From Phoronis australis (lineage: Eukaryota; Animalia; Phoronida), in contig NMRA01000201.1 of assembly GCA_002633005.1 (NCBI GenBank), forward strand, positions 75,139 to 139,138: a DNA stretch of 64,000 nucleotides. Direction: 5' to 3'. This document shows positions 1-64,000 of the stretch, piece after piece. Each line of letters begins with the position of its first letter. The first letter of the stretch is position 1. The notes beneath the pieces are model-generated. The model searched no databases. It saw only the letters and a list, made by a program, of their open reading frames with translations, and was not told where the DNA came from. The translations under genes and the position numbers were made by a program.

Positions 1-730
1 TATTCTTTGCCACCTAGTGAGCATTTTTTAAAAATTTTCGTGTCTGTTTTTGGCGTCCATCGCTCTATCCACTAAACCGCTCTAAGGATCATTTTGAAAT
101 ATTGGTAGGTGTGTTCCTGACAGCGGCCGATATTCAGATGGGTTTGACCATGGCTGTGTCTTTTTACTGTTATGACAGCCACAGTATCTTTCATTTTTGG
201 ATAGATTCAATGTATTCTGTGCCACCGTGTGGCCATTTTAAATATTTTCAAGTCGCCTGTCTCTGAATATGTCAGACTGCTCAGAGGATAATTTTGAAAA
301 GTGGCAGTTGTATTCCTACTGATGAGAACACAAATGGCATGGATTTTCTGATGGGTCCAACTACTGTGGTGTCCCCTAGGGGCATTTTTTGCATCTGTGG
401 CTGTATCTCCTAACTACCCTTGTAAGATCTTGGAAGTTTGTCAAGTGTTTCCTATTAACTTGACAACAGGTGAACTGGTCAGACTACCACTTACCTCTTC
501 CCGATGTCTGTTTGTTTTTGTTTTTTCACATTTGCCTCTGTAATATTGGGAGCTCTGTGACTGATTTTCGTATTTAATTAATAGCTTTCTATTCAGGAGA
601 CAACGACATCTTCCCATTTTCAGATGTGTATTCTGTGCCATGTAGTGGTCATTTTTGTGATACTATTAAACACCGGCCTAGAAGCACTTCGTTTGCGGTG
701 GAGTCGTGGGTGCATTTCAATGCTCTTATG
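1..730 (+). mobile_element. 3' part of a Helentron-associated (HINE/DINE-1-like) tandem-unit element, in a PLC-gamma intron
   Basis: Degenerate ~150-bp units with GCCACCTAGTG/CCCTAGGGG cores resemble the array at 49577-51001. It ends in the same GTGGG(T/C)GCATTTCAA subterminal motif (706-720). Confidence 0.6.
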
Positions 731-870
731 ATACTTTCGTTACTACCTGTGGTGTGACTGCTTTAGGGTCCCCCCCCCCCCATTCACTCACAACTCTTAA
801 CAAGAGCAGTGAATCCACTTCGCAGACATTGGAAATTTTTCTCCTTTAACCCGAGTGTTCTTCATTTCAG

Positions 871-916
871 ACAGGAGCATGCAGATCAATCAGGGACGAT
901 TTTTGCTGAACGGGTC
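871..916 (+). CDS. PLCG1: PLC-gamma exon (Y box end)
   Basis: ttcatttcag acceptor; (D)RSMQINQGRFLLNG(S); gtaagt donor. Confidence 0.85.
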
Positions 917-3900
917 GTAAGTATTGTTCATAGAGGCATCTCCATCTTGCTCTCTAGACTTCGTGTGCATGCCTAACATAAGTGTTTATTGTCTCCAATT
1001 GAAGTCCCACACTGTGCAAATTAGGTGAAGCTGAAATTCAAACCAAACTGTACAAAGTAGGGGCGATGAAAAATTCTGTTAAAGCAATTAATGAACTCCA
1101 TTTTGTCCACGATATTATTAATGGTATTCAAAGCTGCAACAAATGGTTCCATCAAAAACATGAATGAAACCAATCTTTAAAAAGCAACAAATGGTTCCAC
1201 CTCAAAACAATGGGTTTCAAAAACGGCGCAGTGTCGGGCTTTAAAATACGATAAAACGTTAGTGAAGGGCTTGTTCGTATTGTATGCTATTCCAGGTATA
1301 AAATAAAAGCAATTAAAGGTGTTTTATTACCTTTATTAAAATCTAAATAAGCTTTACAAATTGCACATATTCATGAACCATAAATTTTTAGACAACTCTT
1401 TCCTAGATAAATGACTCGTGTGTTGTTCTTCGAAACTTTTCCCACAAACCTGGCTAATAGTCGTAAGCAGTAACCATGATTGGTAATTTTGGTCTGTCCA
1501 AAAAAGGCTGCCTATTTCTTCCACAGTGCTTCTTGGTTGACTTAAAATGTTTTAGGAAACAGTGGCCTGGGTTCATCGTTAAAAATTTCGGTATCTTTAA
1601 CAAAATGTCATTAGTAGTAATCCCTTAATCAAGCAATGTCTTTTTCTCAGGATTGGGTATGTTCTCCAACCAGAGTGCATGCACGATGAAGATTTTGACC
1701 CTTACGACCGGCGAACTCTGACAGCTGTAGACCCACTGACTGTTTCAATAAAAGTAAGTGATGAGATTCTGCATATTTCATGCTAGTTATCACAGTGGGA
1801 GCCAGCCATTTTATGCTCTTGTCACTACTGATTGGATGATGTGTCTTTTGAAGTGGACTATGATATTTTTGTGTCAAATCAGAATAGTAACACCATAGCA
1901 TATACCTAGGATTTTGCTGAAGTGACGTCACATCCCAAAGGAGACCCCATGAGGGTCTTTCAGAAAAATGTGGGTCTCTTTTGGAAAGTTTTAGCACCGC
2001 CTGTAATGCCCTCGTTTAGCCACGGGCTTTTCGTATGTTGTAAGAGAAATATTTCACTTTGTCGACACCTTGGCTACTCTAAGAGAAGTCTTCCAACCCT
2101 TCTGTTGACTAGTGACCAACTACTTCAACTAACGTGTACAGTACATGCCAAAAATATTTAATTTAACACAAAGTGACCTGGAATTCCAAGAGTGGGTAGA
2201 GGCCAAATTCATCATCACAGTGTTTTTTCTGGTGACCCAGAATGGAGGGGAATTAACAGGAATGTTAGTAAGGTGGTTAAGTCATTCTGTAATTAGTTTG
2301 TCCCACTGATAGTTATTACCAGTTATATTTGCTATTAACCGAATTAGCCATCATGGCCAAGAAGTGGGTATTTTGTCTGTTTATATTTTTCTTTTTACTG
2401 TACCAGGCTTGCAAAATGGTCCAGAAGGAGTCGCTGTGGGGTCTTTTTTAACGTTGTTTCCAAAAGACACCTGGTGGTAGATCTTTTGAAACTCCTTTGT
2501 TGTCTCCTCAATGATTGGGCAGGAGTGTATGGAAAAAAACATTCTGAGCACTTTACATGATTGATGATACAACGAAATACTTGAGTAACTTTTTATTTGC
2601 AATGAAGAAACAATAAAATGTTAATAGTGGCACAAAAAATATCAAGAAAATTAAAAGCAAAAATCTGGCTGTGTCTACTGAATTGGGATGTGAACAATTT
2701 TCAGATAATTGCCGCACGCCACCTGGTGAAGAGCGGGCGAGGTATATCGAGTCCTTTTGTTGAGGTGGAAGTGATAGGTGCTGACTATGACGCCAACAAA
2801 TACAAGACGAGTTCAAAGTGTAAGTATTGTCGTGCTAAAATTAAGCGATCATAGTGATTTGAAAATCACCAAGATGTTTGCTCAGCTGAATACCACATTT
2901 CGATCAAGGCCTGGGTTTACAAAATTACATTATGTCCCAATTATTTGCCTGGTTGTTAGTTTACTCTGTTTTATGGCTGGGTAATCAAGTTTCTGTCTCC
3001 TCAAAATGTTCATGTCAAATCCTTGGTGGGCTAAATTATTAACACTACTCCCATGTTCCATGTGAAGCTGCTTTCTAATTTGAATCTTTTTTGCAGAATT
3101 ACCTGCACAAAGAAAATAAATGTTATGAAGTTGTGGGGAAAATTGTGAGCTTCGATTCTTGGCTTTATTATTGAGGAATGACCACTAGTTACATATAGCT
3201 TGTAATTTCTATTTCGAGATATTCTGATTCAGTTGTTTTGAGGACAAAGTTATAGTACTTTTCAAGGAAAGTTGACAAAATTTCTTCAGATTGGAAGTCA
3301 GGAAGATTTTGAAGACCATTTTTCAACAATTTTCCAAACAATACATTGTTATATTTGGTCTGGTTTTTGTCTGCAACAAAGCCAGATAAATTTTGTCAAA
3401 TTTCGTCCACTCTTTTTGAAAATTATAATTTAAACCTTTTATATATAGCTGACAATGGTCTCAACCCTGTATGGAATGACACCTGTGAGTTTGACATCGC
3501 TAACCCGGACATGGCGCTTATACGGTTCTGTGTCAATGACCTTGACATGTTCAACGACCCCAACTTTTTGGGACAGGCAACCTTCCCAGTCAAGAATATG
3601 CGCACAGGTGCGTGATGTCTTGAAGTTCTTAATTCATTTTGCGAACTTAAGGTTACGTACGTTTGTGTATTTAGCCATATAATAGTTATACTCAGTAAAT
3701 TATTTATTTTCTGGAAGTAGAAAGCCTGCACAATATGATTTTTGACTTTGTACCAAGATGTCATGAATTATGTCACTTGACCATGTGTTAGAAAAATTTA
3801 CTAAAAGAGAAACTTAAGGTACATTCAAAACAACTGCATCAATAACGTGTCCCTAATTTTGTTTGGTGTAAAGGTTCAAGATGAGATCTCAAAATGGCTG

Positions 3901-6279
3901 TTACAGTTTTGTAAATTATTATTTTCTGCAACTTTTAATTTTTTCTCACTTTTGAGAACAGTCCATTTTGTAATTTGTGTACTTCATGTGAATCCGATTA
4001 ACCATTTCTGAGATTTAGTGTTCAGAAATTAACCACATTTGGACATTTTCAAGAGTCCTAAGTAACCTTAAGGATTAATTAATGTTTACATTGTGTAACT
4101 TAATTAAATCAGTTTTTGTGAAACTTGTTTACATTTTGTAACTTGTTGTGTTCTCTCTGTCACCTCATAATGCTTTTTGCCTGCATATCTCCGGCTACTG
4201 TTCATCTTTGATTACAAGGTCTGTAATTGTGAACTTTGATCTTTTAAGCCTCCGTCAGACAGCATGATAACATTTGGACTATACTTAGTAATGATGCACA
4301 GTTAGTATATAAGCCTACCCTGGCGATTGATGATAGAAAATGCGAGTTGAAGGCTTTTTATACTACTTCATTATTAATGAAACAAAAAATTTAGTTTTCA
4401 GGACCATGGGAATGCAATTACCTCTGTTGCTGCCAAGTGCGATTTTCGTTCTTGATCTAGTTAATCCAAATTTCATGTTAGATGATAACAGTTAAATGAT
4501 ATTATCAGATGAGTTTTTCATCAAATCTGCGAAAGTCATTTTTTTTTTCACCATCTTTTAGCAAATTTGTGGATCGCCTCTAAATTGTCCAACATGTTCA
4601 GTCGACTGAAATTCAAAACAGTTCCGATTCAGGATTCTAGTTTGAAATGTCACGTGTCAGACATGCACCTCAAAATTTAATTGACATTGGTAAATGCAAT
4701 TTGCAATTCCCTAAAACTTGGCTGTAACAGAGTTGAAGCTGTATTTCATCCGATTCAGCTGGCTAAAAACAAAAATTGAATTGGGCTGTTTACTCTCATA
4801 AAATCAGTCTGTCTCTCGTGAGGTATCTTGCTGTGACAGGATTCTGTTTTCGTTACCAAGAACAACACAAGCAATTTGTACAAGCCACATTTTCGAATTT
4901 GAAATTTTAGGGTTGGCCAAGCCTTGTACAGTAATAGAATCCTATCACAGTAAGGATTATTACCAGACCGATTGTATGAGAGTAAAAGGCCTAATTCAAC
5001 TTTCATTTTTCAGCCAGCTAAACAGGGCGATATGCAGCTTGAAATTGCTTTTACATTATGTTGTGAGGATTATAACTCAATAAGAAATGCTGTGACCTCC
5101 TGAACCAGACATGGTATGTGGAATAAATGGATGTCCCGCCGTGTACGAAGACCAGCCCATTCACATGTCATTATGATTACAGGTTACAGATCAGTGCCCT
5201 TAAAGAATGGTTACAGTGTGGAGCAGGAGCTGGCCTCACTCTTGATACATATAGATATGCACAACCCCAAGGTAATGATATCGTTGAAGTTATAGTCAGC
5301 GCTGAGCTGGTGGGTTAAAAATGGCTAAAGTCAAAGTAACATAAATAAGAAGCAACCACAGTATAACCTTAGAAGAACAATAAGCATTGACTTGCCATAG
5401 TTTACGACTCAATTCAAGTCAAACCGCTCTGTAATATTGTATTAACATTGCTAAATATAGCTTTAGATATAGTTCATGACCAAAATGACACACAATTCTG
5501 CATCGTCATGACTCACCGCAGGCGGAACTCCTCTTCTTAAATTAACTGATTCTATATAATAGTGGTCACGTTGAAAATCATCCCTGGAATTTGTCTCTCA
5601 AACTTATTTTTTCTCTGAGGTTTTCAATCGTATCCATCAGGTATGCTTGCTAACACACATCTTCTATTGGTGAAAATTAATCTTGCACTTTCAGTTGCTC
5701 TATATGCACCTGATGTGTCAGGTATTGCAACGAATATTGATGGTTTTATTTGATTCATATTTAGTTTTGCCGTTCTGTTGTGATTTTGATTTACTTTTTG
5801 GAGACCTCGCTGATTGAAGAGTTTTGGGGTCTCTGTTAACCAGGGGCATTGTGTTTAAATTACTGTGAACACCATCTATCATATTCTGACATATATCCAC
5901 TAACCACAGTAGCACTGCATGTCACAGTCATGAGTTGATTTGTAGTCAAAAACGAGATTGGAAGATCATCGAATTTCCCTACAAGTGATACACAAATTAA
6001 AATTCAGGAGACTGGTAACTGTAGTGCGATTGGCTAATAACAATGATAACAATTCCTGAATAATACGTAGAACAATCAACATCATTATTGCTGATCTTGT
6101 ATGTTTGTCTAGGAGGGAGAAGATAGTGAGATGTACGCGTCCATCCAAGAGATGCGAGATCGAGCTCATGAGTTACAACTCCAGCGTAATGCTGACCCTG
6201 AGTGTTCAACAGATATCGACCGGGAGCTGCACTCATTGGAACAGGAGATACTCAACAAAAACGCAGCGCGAAGGAAAAG
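871..6279 (+). CDS. PLCG1: Phospholipase C gamma, 3' part (Y box end, C2 domain, tail); join(871..916,1651..1753,2705..2819,3449..3607,5183..5271,6113..6279)
   Basis: All introns are GT-AG with compatible phases. The spliced peptide DRSMQINQGRFLLNGSIGYVLQPECMHDEDFDPYD...IIAARHLVKSGRGISSPFVEVEVIGADYD...[77 protein letters not shown] matches the PLC-gamma Y-C2 region. The 5' part lies outside the window. Confidence 0.93.
1651..1753 (+). CDS. PLCG1: PLC-gamma exon
   Basis: tttttctcag acceptor; IGYVLQPECMHDEDFDPYDRRTLTAVDPLTVSIK; gtaagt donor. Confidence 0.9.
2705..2819 (+). CDS. PLCG1: PLC-gamma exon (C2 domain)
   Basis: IIAARHLVKSGRGISSPFVEVEVIGADYDANKYKTSSK; AG/GT boundaries. Confidence 0.92.
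3449..3607 (+). CDS. PLCG1: PLC-gamma exon (C2 domain)
   Basis: [52 protein letters not shown]. Confidence 0.92.
4735..5040. mobile_element. MITE-like element with long imperfect inverted ends
   Basis: CAGCTGGCTAAAAAC...TTTACTCTCATAAAATCAGTCTG (4756-4810) pairs with CAGACCGATTGTATGAGAGTAAA...TTCAGCCAGCT (4964-5019). Confidence 0.6.
5183..5271 (+). CDS. PLCG1: PLC-gamma exon (C2 end)
   Basis: [32 protein letters not shown]/GT boundaries. Confidence 0.92.
6113..6279 (+). CDS. PLCG1: PLC-gamma exon (C-terminal charged, helical tail)
   Basis: Open and in phase: EGEDSEMYASIQEMRDRAHELQLQRNADPECSTDIDRELHSLEQEILNKNAARRK; gtgagt donor. Confidence 0.75.
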
Positions 6280-6920
6280 GTGAGTGAGTGCCGAGACTTG
6301 TTGTTCACTAGGTGGAGCTGATGAAGAAAGGACCGTCTGTCATGTGGATTGTAGAGTGAGGATACACGGGATCGTAGTTTTATGTGACTGCCTATTTGGC
6401 AGATGGCTGTTTCAGTGAAGCCATTTGATGATTTTTCGAACTCATCCTTGGACCAGTTTGTGTTTGCATGACATTTAACATCAATTTTTTATAGCAGCCA
6501 TTAATATTTGCCTCTGGCTCCATTCACAGTTGTCGCCATTTTTAGGATTGTGCAAAGTGATCGGTTTATTCATCCCAATCAAAAAGTTATATACATGGTT
6601 ATAATTATAAATGAATCCTCATGAGTTAAAGTTCTACAAATTTGACTCATTCATACTTAAGCAAACTATTTTTTGCTTACCCTCTTGATGCAGATACTGA
6701 TATATAGCCTGTTTGTTCCTGATTTTTTGGCTTTTTTCTAGCAGTTCATATTTAAAAATAAAATTTCTCATAAAAATGGTCATTTCAGTCGAAAGGGTAG
6801 ACCTCGGGGACTCAGCTCTGGTGATCAAGCCGCTCTCAACGGTCGCTTTTGAGATGGAAAGTAGGACACAGTGATTGTCATGGTGATGTGCCGTCAACCA
6901 ATCAAATTAGTGAACCGTTT

Positions 6921-7567
6921 CATCTGAGTCGAGACTTTTTCTGGTGCCTTGCAATGTCTGTTCAACTTGATCAACGGAATTTGTTTACATGTTTGGTAAA
7001 AATAATCCTGTATCGGTGACAACACAGTTAATAATATGTCGAGTACCGTTTAGCTAATATGACTATGGCCTTAGGACATCCCGTTTCACCTAACGGCCCC
7101 TGATTTAATTTTGCAATCCCAGAAAAATGGTGAGCTTTGAAATAAGGCAAGTTGGCATGTCTGTGATTTTTGTGGTGATATTGTGGTCAGAATGGAGCTC
7201 ATAGATATTTTTTACTTCATAGAGCACTCTATTCTTACTTTATNCATCTGAGTTGAGACTTTTTCTGGTGCCTTGCAATGTCTGTTCAACTTGATAAACG
7301 GAATTTGTTTACATGTTTGGTAAAAATAATCCTGTATCGGTGACAACACAGTTAATAATATGTCGAGTACCGTTTAGCTAATATGACTATGGCCTTAGGA
7401 CATCCCGTTTCACCTAACGGCCCCTGATTTAATTTTGCAATCCCAGAAAAATGGTGAGCTTTGAAATAAGGCAAGTTGGCATGTCTGTGATTTTTGTGGT
7501 GATATTGTGGTCAGAATGGAGCTCATAGATATTTTTTACTTCATAGAGCACTCTATTCTTACTTTAT
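6921..7567. repeat. ~323-bp tandem duplication across a single N (probable unmerged contig/haplotype overlap)
   Basis: 6921-7243 is repeated at 7245-7567 with about 2 substitutions; the N at 7244 sits exactly at the junction. Confidence 0.85.
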
Positions 7568-9925
7568 CTTTTTTGAAATTGCGTCATATTTCACCTGCCT
7601 AGGCCATGCTCAATGAAATTTTAAACTGTGGACTTTTAATGAAGCCACATTGGCAAGACATCAGGGTTGGAAATCTTTGCAAACTTGCTACAAAGCTCCA
7701 GTGTTGGAGTTGTGCTGTTTTGAAATCATGTTGATGACATCAGTGAAGCTGTGTCATGTGATCGGAAGCAGTGTTGCTTATATAGGTCGTTTGATTTGTT
7801 AGAGTATATTTTTGCACCAGGCTTGTCTGTACGTTATGCCAATACACATGTTGTATACCTGTTTTTTGTGTTATGAAAATTGCCAAAAACCTTAAAGGGA
7901 CATTTTCAACAGATTTCTTGTTGTGCCAAAGGTCTAACTGAAGAATTTTACTAATGCAAGGTGGCGCTAATTAAGAAATTGAGCTCTGGGTCCTAGGCGA
8001 TCTGAATACATGAATTCCCACATGCAGCATTAGTATGGTAAAATCTGTCCTATTAATAGCGCAGCACGGCCAAGAAGTGAAATTTTATTTTTCCCATGCA
8101 ACGTATGCGGTAGAAAATTAAATGGTTTGTAATGTTCAAGTTTTGTATCGCACCTACCACTAGACAAAGTTTTAAAAAATTGTGAGTATTCACAACTAAG
8201 TGAGAAGCTCCTGAAAAAGAAAAAAGAGTGATTTTGGCAACTATTTTTGCCGGAGATTGGTGAGATTTCACCATACTTAATAAGTGTCAAATGTTGGTAA
8301 CTGCAAAATTGAAAATGAATTCAAATTTTCCTAGAACGTCATATAATGGACAGGTTTAATTTACAATAAGATATCCTTTATTTAGTAGCTTAAATGAACA
8401 TTAATTGCCTCAGATAATCAACAGAAGATCCGGCTGCCTCTTTTACCTTATTTTCTTTGGCCTGGCCCAGTATCCTTCCTGCAATCCCGTCAAAATATTC
8501 AAGTATACTGTTTGTAACACACACGAATCAGTATTGTTCCCCAATGATATTGTAGGTTCAGTTGGACCTGTTATCACCATGTGGCAGTATTAAGGAAAGT
8601 TATTGTACTTAACAAGGGGTTAGGTTGTACTTGATCAGTGCAGCAGACGTGTTTTTGTAATCTCTAGTAGTTCTATGTTTTGTACACTTGTTATAATTGC
8701 CCGTTGCACATTTAGGCTTCGATAAGTTAGCTGTACGCAGGAATGCACGGAAATTCTTGAAGCTTTTGTTACACCGGTGGATCTAGGATGTCGTAGAGGA
8801 GGGCCATCTACAATTCTCAATTAAGGAATAATTCTGTGTGTATTCCTAAAAATGTTATGCCGATGGCATCTTTCGTTCATGTCCAAAGGAGCAATATAGG
8901 CCTCCCTCCTAAATTTGCATGTGTATTGCATTATTAAGTATTGCAACTGTAAACCAGTGTTTGGTCAAAGAAATTAAACTCTGATTCAGACTGGTTGTCG
9001 CTGGTCTTCACTTGTTTCTTTCTCAGATGATAAGTGGTTTGTGGGCTTGGAAGGAACTGAGCCTGTTCATGCTTAAAATCATGCTCAACACAGAAAATTA
9101 CACGCCATGACAACCCAAGTTTTAGAGCCTGGTTTTAAGCAATGGCAAATTGTCAGTTCTGCTCAGGCTTGGAAATCACCTCGTTTGACTAAGGAACAAT
9201 TTGAGACCAGTTTCATGACACTATGGCAGGTTTGTAATTACTACTGTTCTAAAGATTTCCCCCGGGTGATTTAGAAGGTAATCTCTTCGTAACTGGTTGA
9301 CTTAATCGTACATGTACTAAATTATAAAAGGAGTACTTATACCATGTAGTCAGTGGATTTGGCTTATGACTAGTTTCTGGTTTCATTTTTGTTTCTGAAA
9401 TGAAATGAATCTTCTCTTGTAACCCAATGAGTCGAACTGGTTTATAATGAACCTTGCATGACGTTTCTAAAATGTTCGTCATAACTGAAGTTTACTTGAA
9501 AGGATACCAAACCCAGTTATGGTCTAGATACTGATAACGATTTTACCATCCAGTTCTCAGAAACGAAATAATGCTCTGTAACCCTCGACAACTCTCAAAG
9601 TTTGGAGGAAAATTTGAAAACTCCTTTCAAAGTCTGTTAAACGGGCTAGTGTGACCTATGCTTTTAGCGAATTACATGGCAACTTTGGGCACCCATTCTG
9701 TGACATACGAGTGTTAAGTTAATTCCTGTCTTTTACTTGGGAGATTGATGTCAATAATGCATTAGTAGACGACGGAACAAAATGATGCATTAGTGGGTGC
9801 CCGAACGAGTAATGGTGGAAATCATTAAGACAGAGTTTAGTATCCTTTTAGCTAAAGTCAACTTGTAGAGTGGTACAGAAACCAGGCTCTTTGTAACCAT
9901 GTTTGTCCCTATTCTTTTTTTTCAG

Positions 9926-9938
9926 TGTCCACCATTAG
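9926..9938 (+). CDS. PLCG1: Candidate terminal coding exon of PLC-gamma (..S-V-H-H-stop)
   Basis: Strong polypyrimidine acceptor attcttttttttcag; in-phase TAG; ATTAAA and AATAAA at about 10168-10300. Confidence 0.4.
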
Positions 9939-12050
9939 ATGACAATGCTATCTCAGAATAGATAATTGAACTGTAAGAAGAAATTCCCTCATTTGTTCAT
10001 ATCGATATGGGCTTGTTGGAAGAATGAGCAATAGAGAATGTGTGTGATGGAGGGAAATAGTTTACTAGTAATTCTTGCGTGATGCTTTATCCAATCCATC
10101 TGTTATTTATCCAAGCAAATTTTGTAGACAGCTGTTGAGTGACCTATAAATTGTGCAATTGCGTTTATTAAAGTGAAGTAAATTTTTGTAATCTTGGTTT
10201 TCCGATTAGATTTATTTAAAATACAGTTTCCTTCATTAAAAAATCCTTGAAACAAATTTTAATGCATCTAACTTAATCAAATCTTATTCCTTTAAATAAA
10301 CAAAATTGTAGTTAGTGGCCGCTGGCCTCAAAATGAGTTCTGGGTATAGTGTCTACAGATCAGAACCAAGTGAAAGCTTTTTAGGCCTCATCACAGAAGT
10401 GTCAACAAGGGCACACATTCATTATGACACTAGCAAAGGTCTGGGAAGATTTCCATTGACCCAAAACACTAGCACAATTCAAGACACTAACACACGTCTG
10501 GGCAGAGTTCCATTGACCAAAGACAAAAGCACAATTTTCTTAATTTATTAAACACTAATTTTCATGCATAACAATTTTCACATTCCAGGATAAACGCATT
10601 AAGTGAAATATCTGGTGAAGGCAGAGAAGGTTTTGACAAATACCATGACAGTGAAATTTTTTCACATTTTGTGACATAAATACCATTAATTTGGTGGTAC
10701 AATAAAATTTAACTTGTTGGTAAAACCGTGTCCAAAATTGGTGACATTTTAACATACACAAGCTTAGCAAATTTTGTGCTGTCTTGACGGAAAACAATAG
10801 TACAGATGCAAATAAAACTTGATCACATCACATTTATTAAAGAGGCATGGAATGTGAAAGATCGTCAAAAATATCTTACCAGCAAATAATTCCTGATGAA
10901 AGTACCATCTCGCAACGTCTAGTAGAGTAATTCACTTTCCCCTATAAGGAAATTTCCAGAAAAAAATCGGAAACTCACGATTTTTGAAATACGTGCGAAG
11001 GAAAAACTGGTTACCACAGAGTTTCTAATCTCCGATCCACTTATGATAAATGTGCACACGCTTGAAGTCACATTTTCCATATAAGGGAAATGCGCTATAC
11101 GTATATCTTGCCATAACAAATAAGGTGACATGCTTTGCCTTGTGGGAGAAAAATCAACAAAATGGCGAGCAGTTAACATATCGTTTTTTTTTGAAATTTG
11201 AAACTACAAGAAAATGCTTTGACATGGACAGAAATCAAAAATATTTATGAACAAACACTAAAAATAACGTGAGCAGGTTGAATTCTTTTTAGTGGCAGAT
11301 AACCACTTTCAATATTGTAATTTAGTCTGTTTATCGCAATCCATGCCTCTTTAATAGGAGAAATGCCTTTCAGACAGCAATGACCAATAATTACGGCAAA
11401 GATTATCCAATTTGGAACAATGAAAAATTAATTATTTGGCTCAAGGTCGGAGTTTGTCACAAATTCAAGAACCACCTGAAAGATAGCAAAACTACCCACT
11501 CTGCAAAATTTGAGAAATATTGTGAACGCCAAAATTGCCCAGATCTCAAATTGCAACATGAAGAAAATTTATATTGTTGAGAAAGTTTTTTCGTTATCCA
11601 AATTAGGGAATTTTTACCGTAAACTGAAGAGAAAAATATCACCGAAATGCGACTGAGTCATTGCTATTTTACAAGGTTTTCTGCATAAACACAAGTAACG
11701 GGATTCAGAAAAAATTCAGAGTAGAATCTCGTCGAAATGAGATATCAATGACATTGACAAGCCGGTAATCACCTTTGAGACAGCACACTCTAGACTATAC
11801 AGAAAAGACCCGATTGTTTGGAGCACGGGTAATACGATAAAAATTCTTCGTTTTGTCAAATTTCTCAATAACTTTGGGAAAATTTGCTTTTAAGAAAATT
11901 TTGCATGGTGTAGCTATTACCAAACAACATTTTGGTAAGTTTTGAGCATTTTCAATAATATTCAGCCTATGAAAATAGAAATATGGCAATTTTAGCAATT
12001 ACTAGTAGTTGTGTCCCAAATTCGTTACACTCCCTTAGGGAAAATGGCTC

Positions 12051-12455
12051 ATGTACATGTGCAAACACACATACAAAATAGTGCATGTTCCTGGTCCTGT
12101 GAACAAAGCGGCCATTCTCAGTCATTTGCCACCGTCTGAAACTGTTGCCACGGAGACCAATCACACAGATTTTGTGTACTCTATGATCGTAGAAATGGCT
12201 CCTGCGGTAACCACTGCCAAACACATCGAACGAGAGTCGGCAAGAGATGCAACTCTGTCAAAAGTGAGACACACAGTTCTTTCAGATGACTGGTTAGTTA
12301 TATGCTACCATGTACAAAGCTCTGAAAGACAGGTTTTGAGTTGTTGGCTAGGTTGTTCTGAGAGGAAACAAAATTGTGTTGCCTCAATCACTGTGGTCTC
12401 AATCAATTAAATTCTTGGGTCATGAGGGACATCAGGGTATCGTTAGGACCACTCG
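12051..12455 (+). mobile_element. Gypsy-type pol fragment (RNase H end to integrase zinc finger), degenerate
   Basis: YKIVHVPGPVNKAAILSHLP...IERESARDATLSKV...W, then KIVLPQSL and HEGHQGIVRT in shifted frames. Confidence 0.75.
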
Positions 12456-12459
12456 TCAT

Positions 12460-12710
12460 TATGGAACGATTCTGATTTTATGCAAAGAAAACAACTCGAG
12501 AATGAACATGTGCGTGATTACGTGGCCGAGCTGAAAAACTTGAGCAGAAATTGTAACTCCATGGATAATCTGGAGGAATGCTTAAGTGATGAGCTGGTTG
12601 TGGGACTCCAGAATGGAGCCATACAGAAACGTTTACTAGGAATGAGGGCACTGACTTTCTAAGGTGCAGGGGACACAGCTGTCTCCATGGAGTTGGCAGT
12701 GTGGTGACAA
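12460..12710 (+). mobile_element. Gypsy-type gag fragment
   Basis: RKQLENEHVRDYVAELKNLSRNCN...LEECLSDELVVGLQNGAIQKRLL, a typical retrotransposon gag motif. Confidence 0.75.
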
Positions 12711-13107
12711 CCACAAAGCGCAGCAGTGTAGTTTCATGGATGCTGAATACTTCCATATCAAACAGTAGGTTTGTGAGTCAGTAGGAAGGATCAATGCAAC
12801 TTCAAATTGACCTTCAATGGGGGTAGTAGAAAGCAAGATATCAGGAAGCGAATCAGTCGGACCCTGGCCACAGCACATCGTGACATTAAACAATTAGAAC
12901 AGAAAACAACTAAAAACACGTCAAGTGAAAACTACGAAAGCTGAATCAATGATTGAGATCAAGAACCAATCCATCAAAATAACCCCCCGGCCCCTAGAAG
13001 TAAAACAGAACACGACATACAAGCCACTGGTCTGACACCTAAAAGAGGGAACAGAGTTAAAAGACAAATTCTGCTTGGCAACACGCTTATAGCTGAGCTC
13101 AAAGAAG

Positions 13108-14411
13108 CCACACAAACAGCAGGTTCGTCAACCATCAAGAAACGAATGCTGACACACATTGTTTCTGGGAAAATTGTGCAGAAATATCGTGTTTGAAATA
13201 CTACTGGAAGCTAATTCAGGATATCTGTTGGTCCAAAACGCTGTATTTGTTGATCACGACTGTAACTTTTGTTACAGGGATGACTCGTTCGACCGCATCC
13301 TGTTGTACGACTTTGTTCATCTCAATACTGCCAGAACAGAAAAACTTGCATGATACCTAGCATCCTGTAAATAGCCATCTTAAAGTGAAGACTGAAATCT
13401 TTGTGGATCGCTCGTTGTCACATCAACATTTACAAAGACAAGGTCAGTACAGACGACAACAATAAACCTGTTAGTTCTGTGGCAAAACTGGCCACCTGAA
13501 ATTGTCCAGTAAACATGGCAGACTAATAACCTATTTCACATGAGTGTAAGAAGACAGGCCACTAATCTAAAAACTTTGTGTGATGTCAAGGCATGCAGGT
13601 ACATAGTGCGGTCGAAACATACCTAGAAGTTGACCCAAAAATCTGTAATCGAACTGTGAGAAATGTTTTACTGTACTTTCCCCCTGAACCTGTGGCAAGT
13701 GTGCCAAGTTCTAATAAGAGTAAAGAACATGACAAAGACATTTCATAAGTCCTGTCTGATACTCNCCACACAAACAGCAGGTTCATCAACCATCAAGAAA
13801 CGAATGCTGACACACATTGTTTCTAGGAAAATTGTGCAGAAATATCGTGTTTGAAATACTACTGAGAGCTAATTCAGGATATCTGTTGGTCCAAAACGCT
13901 GTATTTGTTGACCACGACTGTAACTTTTGTTACAGGGATGACTCGTTCGACCGCATCCTGTTGTACGACTTTGTTCATCTCAATACTGCCGGAACAGAAA
14001 AACTTGCATGATACCTAGTATCCTGTAAATAGCCATCTTAAAGTGAAGACTGAAATCTTTGTGGATCGCTCGTTGTCACATCAACACTTACAAAGACAAG
14101 TTCAGTACAGACGACAACAATAAACCTGTTAGTTCTGCGGCAAAACTGGCCACCTGAAATTGTCCAGTAAACATGGCAGACTAATAACCTATTTCACATG
14201 AGTGTAAGAAGACAGGCCACTAATCTAAAAACTTTGTGTGATGTCAAGGCATGCAGGTACATAGTGCGGTCGAAACATACCTAGAAGTTGACCCAAAAAT
14301 CTGTAATCGAACTGTGAGAAATGTTTTACTGTACTTTCCCCCTGAACCTGTGGCAAGTGTGCCAAGAGTAAAGACCATGACAAAGACATTTCATATGTCC
14401 TGTCTGATACT
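13108..14411. repeat. ~650-bp tandem duplication across a single N (probable assembly/haplotype artefact)
   Basis: 13108-13764 is repeated from 13766 with SNPs and a small indel; N at 13765. Confidence 0.85.
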
Positions 14412-14509
14412 TGCTCATGTAACACTGATAATTTTGTATTTGGCTTAGACTCATTTGCTTGTAAACTTGACGATGTAGCTGAACTAGTTTGACATACAGT
14501 TTCTTGGAA

Positions 14510-14745
14510 AGACTAATCAGTAAGTTAGACAACTCTTTCCCGGCCTCGTAATTTAAAGTGTCTGACTATAGGATCGTTAGAGAAGACCGTCATATACACG
14601 GTGATGGCCTTTTAGCTCATGTTAGAAAGGATCTTGTCCATAGGTGTAGGGCTCATCTGGAAGACGTCAATGGTGGTGTGTAATGTTTTATTTTAGAGGC
14701 TTTGATAAAGAAAGAAGAGTGTTGGGTTGCATAAAAATCGTAGGC
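14510..14745 (+). mobile_element. LINE apurinic-like endonuclease fragment
   Basis: SKLDNSFPAS*FKVSDYRIVREDRHIHGDGLLAHVRKDLVHRCRAHLE resembles the APE motif ETKLD-SFP...GY...R-DR..GGG...YVR. Confidence 0.65.
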
Positions 14746-14828
14746 AGTTATCCGCTGTATAACTCGCACTGTCCGCTGTATAAAGTTACCCGACCATCAG
14801 ACCTCGGATAACTTTTATACAACTCGAA

Positions 14829-16650
14829 ATGAATGCACTGTATAGATTTCGACCAAGACAGCGGCAATTTGAGAGAGAACTTACTGATCCTCTGAACAAA
14901 TACACCAATGAAGAGCTCAGAGGGAAGTTTCGCTTTGGACAAGAAGCTATTCGTTTCATTTGTGGTATAGTGGATGAACATATCAAGCCTGCCACGAAGA
15001 GAAATTTCTCTGTGCCAACTTTAATTCAAGTGTTGGTGTGCCTAAGGTATCTTGCAACTGGCATCTTCATGAACGTTGTCGGTGACGCTTTCCACAGGCT
15101 GCTCAAGTCAACAGTCAGTCCAATTGTGTCACGCGTCATATCTGCAATAGTTCTACATTTGAATAGATTTGTAAGATTGCCTACAACGCTTCAGAGGCTG
15201 AATGAGATACAGGCCGGTTTCTACTGAATGGCTCGATTTCCCGGTATAACAGGTTGTGTTGATGGAACACAAGTTAAGATCACTGCACCGACTGAGAACG
15301 AACCCGACTTCGTAAACAGAAAGAACGATAGCATTCTCAACATAATGTTGATCTGCGATGAAAAAGGTATCGATAAACTTAGGCACCTTTATCAGTTATT
15401 TTTATCTGGGTTTGACAAATCTCGAGTCCTGCATTGCTTTCAAACTTGACCCATTCTTCCGGTACAAGACGCTGACCTATTATTAACAGATAAGGGGTTC
15501 CCGACGGGTGCTCACTGTTCGCGTACTTGTTATGTCTAATTGCCAACTTCTCAATTCACAGCTTGCAATCAAATTACAATTTAGATACCGTTATGTTACT
15601 TATGTCAAACACATCAATATTGCTGACATATTAAATTTGCTCTGTTTGTAATTATTCTAAGTCAAACCACAATGGCCGGGAACAAATTCATTGCTAACTT
15701 ATCCATGGGGCACTCCCAATTAGTCCTGTCAAACACAGGACGTAAACACAACATCGTATTTAGTTTAGTAGTGTTTTTACAACATTGCATTAACTGGTGT
15801 GTTTGCAGTGGTATCAGTAAAGGTATAGGCCTACGCAGAACATACGTGGTGCTTCGCAGAATGGAAACATAGATTTACCAATATCTGAGATGGTTTCTTT
15901 TCCTAAATACCAATTAAAGTTTCAAGCAAAAGTCCCCACCAAAGATTGCCTGCGGAAACATACACTGCTGCTGGTTGCGGTGTACTTGACTGTTTTTAGG
16001 ATACTACACCTACCCATTTATAAAGTGGACTCAGAAAAATTAACAACACATTTCAGTAGAGAGTAATTCTGTATGAAGACACCCCTAAATCCGCCTTATA
16101 TGCATGACTGCTGTTGACTAGAAATCCCTAACAGAATATTACCGGTACAAGTGGCAGTTATCAACATTTTTTCATTTTTGTAGGAGCTTTTACGGACATT
16201 TGTGCACGATGGCCTGGTTTCACCCATGATAGCTTTGTTTTTCGCACCTCAACCGTAAGAAAGTATTTCGACGACCAGCAGCCTTACAATGTTGGGCGAT
16301 AGCGGTTATGCATGTTCAGCTAACATGATGACTCCGTATCTCCATCCCAACACGAGAGGAGAGCGCTGATATAACATCAGCAACAAGTATACGTGGGCAT
16401 CCATTGAAAGAGCGATCGGCGTCTTGAAACGCCATTTTGCAATTGTTTATTAAATGGAAAGGTGAAGCTGGAGCCAATCAAAGCTGCTCATGTTTTGGCT
16501 TTTTGTGAAATTTTGCATAATCTAGCTAAATCTTTTAACGAGCCAGAAAAGGACGCACGAGACATCAACTAGCCCGAGCCTCTGCCCTATGCCGGCCCCG
16601 AGACAGGCAGAGGTGTGCGTGATTACTTCGCTCGCATGTTCTTCCCTTTA
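14829..16650 (+). pseudogene. PIF/Harbinger (HARBI1-like) DDE transposase pseudogene with one intron (15367-16183)
   Basis: FRFGQEAI...CLRYLATG...KSTVS, FPGITGCVDGTQVKI...FVNRKN, then after the intron ARWPGFTHDSFVF, LGDSGY, MTPY, IERAIGVLKRHF, CEILHN; in-frame stops and frameshifts. Confidence 0.88.
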
Positions 16651-16919
16651 ATCTAGAGTAGATTAACCAATTACAATTACGCTTGCACTGTGAACCGACA
16701 AAAGAGGTTCGAGAAAAGGTTCAAGAATGGACCACAAGAATGGTTATTCTAATGTTCCTAAATGGATAACCAAATCTCAAGAGGTAGTGACTGGCTGATA
16801 TCTACAAAAGAGTATTAGCGCCACAAAAATAACAAATATCTCAAATTTTTACCTTGTTGACTTTTTATCTTGTTATCTTTTTATCGCACTGTTGCTTATT
16901 GATCCTGTACTTCACCAAA

Positions 16920-17230
16920 GTTAAGAAAACCTTCAAGACCATCAGGGCAGATTTGTCAACTTCACATTTGAAGATCAATTTCACTCTTAAAGATGAGCAA
17001 AAAGATTGTTTACAGTCAATCACTGACCAACGCAATGTTGCAGCTGTGCTACCAACTGGATTTGGAAAAAGTCTGATATACCAACTCACTCCATTATGTG
17101 TTGCAGCATTCAACAATGAGGATTTCACAGAGACTAAAAAACATGCATTGGTGATTTCACCACTGAATAGCATAATGCTTGACCAGAATAATGAGTTGAT
17201 GGAAAAGTTCAGCATTGTTGGCGTGGTAAA
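16920..17230 (+). pseudogene. Intronless RecQ-like (superfamily 2) helicase N-terminal fragment, probably transposon-borne
   Basis: FTLKDEQKDCL...AVLPTGFGKSLIYQL...LVISPLNSIMLDQ (motifs 0, I and Ia); truncated after motif Ia. Confidence 0.75.
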
Positions 17231-18211
17231 TGTTAAATTAGTGTCAATATACCAGGTGCACTCCTGTTGTCAGAAAACAACACCGGTAATAGAAATGTGT
17301 CTGAGCCAGGCTTGCTCGCGCCAGTGAGCTTAGATGTAATATTGCAAAAGGACTGGCCCTTGTATTAAATAATAAATCCATCGATTAAAGTGTAGGTCAT
17401 AATGAGGTTCCTGAAGGTGTTGATCGAGTTTTATACCATGTTTAAGCTGCATCTTGGAACTAAATTCTCCTAAGGTGTGTGGAAGGAGATCGAGGCAGAA
17501 AGAGACTTTTTATTTAGCACAACAAAGGAGATAGGGGAGAATTTTGGTGGGGTTTTACCTGGGACAATTCCCAATTTCGTTACCTAAAGGCTTTGTAGTA
17601 GGTAGGAATGATATATAAAGCCATGTTTATCAGATTGGTTATATGACTCATCAAGACGCTCCTGTAGTACGGTAAAGGACTCCATATTGTGTAGACCTAT
17701 TTGTTATTATAAGTAGTTCCTTCTCTTCAACAAGCAGAAAACATGCTATAATTGTGATCGTTTCATAGGCTGACTTTATTAGGTTACAGGCAAGTTTAAA
17801 AATTATTTAAAAATCACAAAGGCTTGTGTTCAATTATTTTTTGCGGCCAAGGTACATTTGGGCAGACCGTATGTCACATAGGTCCTAGAGCATTCTCTCG
17901 CAGGTGACGTTTTAATGGATGAATTTATGAAATTTCTTTCAAATATCATAGTTTGGATCTAAAACTTTCATATTTAATTGTTAAAACTTTAAAAATACAT
18001 TTCAATGCTGAGCAGTATGGCCGTACCGTTTTGCGAGAGTGTTCCATTTTGTGAGAGAATGTTGAAGTTGATTCTTTGACGTCAATCTAGATCTAGCCAT
18101 TTTTGTTGCAGTCCTGCCATCGGCAACATTAAACGCTTTTCTTTATGACATTTTTTATGAACTTTGGTTTCATTTTCTCTGAAGCTAGTAAACGACGTCT
18201 GCAGTCTGCGC

Positions 18212-18543
18212 ATGTACTTTGTGTACGTCACTTCCGGAGCCTCATAACTAGAGAATTAGTTTAAGTGACACGCGATTGCACTCTTGTGTCACGTCAGTCA
18301 TTAAGGCATCCTCACATTTGTACATTACATTTATACACAAAAACCAGGTAAGTGCTGGTGAGTTCTTTTATACATCTATTTTCTGGCACATTCGTGTATT
18401 AGGCGTTATTATTTATTATCATTCATTGCTTATAGAGAGTTCACTTCACAGTATTTATATATTCATTTTGTATGTTTCAGACGGACATTCGTCTTGCTCA
18501 ATAAAGCATTATTAGAAATATCCGAGGGTTATTGTCTAATAAC
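18212..18543 (+). mobile_element. Probable solo or partial LTR
   Basis: Internal gtaagt...tttcag pair followed by AATAAA (about 18500), a layout common in Gypsy/BEL LTRs; boundaries uncertain. Confidence 0.35.
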
Positions 18544-18879
18544 GACGGGAAGAAATGGCGTAATTCAAAGCCAACGAAGCCGTTTTGGCAAAGACAATTT
18601 CCCAACCTACCTTCTGGCCGGCTGTTGTAAGCGATGGCAAAGTAATCTTAATTTTACTTAAGTATATACAATGAGACAGAATCGGTATAATTGGTTCAAA
18701 GGAAACTTTCAAATTTCGTTTTTTTACTGAACGTGTTTGGGATTGTCTTTTTATGCTGTTTAGCCTGAAAGCTCGGGCTGTCAACAATCAAGGCTGTTGA
18801 CGTCAAATCAAAGAAGGTTGACGTCTTCATTTTCAATTGAGGACTTCTCTGGCTGAGAGGCCTTAATAGAAAATCCCAG

Positions 18880-19350
18880 ACGCAATTTTGAGACAGTCAA
18901 AATCCAAAACCAAACAAGAAACCATCCAAACAAATGGGACAAAATTGGAACAATCATCGAGGTTCGTCAATTTGACCAGTACGTCATTCGTGTAGACAGC
19001 TCCAGCAAGTTAACCATCCGTAACCCAAAATTCCTGCGAATGTTCATACCCATACAGACCTCTCAGCGCCGCCACACCATACTTGATGACATACCGCATG
19101 CTCCACATCCCAAGGAACAGCGCCAAGCTTCAGATCCAGTGACATCACCACTCCATCCGGAACTAAACAAGATCAAGGAAACACCATCGCCTCCCACATC
19201 ACCAAAACCACCATGCATACAAGAAACTCCATCTGCAACAGAATCTCAAGCCAAACAACCACTACAACCGTCATCACTAGAGCCAGAGATGCTGCCACGA
19301 CGATCCACAAGAGTTCGGAAACACCCTGCGTGGCTCAATGACTTTGAAAC
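18880..19350 (+). mobile_element. Gypsy integrase C-terminal fragment
   Basis: VKIQNQTRNHPNKWDKIGTIIEVRQFDQYVIRVDSSSKLTIRNPKFLR, a Pro-rich linker, then PRRSTRVRKHPAWLNDF. Confidence 0.8.
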
Positions 19351-19863
19351 ATATTACATTATTAAGATCAGTTCCAACAAACGAACTATGCATTGCGCAT
19401 GTGCGAGTTACTTCCTGTGCATAGGTTCCTGGGATAGCTAGTGGTCAGGCATGTCATGAGCAGGCAGGATAGTGTGTGTATTTGCAGTGATTTGCAAACT
19501 GAAAACCATGAGNCTAAACAAGATTAAGGAAACACCATCGCCTCCCACATCACCAATGCCTCCATGCATACAAGAAACTCCATCCGCAACAGAACCTCAA
19601 GCCAAACAACCACTACAACCATCATCACTAGAGCCAGAGATGCTGCCACGACGATCCACGAGTGTTCGGAAACACCCTGCGTGGCTCAATGACTTTGAAA
19701 CATATTACATTATTAAGATCAGTTCCAACAAACGAACTATGCATTGCGCATGTGCGAGTTACTTCCTGTGCATAGGTTCCTGGGATAGCTAGTGGTCAGG
19801 CATGTCATGAGCGGGCAGGATAGTGTGTGTATTTGCAGTGATTTGCAAACTGAAAACCATGAG
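19163..19863. repeat. ~350-bp tandem duplication across a single N (probable assembly/haplotype artefact)
   Basis: 19163-19512 is repeated at 19514-19863; N at 19513. Confidence 0.85.
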
Positions 19864-20849
19864 TTCCTCTATTCTAGGAGCACACATTCGGAGCCTTTCG
19901 AAGTTTGTACGGTTCCAGTGCTGAAGAGTTGGCTTCAATGTCGAGTGTGTATGTCCCTGGTTTGAAGCGAGCGGATTTGATTGAAAGTTTAGTATGTGTA
20001 CTTATTACTTCAATAGTACAAGGATGACAGCAGCATAAGTTACGAGTATAAAACTGTGTATAAATTATTTTTTACAATAATTTCCAATGAAATTTTGTGA
20101 GATTTAACATTTTTCATCAGATTGCAGCCACGCAGATGTTTCTTATTGACTGATAAAACTGACCACAATTTCCGATAGACTTAGTCTCATTTGCAGCACC
20201 GACAACATGACAATATGGCGACTTTTGCTGAACCGATAGCCATGTTCAACTTGGTGAAGACTAAATATTGATACATTAATGATGGAAACTGCAGCTACAA
20301 AAAGCAACTTTGTACCAATTTTCACTTTTTTGTTCGAACATTTAAGGAATATTCTAGTTATTTTGCTGTTGACCTAACATAGTTGATTAACTTTCCCGCT
20401 TTACACAGAGACCCATTACCATGCAAGGTTATTTAACTAAGTTGACGCAATATAGAATTGAGATAGTGTGGGTTTAGTTTGGGTAAATTGGTCCATAGGC
20501 ATGTTTTTCTGAAATGATCTCGGGCCTGACAAGGTTTGCTTATACATGTACTCAGAGGCGAAGCAAGGACATTTGACAATTGGGCCAATAAAATCCAAAA
20601 TAAACATGAAAATGCTTGAATCGCCATTATATGTTAAAATTAATATGTGGTATGCTTTGTTGAATTCCTGGTATCTTATCGACATGCTTGTAATATTTGC
20701 TTTTGTTTAACAGGTGCTACCACTATTTCAACAATAAAGAAAAATACAACCACATCATCAACCTGGATGAACGTCGTGCAACGCGACTTCAAAGCAGAGT
20801 CCTCCACAGCCGCTCCACAGTAGACAAGAGTGGGTGTACATCGTCATTA

Positions 20850-21310
20850 CTTGTGCTGCCACTGACGTTCACCCACGGGTCAGTTTATCGCCATCTGGGA
20901 GATAAAACAGAGAAACACAGCCAAGATGGATACACAATGCAATGGTGCGGTAAGATGGAGAAGTTACTCTTGAAAGAGGGGGAAACCACACAGTTCAAAG
21001 CTGTTGTTGGAGCCAGCTATTCCTCCAAAAGTATGTTGCTGGTGAAGTGACTGGTGGTGGGCTTATTGACGCCAAGTGTAAATGTGTTGCAGGCATAAAT
21101 GGAAAATGCAAACATGTCGGAGCAGTGCTGTACCGCCTGCTAGATTACATCGACAGTGCGGAGTTGACCATACTAGAAGACACTGCCTGCACGTCTGAGG
21201 CAAGGGCCTGAGGCCTGAAGAAAAGTGCACTGAAAGTGTCAGAAAAGTTTTCTGACTTAATATTTGTGAAGAAGATTCAGGAAAAACAGTACACAGGGAG
21301 AAAGAACGAC
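20850..21310 (+). pseudogene. SWIM zinc-finger protein fragment (DNA-transposon type)
   Basis: LPLTFTHGSVYRHL...FKAVVGASY, a frameshift, then IDAKCKCVAGINGKCKHVGAVLY...ACTS (CxC...CxH SWIM signature). Confidence 0.75.
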
Positions 21311-21389
21311 TTTCATCGTAATGGCTCAAAATTTTCTCGTGCCTGTATCGCCAACATTCTGGCCAACCGGACTGCAACTTCATCTCTAA

Positions 21390-21940
21390 AGTTCAAACAG
21401 TTTCTCAGATTGCTAGAAGACTACTTTGTGTTAACCACCTTTCAAATCAACAGAAAAACATGCTATGGAATTGTGATCATTTTTGGGACCTATGGCTATT
21501 GCCTAATTGGATGCCTACCCTGATGGCAAAAGTTATAAATCAGCCGACACTGCATATCCAGCTTATGTGGCTGTGATCAAGGAGATTTTCGGCAGACCAG
21601 TAAATCGCTAAGGGTTCATTTTGATTTTGACAACAAATCTCAGTTACCCAGTGAGTCTGTCTCGGAATTTCTTCAAGAACTCTGCTCATTATGACTTAAA
21701 AGGAAACCCAGATTACTTTCTTGCTATCAGCTTTGTTCAGTTTGTGTGGTCTACACAGTGTCAACAAGCATTTGACGCACTGAAAGCCATGCTGTAACAG
21801 AACCTAGAACTACACCTTTCCGATCCTGCATGCGACATTATCCTCTCTACTGACACATCTGATGCTGGCCATGGTGCTGTACTGTCGCAAATTCAAAACA
21901 GAATGGAGGTACCCATTCTAATTGGCAGCAAGATGATGGA
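21390..21940 (+). mobile_element. Gypsy gag remnant fused to an RT-connection/RNase H fragment
   Basis: ESVSEFLQEL (gag-like); FVWSTQCQQAFDALKAML...IILSTDTSDAGHGAVLSQIQNRMEVPI. Confidence 0.7.
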
Positions 21941-22109
21941 TGAGGGAAAATGATCCTACGCACTGACAATGTGCTTGCAGACTACTTAAAAGTCACTTCA
22001 CCAAGAAAACTGACGAGGTCGCGGGGGTTAACGACCCATCTGTCAAAGCCATCCTTACTAACGCGACTACGTAATGACAGGTTTTCACTCGAGAAGATGT
22101 TTTACAAAG

Positions 22110-22860
22110 TTTCTATCAGGAAAGAAGTCAGGGACTGCTTGAGTTCCTTGTATGACCCTCACAGTCTGCTTTTGTCACTTGTGCTACCAGCAAAGGTGTT
22201 ACTGCAAGATTTGTGCAAAGAGGAAAGTTGACTGGGACGAACCTTTGGCCGATGGTGACTTGGCTAATGGGAACAAGTGGTTGTCTGACTTGCCCAGAGT
22301 GGAAGACATTGCCATCCAAAGGTGTCTAAAACCTATTGATTTGTCTGCTGTTTGTGTTGACCTGCACTATTTTTCAGATGCCAGTGAAGTTACCTATGGT
22401 GTGGTCTGCTACATCCAATTTGAGAATGCTGACAGCCAAGTGTTCTGCAACCTGGTAGCAAGTAAGTCCCGTGTAGCCCCCGTCAATGGGATGACTATCC
22501 CCAAACTGGAGTTGACAGCTGCCACTTAAGTGGTAAGGTTGAACTCTATGATTGTTGCTGAGCTGAGGTATCATGTTAATCAAGTGCTTTACTGGACTGA
22601 CAGCCAAGCCGTTTTAAAGTGCATTGCCAATGAGCATACCAGGTTCAAGACTTTTGATGTCAATAGGCTGACCATAATTCACAAGGATTCGTCCGTGATT
22701 CGGTGGAATTTTGAGAGTGGACAGTTGAACCCTGCTGATATTGCATCCTGAGGTTTGTCTCCTAATACTCAAGTTAACCATTGGCCGAACAGTCCTTCGT
22801 TCCTTGAGGATTTGTCTGATATCCGTGATGGTGAGGTCAAGCTGTCTGGCAATACTGTTT
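22110..22860 (+). mobile_element. BEL/Pao retrotransposon pol fragment (Pao peptidase A17/RNase H region)
   Basis: SSLYDP...PAKVLLQDLC..VDWDEPL...LHYFSDASEVTYG...SKSRVAP..MTIPKLELTAA...YWTDSQAVL...NPADIAS. Confidence 0.9.
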
Positions 22861-23245
22861 AAGTCGACTGAGTAATGTAATTCTCTAGTTTGAATGCGGG
22901 TATCGTGTCGTCAGGATCTTTGACTTGAGAATTATATTCAGTTACCAGTGGTAACCTACTTTAGCAGACGATAATTTCCCGGTCGAAGCTTAGCGTGAAA
23001 AGAACGTGTTTTAAGCTATAATAGTTGGTAAACCTTAATTTATCAATTCAATTTATTTCTAAAATATTTAAGTTTTCAATTGGTTTTGAGTAAAAGCATT
23101 ATTTGACAAAAATAGCCGGGCTTTTCTTAAAAGGTTACGACCTCGGACCCCGGGCCTCTGACATAGAAAGTAGTTACAAAGCCGTGGAGAGTCAGAAAAG
23201 GTAAATCGATTCATTGCAATGTTTCTCGTTAAGTATGTGGTATAA

Positions 23246-23409
23246 ATAGATTATTACATGTTCTCAGCCATTATCCCCCTTATCTAGAGCCCTCGTGGAT
23301 TTTGGAGAATTATCACCCTCGGGGCTAACACCCCTCGGGTGATAATTCTCCAAAATCCACTCGGGCTCTAGATAACGGGGGATAACGACTTCGCCATGTA
23401 ATAATCTAT
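23246..23409. mobile_element. Fold-back (palindromic) MITE
   Basis: ATAGATTATTACATG...GTGGATTTTGGAGAATTATCACCC pairs with GGGTGATAATTCTCCAAAATCCAC...CATGTAATAATCTAT; TA-rich flanks. Confidence 0.8.
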
Positions 23410-23461
23410 ATGTAACTTGACCAACTCCGTACATTTTAACAAGCACATTTTTGTTTTTCAG

Positions 23462-23895
23462 AGTATTAGACCAGATAACCAAGTGAAGCCCATTCTGAGG
23501 TACGCTGATGAGGCTACCAAGAGTGCACCTTGCCGACATGGTATTGATACAGAAGAAGAAGCGAGGCATCTCTACTGTAGTCTGACGACACTGTTATAGT
23601 TGAGTTATGTGGACTTGTTGACGAGAATCGCCCATGACTTGGTGCTAGTGTAGATGGTGTTGTGCACCATGCAGGTGAAAGAGGTGTGTTAGAAATTAAA
23701 TGTCCGTATGTTGATGTAACTAGTGATACTGCCCTTGCTACACTGCAAGATTTGTGCAAGGCTAGGAGTGATTTTTACCTGGTGATGGGCGAGTCAGGGT
23801 TGGAAATAAACAAGCACCACAAGTATTCCTATCAGGTGCGGACACAGATGGCCGTTTTAAATTTAATGTGATGTGACTTTATGGCATATTATGCC
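23462..23895 (+). pseudogene. YqaJ/lambda-exonuclease-like nuclease fragment
   Basis: RHGIDTEEEARHLY...CGLV...P*LGASVDGVV...GVLEIKCPY...HKYSYQVRTQMAVLNLM*CDF; preceded by a splice acceptor. Confidence 0.85.
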
Positions 23896-24449
23896 TCACA
23901 GGTTTTTCCTGCGTCACACGCTACAGTTGTGGTAAAAGAACACTGTTTTTGGTGTATGCTGCTTAAGTCACTTCATAGCAAACTGTTGATCAAAAACATA
24001 TTTATTTCTGGACTTTTTGCTCATCTTGTGTATATGTTGAATAAATCATAAGCATCCCTTTTATTCTTAGCCTTGTCAAAGAAAGTAAAAAACCACTCCA
24101 ATTCAAACTTCATAAACCGATTCACCAAGCAAGGTGGGGACGTTTTATCAGAGACCTTAAGGATAGGTTTGTTTGTGGTCTTAAAAACGAGCACATTCAA
24201 AAGCGTTTGTTGTCCCGACTTGAACAATAGCATCAAGGCTACAGAAATAGCTGTGGCCATGTATAAGTGACCACAGCTCATAAATCAGCCAGGCCAAAGG
24301 ACACTGCAAATCCGGCACCGAAACCAGCAGCACAAGTCTCGCTGTTTCCCTTGTAGCCAATCGAATCATGCCATCAATTTCGTCGGATCTGAACACAAAC
24401 TACGAGAAGCACTCAATGCTGTTGATCAGAGCACCGCGAGTGATACGCT

Positions 24450-25790
24450 ATTCAAGTAGGGTATTCAATGGCCTTTCAATCCACTGATGGCAAGTCACAT
24501 GGGTGGTATGTAAGAACACCAGATCCGGCCAGTACAGTGTGTATTATTAGCCTTCTTTCATGACATCGGGGACCAATGCGACCACAAAATGTTCCAAACT
24601 GTACTCTGTGAGACTGAATCTATTATTAAATCCAGACCCTTAACGTCGATGTCTTCATCCCCAGACGATTTGGAGCCACTCACTCCTACACATCCTCCGA
24701 CTTCAAAGAGGTTACGACTGGCTCCACCTGGTGTCTTTAGCTATGATGAGTTGTACAATCGCAAGCGATGGCGCCAAGCACAGTGTAGAGTTGTCTCTCT
24801 TTCCTTCTGATCAACCTTTACTAAAACCCTACTTTGACAACTGCAATCACTTAACCTTAACTGATGATATGCTCATGTATGACAATTCGATCGTCATACC
24901 TAAGTCCCTCCAATTGGAAGTATTGGACCAGATTCATCCAGGCCACCTTGGTATCATGCAAAGTGTGTGGTGGCCTCCAGTTAGCTCAATGATAGAAAAC
25001 ATGTGCAAACAGTGGAATGGTTAACTTGCCTGTTCTTTTCCCAGGTGACAATGTGTGGATTCGTGATCAAAACAAGTTCGGGGAGATCCAGCAGCGATTG
25101 TCCTCGCCTCGATCGTACAAAGTTCTCACAGATAATGGGACTCAGATACGTAGTAACCGAGCATTTCTCGTGAACTCTGGAACAACCGCCGAGAAACCTG
25201 TTGCCCAGTCGCCGACATTACCGACATCAGAAGTGTCATCTAGTCCTGGAAAACCTGTGTTAAGACAATCAGCCCGGGTACCAAAACCCGTGGTCAAGTT
25301 GGACTTGTGAATGGACTGTAATGAAGTTGTGTAGTTGGACTATAAGTTCATTTTAAGTTGTTGTGACATTTAAAATAAGTCAATAGTTAACTTTAGTTGA
25401 TAAACCTTTCGTGGATTGTTGTATCAACTCGGGGGAAGGTGTAGAGTTGTCTCCCCTTAAGAAACTACTGTATGCTAGTGACCCCTTTTCGATATAATAG
25501 AAACTAGTTCATCCTCCATCTTGTCTTGTCAGTATTACTACACACAGTCTACTGCAAATCAGTTTTGGTCGAGGTGGCGCAGGGAATACTTGTCTACGCT
25601 TCATGTACAGCACAAGTGGAATCGGCCTCAGCGGAATCTACAGAAAGGTGACTTGGTGCTGCTGAAAAACGACACTACAACGAGAAATGTGTGGCCCATG
25701 GGTGTGGTAGTAAACACAGAAGAGGACTTGTCCAATCTGTGAGGACCAAGTCGTCTCGCTTCCGCCGACCTGTGACTAAGTGGAGGAACA
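24450..25790 (+). mobile_element. BEL/Pao integrase and C-terminal region, interrupted by a nested Gypsy element
   Basis: GIQWPFNP..SHMGG...ESIIKSRPLT...DLEPLTP...KRWRQAQ [insertion] STANQFWSRWRREYL...KWNRPQRNLQKGDLVLL...WPMG. Confidence 0.88.
24784..25542 (+). mobile_element. Internally deleted Gypsy LTR element nested in the BEL integrase
   Basis: TGTAG...CTACA termini; 5-bp TSD CACAG (24779-83 and 25543-47); PPT GGGGGAAGG before a 103-bp 3' LTR (25440-25542); integrase motifs IVIPKSLQLEVLDQIHPGHLGI and SPRSYKV...RSNR. Confidence 0.88.
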
Positions 25791-26409
25791 TTGAGATTTT
25801 TTTTGTCATTGCACACAGACTTTATATTTGTCGGTGTAGTTAAGCATTTCTGCTTCCAGGGAAGTGTAAATGCAGACAGTGCAGCCTCTTTCTAGTTATC
25901 CTAGAGGTGGCGTTCGTGATCTCATAATGCGTCAGTTATGTATTTTAGTGTGTTGTTTTGGGATAATTCATGATTTGCTCAACCCCCCTTTCAGTGGTAT
26001 TGTTTTCATTGGTTGTGTTAAGTTGGAATACTGGCTGGGCCAATCAGATTTCTTGTATTACCCATAGTATTTAATGCCCGTACAGGCACCAGTTCTCCTG
26101 GGTTTTTCATAAGCACCAAGCTGGGTTTTTTGAGGCAAATGCTGTAAGTATGCATTTAGTTACCCTTTAACCTTTCATGCAGACTGGACTATTGTGTGTG
26201 TTGACCTAGATTTGCTAGTAGACATTAGCTATACAATATATGCAAGGTGTAACAATATCATACTGGTATAGTTAAGTCAGTCCACATAACTTAAGACTGT
26301 TTTTTGTGACATTTCAGATAACCAATACGATACGATCACCGATGCAACCAAACGATGAACGAAATAAAGTTATTGAGTTGTAGATGCCTCATTTTTACTT
26401 ATTGCCGCA

Positions 26410-27462
26410 ACCTTGAAAGCAGCAACAGTGAATGGGCAACACCGATTGTGGATATTCCCAAATCTGGTAATCATGCAAGAATTTGCGGTGAATTAAGGTT
26501 ACTGTGAATCCGATACTGGAAATCAACTAGTACCCATTACCACGCATAGATATCTTTGCCAATCTGGCAGGAAAGAATCGCTTCACCAAGTTGGACTTAC
26601 GTAACACATACCTGCAAATGGAGGTTGAAGGAGAAAATTCGACATTTCCTGACTGTAAATACAGGAATTTGACAACATACACCCGATTGGTCTACAGGAA
26701 AGCATCTGCTCCATCAATTTGGCAACGCTCGGTTGAACAGGTGTTGCAAAGAATACCATGGAGTGCAAAGTACATTGAACAATATCATTAACACTGGGAA
26801 ATCCAACAAGGAACACTTACGGAACCTAAAGGCAGTTCTGGACAGACTGCGCGAGTACGGTTTGAAAGCTAATACGGAGAAATGCAATAGTTTTAAAGAA
26901 ATTAACAGAAAAAAATATTGCAGTCACACTGCTGACAAAGACAGTCTGCACAAAACTTCAGAGAAAGTAACCGCCATCAACAATCTGGAACCTACAAATG
27001 TGAAACAACTGATATGGTTTCTCGGACTTCCTCATGACCATCTTGAAACCACTGCATATTTTGTTGCAAAAAGATGCAAAGTGGATTTGGTCAGAACAAT
27101 GCAAAAGTTCATTCGCAAAACATAAAACAAATCATGAGCCCGGATCAAGTACTGATGCATTACCATCTGACGCTGCCGATAAACTTGTCGCGTGACCCGT
27201 GACCTCATGGACTGGGATGTGCATTGTTCCCAAATGCCACCGTCAGGGGAGGAGAAACCTATGACGTTTGCTTTGAGATCGCTTAATAAAGACGAGAAAA
27301 ATAGATAAAGAAGCGTTAGGGATAGTCTGGGGAATTAAGCGATCGTATGCTTATTTCTACTGGAGACACTTCACGCTGGTCACTGACCACTTACCACTGC
27401 TTTCCATATTTTCACTGCGCAAGGGAATCCTGGTGCCTACAGCAGCCAGACTGCAACACTAG
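26410..27462 (+). mobile_element. Gypsy RT-RNase H fragment, degenerate
   Basis: SEWATPIV, YPLPRI, FTKLDLRNTYLQM, SAPSIWQR, EHLRNLKAVLDRLREYGLKAN, DKEALGIVWGIK, FTLVTDHLPLLSIF, AARLQ. Confidence 0.9.
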
Positions 27463-27495
27463 GTATATATGTGTAACGCCTAAAGTTAAAGAAAG

Positions 27496-27610
27496 ATGTC
27501 AAGCAAAGAAATAGCTGCCCTCAAAAAGGCTAGAAGTGGCTTTAACACAGCGTTAACAAAAGTGTCACAGGAACTCAGTCTCATGAAGTCATTAAGTCAG
27601 AACAGAAACA
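27496..27610 (+). mobile_element. Possible BEL gag N-terminal fragment
   Basis: MSSKEIAALKKARSGFNTALTKV resembles BEL gag N-termini; short. Confidence 0.3.
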
Positions 27611-28403
27611 ACCGGGCATACAGGCTCAGCAGACATTTTGGTATTCACGACACTTGGCAAGAGAACGTCACACTGACAAAGACCTCAGACAAAACATGGA
27701 GGTCGAAAATTTCTGTGGTTAATATTCTTTACTTTGCTGTGTTTTCCAAATAGCCAACCTTTAGTACTCAGAAAGCTGTGTGGGAAAGGAAGGAGAAGAT
27801 CAAATGAAATGTGAGACAGCCATGTCTATTAAATGACAGGTGTTCTAACTGCTTGTATAGGTTTCAATTGTCCCACATACAGTATAGTACCCTTGCTAAT
27901 ATGCCACATCATCTAAGGCGCCACCTATTGGTCAGGCACATCATAATCTTAGCAGTCAAGCTGAAACCAACGGGATGCAGGGGAAACGTTTTTAAATGGG
28001 AATTAACAGTTCCAGTATTCATTTAAATTTTTTCCTTCATTGCAAATATAGAGAGAATATTCATGTACCTCCATTTCAAATTGGTCTTGACTTGTTCCTT
28101 ACTCAGACTAGAAATGCACTTGGAAGGAATTGACACTTTCTTAGTACTTGTGGCCATGCTCAGCACATCAAACAACCTGTCCAATCAAATCAATTCATTG
28201 GACTTTGTCTCGAGCAATGACAAACTGTCAGCTCTTCTTAAGCCGGTAAATCACTTTCAATGAGCTTGAACAAATTCTAGCAGATAACTACAGACCAATT
28301 TTGTAACAGTGAGTGGTATAAATTACAAAAAAAAAATTTTTTTACAGGAGGCAGGCTCTTAGCAGTTTGAAATGTTGAATGAATCATAACACTAACTGTG
28401 ACA

Positions 28404-28630
28404 TCACTTCTCCTTCTCACCAAAACATCTCAAGTCGTCTTTACCATGACCAAAACTACAAACAGCGACATCTAAAGGGCAACCGTCAGGATGACGCTCG
28501 TGAAACCAGCACAGTTTAGTTTTGTGAAATTTCTCGACGTCAGTTGTTTTCTGTCTCTTGGGCTTCCTGATGATATTGCCTGGAGTCTCCCTCTCCGACC
28601 AGTCCCTAAGTTGAACAGTTCCGCTCACCA
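28404..28630 (-). CDS. TRMT44: TRMT44 last coding exon (CCCH zinc finger)
   Basis: VSGTVQLRDW...KTKLCWFHERHPDGCPLDVAVCSFGHG...stop. Confidence 0.92.
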
Positions 28631-31600
28631 CTGGAATAGACAATTCTTGAATAGTTCTAATTTTAGCTACTTACATTGAAGGAATACTAAATAATGTTTT
28701 GGCCAAGTTTTTCCAAATTACTTCCGTAACCCACTTTTGGATACAGGGCCAATGACAAAACAGAGGAAAATTTTCCAGGTGACATATCGTTCCACAAGAA
28801 ATATTACTCACCCAAAACATTAGTCACACTGGCCGATTTAGCATGTTAAGGAATTGTTCAAATTGAACCAAACATTAAAGGAGTGGTCAAGGTTTATAGT
28901 ATGTTGCTTCGTTTCAAAGAATTGAAATGGCTATAAACCCCTCTTTTATCACAAAAACCAATTTTTTGATTTAGACCACTTACCATTATGAAATTGGTCT
29001 CAAATCGTTCCTTTAGTCAAATTGGAGAAAGAACGGAAGTTGATTATTTGCTTGAGACCAGGCTCCACCTGTTGGCTTTTCATAGCATCTTTGCATGCAC
29101 TGAATAAATTCACATCAAATAATGGAACGTTGGCTCTTCGCAAACCCCAAAACCCAGTTATTATTGGAGTAAAGGGCAAGTTAAGACCGACTTTATAGTG
29201 GTTAGTGGTCTTAATCACAAGTTTGCTTCTTGGGTGGAACATGGTTTTATAGCTGCTTTGCATCAAAATAGATTCACAATAATTCTCCATTTATTTCTCA
29301 CACTATTACCTCATTTCAAAATTATTTGGAAAAATGATATTTTATCCTCAACTTAATTTCAAACAAGGCTACTTGGTGGGAATTTTTTTGACTAACTTAA
29401 TTCACACACGGTCAGTATTGCACTTTGGAAAATGTCAACCAAAATCCCTAACATAAATCCTAGTAATACACGCCTCTTTTAACTCAATAAGGTCTAAACA
29501 GTGTGTATTCACAACTTAATTTATCCACTTACACACCTCACACTGAAGTAAATATGAAATGACAGGGGTGACCTAGAAAAGTGTCGTGTTACTCAAGACT
29601 CATAAGATCAAAAGAAGGTTTCACCAATCTTGGGCTGAACTACGTCTACATTAAAAGTAAATAAACCCAATTCCTGCTGACTGGATCATGATGGCAGCCC
29701 ATAGGCCGCATTTAATTACATTTGCACACCTTGACTAACAGGTAAATATAATTAATTCACTTAGTGCGAAATAAGTAGAGAATTACGGTAATATCTTTAC
29801 CAGCACGGAACCAGCTTAATTCCAGCCATGTTGTTTGTGGTGTGCAAAATGGCGACTATGTTAACTTTAACTTACAGAGTTCAGTCTTTAGCAACAATTC
29901 ACTATTTGTCCGTTCATTCCATGCTCACAAACCACCTTCAATCCAGGTACGGCACAAGTGGAGACAAACGTTTTGCTCATAATGGTTTAATTATAAAGCC
30001 AGTTTTTATTTGACATCAAAAAAACAATTAAGCTAGTACATGACAGCTTTTAGCAAATGGAAGGTAAAAATATGTTGAATCCACCTGAGTGAAGGTGCGG
30101 TGCCACAAATGCTCAAAAACAAAATCAGAATTGCCAATAAACAAGAAAGACACATTCCAAGCAGTTACATAATTGTTGAACAATAAACATGGCAGATTTC
30201 TGACGAGAGTTACCTCGAAAGACATGATGATTATTCCGGAGTAATGTCTGTAACCCTCCACACTCTTGTTTCAACTGCTGAAGTGTGCTTTTATCAAATA
30301 GTTCCGCCACCTGGGATAGTGTTAATCGACCTAGATGTACAAGACACCTGGCTGAGCAAGGTTATCGCCAATGAGGCAAAAATCATTCAATGAAAATTAA
30401 TGCAAAGCATTATAAAACAAACCAATGAAGCTAGTTGACTAATTAGTTGAAGACATGAATGAACTTTACAAAGGCACTTTCAACATGCTGCTAACACCAA
30501 TTAACACTTTCAATACGTTATTATTTCAAATGTCATTGAATTTTTATCATGGAAATGAACAAATGATAAAAAGTTATGCAGGGTTTCAGGTAACGTTGTA
30601 AGAGTTCACAGTAATGTCAAGTTTAGGATATACCATAAAATTCACAGTGTCTTAATACAATGTCACATAAAACTCAGAGACGCCAATTATTGTCATTTAG
30701 ATAATAGTTTTCCAGATACTAGGTAAAACAGGTTGTATTTTGAAAGAATTGGGTCACACTGACCACAGTTCTTCTATGCCCCACCAGAATTATATTCAGT
30801 AGCAGTGTTACACCTTACCTCCAGGATTCCAACTCCGCCCATCAGCTAACCGTTTGGGTGCCCCATTTTCCGCAGTTAGTAACGACTGCACAACTGTATC
30901 AATGATTTTCTCGCGCACGTCCTTACTGACTCGAGTACAGTTTCTCACTCGTTCCTCAGATTCCCTAGGCACAAACACTCCTGCCCATGACGATGATGAC
31001 GCCTCACTTTCTATACAAGCAGCACTGGATGTCTGAGTTCGACTAGATATAAATGACGTGATCATCTTGTTGACATGCTGCCAATCGTTCTCCTCATAGT
31101 TACGGGCTCTGCCCACAAAACAAACCTGGGTGGAAGGAAATTTTCCATCAAATGAAGACATGCAGGTAGATAAATAGGTCATAAATGTTCACATACGCCA
31201 TTTTGTGTTTCATAAATTCTTTAAGCCACCAACTTCCACCAGCCTAATTCATGTGGTAATACACCACTCACTTGCCTGAAGCTTATTGGCCAACAACATC
31301 ACATGATCAGCTCTCCTTCCTACATGGAAGCTTATTGCCGTTGCATGATTGTACCTTTAGTACTGAAAACTTTGTTGATCAAGGTGTTGTTGCCCACATA
31401 AACTTTTCTCAAATATGTACCCTGGGCATAATTTCAGACACTCTTTACTGGGCATATATATGACAGGACTTACATATAGAAATCTCTACTATGGGAAATT
31501 GTACATATCATTGGACCAGTAACAAACTTAACGTGACCAATCGAAGAGAACCAAGCAGCTGAAACATGGATTGGAGATGTGTCAGAAATGCAACCAAACC

Positions 31601-34600
31601 CTCACCCTCTTTGTGGAGGGGATCCTCAGTGTATCCTCTTCCATCTTGAACCCACACACCTCCCCGATCTCTCTCACATAGTCCAAGTAGGTCCTGTATT
31701 GACTGGTCTTGGCACTCCGTCTGCTGAACTTACAGTTGAAGTCATGATGACAACAGGGTAAGACAAAGAAGTTGGTCTTCATGGACGACCTGGTAACACA
31801 TGAATGAACTTGTGACATGGCTTCAGCCAGTGACTAGTGACTTCATTCCAAAATAGTCCGGAGACCACTAACTAACGTGATTGGGCAATTTCGGTGATCT
31901 CAAGCCTTAACTTTGCTGAATTCTTGCTTTTTAACCTTTTTGATTTTGTTTTGAATTGTTTGAAATTAAATCTAAACAAGATTTCAACCAACTTATTCGC
32001 CTAACTTGGATCCACCAATGTTAAGAATGAAACTGCTGTGCTACATATTGGTTCAAAGCATTTCATGAGCACTGATTAGAAAATTCCCAATGGGGTGTAT
32101 ATTCATGTGATATTAAATAGTGCACTAGCTTCAGCAGGTTCAAGTTTTCTCAGACTTCTCTCATGCACTCAAAATAACACATGCTGTTGTACAGGCACAC
32201 AATATAATCGTTGCTCGATATTCTTTGTGAGAACAAAAAAACATTAAATACATAACATACGTTAAGCCTGTATCTTCAATTGAAACATCCGTCATCGTCA
32301 TTGACTAACACAAAAAACATACTGCAAGGTGAGAAAAATGCAACTGGCAGAGCCCCCTATACAAGAATGTGTGTCTTACAGAGAGTATGAAAGGACTATG
32401 AGAAAGGTTAAATCCGCACACCCCGCTAGTGTTACAGTAGTGTTTAATACCACTTGCTTAAACGAAAGTTTGCTGCCATCATACTCAAATGGCTAGTACA
32501 TGTATCTCAACGTTTCAGACCAGTGGCAGGACAATGTTACTTGTGAATTAAACTTAATCAATTCAAATGTGACAGATTGCTGGCAGTTTTGGTCAAATAT
32601 ATTCAAGCGAAAACAAAATCTCTCCAAGACCAACATGCATATTTTGTCAAAGACTTCAGAGTTATTTTATGAATTATGAGAAAACAATGCACATTATAGT
32701 GATTGGATCAATAAACCAATTTATATCAAGGAATGCATAAGCATATTTGGCGGGGACCAGTTGCCATCCCTCGAAATTCAGGCAAGTTAAGAAAGAAAAA
32801 GGGCATATCAAAAAAAATCAAGCACATAGAAGAAAAACTGCCAACAAAACATAAAAGTTCAAATTACGTTAAATGAAACAATCATACTTTTCCAATACAT
32901 GTTTACATTTCTGTCACACACACAATTCCGTATGCCCAGTAAATGTTGCCATATACTATCAAGAGAGCAAACAGAAACTAACTACCTTCAAAGACCTGAA
33001 ATTTCCCAGCGCCTCACATGACATAACAGAAAAAAGAATCTAATACATGTTAAAATTTGTTACAAGACTACGTAAAATTGTTGAAATTACAAACAAAACT
33101 TTCCAAATCTCAAAAAATAATTTGTCTCATGTCCTACATGATTGTAATAAACTACCTTGCAGCAATGACTGGTATCCAAGGTGTCAGTTCATCACTATGG
33201 TTACCAATCAACCAGTCAAATTCAGGGAAGAGACTCTCATCAGACGGTGTGATGGACCTCTCCTGTCAAATTGATAAAACATATTAATCTTTTAAAAACA
33301 AAAGTACTACAACAAATCCAATGGCATATAAAACCAATCAACATTTGCATCCTAACAGTGGTAAAAATTCTCCAGTTTGGTTCAGTATCTAAAATTTGGG
33401 ACACTGAAATTCAAGTCGAAATTGCATTTTCTTGATTCTGAAGATTGGGACATGTGCGATTTTGCCATTCAATATATTCCTTAAATTTGGGACACTGAAA
33501 AAAGATTTGGCATTTTATAAAATTGTCAAAAACAGCAGCAGACACGTTTTCATGTAGCCCGTGGTGTTTAATATCGAGGCAAATGATCATTTGTCATACA
33601 AGGTCCGACTTTGAGAAAAACAATTAATTTTTCACTATCCCAAACTGGAGAGTTTTTACAGTGACAGTAGCATTATTGGTAATACACGTAAAAATATTAA
33701 CACTTACCTGAAGGACTGTGTTGGAACCATACATATCCCATATATTTCTTTTCCGCACGTCTAATCCTAAACCCTTATGCTGCAAAATAAAGTGACCGTG
33801 CGTTTGGTTCAGGAACAAAAGAAGGTGACGCTCAGGCACATAAAGCCACACACATACACTGTAGACATAGTGATCCACCTTGGAGATTTAAATCTACAGC
33901 AGTAATGTCTTTTTTAAATGCATTAAGGGACATTTGTCAGCTCGTAAACATCCAATGACATCGCAGATAACTTGGTGGCATGTCAACAATATGTAGGAAA
34001 CTACACACTTGTCATGAGAGTGCACCAGAAATGAAAACATCGATCCACTGGATTATGCTCTTTGACGTGAGCATGACGAGCAACCATCGTACAAAAATAA
34101 AAGGTTGAAAGTGAGCATCAACATGCAGTGTGTAAATACATAGACAAGCAAATCTTTTTTGTCAAAGATTCTCCAGGAACGCACTGTCCCATCAAACTGA
34201 AGTTAAAACTCTCCACCTAAAACCCAAACAATATAAGTTAGATTACACATTCGCAAGTTATCTGTACTGTCACTGGAGGTTTACAAATCAACAACTATCC
34301 CACAATGCACTTGAAAAACGATAGCAGAGCCGTAGATGAATTGTCCATTGAAAGTCCAAAGTAACCGACAGTAACTACCAATACTCAGAACATAAGGACT
34401 CCATAATGATGGTTGTAGAGCCAGTGGACAATACGTATTTTCGAAAAGTGTCTTTTCAGGACTAGTTTTCAACTTACCCCTTCTGAACTTAGAATATACA
34501 CCAGCAGTCCGTTACCACAGCCGAGGTCAACAAATCGTTGACTGGATGACCCTTGACCTTCCCACAAGAGCTGAAAATGAAAGTACATGGCTGAGGCACA

Positions 34601-36500
34601 TGTCTTTCGATTTAAAAAGATTTTTGAGAGAAATTAAAATACACAGGTCTGCTTCCAAGCTACTAGGGTAATCCTTAGTCTATTTAAAACACAACATGAC
34701 AGACAAGGGAGATTTTATTTGAACAGATGTTCCACAAAAGTTTAGCATAAGAAATTTTTAGTCTACTAGAACCTTGGTTTACACTGCGTAAATGCAATAA
34801 AACAATGTATCCTTCATTTGCAGCAAGGTGAACAGTCTTAGAAAAATGACAGTTTTGGGCAAAGTAATGAAGAATTAACTGTTTACGCATCAACATGTGT
34901 ACAGAGACAACAACTGTATTGCCAAATTACAAGTTATTTAGGACACACTACTCAGAGGAGAAAAAGGAAAATTCAGGTAAAGATTCTTTTGCTATTTGAC
35001 GTGTACTTACTAACAGATAAGTTGCAATGGCAACATCTTCGTAGACAAACTTCTGCGGATCTGTTTTCTCGGGCCAAATCTGAAAGATTGCAAGAAACAA
35101 ATAAGAGTAGACTAAGGAACAAAACATTCAAGGAAAATGTGATAGAACTGGCAAAGGTAGACTAAAGCTGTAAAAATTTCACCTACATTTTTCACATTTT
35201 GATCGAAACATTTTGAAAAAGGACAGGTCTTTACAGCTTCGATTCTACTTCACTATCAATGGTGAGAAATGTTAATCAGCTATCCTTTCCTTTGTTTTCA
35301 TCAATTTAGAACACAGAACACAGAAACATTGGTTACATAACGTCTCAAAAGAGCACCATTCGGAATTGCTTTTGACCAAGATTATTTGCACTTTATAACT
35401 ACTTTGAATTGAAGTTTTACTCCTCTCACGCACTTCTGCAGACTAATGTACCTCCACAAGCTTTCTACCATACTTGATCTTGAGCAGTTGATACCTCTCA
35501 CTGTATTTGTCAATGGGAACCAGTCTCAATGACTGTGTCAGCGACGACATTTTCTCTTTACTCCACTTGATGATTTTAGGCAAAAGCTGATCAAAAAGCC
35601 ATGTCGGACTAATGCAAAGAGAGGAGGGCTCTATGATGCGAGGATCAGTGAGCAATTGAAGTTGGATCCTGTGTACAAAACATGAATGAATTACTTCATA
35701 ATGTTGCTAAGACTATGCAATTTTACTATGTATTAACATTCTTGGGAACAAGACGAACCTGATTGCAAGTGGGCTTAGAAATAAAAAGTCGGTTTATGAC
35801 TGAAAGTGTAGGTTGATCGCCCCTTTAAGAAAGAAATATTGTTAAAAGTATAAACTGTAAACCACACTGACAGCAAACAAATAAGGTAGCAGTAAATTAC
35901 ACATCAAGGGCAAAAGCCTGTTTACAGCCTAAAATAAACCATGCTCAAAGAAGACAAAGCTACACACCTGCCACCTGCAGTAACATCCTCTAAATACTCA
36001 ATCAAATAGATTAACTCCTGACATGGTGATGATGACACGTCTTTACATGTCGACAAGTTCACAACCGGAATGAACAGAACACAGTGACACGTCTTGTCCA
36101 CTATGACTAATTCCCTGACCGTGCACTGTTTGTCCAACTGCTTTGGCAGGAGATCTCGTAGATACACAGAACCTTCACAGCCACAGTTAGCAACAACACA
36201 ATTCTGCACATCTTCCGAAGTATCACTGTTCTTGGCCCACGTGTCACTCAGAAAAGACGAGACAAAACCTGTTTCGAAATCCCCCTCAGAAATCTTTTTT
36301 AGAAGTTTGCCTTTGAACCTGTCTATATTTTGTATGAAGGAACGGACGCACTGGAAATTGTGCAGATCCTCATTGAGAAGTACTTTAGCACCACACATTC
36401 GCCTATTGACGACATGGGGCTTGTTAATCCAGACAGTCACAGCATCAATGAACTGTTCTGACGTTCCACTTGTAGCAGCAGAAACTGTTTTCTCAGTCAT
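28404..36500 (-). CDS. TRMT44: tRNA (uracil-O(2)-)-methyltransferase, ~641 aa; complement join(35968..36500,35452..35668,35011..35079,34478..34570,33708..33779,33156..33262,31606..31789,30819..31125,30214..30330,28404..28630)
   Basis: Ten exons with GT-AG introns and matching phases, 1926 nt in total. Motifs: WINKPHVVNRR, WPEKTDPQKFVYEDVAIATYLL, FVDLGCGNGLLVYIL, DWLIGNHSDELTPWIP, FFVLPCC, LRIPSTKR, ECGGLQTLLRN, and the C-terminal CCCH finger KTKLCWFH..HPDGCP....CSFGHG. Confidence 0.95.
30214..30330 (-). CDS. TRMT44: TRMT44 exon 9
   Basis: RLTLSQVAELFDKSTLQQLKQECGGLQTLLRNNHHVFR. Confidence 0.9.
30819..31125 (-). CDS. TRMT44: TRMT44 exon 8
   Basis: VCFVGRAR...FVPRESEERVRNCT...SWNPG. Confidence 0.9.
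31606..31789 (-). CDS. TRMT44: TRMT44 exon 7
   Basis: FFVLPCCHHDF...SQYRTYLDYV...LRIPSTKR. Confidence 0.92.
33156..33262 (-). CDS. TRMT44: TRMT44 exon 6
   Basis: ERSITPSDESLFPEFDWLIGNHSDELTPWIPVIAA. Confidence 0.92.
33708..33779 (-). CDS. TRMT44: TRMT44 exon 5
   Basis: HKGLGLDVRKRNIWDMYGSNTVLQ. Confidence 0.92.
34478..34570 (-). CDS. TRMT44: TRMT44 exon 4 (SAM-binding motif)
   Basis: LLWEGQGSSSQRFVDLGCGNGLLVYILSSEG. Confidence 0.92.
35011..35079 (-). CDS. TRMT44: TRMT44 exon 3
   Basis: IWPEKTDPQKFVYEDVAIATYLL. Confidence 0.92.
35452..35668 (-). CDS. TRMT44: TRMT44 exon 2
   Basis: WLFDQLLPKIIKWS...SLRLVPIDKYSERYQLLKIKYGRKLVE. Confidence 0.9.
35968..36500 (-). CDS. TRMT44: TRMT44 first coding exon
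   Basis: MTEKT...FIDAVTVWINKPHVVNRRMCG...RDLLPKQ; donor at 35967. Confidence 0.85.
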
Positions 36501-37727
36501 GCTGGTAACAAGATCCTGCTTATGTCGATTTCATCTTCGTCAAAAACAGCTGTATAGTTCTGGTAAACCTACGTGCTGATGTTGCATGATTTCTTCACTC
36601 TGAAAGTAAGTAAACAATCAAGACATTATGATAAAACTTCGCTTTTAGCTTCCCCCAGGCAGAACATTAATATTTTGAGCTTACCTTGTTCGTTACAGCC
36701 ATTAAAAGACACACAATCTGCCAAACGTCATTTGCATGAAACACTCCATCGCTTTTATAACCAAAAGTCAAAGTGGCGTCTTTCAGATTCAGGAAATCGT
36801 GAGAACTTCATCAAAGGCAAAGCAAATTCGTTCCGAATTTCATTTGTGTACAATAAAATACTCATAACTCTATAACTACCAACAAAGTGCAACCACTTCT
36901 ACTAATGTGCAGTGAATACTGCACAAACCTGTGAGAAAATCACACAGGATTGAAGAATCAGCAAAAAATGGCCAACAGATGGCGTTCTGTTTTACGCCTT
37001 TTACGGTACTCTCACGTGGGTTCCCTGATGCATGCGAAAAATAAATTAGAGTACAAGGCCTACAGAATAACCACAGCTATATACAGCTAGGAAACAAGTC
37101 TAGTTTTGTTTCCACTGTTGATGGCTTTGTTTTTAGTATTTTCGCATTGACTGGCGTATAATAGGCTAGTTTACCGTACAAACATAACTCGCAGCTCATC
37201 GACAATAAACGTAGACTCGAGTCGCATCTCGCGCTACACAAATGCCACATCCGGCAAACTATATCGATTAGCATAAACATGCAAAAATATTTAAAAAGTA
37301 AATTAAAATACAAAATTTCTAAATTAATTTCATTTTGCATCATTGGAAATTATTTTTTTTTTCAAATATCTAGAGTAATTTTTATTATTTGGAGTGTTTT
37401 TGATATAATTTGATATTCGTTTTGTGAAAATTATCGGAAGTCACTAATATTCGTCTGTTGAGAACGTGTTGAGTTAAGATGATTTTATGTTTCACTGGTT
37501 TTATTGAATACTTGCCATTTTTATGGCTACTATCGATGCCAGTTTACGGTTCTTTTTATGGTGTTGATGTTGTAGTTCAGTATTTTATTCAGATGGCAAC
37601 AGTTATTTTAATTACATCCTGTCTTCCTCGTCAGTTGGTAAGTGATATTTCCCTGATTGACAATCATAAGATTAACTTCATTAAAAACATAAGTTTTATT
37701 ACAGTGGGTGGTGTCAGTGGTGGATAT

Positions 37728-38895
37728 TGTTTATGGTACTAGATAGCTGTTCCTTTGCGCATGCGCAGTTGTCTTGTAATAGCAATCTTAGCTAATAAAC
37801 GGTGATCTTACTCACTCTCTGAAAGTCCCTGTTATACCCAACAATCGGCCGTGCGAAACCGATTGTTACATGGTGGCAGCTGTGGGATTGGCCCAGGACC
37901 GGTTTGATGCAAGCTGTTGGTGAGCTTTGAACTGAAACCTACCCAAACTAAGCGATTCTGATCTCATCTAGTTCGGGCTCCGTCACTGTGACTGTGCCTC
38001 GCATATTTTCCGATAGAACTCGCTACCGGACACTATCGTTTACACAACGCTCTCGCATCTGACAATCATGTCGGACTCTGAAGAAAGCACACACTCACAC
38101 AAACGGGCAATACATATTAAGCCTCCCAGCCCTGTTAAGCTGGCCACTGACCCTCAAGGGCAGTGGAAACTGTGGAAGCAAATATATACAAACTACTGCA
38201 TAGTAACTGAACTTGACGACTCTCGTACGGAGGCGTACAAACGTGCATTTTTAATCTCAGTGATGGGCACAGAAGCACTCGAACTGTACAACACGTGTGA
38301 CCCTAAAGACACGGACACCGCCACTGACATTCTAAGAAAGCTTGATAACCGCATTCTCGGCAAGACCAATGAAACTTTTGAGCGGTATTGTTTTAATGCA
38401 AGAAGTCAAAAATCGGGAGAGTCGGTAGATACTTACCTCNGCACCAATACTAACGATACGGACATTTCAACTAGAAAACCGATTACAAACGAAGCTGATT
38501 ACTCAATACGCAGTGAAACCAATCATGATACCAAGTTTGCCTCTCAGACCACCTTTACAACTGGAACGTACATAACACGCTCAGGACGTAGCGTAAAACC
38601 ACCTAAGCGGTTTGATTGTTGAATAAGAACTAATTAGGACATGGACTGAACAATTATTGGTTTAACATGTAGCTTAAGTTTTACTCTAACGACAGTAGAT
38701 CTAAGTATGTCGCTTTAATTTAGTTTATATCAAGCTCTCAAAAGACGGGGGATGTTTATGGTACTAGATAGCTGTTCCTTTGCGCATGCGCAGTTGTCTT
38801 GTAATAGCAATCTTAGCTAATAAACGGTGATCTTACTCACTCTCTGAAAGTCCCTGTTATACCCAACAATCGGCCGTGCGAAACCGATTGTTACA
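37728..38895 (+). mobile_element. Young Gypsy LTR retrotransposon; interior collapsed at an assembly N
   Basis: Identical 143-bp LTRs (37728-37870 and 38753-38895; TG...CA); 5-bp TSD GATAT; PBS TGGTGGCAGCTGTGGGATT (tRNA-Leu-like); PPT AAAAGACGGGGGA; gag ORF from 38068 (WKLWKQ...NETFERYCFNARSQKSGESVDTY); integrase tail YITRSGRSVKPPKRFD after the N at 38440. Confidence 0.93.
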
Positions 38896-39039
38896 GATAT
38901 GAAGAACAGATTTACTCAATGACCTGTGATCAGATCAATTATGACATGGTCCAACATTCAAGATTGATTGCTGTTCATTGCTTAGACCCTGGTTAGGGAC
39001 GAGTTAGCAGCGCTGGACGCTTAGCCAAACCCAAGTCGC

Positions 39040-39430
39040 ATTTGGCGACTTGGCAAAAATCTGAGGTCATCAAACGAAATCTGAGGTCGCCAAAATTGAA
39101 AACAAAACCGTCAGCGCTGACGAATAGATCCTCTATTCGGCGTAAATTTTCTTTGACTTTCTACAAAAAAAAACATTGTGCGGTCCTTGTCCTTCTCATT
39201 CAGACGTCAGATGTATATTCAGTCTCAAATGTAGTTATTCCTCCCACTGACGACCATGGGACGCAGATGACTGCATGGCATGGTGGTGTGAATTTCGCCG
39301 ATCTTGCCAGATTTCTGCCGAACAATTACGACTACTGTCTGTATACTTCTTGTACGTTTTACTTTAAACGTGGTGACATATGTGCCGAATTCTCAAAATA
39401 AATGGAACAATTGTGAATCAAAGTTAACAA
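39040..39430 (+). repeat. Interspersed repeat with a diverged second copy at about 58480-58810
   Basis: Shared colinear blocks AAATCTGAGGTC.CCAAAA, ATTCAGTCTC...TTCCTCC and CAAAATAAA.GGAACAATTGTGAA.CAAAG. Confidence 0.55.
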
Positions 39431-42400
39431 CTCTAGGAATGCAATTTCAGTTTTGGAAGTCAACGCAAACCTTGAAACGAATTTAGAAGGAAATTTTATC
39501 TGGCTTTGAACCTTGTGGAAAATTTCTTTGACAACTGCCGCTTGCAAAAACTGCAAGCAAAGCAGTGGTTTGTGACTGGTTAGGGTTGGCGGTTCATGTA
39601 ACTGCTGTGTGCACATCAAGAATTTCTGCAAATTAGGCTTGACCCAGGCTTCGCTAGTACCATTCAAGCATTAGACACATTCAGGAGAGCAGGAGATAAA
39701 ACTAAGTGGCAATTTTTCATCCAAGTGACCATTTCAGCTAGCCATAGTTTGTGTTGAAGTCACGTTATCAAGGTTGCCCACTCCTCTTGTTATCAATTAA
39801 CTTTCAGATGTTTGTATAATGAAGAAGAGTGGCATCCTCACACCCTCAATTTGAAATGGTGACCTGGGATTTAACTCCCAAGTCATTCTGGGTGGCGGTC
39901 AAGAGTTTCAAATGCCGCAGACAGGTCTGTCATTCTGAAGCCAGTAATCCATGTTGGCCGAAATTGTGATACGAGTAACAATAAGAATGAAACGTGGTAT
40001 TTTGCTATATTTTCAGAATTTTTTATCAACATTTCTTCAGACATCAGTCTTCGGTATTCTCATCAGCACTTCGCTCTTATCACCCCCATCGTTCATATTG
40101 TGGATGGTGGGAAAACTTTTGACATGGACCGAGCCATTGCTGTTGGTAGGGGAAGCAAGTGGTGCCATCCTGCTGTTCATGAGCATTAGCATTTTTCTGT
40201 CCGAAAAAATTGATGACAACCCAAGAATGTTCAAGGTTTGTTCTTTTATCAATTCCTAGCCACACCAAGAGTTTTAATTCATGTTGAATTAAGAAAGCTT
40301 ACTGGCTATGCTTGAATCTTACTCCTACGTTGTGGTCCTATGGTGCTGCAATCTATTTTTGCCAGTTCAAAAACCTATGCGCTCCAGAACTCTTGAGATC
40401 CGATTAACAGAATCCATAAGTGTATTATCCTTCATGACCAGTTTCCTTCGTTTGGATGGTGGGGACTACACCAGCTCTGACTGACACTCTGTCTCAAGTG
40501 TGTGCACCGCAATAAGTAAATGTGGCTTGTGAACACGATAGCCCAATTAAAGTTCTTATTGTATTTGTCTAAGGAATTCAGAGCTCCTAATAAATTAGCT
40601 CATCAAGTTAGAAGTCTAAGAGATGCAAATTAATGAGAATGTAAAGTTATTGAACATTCTCCATCGTATGATTATTTTTTCTCAGTCTGCAACACCTTCT
40701 TATTTCTAGATGCTCATCCTTGGACTCGCTGGTGCTTGTTATGTTACTGTGTCTGTGGCTTTGATTGCCCTCTTCACATCTCCTAACATTGTGTGGTAAG
40801 TGATTCAAACTCATTTGTAGTCTACAACATCTGTTTGTTCACAAAATGTGTCTCATGTTTAGATATCTTCAAGCAGAATAAAATTTCCTCCTTTGTTGTG
40901 GGCTATCAATGTAGATTTGAGTGCATGTTTGGGATAGTTAATTATACCTTGTGCCTTTTTGCCATGTCTATGTTAACCTGTAGAATGTGTTCGCTTGTTC
41001 TCATTCCTCCTTATACAATTGTGTGTCCTACAATAGGCCTATCGTGAAACCTCAGGAATACTGAACAAACATAATTCCCAGAGTTGGTCTTTTCTCATTT
41101 TCCTGAGGCTTCTAACATTTTTGTGAAGTCTCACATTTTCTCACAATCATTGTCAGATAGTAGCTTCGGTGTTAGTCTTTAAATATGATTTAGCATTTAT
41201 AAAATATTTGATATTCTATTTTCTAAATTAAGGAAAACGGCAAATTTCTCTTATCTACCATATTGTGTCCTAAACTGGTTAGATTTTACCATATGATGAC
41301 TTGGGTTCATGTCTGCCACAGGTATACTGTCCTGCTATTGACTGTGCTGTGTACAACACATCTAAGCATGTGGTGGTCTGAAGACGGTATCATAACAGAT
41401 GCTGCGTTCATTACGCTCTGCTCTGCCATTTTACTGAACGTCAAGGAACAAGAAAACTACTACTTGACACAGCCTTTGGAGATACCCGACACCTGGAACA
41501 CGTAAGAAGTACAATTAAATGACACATATTCAAAGGAGCCTTAATGAAGCAATACAATCCGCGTCTTCTGGCAAAAACTCTTCTTTTGTTTTAAGCCATT
41601 TTTATGATGGACTTGCCTATTAGCAATGTAGTTAGATTACATTTCTTCGCCGACTGTTCAAAAGTATTTAGCCGTCAAACAGCATCGATCTGTGTCATTT
41701 TAATTTGGACTCCCATCTTCTTTCCCATTGACCTTTTGCTGTTTAATATTTGCGGGACATTCGCATTGGATTGTGGGACACCAGTCAGCCAAGCAAAATG
41801 AAACTGACCAATGAAGTCGTGGTAGAATTCCGTAGACACAAGAATCTCCCAAGGGGTTGTATTGTTATGTTGTGCTTGGCTTGTAAAACATGGTGATATC
41901 TCGTGAAGTCTTGCGAGATTCTTCCATCTACAGAGCACAAGCCAGATAACACACACCTATATTTGCAGCCAACAGATGGCGATGAACTTGTGTATCCCAC
42001 AATTCTCTGACTGCGTCCTGTCCCTAGTTTTCTGACATCATCTGAAGAGAAGCAGACGGCAGATCTGTCTCAGTCACCTTACAAATCTTGAGCTGTACAT
42101 CCCAATTTAAAACTGGATCTTGTGTCTGCTTTCTGCATCAAAGAGGATAACAATTATTCTGTACTGGCAAAAGCAGCTTATTACTAGACTACGCATTTTG
42201 TTTCCAACTTTCTATGTGAAAACTCCTTCAATTGGACCACTTACCTCTGTAAAATGTGTACCTTGCTCAGACAGAAGTGATTTTTGGGCTTTGGAAGAAT
42301 GGACAATTTGATGCTGATGGGGATCTATTGGGCAGGATCTGAGTTATTGAATTTTAACACCTTCAGTGTTTGATTAGGTGCTGAAACCAATGTGGCTGTT

Positions 42401-43577
42401 AGCCGTATGGTCTGTGGCTGAACATTACTAAGATGGAATCAATGATTTTTAGTAAAGTAAACACACTTTTATGCAAGTCCAGTCTAGTGTCTTTACCCTG
42501 AGATGTTCAAACACGCAATATTCTTCAAGTTGGGACAGAAATGATTACTAAACCCTCCATATTTCAATTTTTGAAATGCTTCCTACATTACTGTATGCAA
42601 ATGCTCATAATTAGACCAAATGCTTAGTGACATCTGTTCCATACAAACCATGTTAAAAGTAAAGTGAATTATGTTAAAGTTATTATTTTTTTTAAATCCC
42701 AATTGTCCTGCCTTCTGTGTCTCAAATGGAACTTAACAATTTCACCAAAAGTAGTATATTATGGAGATTGTTATGATTATTGCTAGCAAATGCGTGTTTC
42801 ATTTCAACAACAATTGTAGTATTTTTTAGATTCCACAACATCTCTTACTTGACCATATTCAAAGAAGCAATTCATGGAAGTGCAAGTAAGTGTCCCAATT
42901 AACTTCAGTCGCGGAACATACTACAATTTATGGTAATTCTTCTCTTATTTCCTACAAAAGAAATATATTTTCCCAATAGTCAGAGTTTTCTAAATAAACC
43001 GAATTATATACAGACTTCGTAGTTGATTGGTGTGCGAAATCAACTGAATAACCAAGCATTGAAAACAACCATTGGCGAATTCTGAGCAGCACTTGCGATA
43101 GTAGAGCTAAGTCCATTCACCAACTTGGCGAATGCTTTCGCAACTGACTTGAGAATAAAAATTAATTTTGGGAAACCTACTCACGTACTGTAGACTCACA
43201 GTCAGAGTCGTGCCGCAAACGACATTCGTACTTTGATTCCGAGTCCTAAAAATAGCAAGCAAATATTCCATTTCATGTCTGTCACTCCCCCTGAAATCAC
43301 TCTTTTACTGCGATGAAATGTTCGACTGTGTCGTGGAAGGGGGGAGCGCAGCGTTCTTGGTAATTGCGATTTCTTACTTCATAGCGAGATCTCGTTTGGG
43401 TGCTGCCGCTTGTTGTCTGCAAGTGACAATGTCAAGATGGTAAGGTAAATGTCAAAATGTCAATTTGTTACTTAATGGGTTTGATATTCTCTATTCTACA
43501 CGGTCAAATCATTTATCTTTATTTTGCAAGTCACAAGAAATGTTAACATTTTTGGATCTAAATGTCTTGCTCATCAA

Positions 43578-43790
43578 AATGCCCACGTGACCGACATACC
43601 CCACCGTAACCCAGAGATAGGGGGAATCCGTGCCCATTTTTTTTAGGATCAACATCATTGAAATGCCCATGTGGCTGGCATACCCCGCCGTAATCCAGGG
43701 ATAGGGGGAACCCCTGCCGAATTTTTTTAGGTCAATATCATGTCATCAAGACCAGAGTACTCCCAACGTAACCTTGGGGATAAGGAGAAA
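43578..43790. repeat. Short tandem repeat, ~83-bp unit, about 2.5 copies
   Basis: AAATGCCCA.GTG...CATACCCC.CCGTAA.CCAG.GATAGGGG repeated. Confidence 0.6.
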
Positions 43791-45114
43791 GTATTTGGCT
43801 AATAATTTTTGAAAATGGCTAAAAGTTTTCATATGCTTTAGTCATTTTGGCTAATGCCTTTATAAGTCTTGCGCGAGCCTAGGCATGTGACTCATTTGTG
43901 ACACCACACTCATCAAGGTCACCCTTTTCACCTCATATTTACGTCATGAGATATTCCATAGTTTTGAATATAGAATACTCAGACTGCAGTTAAATAGGTG
44001 TGTATTATTAGAATTAATGACTGGGCTCTCCATTGACATTTTCCAAAGTGCAAACTGTCTGCGAATTATGTGAGGCAAGATATTCCCAAGTAGCCTCATG
44101 AGAAACAAGTGAGAGACAAAATATTATTTTCCAAAAATATTGTATGTGCGAAATGAGGTGAGGCGAAATAAGTGGAGAATTACCGTATTTGAAATCTCAT
44201 AAGTCAGTGATATGTTGACGATGTTCTTCTGTTGCTCTTTTAATGGTAAGACCATTCTTGTTGACTAAAAAAAAACGTTTTATAAGAAAATAGCGGTAAT
44301 GAGTGAGAATCAACATTGTATACAAAACTGTGCCAAATTGATGGTGGATTGCCTGTTTGCTTTGAGAGATGAGGAGCATAGTTTGTTATGCAGTTGTCAT
44401 TAAATTAAAAATCTGAGCATTTTAGCAGTGCAGTAAGTCTTAAGAAAATAAAAAGTGACAACTGTTCGTGTTCATATTTGAATCCAGATCATTCATACAG
44501 TTTGTCCTTCCTCACTGTTCTAATGTTGTTACATTGGTACTCCACTTGTAAAATGCTGAATAGAGAGTTGGGTTGCATGTACTGTAAGCAAATCACATTG
44601 GGTTGGTTTATGACACACTTATCTCCTTCGTCCTTATCTTTTGACGATGATGCTGCGGCATAATTTTATGGTCTAAAGACTAATGCCAACTTTCTCCCAT
44701 TTCCTATGTTTGACAGTGCATTTTTCTTCAGCTAACACTGCCAAGGCCATGATGTTTCTACGTAAAGTCATGTCTCCTGTCTATGTTTCTATGATGGCGG
44801 TAAGAGTATGCAGTGTTCTGTCTCTCTACAGTAGTTTTTGTCAGGTAAGTAAAGCATAGTTTACTTGCCACAAGTATTCATAAAGTTGGTTATGGTTAGG
44901 AGCTTATCACTGATTTATGTGTTGGGAGTTCTGCACAACCTGTTGGTGGTTTTGACATAACCACCCCGTTTTTGTCGTGTTTTATCGTATCGCTCTTGTC
45001 TTTTTAGGGAATTATGTTTCCTCGAGATTGACCTAAACTACCCAATTTACTAAGCGATACCATTTGTACTGCCCGATGTGGTCTGAATTTTAAGAAAAAA
45101 ACAGATTTTTATTA

Positions 45115-47036
45115 CCGTAATCGTTCGGGTTAACGCCCATGCTCAGTTAACCGCCCATCCCCAACTTTAAGTGGATTTCCGATTTAACCGCCCACTGCTC
45201 AGTTAAGCGCCCCCCTGCGATTTTTGAAGATTTCCAGTTAAGCGCCCACCTCTCGGTTAAGCGCCCATCCCGACTTTTTAAGAATGAAGATTTAGCGCCT
45301 AGTGCTAAGGAAACGCGCGATTCCCCGACTTTTAGAAAAAGATCGATAATCACAATGAGTGCAACGACGCCGGGACTCCGAGACGGTGGTTTAGCAATCT
45401 GAATCACAATACAGGTAAAGAGTTATTGTCTTGGGTCATGAACTCACTTCAAAATACTTGAACCTTTTTGTCACTTTATTTTCTTCCCTTGTTTGCAAAG
45501 TTTAAGAACGCCGCCGGCGTCAAAACCTCCGCTTTCAGCGACTTTGTCTGCCGCACTGAGTTNNNNNNNNNNNNNNNNNNNNNNNNNNNNNNNNNNNNNN
45601 NNNNNNNNNNNNNNNNNNNNNNNNNNNNNNNNNNNNNNNNNNNNNNNNNNNNNNNNNNNNNNNNNNNNNNNNNNNNNNNNNNNNNNNNNNNNNNNNNNNN
45701 NNNNNNNNNNNNNNNNNNNNNNNNNNNNNNNNNNNNNNNNNNNNNNNNNNNNNNNNNNNNNNNNNNNNNNNNNNNNNNNNNNNNNNNNNNNNNNNNNNNN
45801 NNNNNNNNNNNNNNNNNNNNNNNNNNNNNNNNNNNNNNNNNNNNNNNNNNNNNNNNNNNNNNNNNNNNNNNNNNNNNNNNNNNNNNNNNNNNNNNNNNNN
45901 NNNNNNNNNNNNNNNNNNNNNNNNNNNNNNNNNNNNNNNNNNNNNNNNNNNNNNNNNNNNNNNNNNNNNNNNNNNNNNNNNNNNNNNNNNNNNNNNNNNN
46001 NNNNNNNNNNNNNNNNNNNNNNNNNNNNNNNNNNNNNNNNNNNNNNNNNNNNNNNNNNNNNNNNNNNNNNNNNNNNNNNNNNNNNNNNNNNNNNNNNNNN
46101 NNNNNNNNNNNNNNNNNNNNNNNNNNNNNNNNNNNNNNNNNNNNNNNNNNNNNNNNNNNNNNNNNNNNNNNNNNNNNNNNNNNNNNNNNNNNNNNNNNNN
46201 NNNNNNNNNNNNNNNNNNNNNNNNNNNNNNNNNNNNNNNNNNNNNNNNNNNNNNNNNNNNNNNNNNNNNNNNNNNNNNNNNNNNNNNNNNNNNNNNNNNN
46301 NNNNNNNNNNNNNNNNNNNNNNNNNNNNNNNNNNNNNNNNNNNNNNNNNNNNNNNNNNNNNNNNNNNNNNNNNNNNNNNNNGCAGAACCATACGCTGAAA
46401 ATGTCATTGAGTCACAGAGTGTCGACTATAACATCCCAAACACAAAAAAAAACAGCAGAGTTTTTCAAACTTTTATTACAACCAATTTTAAAACTGCTCT
46501 CTGACTCAGAACTTGACAGCTACATATAGTACGAGACCATAAATTTGATGTCTGACCTCTGCAACACGTGAAGCTTGCACGTGCGCACTTAAGCAGGGTC
46601 ACATCTTGAAACAGTTTTATTCTAGTGGAGGCTGCGTGATCACTGGTCGTCTGCGCACCGCAGGACGGCACGGGGCTATTACTCAGCAATTTTGTAAATT
46701 TAATAGTGAATGACTAATCTGAGGGCAAAAGAACCTTTGTTGGGATCATCCGCTGTTATGACGTTTTCACAGTCATTTGGCGACGTGACGATAAAGCTCT
46801 TTGAAAAGGGCTACGCATTCCGAGTATGAGTGTCGTGTCGGGATTTAGATCGCCAGGTAAGATTAACCGCCCAGGGCGGTTGACTGTCGTAATAAGCGCC
46901 CATGTTCGGTTAACCGCCCATCCCCTACTTTAGGTGGATTTTCGATTTAACCGCCCACTGCTCAGTTAACCGCCCTCCCCCGATTTTTTGGGTTCGCCAA
47001 TTTAACCGCCCAGGGCGTTAACCCGAACGATTACGG
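45115..47036. mobile_element. Tc1/mariner-pogo (Tc2-like) DNA transposon, probably non-autonomous; spans an N gap
   Basis: Perfect 24-bp TIRs CCGTAATCGTTCGGGTTAACGCCC; TA flanks on both sides; subterminal arrays of TTAA(C/G)CGCCC at both ends. Confidence 0.85.
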
Positions 47037-49576
47037 TATTTGTTTTGTGTGTTGTAATGATGAACTGTTGCAACCTAGCTTGTAAATTGCCTGTTGGACA
47101 GTACAAATGATCAGGGCTAGTGACTAGGCGGCAGTAGGGTCAGATGTACACATGCTAACATACATTTCAGCTTCTGACGAAAGGTCTTTACTCATGTTAG
47201 AATTTTTGTTTTGACTACATAGACTGAGATCAGTTTAACTGCAAAATGTGTTTGAGGACCTTTGGCATTCATGGTTTGTGTTAAGACTGTCAAACACCTG
47301 AGATTTTGATGGAACTCTTGCCACGCTAAGCAACAGCATTACAATACAAGTTTATTGTTCATGTACTCCTTATCAACACTTGGCTAGGGAGCAGTCATTT
47401 TCCTGTGAATACATGGTTTCTTTTTCATGTTTTTTTGTTTTACCAGGGTGACCCCGAAGAAAAGGATAACTCATCACTTGAGACTGGTTCTCACAGATGG
47501 CAGTTCGGTGTATCAGAATTGTCCCTCAAACTACTGCTGATGGCTGTCTATACCCAGACTATTGTGCATCACGTGACAAGTTTCGCCAGTGACCGGCGTT
47601 ATCAACAGCCCACTGAGGAATGGTGGTTCACCTTGGATTTGTTCTTACCTGGTCGAATTGCACAGATATTCATTATGTTACTGACTTACTTTTTTATATT
47701 GTATAAGAAGTCTGAGGAGTGATGGTGTTGATGTGTTCTGACACACTGTACAAGGAAAGTGTATGTATTTACCAAGAACTATGCATTACGTTGAATCTTA
47801 TTCTGGTGTTTATAGAGAAGTCTACATGCAGCTAACCTTCTGTCTCAGTTTACTTTATTGATTGTAAAGTTGTGCTGGTTGGAAAACTTGAGATCAGGTG
47901 TGAATATATTGAGAAGGAAATTGTGACCTTGGCTTGAGTGCTTGGACTTTGCGAATAACTTGACTGGAACGAAGAACTAACCATTGTGGAGAACGTGTAT
48001 TACATCATTTTACAGTTGTTCAGGAAAGCTGAATTTTGATTTTGATATGGGAGTCATGTTTTGACGGAATTGTTAATGAAGCAGAATAGGTGTCAGCGTT
48101 CTGAAATACTTGGACTGGATGAATACTCTCACTGATCTGAGGCTGTCGTCCGAGATGAAATGAGGCCTTCTTCAAAGTTGGGCGTCGCATCTCACTTAGG
48201 CCTGTTTGTGCTCTACACAGAATGCCTGACAGAATCTTGTCATCAAGTCATGCAATTACATTGAAGAAATATGACTTGCGGACGTGAAAGGTGAGTTGAC
48301 GAAATTTTTATTTTTTCTGCTTTTAGAATAACCGTAATGCTTGTTTTTTTTTTATGCAGATTCAACTTCCATTTCATGTTCTTGGTCATTGAAGTATTCG
48401 GTATTGTCGAATATTTACAAATATATTTGTTACTGAGAGAGCTACAAAGGGCAAAATGATCATGGGGGTTACTTTATTCTTTTTTTACAGAAGTGCTTCT
48501 AGAAAATCAGCATCTAGAGGGTGGGTGCAAAAAAGTCGGGCTGGCACGAAAAAGTCACTCTTTTGTTCAGTTTTGCTCCAAAACCCTATTTATAACCCAT
48601 TAAGTGACACTACAAGAGATGTGACATTGTGGAAAATGAGATATTGTTGTGACCGATGTCGTAAAATATAAGATAAAATTTAAAACTCTTTTGTAGATTT
48701 TCATAGTAGTACCTTTTTGTAGCGTTTATTATTCCCAACTCTTATAATATTACCGATATTAAATCAGAGATGGTACTAGTGGTGTCAAAGTCAACCATCT
48801 GAGGAGCATGTCACATATATAGGTATTGTGTGAGAGCAGCCCCCCCCTCCCCCCCCCCAAGTAAAATATACATAGACATGTGAATTGCACTCAGTATTTT
48901 ATTCTTTGATTATTGTCAGTTTGAGTAAAAGTATAATCTGTAATTGAAAGGTTTCAAGATCCCCTGAATTTTTATGACCCTCATTACTACCCCTAGTCAC
49001 CATTTTATTTTTCACCAACATAGTACACCGGCTTTGATGTGACAACAGTCGTCTGAAAAAATGCAAATTCAGTTTTTAATCTGGCTTGGTTTTGCTGTTT
49101 TGTTTGATTATCAGTCATACGACCTGCTGGTGTTATGCACAAAACGTTTGTAAATGCAAAATGCATTTTTAATAACATAGTTTGAAGTGTGTTGTAAATG
49201 TCATGGTGAATCAGAACAAAGTGTTGAGATCTTTCGGTGCACTATGTAAAAATCAAGTGTCAAGGTAAAATAATTCCGACATGAGTTTCATTATATCTTG
49301 TAATTTTTATTTTTTTATGGTGCGTCGAAAGATCTGAACACTTAACAGTGTTAAGCATATGTAGAACCTGATTGACAAGTGTGTGTGTTTACCAAACTAT
49401 GCAAAACTAGAAATTGTAACTGCCTAAAACTATACATTTCTTGAAAGCTTGTTAGAATTTGATTTATACTTTTTTGCCATTCTGCCATTAGTGTGGTCAC
49501 TGAATATGTCTTTTTAGTAAAATAAAAATGCACTCTGATTGCGAAACAATAGTATCATTAACATAACCAAATTTTT

Positions 49577-51001
49577 ATGCGCCCACATATTTATATGTGG
49601 ACGCATTATGCCGTCATCTCCGTCCGTCCGTACGGGCGGCGTCCGTCCGTACGGGCGGCGTCCGTCCGTACGGGCGGCGTCCGTCCGTACGGTCGGCGTC
49701 CGTCCGGCGTCCACTGCTCTATCTCCAAAACCCTTTGACATATGTTCATGAAATTTGGCACATATGTTCCATTCATGAATGGGACGGCATGTGCGAACTT
49801 TCGGACGGATCCGACTACCGGTGTGCCCCCTAGTGGCAATTTTAGGTTTTTACGCTTACCTTTGTATCTTCAAAAGTCCTGAACGGATTTTCATGAAATT
49901 TGGTATGTAGGCACTTATTAGTGAGATGACGCTATCCTCCCGTTTTCAGATGGATTCAACATAGTTTGCGCCACCTAGTGGCCATTTTTAGTGTTTTCGA
50001 GTCTGTTTTTGTGCGTCCACCCCTCTTTCAACCAAACCGCTCAAAGGATGATTGTGAAAATTGGCATGTATATGCTTACTATGTAGAGGACAGTTGACGA
50101 TGATTTTCCGACGATTTCGACTACTGTGGTGCCTCCTAGTGGCAGTTTGTTTTTTTTTCGCCTATGGCTGTATCTCCTAAACCGTTCGCAGGATTTTTAC
50201 GAAATTGCGTAAGTATATTTATATGATGTTAACAACGGAACATGACGAGTTTCGGATGGATTTGACTACCGGTGTGCCCCCTAGTGGCAATTTTAGTTTT
50301 TTTACGCTTACCGTTGTATCTTCAAAAGTCTTGAACGGATTTTCATGAAATTTGGTATGTAGGCACCTATTAGTGAGATGACGCTATCCTCCCGTTTTCA
50401 GATGGATTCGACATAGTTTGCGCCACCTAGTGGCCATTTTTAGTGTTTTCGATTCTGTTTTTGTGCGTCCACCCCTCTTTCAACCAAACCGCTCAAAGGA
50501 TGATTGTGAAAATTGGCNNNNNNNNNNNNNNNNNNNNNNNNNNNNNNNNNNNNNNNNNNNNNNNNNNNNNNNNNNNNNNNNNNNNNNNNNNNNNNNNNNN
50601 NNNNNNNNNNNNNNNNNNNNNNNNNNNNNNNNNNNNNNNNNNNNNNNNNNNNNNNNNNNNNNNNNNNNNNNNNNNNNNNNNNNNNNNNNNNNNNNNNNNN
50701 NNNNNNNNNNNNNNNNNNNNNNNNNNNNNNNNNNNNNNNNNNNNNNNNNNNNNNNNNNNNNNNNNNNNNNNTGGTGCTTTAAGCAACTGATGCATAGGAT
50801 GTGCTTGTATTATGAAGATCACTCACATTTTGAAACCTAGCCTATTGAGGAGACAATGACCATGCCTTTCCATTTTGCAAAGTACAACATACTACATATA
50901 TGCCCTCTACTGGCCACTTTATGGTACCAATAAACAACCCTAGAAGGATACCGTATACGGTGCAATTGTGGGCGCATTTCAACACTCTGCGTTGCTCTTG
51001 T
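49577..51001 (+). mobile_element. Helentron-associated interspersed element (HINE/DINE-1-like) with microsatellite and tandem array
   Basis: 5' subterminal inverted repeat ATGCGCCCAC with a nearby inverted copy GTGGACGCAT; (CGTC)n-based microsatellite 49620-49712; ~150-bp units forming a 451-bp higher-order repeat; 3' GTGGGCGCAT (50968) followed by a short tail ending CTTGT; T-rich insertion site. Confidence 0.75.
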
Positions 51002-51799
51002 ATTTAATATAATCGTTCAAGATGGAATCTCAAAACGTTGCAGTTTTCTAAATTATCATTTTTTTTTTCATTTTATGCAACTTGGAATTTTTCCATGAAA
51101 ATTATAAAAGTGCAGTTTTTTGATACCCCCACTTAGAAAAGTGGAATATTTCGAATACAATTCACAACAGTGAACGTTTTATATGAATCCAGTCGGCCAT
51201 TTCTGAGATGAGATGTTCCCAAGTTATCCAGATTCGGGATTTTTATAAAGTCTTGCATATAGTTTCACAGATTTATCATTTCACAAAATGAGAATCACAG
51301 TTCTGTAAAAATGCTTGCTTGATAGTCTTGCCTTTTGGCAATAGGTGTCACAACATAAAGTTAATCAGTGCAGAAACTACCATACCAGTCAGCACACGCA
51401 GCCATTTACTTCAAGTGGAACTTGCTAATTCCTCATCTCTGTGATTGCTTGGTCAAATTAGTTAGAAACACAACATATAGCGACCATGTGAATATTAAAT
51501 GTGTTGAAAATTGCCAAATGTTTTTAAGAACGAGTTTTATGTGGAAAATGACCGCCATGAATCACTTAACCATGTCCAGCAAGTATCATGATGTGGTGTG
51601 TGCATGATGCGGGTTAAGTAAGTCCCCAAGGTATGTCATTAGTGCAAAGGTCACCTATTTGCATATTTTTTGTTTTCATATTTACAAGTTGTCAGTGAAT
51701 ACAACTGCTTTTTGTTTAGCATAGATGATGTTCAAATAGCAATGTTGTTAAGTTCCTGCTGTACATTAGCATAGTTAGGAGCTTGCAAATACATCTTTA

Positions 51800-52330
51800 A
51801 GGTAGATATCGCAACGTAATAAGTCTCGCTGTGAAAAGTCTTAATTTTTGAGAATTTTTAAGATCATCGTAACCGATACTAACAACAAAATAGGGTGAAG
51901 CACAATATAGGGTGAATCTTTGGTGTAAATTAATACTTTTGATACACGGGACATCATGGCTGATCGGATTCATATGAAACTGTCAGATACTAAATTTAGG
52001 GGCTATCAAAAAATAGGACTTTTATGATTTCCATGCAAGATCTTTACAGTTGCATAAAACAAAGCCGAAATTATATATTAGAAAAGTAACAGCATTTTTA
52101 TATCTTACCTTGAACATTTATGCCAAGTAAAATTTTGATTGTGTTATTGATACCTTTCCTTTTTGGTAAATTTTACTAAAAAGACATAATAATGGATTGG
52201 TAAAAAGTCAAAAATCTAATTGTACAGGTATTCTTACTTTCAGAAAATAAGTACTTTTGCTGAGTTAAAAGCTATAGTTTCTAGATATTTTGCTAAATGC
52301 TGAAACTAGTCCATAAGGTCCTACATGAAA
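51800..52330. mobile_element. MITE, related to 55434-55999
   Basis: Starts after TTAA; shares blocks GGATTCA..TGAAA, AAAAA..AGGACTT and CTTTCAGAAAATA...ACTTTTGC.GAGTTAAA with the 55.4-56 kb copy. Confidence 0.55.
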
Positions 52331-53529
52331 CCAGCCACACTGAATTGAAGGGATAAATATTTACAACAATTCAGGAAGGCATAGGTCACAAATATAGTCA
52401 AGATGTCCAACTGTTGCTGAGCTGATATAGCCTGTGCTATCAGCTCTACCCGAATATTTTGCCAAAGTCTTGTATAAGCCATTAGAATAGATGTCACTAC
52501 TTGAAAACTGTTGCTTCAAACAAATGTTTGTATTGAATCCACCTTTTCATTGACTTATATATCCACCATTCAAAGGAAGCACCATTCCAAACATTGTATC
52601 CTGTTCACTGGTCAGGCAAACATTGTGTAATAATAACAACTGTTTGCAAAACATTCTCCATAAGATCGTATGAAATATTTCATCCACTGTTAACATTAAT
52701 TGCTTGTTATAAGTTTCTTTTAATTGACCACACTGTTGCTTGAAAGAGGACAGTGGTGCATTAAACAGAAAGTTAATTTTGTCTTTAATTGTTTGCTAAA
52801 CCAGTCCCTTCAGAGTCATTGAGTTTGACTCCGATGGATGATGTCTTGGCCGAAGGTTATAAAGTGACGCTATTCTGTTATGAAGTGCTGTTTTTTTGTG
52901 TGTCACAGTGCAGTGGTGGTTTGTTTTCATTTAGCACCACTTTTGTATAATCTTTAAAAACAGGACCCTCAATCCCTCGATTCACCTCTGTGAAATATTG
53001 AAAAATCATGCGATGTTCCGCTCATAAGGCTCAAAAATCCCCCTCAAGTGATTGAAAAATTCTCCTTGAGGTTCAAATCACTCATTGCTCACGTAGGTGA
53101 CAATTTGAAAGAGCGCAAAATTTTAGTTTTGGCTACTTGAGGCAGAAGCTATGAGGGCTTGCAACAGGGAGGGGTTGCTATTGATAATGGTCGGGAGGTA
53201 GAGTTCCCCTCACCCCAAAAAATTTCCCCTCTCAGAAGGCACAGGCACCTTTCCCCTCACATGAACGAGGGCTCTGAAAAATGATCATTTCTGCTGTTAT
53301 ATTCGTTTGCCAAGTTAAAACTATGCAATATCTTTCAGTTGTTCTCGAATTACATTTTTAGATGTTACCTCATGTTGTCGAGAATGTTTGAAATGCCGCA
53401 GGGCTTGGTGTTGCGGCATAATGACCACAAAAACTTATGTTTTGATGTAACTGGTATCGTGTCAGTACTGCCATGTCAGGCATCTGATTGCCGTGTATCT
53501 TTGATGATTTTTTAGTGAGGTAAAGTAAC

Positions 53530-54050
53530 TCACTTATTCAGAGACTGCGTACTACCTGTTTCGGGCATTTCGAACTGCACTCTACAGTCCTTTGTCTATG
53601 AGTGGCGGGTTGTTTCCCATTGCTTTTGGCGCGTTAGTAGTAATACAACGCGTTAGTAGTAATACAACGTCATATATGGCAAGAAGTTCTTGGTCATGAT
53701 TCATGGTAGGCTTTTTGATTTTAATAAAATGATCTCCCTTAACCTTTCTGGAGTACTAAGCAATGCTCTTCTGTTGTGAAGATCTTGACGTCATCACTGG
53801 ATACAGTGTGCCCAGTGGCACCTAGGCGTTTTCCTGTTCCAGTGGGTTTGTCTAGTTTGTTATGTTCCCTTTATTCTGATGCCAAGGGTTCGCTTGGTTT
53901 TATCATTATAAGTATGGTATAATGATGGTCCCAGTGGAGCCATCGATGTTTGTGTATAGGCAGAGATCCAACAAGGGTAGTTTACCATCAACCTCTGTTT
54001 CCATGGTAATCTTGATGTCATTGTCAGTGCCATTGATGTGGTTTGTAAAC
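53530..54050 (-). mobile_element. Penelope-like element relic (RT C-terminus, GIY-YIG remnant and 3' end)
   Basis: NHINGTDNDIKITMETEVDGKLPLLDLCL; KTKRTLGIRIK.EH...GHTVSSDDVKI. Confidence 0.75.
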
Positions 54051-55433
54051 AAGTTGCAAGTTGAAGCTCGGCTGACTGGTCAAGATGCTCTAGGGCTAGT
54101 TGTTCTAGGGTAACTCATAGTATGAACATATAGTAAAACATCACCAATTTCAGACAAAATTAATGTACAAAACCTGGCTTCCAACAGTCTTTTGAATGCA
54201 CACAGGTTTTGTAAATACTTTCCTTAACTATGTAATATAACTTTAAAATGACGAAGCATTTATTTGTCTCTATTTATATTTCAACAGAAAAATGAAGAAA
54301 AATTGATTTCACGTAACCACTATACAGTATCCTAAGTAGATTTTACTTCCCAATATAGGGCAGAATTTGTAAGACGGGAAATTTATCACTTTTTTAATAA
54401 AAGATAAGTAGTTCCTAATAAGTGCTTTTTAATTTTCTAGTGTTGTTGTACACCATGGTTACCATGAGGCAGTGTGTCGAGAAACTGGGCATTCACGGCA
54501 ATGTAAGAAGTCTTTGAAAAACAAAGAGAGGTCTGTTTTTGACAATTAATTTTGACCATAAATGCTAAAATTTAATGGTTTCATGGCATAAGAAAAATGC
54601 AGATATTTGATGCATTTTAGTCTGTGCAATCTAACTTTTCGTATACAGAGTTATCACTTAGTAACAGTGCTGTAGTAGTTTTATCGACTATCAAATATTT
54701 TGGATAATTGTGAGCATTCACCTTAATTAGACCTTCAAATCTGAGTTAACGGTCATTTTGGCTGTCATTTTTGTCGAAATTGGTGATATTTTAACGTAAG
54801 TTTCATATCCGGCTGTTAACATGCTCATGTATTTTTATTGCCATCTGGGCTGACAATGTAAGCTGACACTTGTCCACAATTATCAGTTTACAGGGACAAT
54901 AACACAATTATGAGATAAATACAAATTAAATGCCTTGTCTATGAGATAGCTCTGGCTTTACACAATCTTAAGCCAGGCCTCTTAATTGAATGAGTGAAAC
55001 TTACTGCTGTGGAGAACAGTTGTCATCTCCCATCTGGTGGTAGTCTTTGTGCCAAGACTATTAATGCTGGTGGTTAACTGAGGTTGTGTAATGATAGTTA
55101 GCTATGCTTAATTAGTGGTAATTGTTCTAAATGAATGAAAAGCCTGGTTCAGTCTCACTGTCAGAAATAGTGCTGTGTTATGAAACAAGCATTCCGTTTA
55201 CAAGCTTCTGTTCTTTGTTATTAATTAGTGGGCAGCATTCGGTGGACGCTTGAATCGTGTGCTTTTCTTGCTGTGCGTGGTGATGTCTGACACCAAGTGT
55301 TGCGTGATCTTGCGTATTTGCAATGTAGCCCAGTGTTTCATAGCTGCAATTTTGTTTGGTTTCATGAAGAAGTAGCCGTCCAATAAGAAATAGAATATCC
55401 TCCAATTTAGAAGTCTCCAAATCCAGTACTTAA

Positions 55434-55999
55434 AGTTACGTAGGACCCTAGAAAAATTTCAGTTTTGGCCAACTTTGGAACACCATATCTCAAAAGTGGC
55501 TGAATGGATTCACGTAAAATTTTCAGATACAATGCTTTATACAGTGTTCTCCAAAATGGTATTAGGAATTGTTTTAAAAAGCTCCCACATTTGCACGAGG
55601 AACTATCAAAAAACAGGACTTGTGCGATTTTTGTGAAAATTGTTTAAAGTTGCCTAGAATAAAACAGTATGAAAACTGCATGAAATGAAAACAAAATGAT
55701 AACTTAGAAAACTGTAGCAGCGTTTTCGTGATTTTATTTTGAATATTTATGTCATACAAAATTTGGTCATGTAATATATCTTGTTGTTTTGCTATGAAGT
55801 ACCTTAATTCTTTTACTCTAAATTTTACTAAAAAAGCACGGTCATTTGAGCTAATTAATGACAGATTTGTATAAAGTTAACAATTAAATTTTGTGGGATT
55901 TCTGCTTTCAGAAAATACATACTTTTGCCGAGTTAAATTCTAGATTTTTGTAGATATGTAGCTATATATACATACTTGTCAATATGGTCCAACATATCC
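55434..55999. mobile_element. TTAA-flanked MITE (Kolobok-like, non-autonomous)
   Basis: TTAA on both sides; imperfect TIRs AGTTACGTAGGACC and GGTCCAACATATCC. Confidence 0.55.
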
Positions 56000-57171
56000 T
56001 TAAAGAAAGGAAGCACTCGCTAAAGATTTTTTGCAATTGCCAAGGTGTCTCCAGTGGTAGCATATTTATGGAGGATGTGCCACTCAAATTTCACTGCGAG
56101 ATCCCCTACAAAAGGTTCAGTTATTGTCTTGGAACTCCACAGGCAATATTTTGAGAAATTGAGTGCATTCACATCAACGTTATAAGCTTTTGAAGACAGT
56201 TATTTTTGTTCAAAATTGGTTATAAAAATTTTACCATTTTCTATTTTAATGGGTATAATCTTCCCACGAAAAGAAAAAATTCTACAAAGGGGTGTTAGTT
56301 CCTGATAAAAAGCTCCCAACTAATGGATCAGTTATAGTAGTGCTTACTGTAAAAGTGTGCTTGGTATCCTTATTTCAAGCCGCACACCCTGTCAAAAATA
56401 TATCCGGCAAGTCCTTCCCCCGGAAGGGTGTCCCATCTCACCACTTAAGCCTTGGAAAATCAATCTGCTTACAGTGGGTACGATAATCAGGCTTAAGTTT
56501 GTGAGCGATCAGAAGAAAAATTGCTTCCATTAATTGCTGGGTCCTCATTAAAGGTTCTTCCGTAATGTCTGTATGTTGCCGTGATGGCAAATCTGGTTAT
56601 AACTTGAAATGGACTAATGAAGACAATCTGATCAAGTCTGGGGGGAATTAGATTAAAGTACTCGTTATTTAAATTGATTTTTACCATTAGAGAAGGTAGG
56701 TATTGGAGGCTCATTTACAGGTTGCACAATACGTGCCTGAGACAACGTACTAGGCTCGCTCCTTGGAAGTGTTGACTTGAAACTCATTTTTGTAACTTTG
56801 TCAAATCTTCATACATTTTCCTGTCCTGAGTTCATCTTTTGATGAGCCACAAACTTGAACAACAGCTTTCCTTTGGAAACTGCTATTAGCTGTGTCCTTT
56901 CGAAAAAGTTTTGATTTTGTCTGCTTTACATTTCTAGAACAGGTCTTATTTTGTTCCTTAAGTGATTTCTGGATTTGGGAAAAACTGATAGTTCATTATT
57001 GCTTGAGGTCATTGCATAAAATTACCAGGTGTGTCAAGTTAACAGTGTAAGCCTGGTCCTATGCAATAACTGCCAATTCGTCTTCCTAGGTGAAGAAATC
57101 CCTTCTTATCTTAGGAACACTTTGAGGCAAGTTTTACAATGATGTGTAGTTCAAATCAGAACAGTTATTAT

Positions 57172-57589
57172 AGTCCCGTCCACACACAGACTGCCCTAGA
57201 ACAACTTGCACTAGTGCAACTTAGCCCACTTTTAAGTGGAGTGTCCACACACACGCACACACGAACTCACACATGCATATCCGATAACTAGGCTAAGACG
57301 GAAGTTGTCAGTCTTTGTGTGACAATGAACACCTAATGTGAATACGGCACACAAGAGAAAACCCATGTGTATGTAACCACAGCTAATAATTACTTCAGCC
57401 CTACCCCACTTTTGCAGGGATTAGAAGTGGCGCCACTCCCTAGAACAAGTTACCCCACCTCATTTATGTGGAGTAAGTTGTCACGAGTGGGTAAGTTGCG
57501 CTGGTTTAAATAGCGTCCACACAGCACTCTAGCGACAACTCATTTCAGAAGTAGGTTGTTCAAGGGTAAGTCTGTGTGTGGACGGCACT
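57172..57589. mobile_element. MITE with ~21-bp TIRs (Harbinger-like)
   Basis: AGTCCCGTCCACACACAGACT ... AGTCTGTGTGTGGACGGCACT. Confidence 0.7.
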
Positions 57590-60500
57590 CAAGTTTTTAA
57601 CTGGAATGAAACAAAAGTGTATCTTAAACGAACAGTGACCCATACATCAAAACATTCACTACTTCTAAAGATCTGGTTGTATTTATCGTTTAGCATTGAC
57701 ACATATCCATCAAAATTTAACATACCGGGTATCTTTAAAATCCTTTTACTATCACAATTTTTTATGAAATCTGATTTTAGAAAATTCCATGGAGTTGATA
57801 GTTAGGGTCTGTTTAAAGGTGTTTAAGCCATTTTTTGGAACTAAATATATCAACTTTTTTTCACTGGTGCACTAATTGCTTTTTCAAAGCAACCTCGGTT
57901 CACGTCAGTTGAAATTGGTTACAATAAATTTCTTGGAATTACCTTGATGATCATGCAGTCTTGGCATCTGAAACTGACCTGACGTGTCAAGCAGCTTAAT
58001 GGGCCTAGTTTAAAGCAATGACAACTTGTTGGTTCTTTCCAAGCCTAGAAATCATTTTTAATTTGAGTACGGTGCAAAATGAGACCAATTTCATAACAGT
58101 AGGTGGCCTAATTCAAAAGTTGATTTTTGATTGGGTGTGAATTTGTTACCCCTTTGAGTTATACTTAGCACGCTTTTGGAGGCCAAAATCTCCAACTTAA
58201 ACTAAAATAAAAGTAATGTTAAAATTTTTTAACTCTTTGTCTACAAAAGTTCCACCTTTTAGCTGCACCTCAGGTACAGTACATGGTGGAAACAACTAAA
58301 ATTATTGAGTGGTTTAAAGCAACTATGAACTCACCGTTGGGCAATATTACAAAAACCTCTTTGGTTTCAAGCCCCGATGGCATCAGTTTCTAAATCGACT
58401 AGGCTACATCCAGATATCAATCTATTCCATTATTAACAGTACTCGACACCTTGCTTGACGTCAAGTCTCATTTGGTGATGAAATCTGAGGTCACCAAAAC
58501 CAACATCCAAATCTTCGACTAAAAAAGGTTGCACTGTACTCTTTTATCAGAAACTTGCGTGTACCTCTTTCTTCAATGAACCATTCAGTCTCTGACTCAA
58601 TTCCTCCTGCCAACGGAAGGTACAACGCAGAAAATCGCATACACTGGAGGCGTGTTTTTCACCAATCTTTCCCTATTTTTGTCAAACAATTCCAATTTTC
58701 ATCTGTTTACTTCCTGTTCTAATTTAAGCACGTGCTTGATGTGTGCCGACTACTGTGGTGGCAAATGCACGGATTTCACAAAATAAACGGAACAATTGTG
58801 AAACAAAGGTAGTAAATATAGAATAACTGTTAGTAAGTTAAGGCTATCTCAAACTTTCTTTAGTGGCCTGCATTCTAACTCATATATCAAAAAACTAAGC
58901 TTTGTCAACTAGTAGAAGTACATATTTTCTGAAAGAAAACAGATCAGGGAATTTAAATTATATTTGTGTACCGTTATTAGTACGTCAACACCATTTTAAG
59001 TCTAATTTCATTTTTATAAAGGTACATTTATAGCATAATAGCCCTTGGTCGATTTTAACGAAACCTGTTTTAAATGAAAACTTCCCTAGTTGCATCAAAA
59101 ATGCTGTTTGAAATTTTCGATTAGTCTTCGTTTGGTTTCTATGACAAATCTACTCGCAAAATGAAAGGTATTTTTGTAAAGAATAGAAGTTGTATTCGTC
59201 TGTATTACATTACTCAAAGATTGTGCTTTTATATTGAAAATCCTAACGCCGTTTTTGAGATTGATGAATAAATACTAAATTTGGAAAGTTTCAGGGAAAT
59301 TCAGAGCTGTTTTTGAGAACTCGTAGTCCTAAGTTCAAAGTAAGTCAATTTACCGAAGCCGAGAAAAAGCCGATTAAAATGGGACGAGTGAAAATCTCAA
59401 GGTCTTCGGTTAATTATTCGTTGAAAACTTTTCTGTGGTTAATATAACCTATACATGCATTAACCATGTTAGCTATTTCAACATTCACTCACAATGTCAA
59501 CTGAATTTGCTAAAACATACTGTCTCCAGCTAAGAGGTGGGATCAGCTATTCACCTACTTAAAAGTAGGTCAACAATTCATTGTTATACACACCAGACAC
59601 TGGGAGATAGGAAACCAAGTAGAAAATGAATGACAGAAATCGAGTTGGTGGTTAAAGCATGTTGTTAGCATGAGATCGAAATGTTAAATAACCTATTGAA
59701 ATTATGGAATTTGGGTTAAGATATATCTCTTTTCACATTTACTGTGTTCGTGACCACAGAGGCGTAAGGTGACTCGGAGCATTCGTTCTCAACGGTCGTA
59801 TGGATGTAGACGCACAACTTCCTCAGGATCAAAACTACGTTTTGTCTTTGTTTTCCCCGGCACCATTCTATCATATGTACAGCTCGGTGACTCAATATTT
59901 TGGCGACTCAGTGAATGAAAGGACTGAGGGTTCATACAAAGCTGCTCTGTACTTGGCGGGAGATTCGATTTGAGGGACATCCCCATAACCTTTGACCTCG
60001 GATAAGTAGTAAACAAATATCCATGTGGTTGTGCAGTTCCAAGGTGGTTATACTAAATCTTTTTTCGGTATATATTTCGTATTTGGAGTTCCTGGAGAAT
60101 GAAGACAAGGTATTTTACTAGACATGTGAAATATTGTAAAATGGTCAATTTTGTGAATAAGGTTTGAGATATCCTTAAAGTTTGGAAGTTATTACACGAA
60201 CTTTGAAACAAATTTCAGGAGCATTATTGTCTGACTTTGATACTTGCAGTGGTGACATGGGATTTTTCCCAGATCGCCAAACACTATCTGAGGTGGTGAC
60301 CTGCAGGACACCAAAATGAGCACTGATAAAGCATTTCTGCACTATTTTATCTGCCATGTAGCTCAAGTCTAAGTGTTATTGAAACCATGTACGTTAACGT
60401 CAGTTCTTCAAGAAACGAAACAATACACATTTACTTTGGCTAAGCTTTAAGGTATTTCTCCGAGTCAAATTTGTCTTAACCCATCTTGATACCTGGAAGT

Positions 60501-63500
60501 CAATTTCAGAAGCCAAACAGTTTCACCATTTTTGTCCACAATATATCAGTTTATTTTAGCTAATATTAATTATTGCCGTGAAGTCAATTCAGTCATTGCT
60601 GTGCTCCATATACTAGGACTTTAGATAAGATTCCCTGATAAACATTCTTGACCACAGCCCTTCTTGTACAAATCTGTCATGAAATGGGCTAAGTTCTTCA
60701 TGCACAAATAAATAATTTGATTGAATTGTTCATGACTTATTTCTTACTCAGATGGAAATGTTTTTTGCACCGTAGAAAAATGACATTTCGGTATTGCCGT
60801 AGACTTTGCTTGGTGGTACGCCATGACAAGCCAAGTTATTGAGCCTGATCTCAGCCAATAACGAACTGTCAGTATTTCCCAAGCTTAGGAATGGCCTCTA
60901 TTCCGAGTAAAGAACAAGTTAAGACCACATTAATATTGGTAAGTGTCCTAAATCAAATGTAAGACCGTTTAAGTTCAGGAGTAATTTTTTCCTTTTGAAA
61001 GTTGCAAAATCAACGACGCTCACATACACTCGCAAATACTCCATTGACAAACTGGCTAAAATGATTACATTCTCGCTATCATTTTCTCTGGTAGCAAAAA
61101 CGTCAGTAATGTGATGGTTACAGTGTCTCTTTTGCTGTTTCAGTTATCCCAAAACTGGTGGCGTTTTCACTACCGTTGTTGTTGCCAGACCGGTCACTGC
61201 TATGAACACACAGGTGCAGGTAAGAGGCTATTGTTTATTGTTGCGTTAAATGAATTCATGGCAGAGATTGAACGTGTTTTGACATCAATTTTCACTTTTA
61301 AGTGATTCGATGCTTTAAGGAAACAAATAATTATCTGCTAGCGAAAATGATACCTTCACGAACACCTTGTCTGTCTAAAACTCGAGCATTTTTCGCTACC
61401 GTTTTATCCTGTGAAACTATGAACCTAGTAGCAGCTACTGGCGCAACATGAGTACTCAATGACTTTTTACTACGGTCCACCACTGGAAAATTAGAGTGTA
61501 GACACAAAAGCGCACTCATATGTTGGGAGCTACTGTAAAAACTTAATCTCTATATGAGGTTTCATTACTCAAACATTTTGTTCCTATTACCCTGTGAACT
61601 AACTGGCTGCAACGACAACTTTCTCGCTAATAGTAAAATCACCAGGAATGTGAACAGTGACAAGGGTCACTTTTGCTGGTGATTTCAATTATACCCTAAA
61701 ACTATTAGCATTTTGGTTTAGCCTTTTTGTAGCCAGTACGCACACGCAGTTGAGCTTGGAATAGAGGCCTTTGTTTGGGCCTTTGTTTATCGTCGCATTA
61801 ATCAATAATAAGCTCCGCCCCTTGCGAAAAGTCGACAAACAAACCATAAGTTTTAGCCGGCATCATGTTGTTTGTCGGGTAAAATGGCGGCTTGGAAACG
61901 AAGGTGTGTCAAGAATGCTGCGTTCTGATTGGTCAGTTAAGCCATCATTCAAAATCCTGGCAATAGGTCAGTTGCGGTGGGTAAACATGCTTGGACATCC
62001 TATTTCACTTTAAAGTTGATTTGGGTGGTGAACAGACTAACCGCTGGCGAAAATTGCCACGGCGTGGATAGCTCGTCTGAAGAAGTGCATTTTTTTTCAC
62101 CACTATTGTGTCTAACTCTAAGCAAGGTGGTCTTCCTTGTTAATTATGAAACTGTGAACAGTGACCTTTTGTTGGGGATTCAATTGGAATTTAGGCACTT
62201 TTTGTAATTTAAGGAATTTTGGCGCTGCTTGGCCCCCCCAGATGTAATAGAGACCCTACATTTTGAGAACCAGTCATCTTCACTGTAAAACAGACATGGT
62301 TCACTTGACGCTCTGGGGCCCCTATCAGTGCCCCATCAGTACACCTTTAACCTCTTGGTTGCCACCTCTTCTCCAGTTAACACCTTGAGTGTATTTAGGG
62401 CCTGACATTGTACCACAGCTGTCTCTAATTAGCAGGATTACATTAAAAAGTTATTTGATGTGTAATTGAAGGAAACAGGCATGTGTTAGGATGTACTTGC
62501 CTAGAGTGTTATGTTTATCTGGTAGTACCCTGGCTTTTTAAATGTGTTTTCAACTCAAATTGACCTTCAACCACAAGCTGTGGGCTCGCTTGAGTAGGTA
62601 TGGCGTCACATACCCAAGCTGTCGTTCTGTTGTAGCTGTCTATGGTTTGAGAGGTGTAGTATTGAATGTTTTGGTGCCCGTTTTTATTTCAGCATCAAAG
62701 TTTTATGGTCCACAGTCTAACATGTGTCTCTGATCTTTTGCTTTGCTTGAGCTTGAAGTGCACTGGATGTGTGCTGTAATGGTCCATTTCCCAACCATGG
62801 TAACTCTGAATGATCTAATCAGGATCTGACTGACACAAACCACAAAATGTGTTTACTTTTACTTTTCCTATGCCTAGTTGGAAACCGGAGTTGACTTGTT
62901 AGTGGTTTCACTATTTGCACTTTTCAAACAACAAATTGAATAAAATTTTATTTGTAGAACCTTTAGAAATGGAAAGCTATTTCGCAATTAGTTTAACTGA
63001 AAAAATAGGTATTACCATACTTTTTGGTTCATAACACACATGTAATAATAACACACCATAAGACACAATATGACCGACATTCCATACAAAATTTTCTTTT
63101 TTCTGAAAACATGAATAGTGTCAAACAAATGCTTCTCATTTTTAAAAGTTCAGTTATAGTCACTAGGTACCCTCATTTTGAAAACCAGTTTTCTCCTTTG
63201 AACAACAGGTATCAAACGGGTTTTCATATTTCAGGACCCTTGTAAGGGGCTATTGCCAAAAGTTCTGAAACAAAATTACCATTAGACACTGTTTTGAGCA
63301 AGGGCAAGCACAACAGTGTTTAAGGCCTTCAGAAAATGAAAAAAGATCAAATTAGGGAATATTTGTTTTCCAAAATTTATGAGATCTGATTTTACCGTGC
63401 TTGGTTAGTGAAATACGCATAGTTTTTGCCACAGAAAGAACATACATACTTAGATTATGAAACTCCCCGGTTTGTTGTTGGAATGTGGTGAATGTTGTAC

Positions 63501-64000
63501 TGTATAAGCTGTGTGCCTGTGTTGCTCTAGGTATCCCATCTTCCCTAAACTCAGTTTATCTTGGCCAGGAACAAATTAACCAAATGGTTTGATTAACGCA
63601 AACATTTCTGGCAGTCTCTTCCAGTCTGCAGGAGTCAAGGTACACATTATGTAGTCTGCTGGGCCAACCCTACCTTTAATAAACCACACCATGTGTTTAT
63701 TACCAGCACAGGCGGTCCACTGGTGTTTTGTGGGGTTTAATTTAAACACAGCTCACCGAACTGCTGGCTGTTAATGAATGAGCCATAAATAGCTATCTGA
63801 TGGAGAGCCTAAGTCATCTGTCAGTTTTTTATCCTAATTATTTAGATTAAAGAGTGGCAAAGCCGAAGGCCTGCTGCTCTGTTTTTTGTGCAAAGACAGT
63901 CTGCTGGACACCTGGTAATGCCCCCAGTTGCTCCTTTGAGCACAAGGTTGCGTACCTGGACATCCGTGGCTAGTCATTTTGTGTTTTGCCCGCTCATGTC

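What the first reader, a model, noticed from the sequence alone, without database searches (positions are those of the whole stretch)
12051..27610. Single-orientation graveyard of unrelated transposon fragments antisense to TRMT44: candidate flamenco-like uni-strand piRNA cluster
Seen: about 15.5 kb between the convergent 3' ends of PLC-gamma and TRMT44 is tiled by at least 14 short (0.2-1.8 kb) decayed coding fragments from different superfamilies. These are several Gypsy gag/RT/RNase H/integrase pieces, two BEL pieces, a LINE endonuclease, Harbinger, RecQ-like, SWIM and YqaJ. Every one I could orient reads on +, including the nested Gypsy insertion. If 14 orientations were independent coin flips, all-same has p of about 1e-4; independence is only approximate. 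The introns of both flanking genes lack such coding relics. Known: uni-strand piRNA clusters such as Drosophila flamenco accumulate diverse, truncated TE pieces antisense to the precursor transcript. Inference: a minus-strand precursor, possibly TRMT44 read-through, makes antisense piRNAs here.
Basis: partly seen in the sequence, partly recalled or inferred. Interest (0 to 1): 0.8.

Follow-up and report, generated by a model that had tools for sequence, protein, structure and literature searches.

The report
Antisense transposon archive read through TRMT44
Just behind the tRNA-modifying gene TRMT44 of an invertebrate animal lie 16 kb of broken transposon pieces whose recognisable members all face one way and are transcribed on the opposite strand, likely by read-through from TRMT44, so the locus is likely a source of transposon-silencing piRNAs, though those small RNAs could not be tested.

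Summary
Pfam hit mobile-element-type families on 12 of 68 plus-strand ORFs in the block, 0 of 61 minus-strand ORFs and 0 of 279 ORFs elsewhere in the window. Tools identified 11 pieces from 9-11 independent insertions (p 0.001-0.004, not 1e-4); four named pieces rest on recalled motifs.

Stranded RNA-seq from three runs, calibrated on PLCG and TRMT44 splice joints, shows minus-strand RNA across the block, antisense to the fragments: 71 of 78 run-bins, 85% of bases. Depth rises towards the far end, as oligo-dT libraries show for mosquito read-through clusters. PLCG stops sharply at its AATAAA; TRMT44 has no canonical hexamer for 2.3 kb.

Best reading: a read-through uni-strand piRNA cluster like mosquito core clusters and mammalian piC-DoGs, rather than flamenco. 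piRNAs and a single TRMT44-to-cluster molecule are untested. The scan noted this layout before in at least four genomes. It is a new member of a known kind.

The parts
6789..10320 (+). PLC-gamma last exon: stop near 6850, then a 3.5-kb 3' UTR ending after AATAAA at 10295
   Evidence: joint 6277>6787 GT..AG and plus-strand RNA depth 8.5-13 that falls to 0 in bin 10325-10808 in 3 of 3 runs
10325..28400 (-). minus-strand RNA across the whole block, deepest at 11.3-12.7 kb; inferred precursor
   Evidence: first-mate direction equals that of the TRMT44 splice joints and is opposite to the PLCG joints; 71 of 78 run-bins, 85% of bases
10835..11356 (.). MITE-like repeat with terminal inverted repeats, near the far end of the RNA
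   Evidence: inverted repeat I9; reads on both strands from other copies
12039..12440 (+). Gypsy RNaseH-integrase linker piece (tentative)
   Evidence: recalled motif; tblastn E 0.016 at 12313-12441 only
12447..12659 (+). LTR-retrotransposon gag piece
   Evidence: Retrotrans_gag E 6e-4
14430..14700 (+). LINE endonuclease-like piece (tentative)
   Evidence: recalled motif only; no Pfam or PDB hit
14784..16650 (+). one Harbinger transposase gene, broken by stops and frameshifts, with a probable GT-AG intron of about 815 nt (about 15368-16183)
   Evidence: DDE_Tnp_4 hits on both sides; donor and polypyrimidine-AG acceptor contexts
16900..17250 (+). RecQ-like DEAD helicase piece; mobile origin inferred
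   Evidence: DEAD E 4.9e-10; the RecQ label is recalled
18857..19348 (+). Gypsy integrase C-terminal piece; sense transcripts of a related copy are present in two runs
   Evidence: 58 homologs, best 68% identity; variant reads only in the sense direction at 19585-19643, the duplicate copy of this tail
20713..21210 (+). SWIM-like zinc-finger piece behind a splice-acceptor-like site
   Evidence: Atlas score 0.92, recognition 3130; acceptor context; no Pfam hit
21612..21950 (+). Gypsy RT-RNaseH piece
   Evidence: RT_RNaseH_2 E 2.3e-13
21944..22820 (+). BEL/Pao RNaseH-region piece
   Evidence: Peptidase_A17 E 2.5e-32; tblastn with BEL proteins
22883..23414 (.). high-copy non-coding repeat with a 165-nt palindrome; not orientable
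   Evidence: depth 20-47 on both strands with loose ends at both borders
23461..23990 (+). YqaJ exonuclease piece behind a splice-acceptor-like site
   Evidence: YqaJ E 4e-5; acceptor context
24361..25750 (+). BEL/Pao integrase C-terminal piece, split by the nested Gypsy
   Evidence: tblastn; DUF5641 E 2e-18
24784..25542 (+). nested Gypsy insertion with a 5-bp target-site duplication, polypurine tract and 103-bp 3' LTR (25440-25542), shrunk to 759 bp by internal deletion
   Evidence: termini and duplication; integrase hits
26400..27460 (+). Gypsy RT and RNaseH piece
   Evidence: RVT_1 E 1.6e-4 and RT_RNaseH E 1.6e-8
27490..27750 (+). BEL gag-like piece (tentative)
   Evidence: recalled motif only; no hit
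28404..36530 (-). TRMT44 (tRNA uracil-O2-methyltransferase), expressed and spliced; inferred driver of the downstream RNA
   Evidence: tblastn of named homologs, 10 exon hits; four splice joints read in one direction

Best explanation
The block is transcribed on the minus strand, antisense to every transposon piece that could be oriented; the RNA likely comes from polymerase reading past a weak TRMT44 3' end, is likely polyadenylated near 10.3-11.3 kb, and is likely cut into antisense piRNAs that would silence related Gypsy, BEL, Harbinger and other elements elsewhere in the genome. Shown: the one-way layout, the strand of the RNA, its rise towards the far end, and one nested element that entered with a target-site duplication and then lost most of its inside. 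Inferred: one molecule from TRMT44 into the block; selection keeping antisense insertions, after which deletions compact them; PIWI processing and silencing in trans.
For: Orientation: 12 of 68 plus ORFs, 0 of 61 minus ORFs and 0 of 279 outside ORFs hit mobile-element families; 9-11 independent insertions, p 0.001-0.004. Strand: TRMT44 joints are all first-mate + and PLCG joints all first-mate -. In 28 bins from 11293 to 27703 (two high-copy-repeat bins left out), 71 of 78 run-bins with reads favour minus-strand RNA, 85% of bases; without the three Gypsy-tail bins it is 93%. Gradient: minus-RNA depth is 0.3-1.1 at 20-27.7 kb, 0.8-2.3 at 12.7-18.5 kb and 4.5-10.4 at 11.3-12.7 kb; Spearman -0.69, -0.75 and -0.50. 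Qu et al. report the same rise for read-through clusters and ascribe it to oligo-dT priming (section 7 read). Continuity: run X1 has minus-RNA reads in every bin from TRMT44's last exon to 10325. No AATAAA or ATTAAA lies on the minus strand for 2.3 kb after the TRMT44 stop; 111 of 2238 same-length windows lack both. PLCG ends sharply after its AATAAA. Possible live target: sense-direction reads from a diverged copy of the Gypsy tail in X1 and X2. Assembly history: nested Gypsy with intact target-site duplication, and a Harbinger gene that keeps a probable intron.
Against: No small-RNA data were available, so piRNAs are not shown. Depth next to TRMT44 is low (0.3-1.1), below the TRMT44 exon estimate (at most 1.9-2.8) and close to two intron bins (0-0.7), so the proximal signal could be partly nascent RNA. 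X2 has no minus-RNA reads in bin 27074-27703 and X3 has several empty bins. Short reads cannot show one molecule. Eight AATAAA hexamers lie on the minus strand inside the block, as many as expected (8.6), and weaker variants lie in TRMT44's first 700 downstream bases. The three runs come from one study, tissue unknown, about a fifth of each run read. No genome was held, so there is no genome-wide strand background.
Confidence: 0.6

Rival explanations
1. A uni-strand piRNA cluster with its own promoter (inside the block or in TRMT44's last intron), independent of TRMT44 transcription, as flamenco has.
For: Depth is 5-10 times higher at the far end than beside TRMT44, which an internal start would also give; proximal depth is near the intron level.
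Against: Minus-strand RNA shows no break between TRMT44 and the block in X1; the rise is gradual and matches 3' bias, which PLCG's own UTR also shows; no pile-up of molecule starts was listed inside the block apart from one at 11347.
Confidence: 0.14
2. An ordinary long 3' extension of TRMT44 in which antisense insertions survive because sense insertions bring terminators and splice sites; no important piRNA output.
For: Antisense bias from selection against sense-strand terminators is proposed for human introns (PMC3517506, abstract). The RNA data fit a long polyadenylated extension equally well.
Against: It does not explain the density: about 7.6 of 15.7 kb is tool-assigned mobile coding DNA, against none found by Pfam in PLCG's 3.5-kb UTR or either gene's introns. 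Orientation hardly changes the hexamer load (11 on + against 8 on -). An early terminator behind the TRMT44 stop should not harm its protein (inference). In mice, genes with read-through but no piRNAs showed no antisense excess (PMC11615739, passages).
Confidence: 0.2
3. A passive insertion hotspot whose one-way layout is chance or oriented nesting, with leaky transcription of no function.
For: Only 9-11 independent events; the window was picked from many; the nested insertion shows that elements land in one another.
Against: p 0.001-0.004; retro- and DNA elements share the orientation; the RNA strand, measured independently, is the predicted one.
Confidence: 0.06

Closest known systems
Read-through core piRNA clusters of mosquitoes (Qu et al., bioRxiv 10.1101/2022.08.22.504762; passages and section 7 read)
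   Same: Starts directly after an expressed, co-oriented gene; unidirectional; RNA-seq signal higher at the far end; the upstream gene also makes spliced mRNA.
   Different: Aedes core clusters are enriched for antisense non-retroviral viral inserts; no RNA-virus family was hit here. piRNAs, chromatin and knockdown evidence exist there, not here.
piC-DoGs of mouse, human and hamster (Konstantinidou et al. 2024, PMC11615739; passages read)
   Same: Densely packed antisense transposon fragments just downstream of a host gene, on a read-through transcript that ends at a distal poly(A) site.
   Different: Described as a mechanism in mammalian pre-pachytene germ cells, top examples over 50 kb; here an invertebrate of unresolved phylum, 16-18 kb, with DNA-transposon pieces as well.
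Uni-strand piRNA clusters of the slug Arion vulgaris (PMC11615739, passages)
   Same: Minus-strand output over densely packed plus-strand transposon fragments in an invertebrate.
   Different: The passages read do not link slug clusters to read-through from a gene; there the piRNAs were sequenced.
Drosophila flamenco and flam-like clusters (van Lopik et al. 2023, PMC10643416; passages)
   Same: One transcribed strand with transposon fragments opposite to it.
   Different: 227-1,085 kb, strand bias driven by Gypsy only, discrete promoter, spliced, ovarian soma. Here 16 kb, BEL and DNA elements equally biased, no splice joint listed inside the block at low depth.

Membership tests
Read-through uni-strand piRNA cluster (mosquito core cluster / piC-DoG) | Begins directly behind an expressed gene on the same strand | tested here: met
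   TRMT44 is spliced and expressed; its stop at 28404-28406 lies about 650 bp from the first tentative piece and about 950 bp from the first tool-confirmed piece
Read-through uni-strand piRNA cluster (mosquito core cluster / piC-DoG) | Transcribed from one strand | tested here: met
   71 of 78 run-bins, 85% of bases on the minus strand; 93% without the Gypsy-tail bins
Read-through uni-strand piRNA cluster (mosquito core cluster / piC-DoG) | Dense mobile-element fragments antisense to the transcript | tested here: met
   11 of 11 tool-identified pieces on +
Read-through uni-strand piRNA cluster (mosquito core cluster / piC-DoG) | RNA-seq signal rising to the far end (polyadenylated precursor) | tested here: met
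   Spearman -0.50 to -0.75 in 3 of 3 runs; poly(A) selection of the libraries is inferred from low intron depth, not on record
Read-through uni-strand piRNA cluster (mosquito core cluster / piC-DoG) | One transcript continuous from the gene into the cluster, no promoter of its own | tested here: inconclusive
   No empty bin in X1, but 151-nt reads and depth near the intron level beside the gene
Read-through uni-strand piRNA cluster (mosquito core cluster / piC-DoG) | PIWI-bound, 5'-U, phased, 2'-O-methylated small RNAs come from the locus | not testable with these tools
   No small-RNA run listed
Aedes core cluster (virus trap) | Enrichment of non-retroviral endogenous viral elements | tested here: not met
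   No RNA-virus family among Pfam hits in 224 ORFs and 78 read-through frames; several stretches remain unassigned
flamenco / flam-like | Antisense bias specific to Gypsy, over hundreds of kb | tested here: not met
   16 kb; BEL, Harbinger, YqaJ and DEAD pieces share the orientation against PMC10643416
flamenco / flam-like | Discrete promoter and spliced precursor | tested here: inconclusive
   No CT..AC joint listed inside the block, but a joint needs 3 reads and depth is 1-3 over most of it
Dual-strand piRNA cluster | Both strands transcribed, mixed element orientation | tested here: not met

The most novel reading that the evidence does not exclude
Read-through from a housekeeping gene with a weak poly(A) site is an ancestral bilaterian way to build piRNA clusters, and this locus shows it at work outside insects and mammals: TRMT44 drives a polyadenylated 18-kb antisense archive that traps whole retro- and DNA transposons, compacts them by deletion and silences relatives that are still transcribed. 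Such clusters could then be predicted from sequence and ordinary RNA-seq alone in phyla with no small-RNA data.
Probability: 0.35. Interest if true: 0.65.

Novelty: new member of a known kind. Interest (0 to 1): 0.43.

Why it matters
How piRNA clusters arise and are transcribed is still open outside a few models. Read-through clusters are described for mosquitoes and mammals; my searches listed no paper that shows one in another invertebrate group or at TRMT44, though the library lacks most subscription journals. This locus is small, has both borders fixed by genes and has strand evidence, so one small-RNA library and one long-read or RT-PCR experiment would settle it. The mechanism itself is known and the scan has met the layout repeatedly, which caps the interest.

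Tried and rejected
No whole genome is held, so the genome-wide strand background and copy numbers were not obtained. The look-up of sequencing runs listed no indexed RNA holder; three raw-read runs came by species label and were laid. The contig run X4 had depth in 7 of 30 bins, mainly repeats, and was not used. A homolog search with the RT piece 26673-27122 found none among 121 candidates. The Harbinger piece found no metagenome locus. The TRMT44 exon search gave 2 loci: L001 ends about 460 bp after the match and L002 showed no TRMT44 hit with the two homologs whose rows were printed, so synteny in relatives is untested. A profile from 21 fetched Gypsy proteins hit only 18890-19309 and 24818-25012, nothing on the minus strand at 9 bits or more and nothing in a reversed decoy; it missed the RT and RNaseH pieces that Pfam found, so it is clade-limited. 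A lax tblastn gave one minus-strand hit at 49568-49765 (E 0.037, a tandem repeat), matched by one decoy hit. PDB searches of three pieces gave only chance hits. The Atlas gave no usable hit for ORF 12957-13193. Rfam (5000-40000) and ARAGORN found nothing. The bacterial promoter scan does not apply to an animal and was ignored. Host phylum is unresolved: TRMT44 scores about equally with abalone, scallop, Owenia, amphioxus and Ptychodera (561-596 summed bits). Rejected: PLCG read-through as the source (wrong strand, and it ends by 10324); retro-copied mRNA capture as the general route (target-site duplication and a probable intron are kept); counting the single-N duplicates as separate insertions. 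Supplements of the bioRxiv paper were not seen and may list further upstream genes.

Full report
Setting. The window comes from an invertebrate animal; no whole genome is held and the phylum is unresolved. PLC-gamma runs on + and ends with a 3.5-kb 3' UTR near 10320. TRMT44 runs on - from about 36530 to its stop near 28404; named homologs align to ten exons. The block lies between the two 3' ends.

Observation. I scanned all 224 stop-to-stop ORFs of 38 aa or more in 11500-28400 against Pfam. Twelve hit mobile-element-type families, all on +, all 50 aa or longer: 12 of 68 plus ORFs and 0 of 61 minus ORFs of that size. Six pass the curated cut-off. The three minus-strand hits were unrelated families at E 0.006-0.019. 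Reading through stops with X gave hits in 13 of 39 plus frames and 0 of 39 minus frames (three stretches of 500-660 bp left out). Outside the block, 0 of 279 ORFs hit a transposon family, although Pfam also missed the gag-like ORF of a short LTR element at 37729-38895. Homolog searches added a Gypsy integrase tail, BEL pieces and a SWIM-like piece. That makes 11 tool-identified pieces covering about 7.6 of 15.7 kb.

Independence. The two Harbinger hits are one gene with a probable GT-AG intron. The two distal BEL pieces are one element split by a nested Gypsy. SWIM/YqaJ and the two BEL blocks are interleaved, so at most one of these pairs can be a simply interrupted element. The gag piece could belong to a downstream pol piece. 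This leaves 9-11 independent insertions, two-sided p 0.004-0.001, not 1e-4.

How the block was built. The nested Gypsy at 24784-25542 keeps a 5-bp target-site duplication, a polypurine tract and a 103-bp 3' LTR, yet is only 759 bp long. It therefore entered by normal integration and later lost its inside. The Harbinger gene keeps a probable intron, so it likely entered as DNA. The short pieces are thus best read as insertions compacted by deletion (inferred for the others).

Transcription. Three raw paired RNA-seq runs with the same species label were laid on 19514-38400 and 5001-19500 (one study, about a fifth of each run read, 92% likeness). Four TRMT44 joints are read only with first mate on +, and three PLCG joints only with first mate on -, which fixes the strand rule from both sides. 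PLCG RNA falls to zero in bin 10325-10808 in all three runs, just after an AATAAA at 10295. From there to TRMT44 the RNA is on the minus strand. Over 28 bins (11293-27703, two high-copy-repeat bins dropped), 71 of 78 run-bins with reads favour it, 6 are empty, and it carries 85% of bases; dropping three Gypsy-tail bins as well gives 93%. Distal reads carry fixed single differences with otherwise clean matches, as PLCG's UTR reads do, which fits alleles of this locus rather than other copies. Depth rises from 0.3-1.1 beside TRMT44 to 4.5-10.4 at 11.3-12.7 kb (Spearman -0.50 to -0.75). Nascent run-on past a poly(A) site should fade with distance; a rise fits a polyadenylated transcript ending at the far side. 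Qu et al. report that rise for mosquito read-through clusters (section 7). TRMT44 has no AATAAA or ATTAAA for 2.3 kb after its stop; 111 of 2238 overlapping windows of that length lack both. In the Gypsy-tail bins, sense-direction reads with several extra differences come from another copy, so at least one trapped family has a transcribed relative.

Limits. Proximal depth is below TRMT44's exon estimate (at most 1.9-2.8) and near two intron bins (0-0.7). Short reads cannot show one molecule. Minus-strand AATAAA sites inside the block are not depleted (8 seen, 8.6 expected). No small-RNA data were listed, the tissue is unknown, and there is no genome-wide background or syntenic locus.

Mechanism. 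Most likely (0.6): part of TRMT44 transcription passes a weak 3' end, crosses the block and is polyadenylated near PLCG's end; the RNA is processed into antisense piRNAs; insertions that land antisense are kept because they arm silencing, and then shrink. Rivals: a piRNA cluster with its own promoter (0.14); a long 3' extension with passive antisense bias (0.2), which explains neither the density nor the small difference in hexamer load; chance or oriented nesting (0.06).

Comparison. It works like mosquito read-through core clusters (10.1101/2022.08.22.504762; passages and section 7) and mammalian piC-DoGs (PMC11615739; passages), and looks like the slug's uni-strand clusters. Four of six listed features of a read-through cluster were tested and met, one was inconclusive, and the defining one, piRNAs, was not testable. 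It is not a flamenco member by size or Gypsy specificity (PMC10643416; passages). Mollusc clusters enriched in Gypsy, BEL and DNA transposons are already described (PMC6128900; passages). The lead to the mosquito paper came from an earlier scan note (e1-8148615); I then read the paper myself.

Verdict. A real, transcribed, antisense transposon archive; a likely new member of a known class of piRNA cluster. The scan has noted the same layout in at least four genomes (9 findings, 8 shown; unchecked notes). What this case adds is strand-calibrated RNA evidence and intact insertion hallmarks. Interest 0.43.

Noticed in passing
window 37729-38895: Short LTR element of about 1.17 kb on +, upstream of TRMT44: two 167-bp LTRs that look identical, a 5-bp target-site duplication and a gag-like ORF (recalled label; no Pfam hit). 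Sense-direction reads from diverged copies lie on it.
   Followed up: partly
window 6921-7544, 13108-14411, 19163-19863, 38440: Single N letters; three of them sit between tandem duplicates of 320-650 bp at 97-99% identity. Depth halves over the PLCG UTR duplicate and X3 reads on the second 13.8-kb copy carry the first copy's extra letters, so these are probably alleles assembled twice.
   Followed up: partly
window 5269-5693: A minor PLCG splice joint (3 reads in X1) points to a small alternative exon near 5695.
   Followed up: no
window 22883-23414: High-copy repeat with a 165-nt palindrome near one end, abundant in RNA on both strands; class not determined.
   Followed up: no
window 12957-13360, 17330-18800, 19900-20700, 23990-24360, 25750-26400: Stretches inside the block with no assignment from Pfam; the Atlas gave no usable hit for 12957-13193. 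They may be further element pieces or viral inserts.
   Followed up: partly
window 45113-47038: Element with 26-bp perfect terminal inverted repeats and subterminal repeats around an 819-N gap, likely a DNA transposon.
   Followed up: no
window 49621-50517 and 59-655: A 19-bp tandem array followed by a family of about 145-161-bp units that recurs at the start of the window.
   Followed up: no
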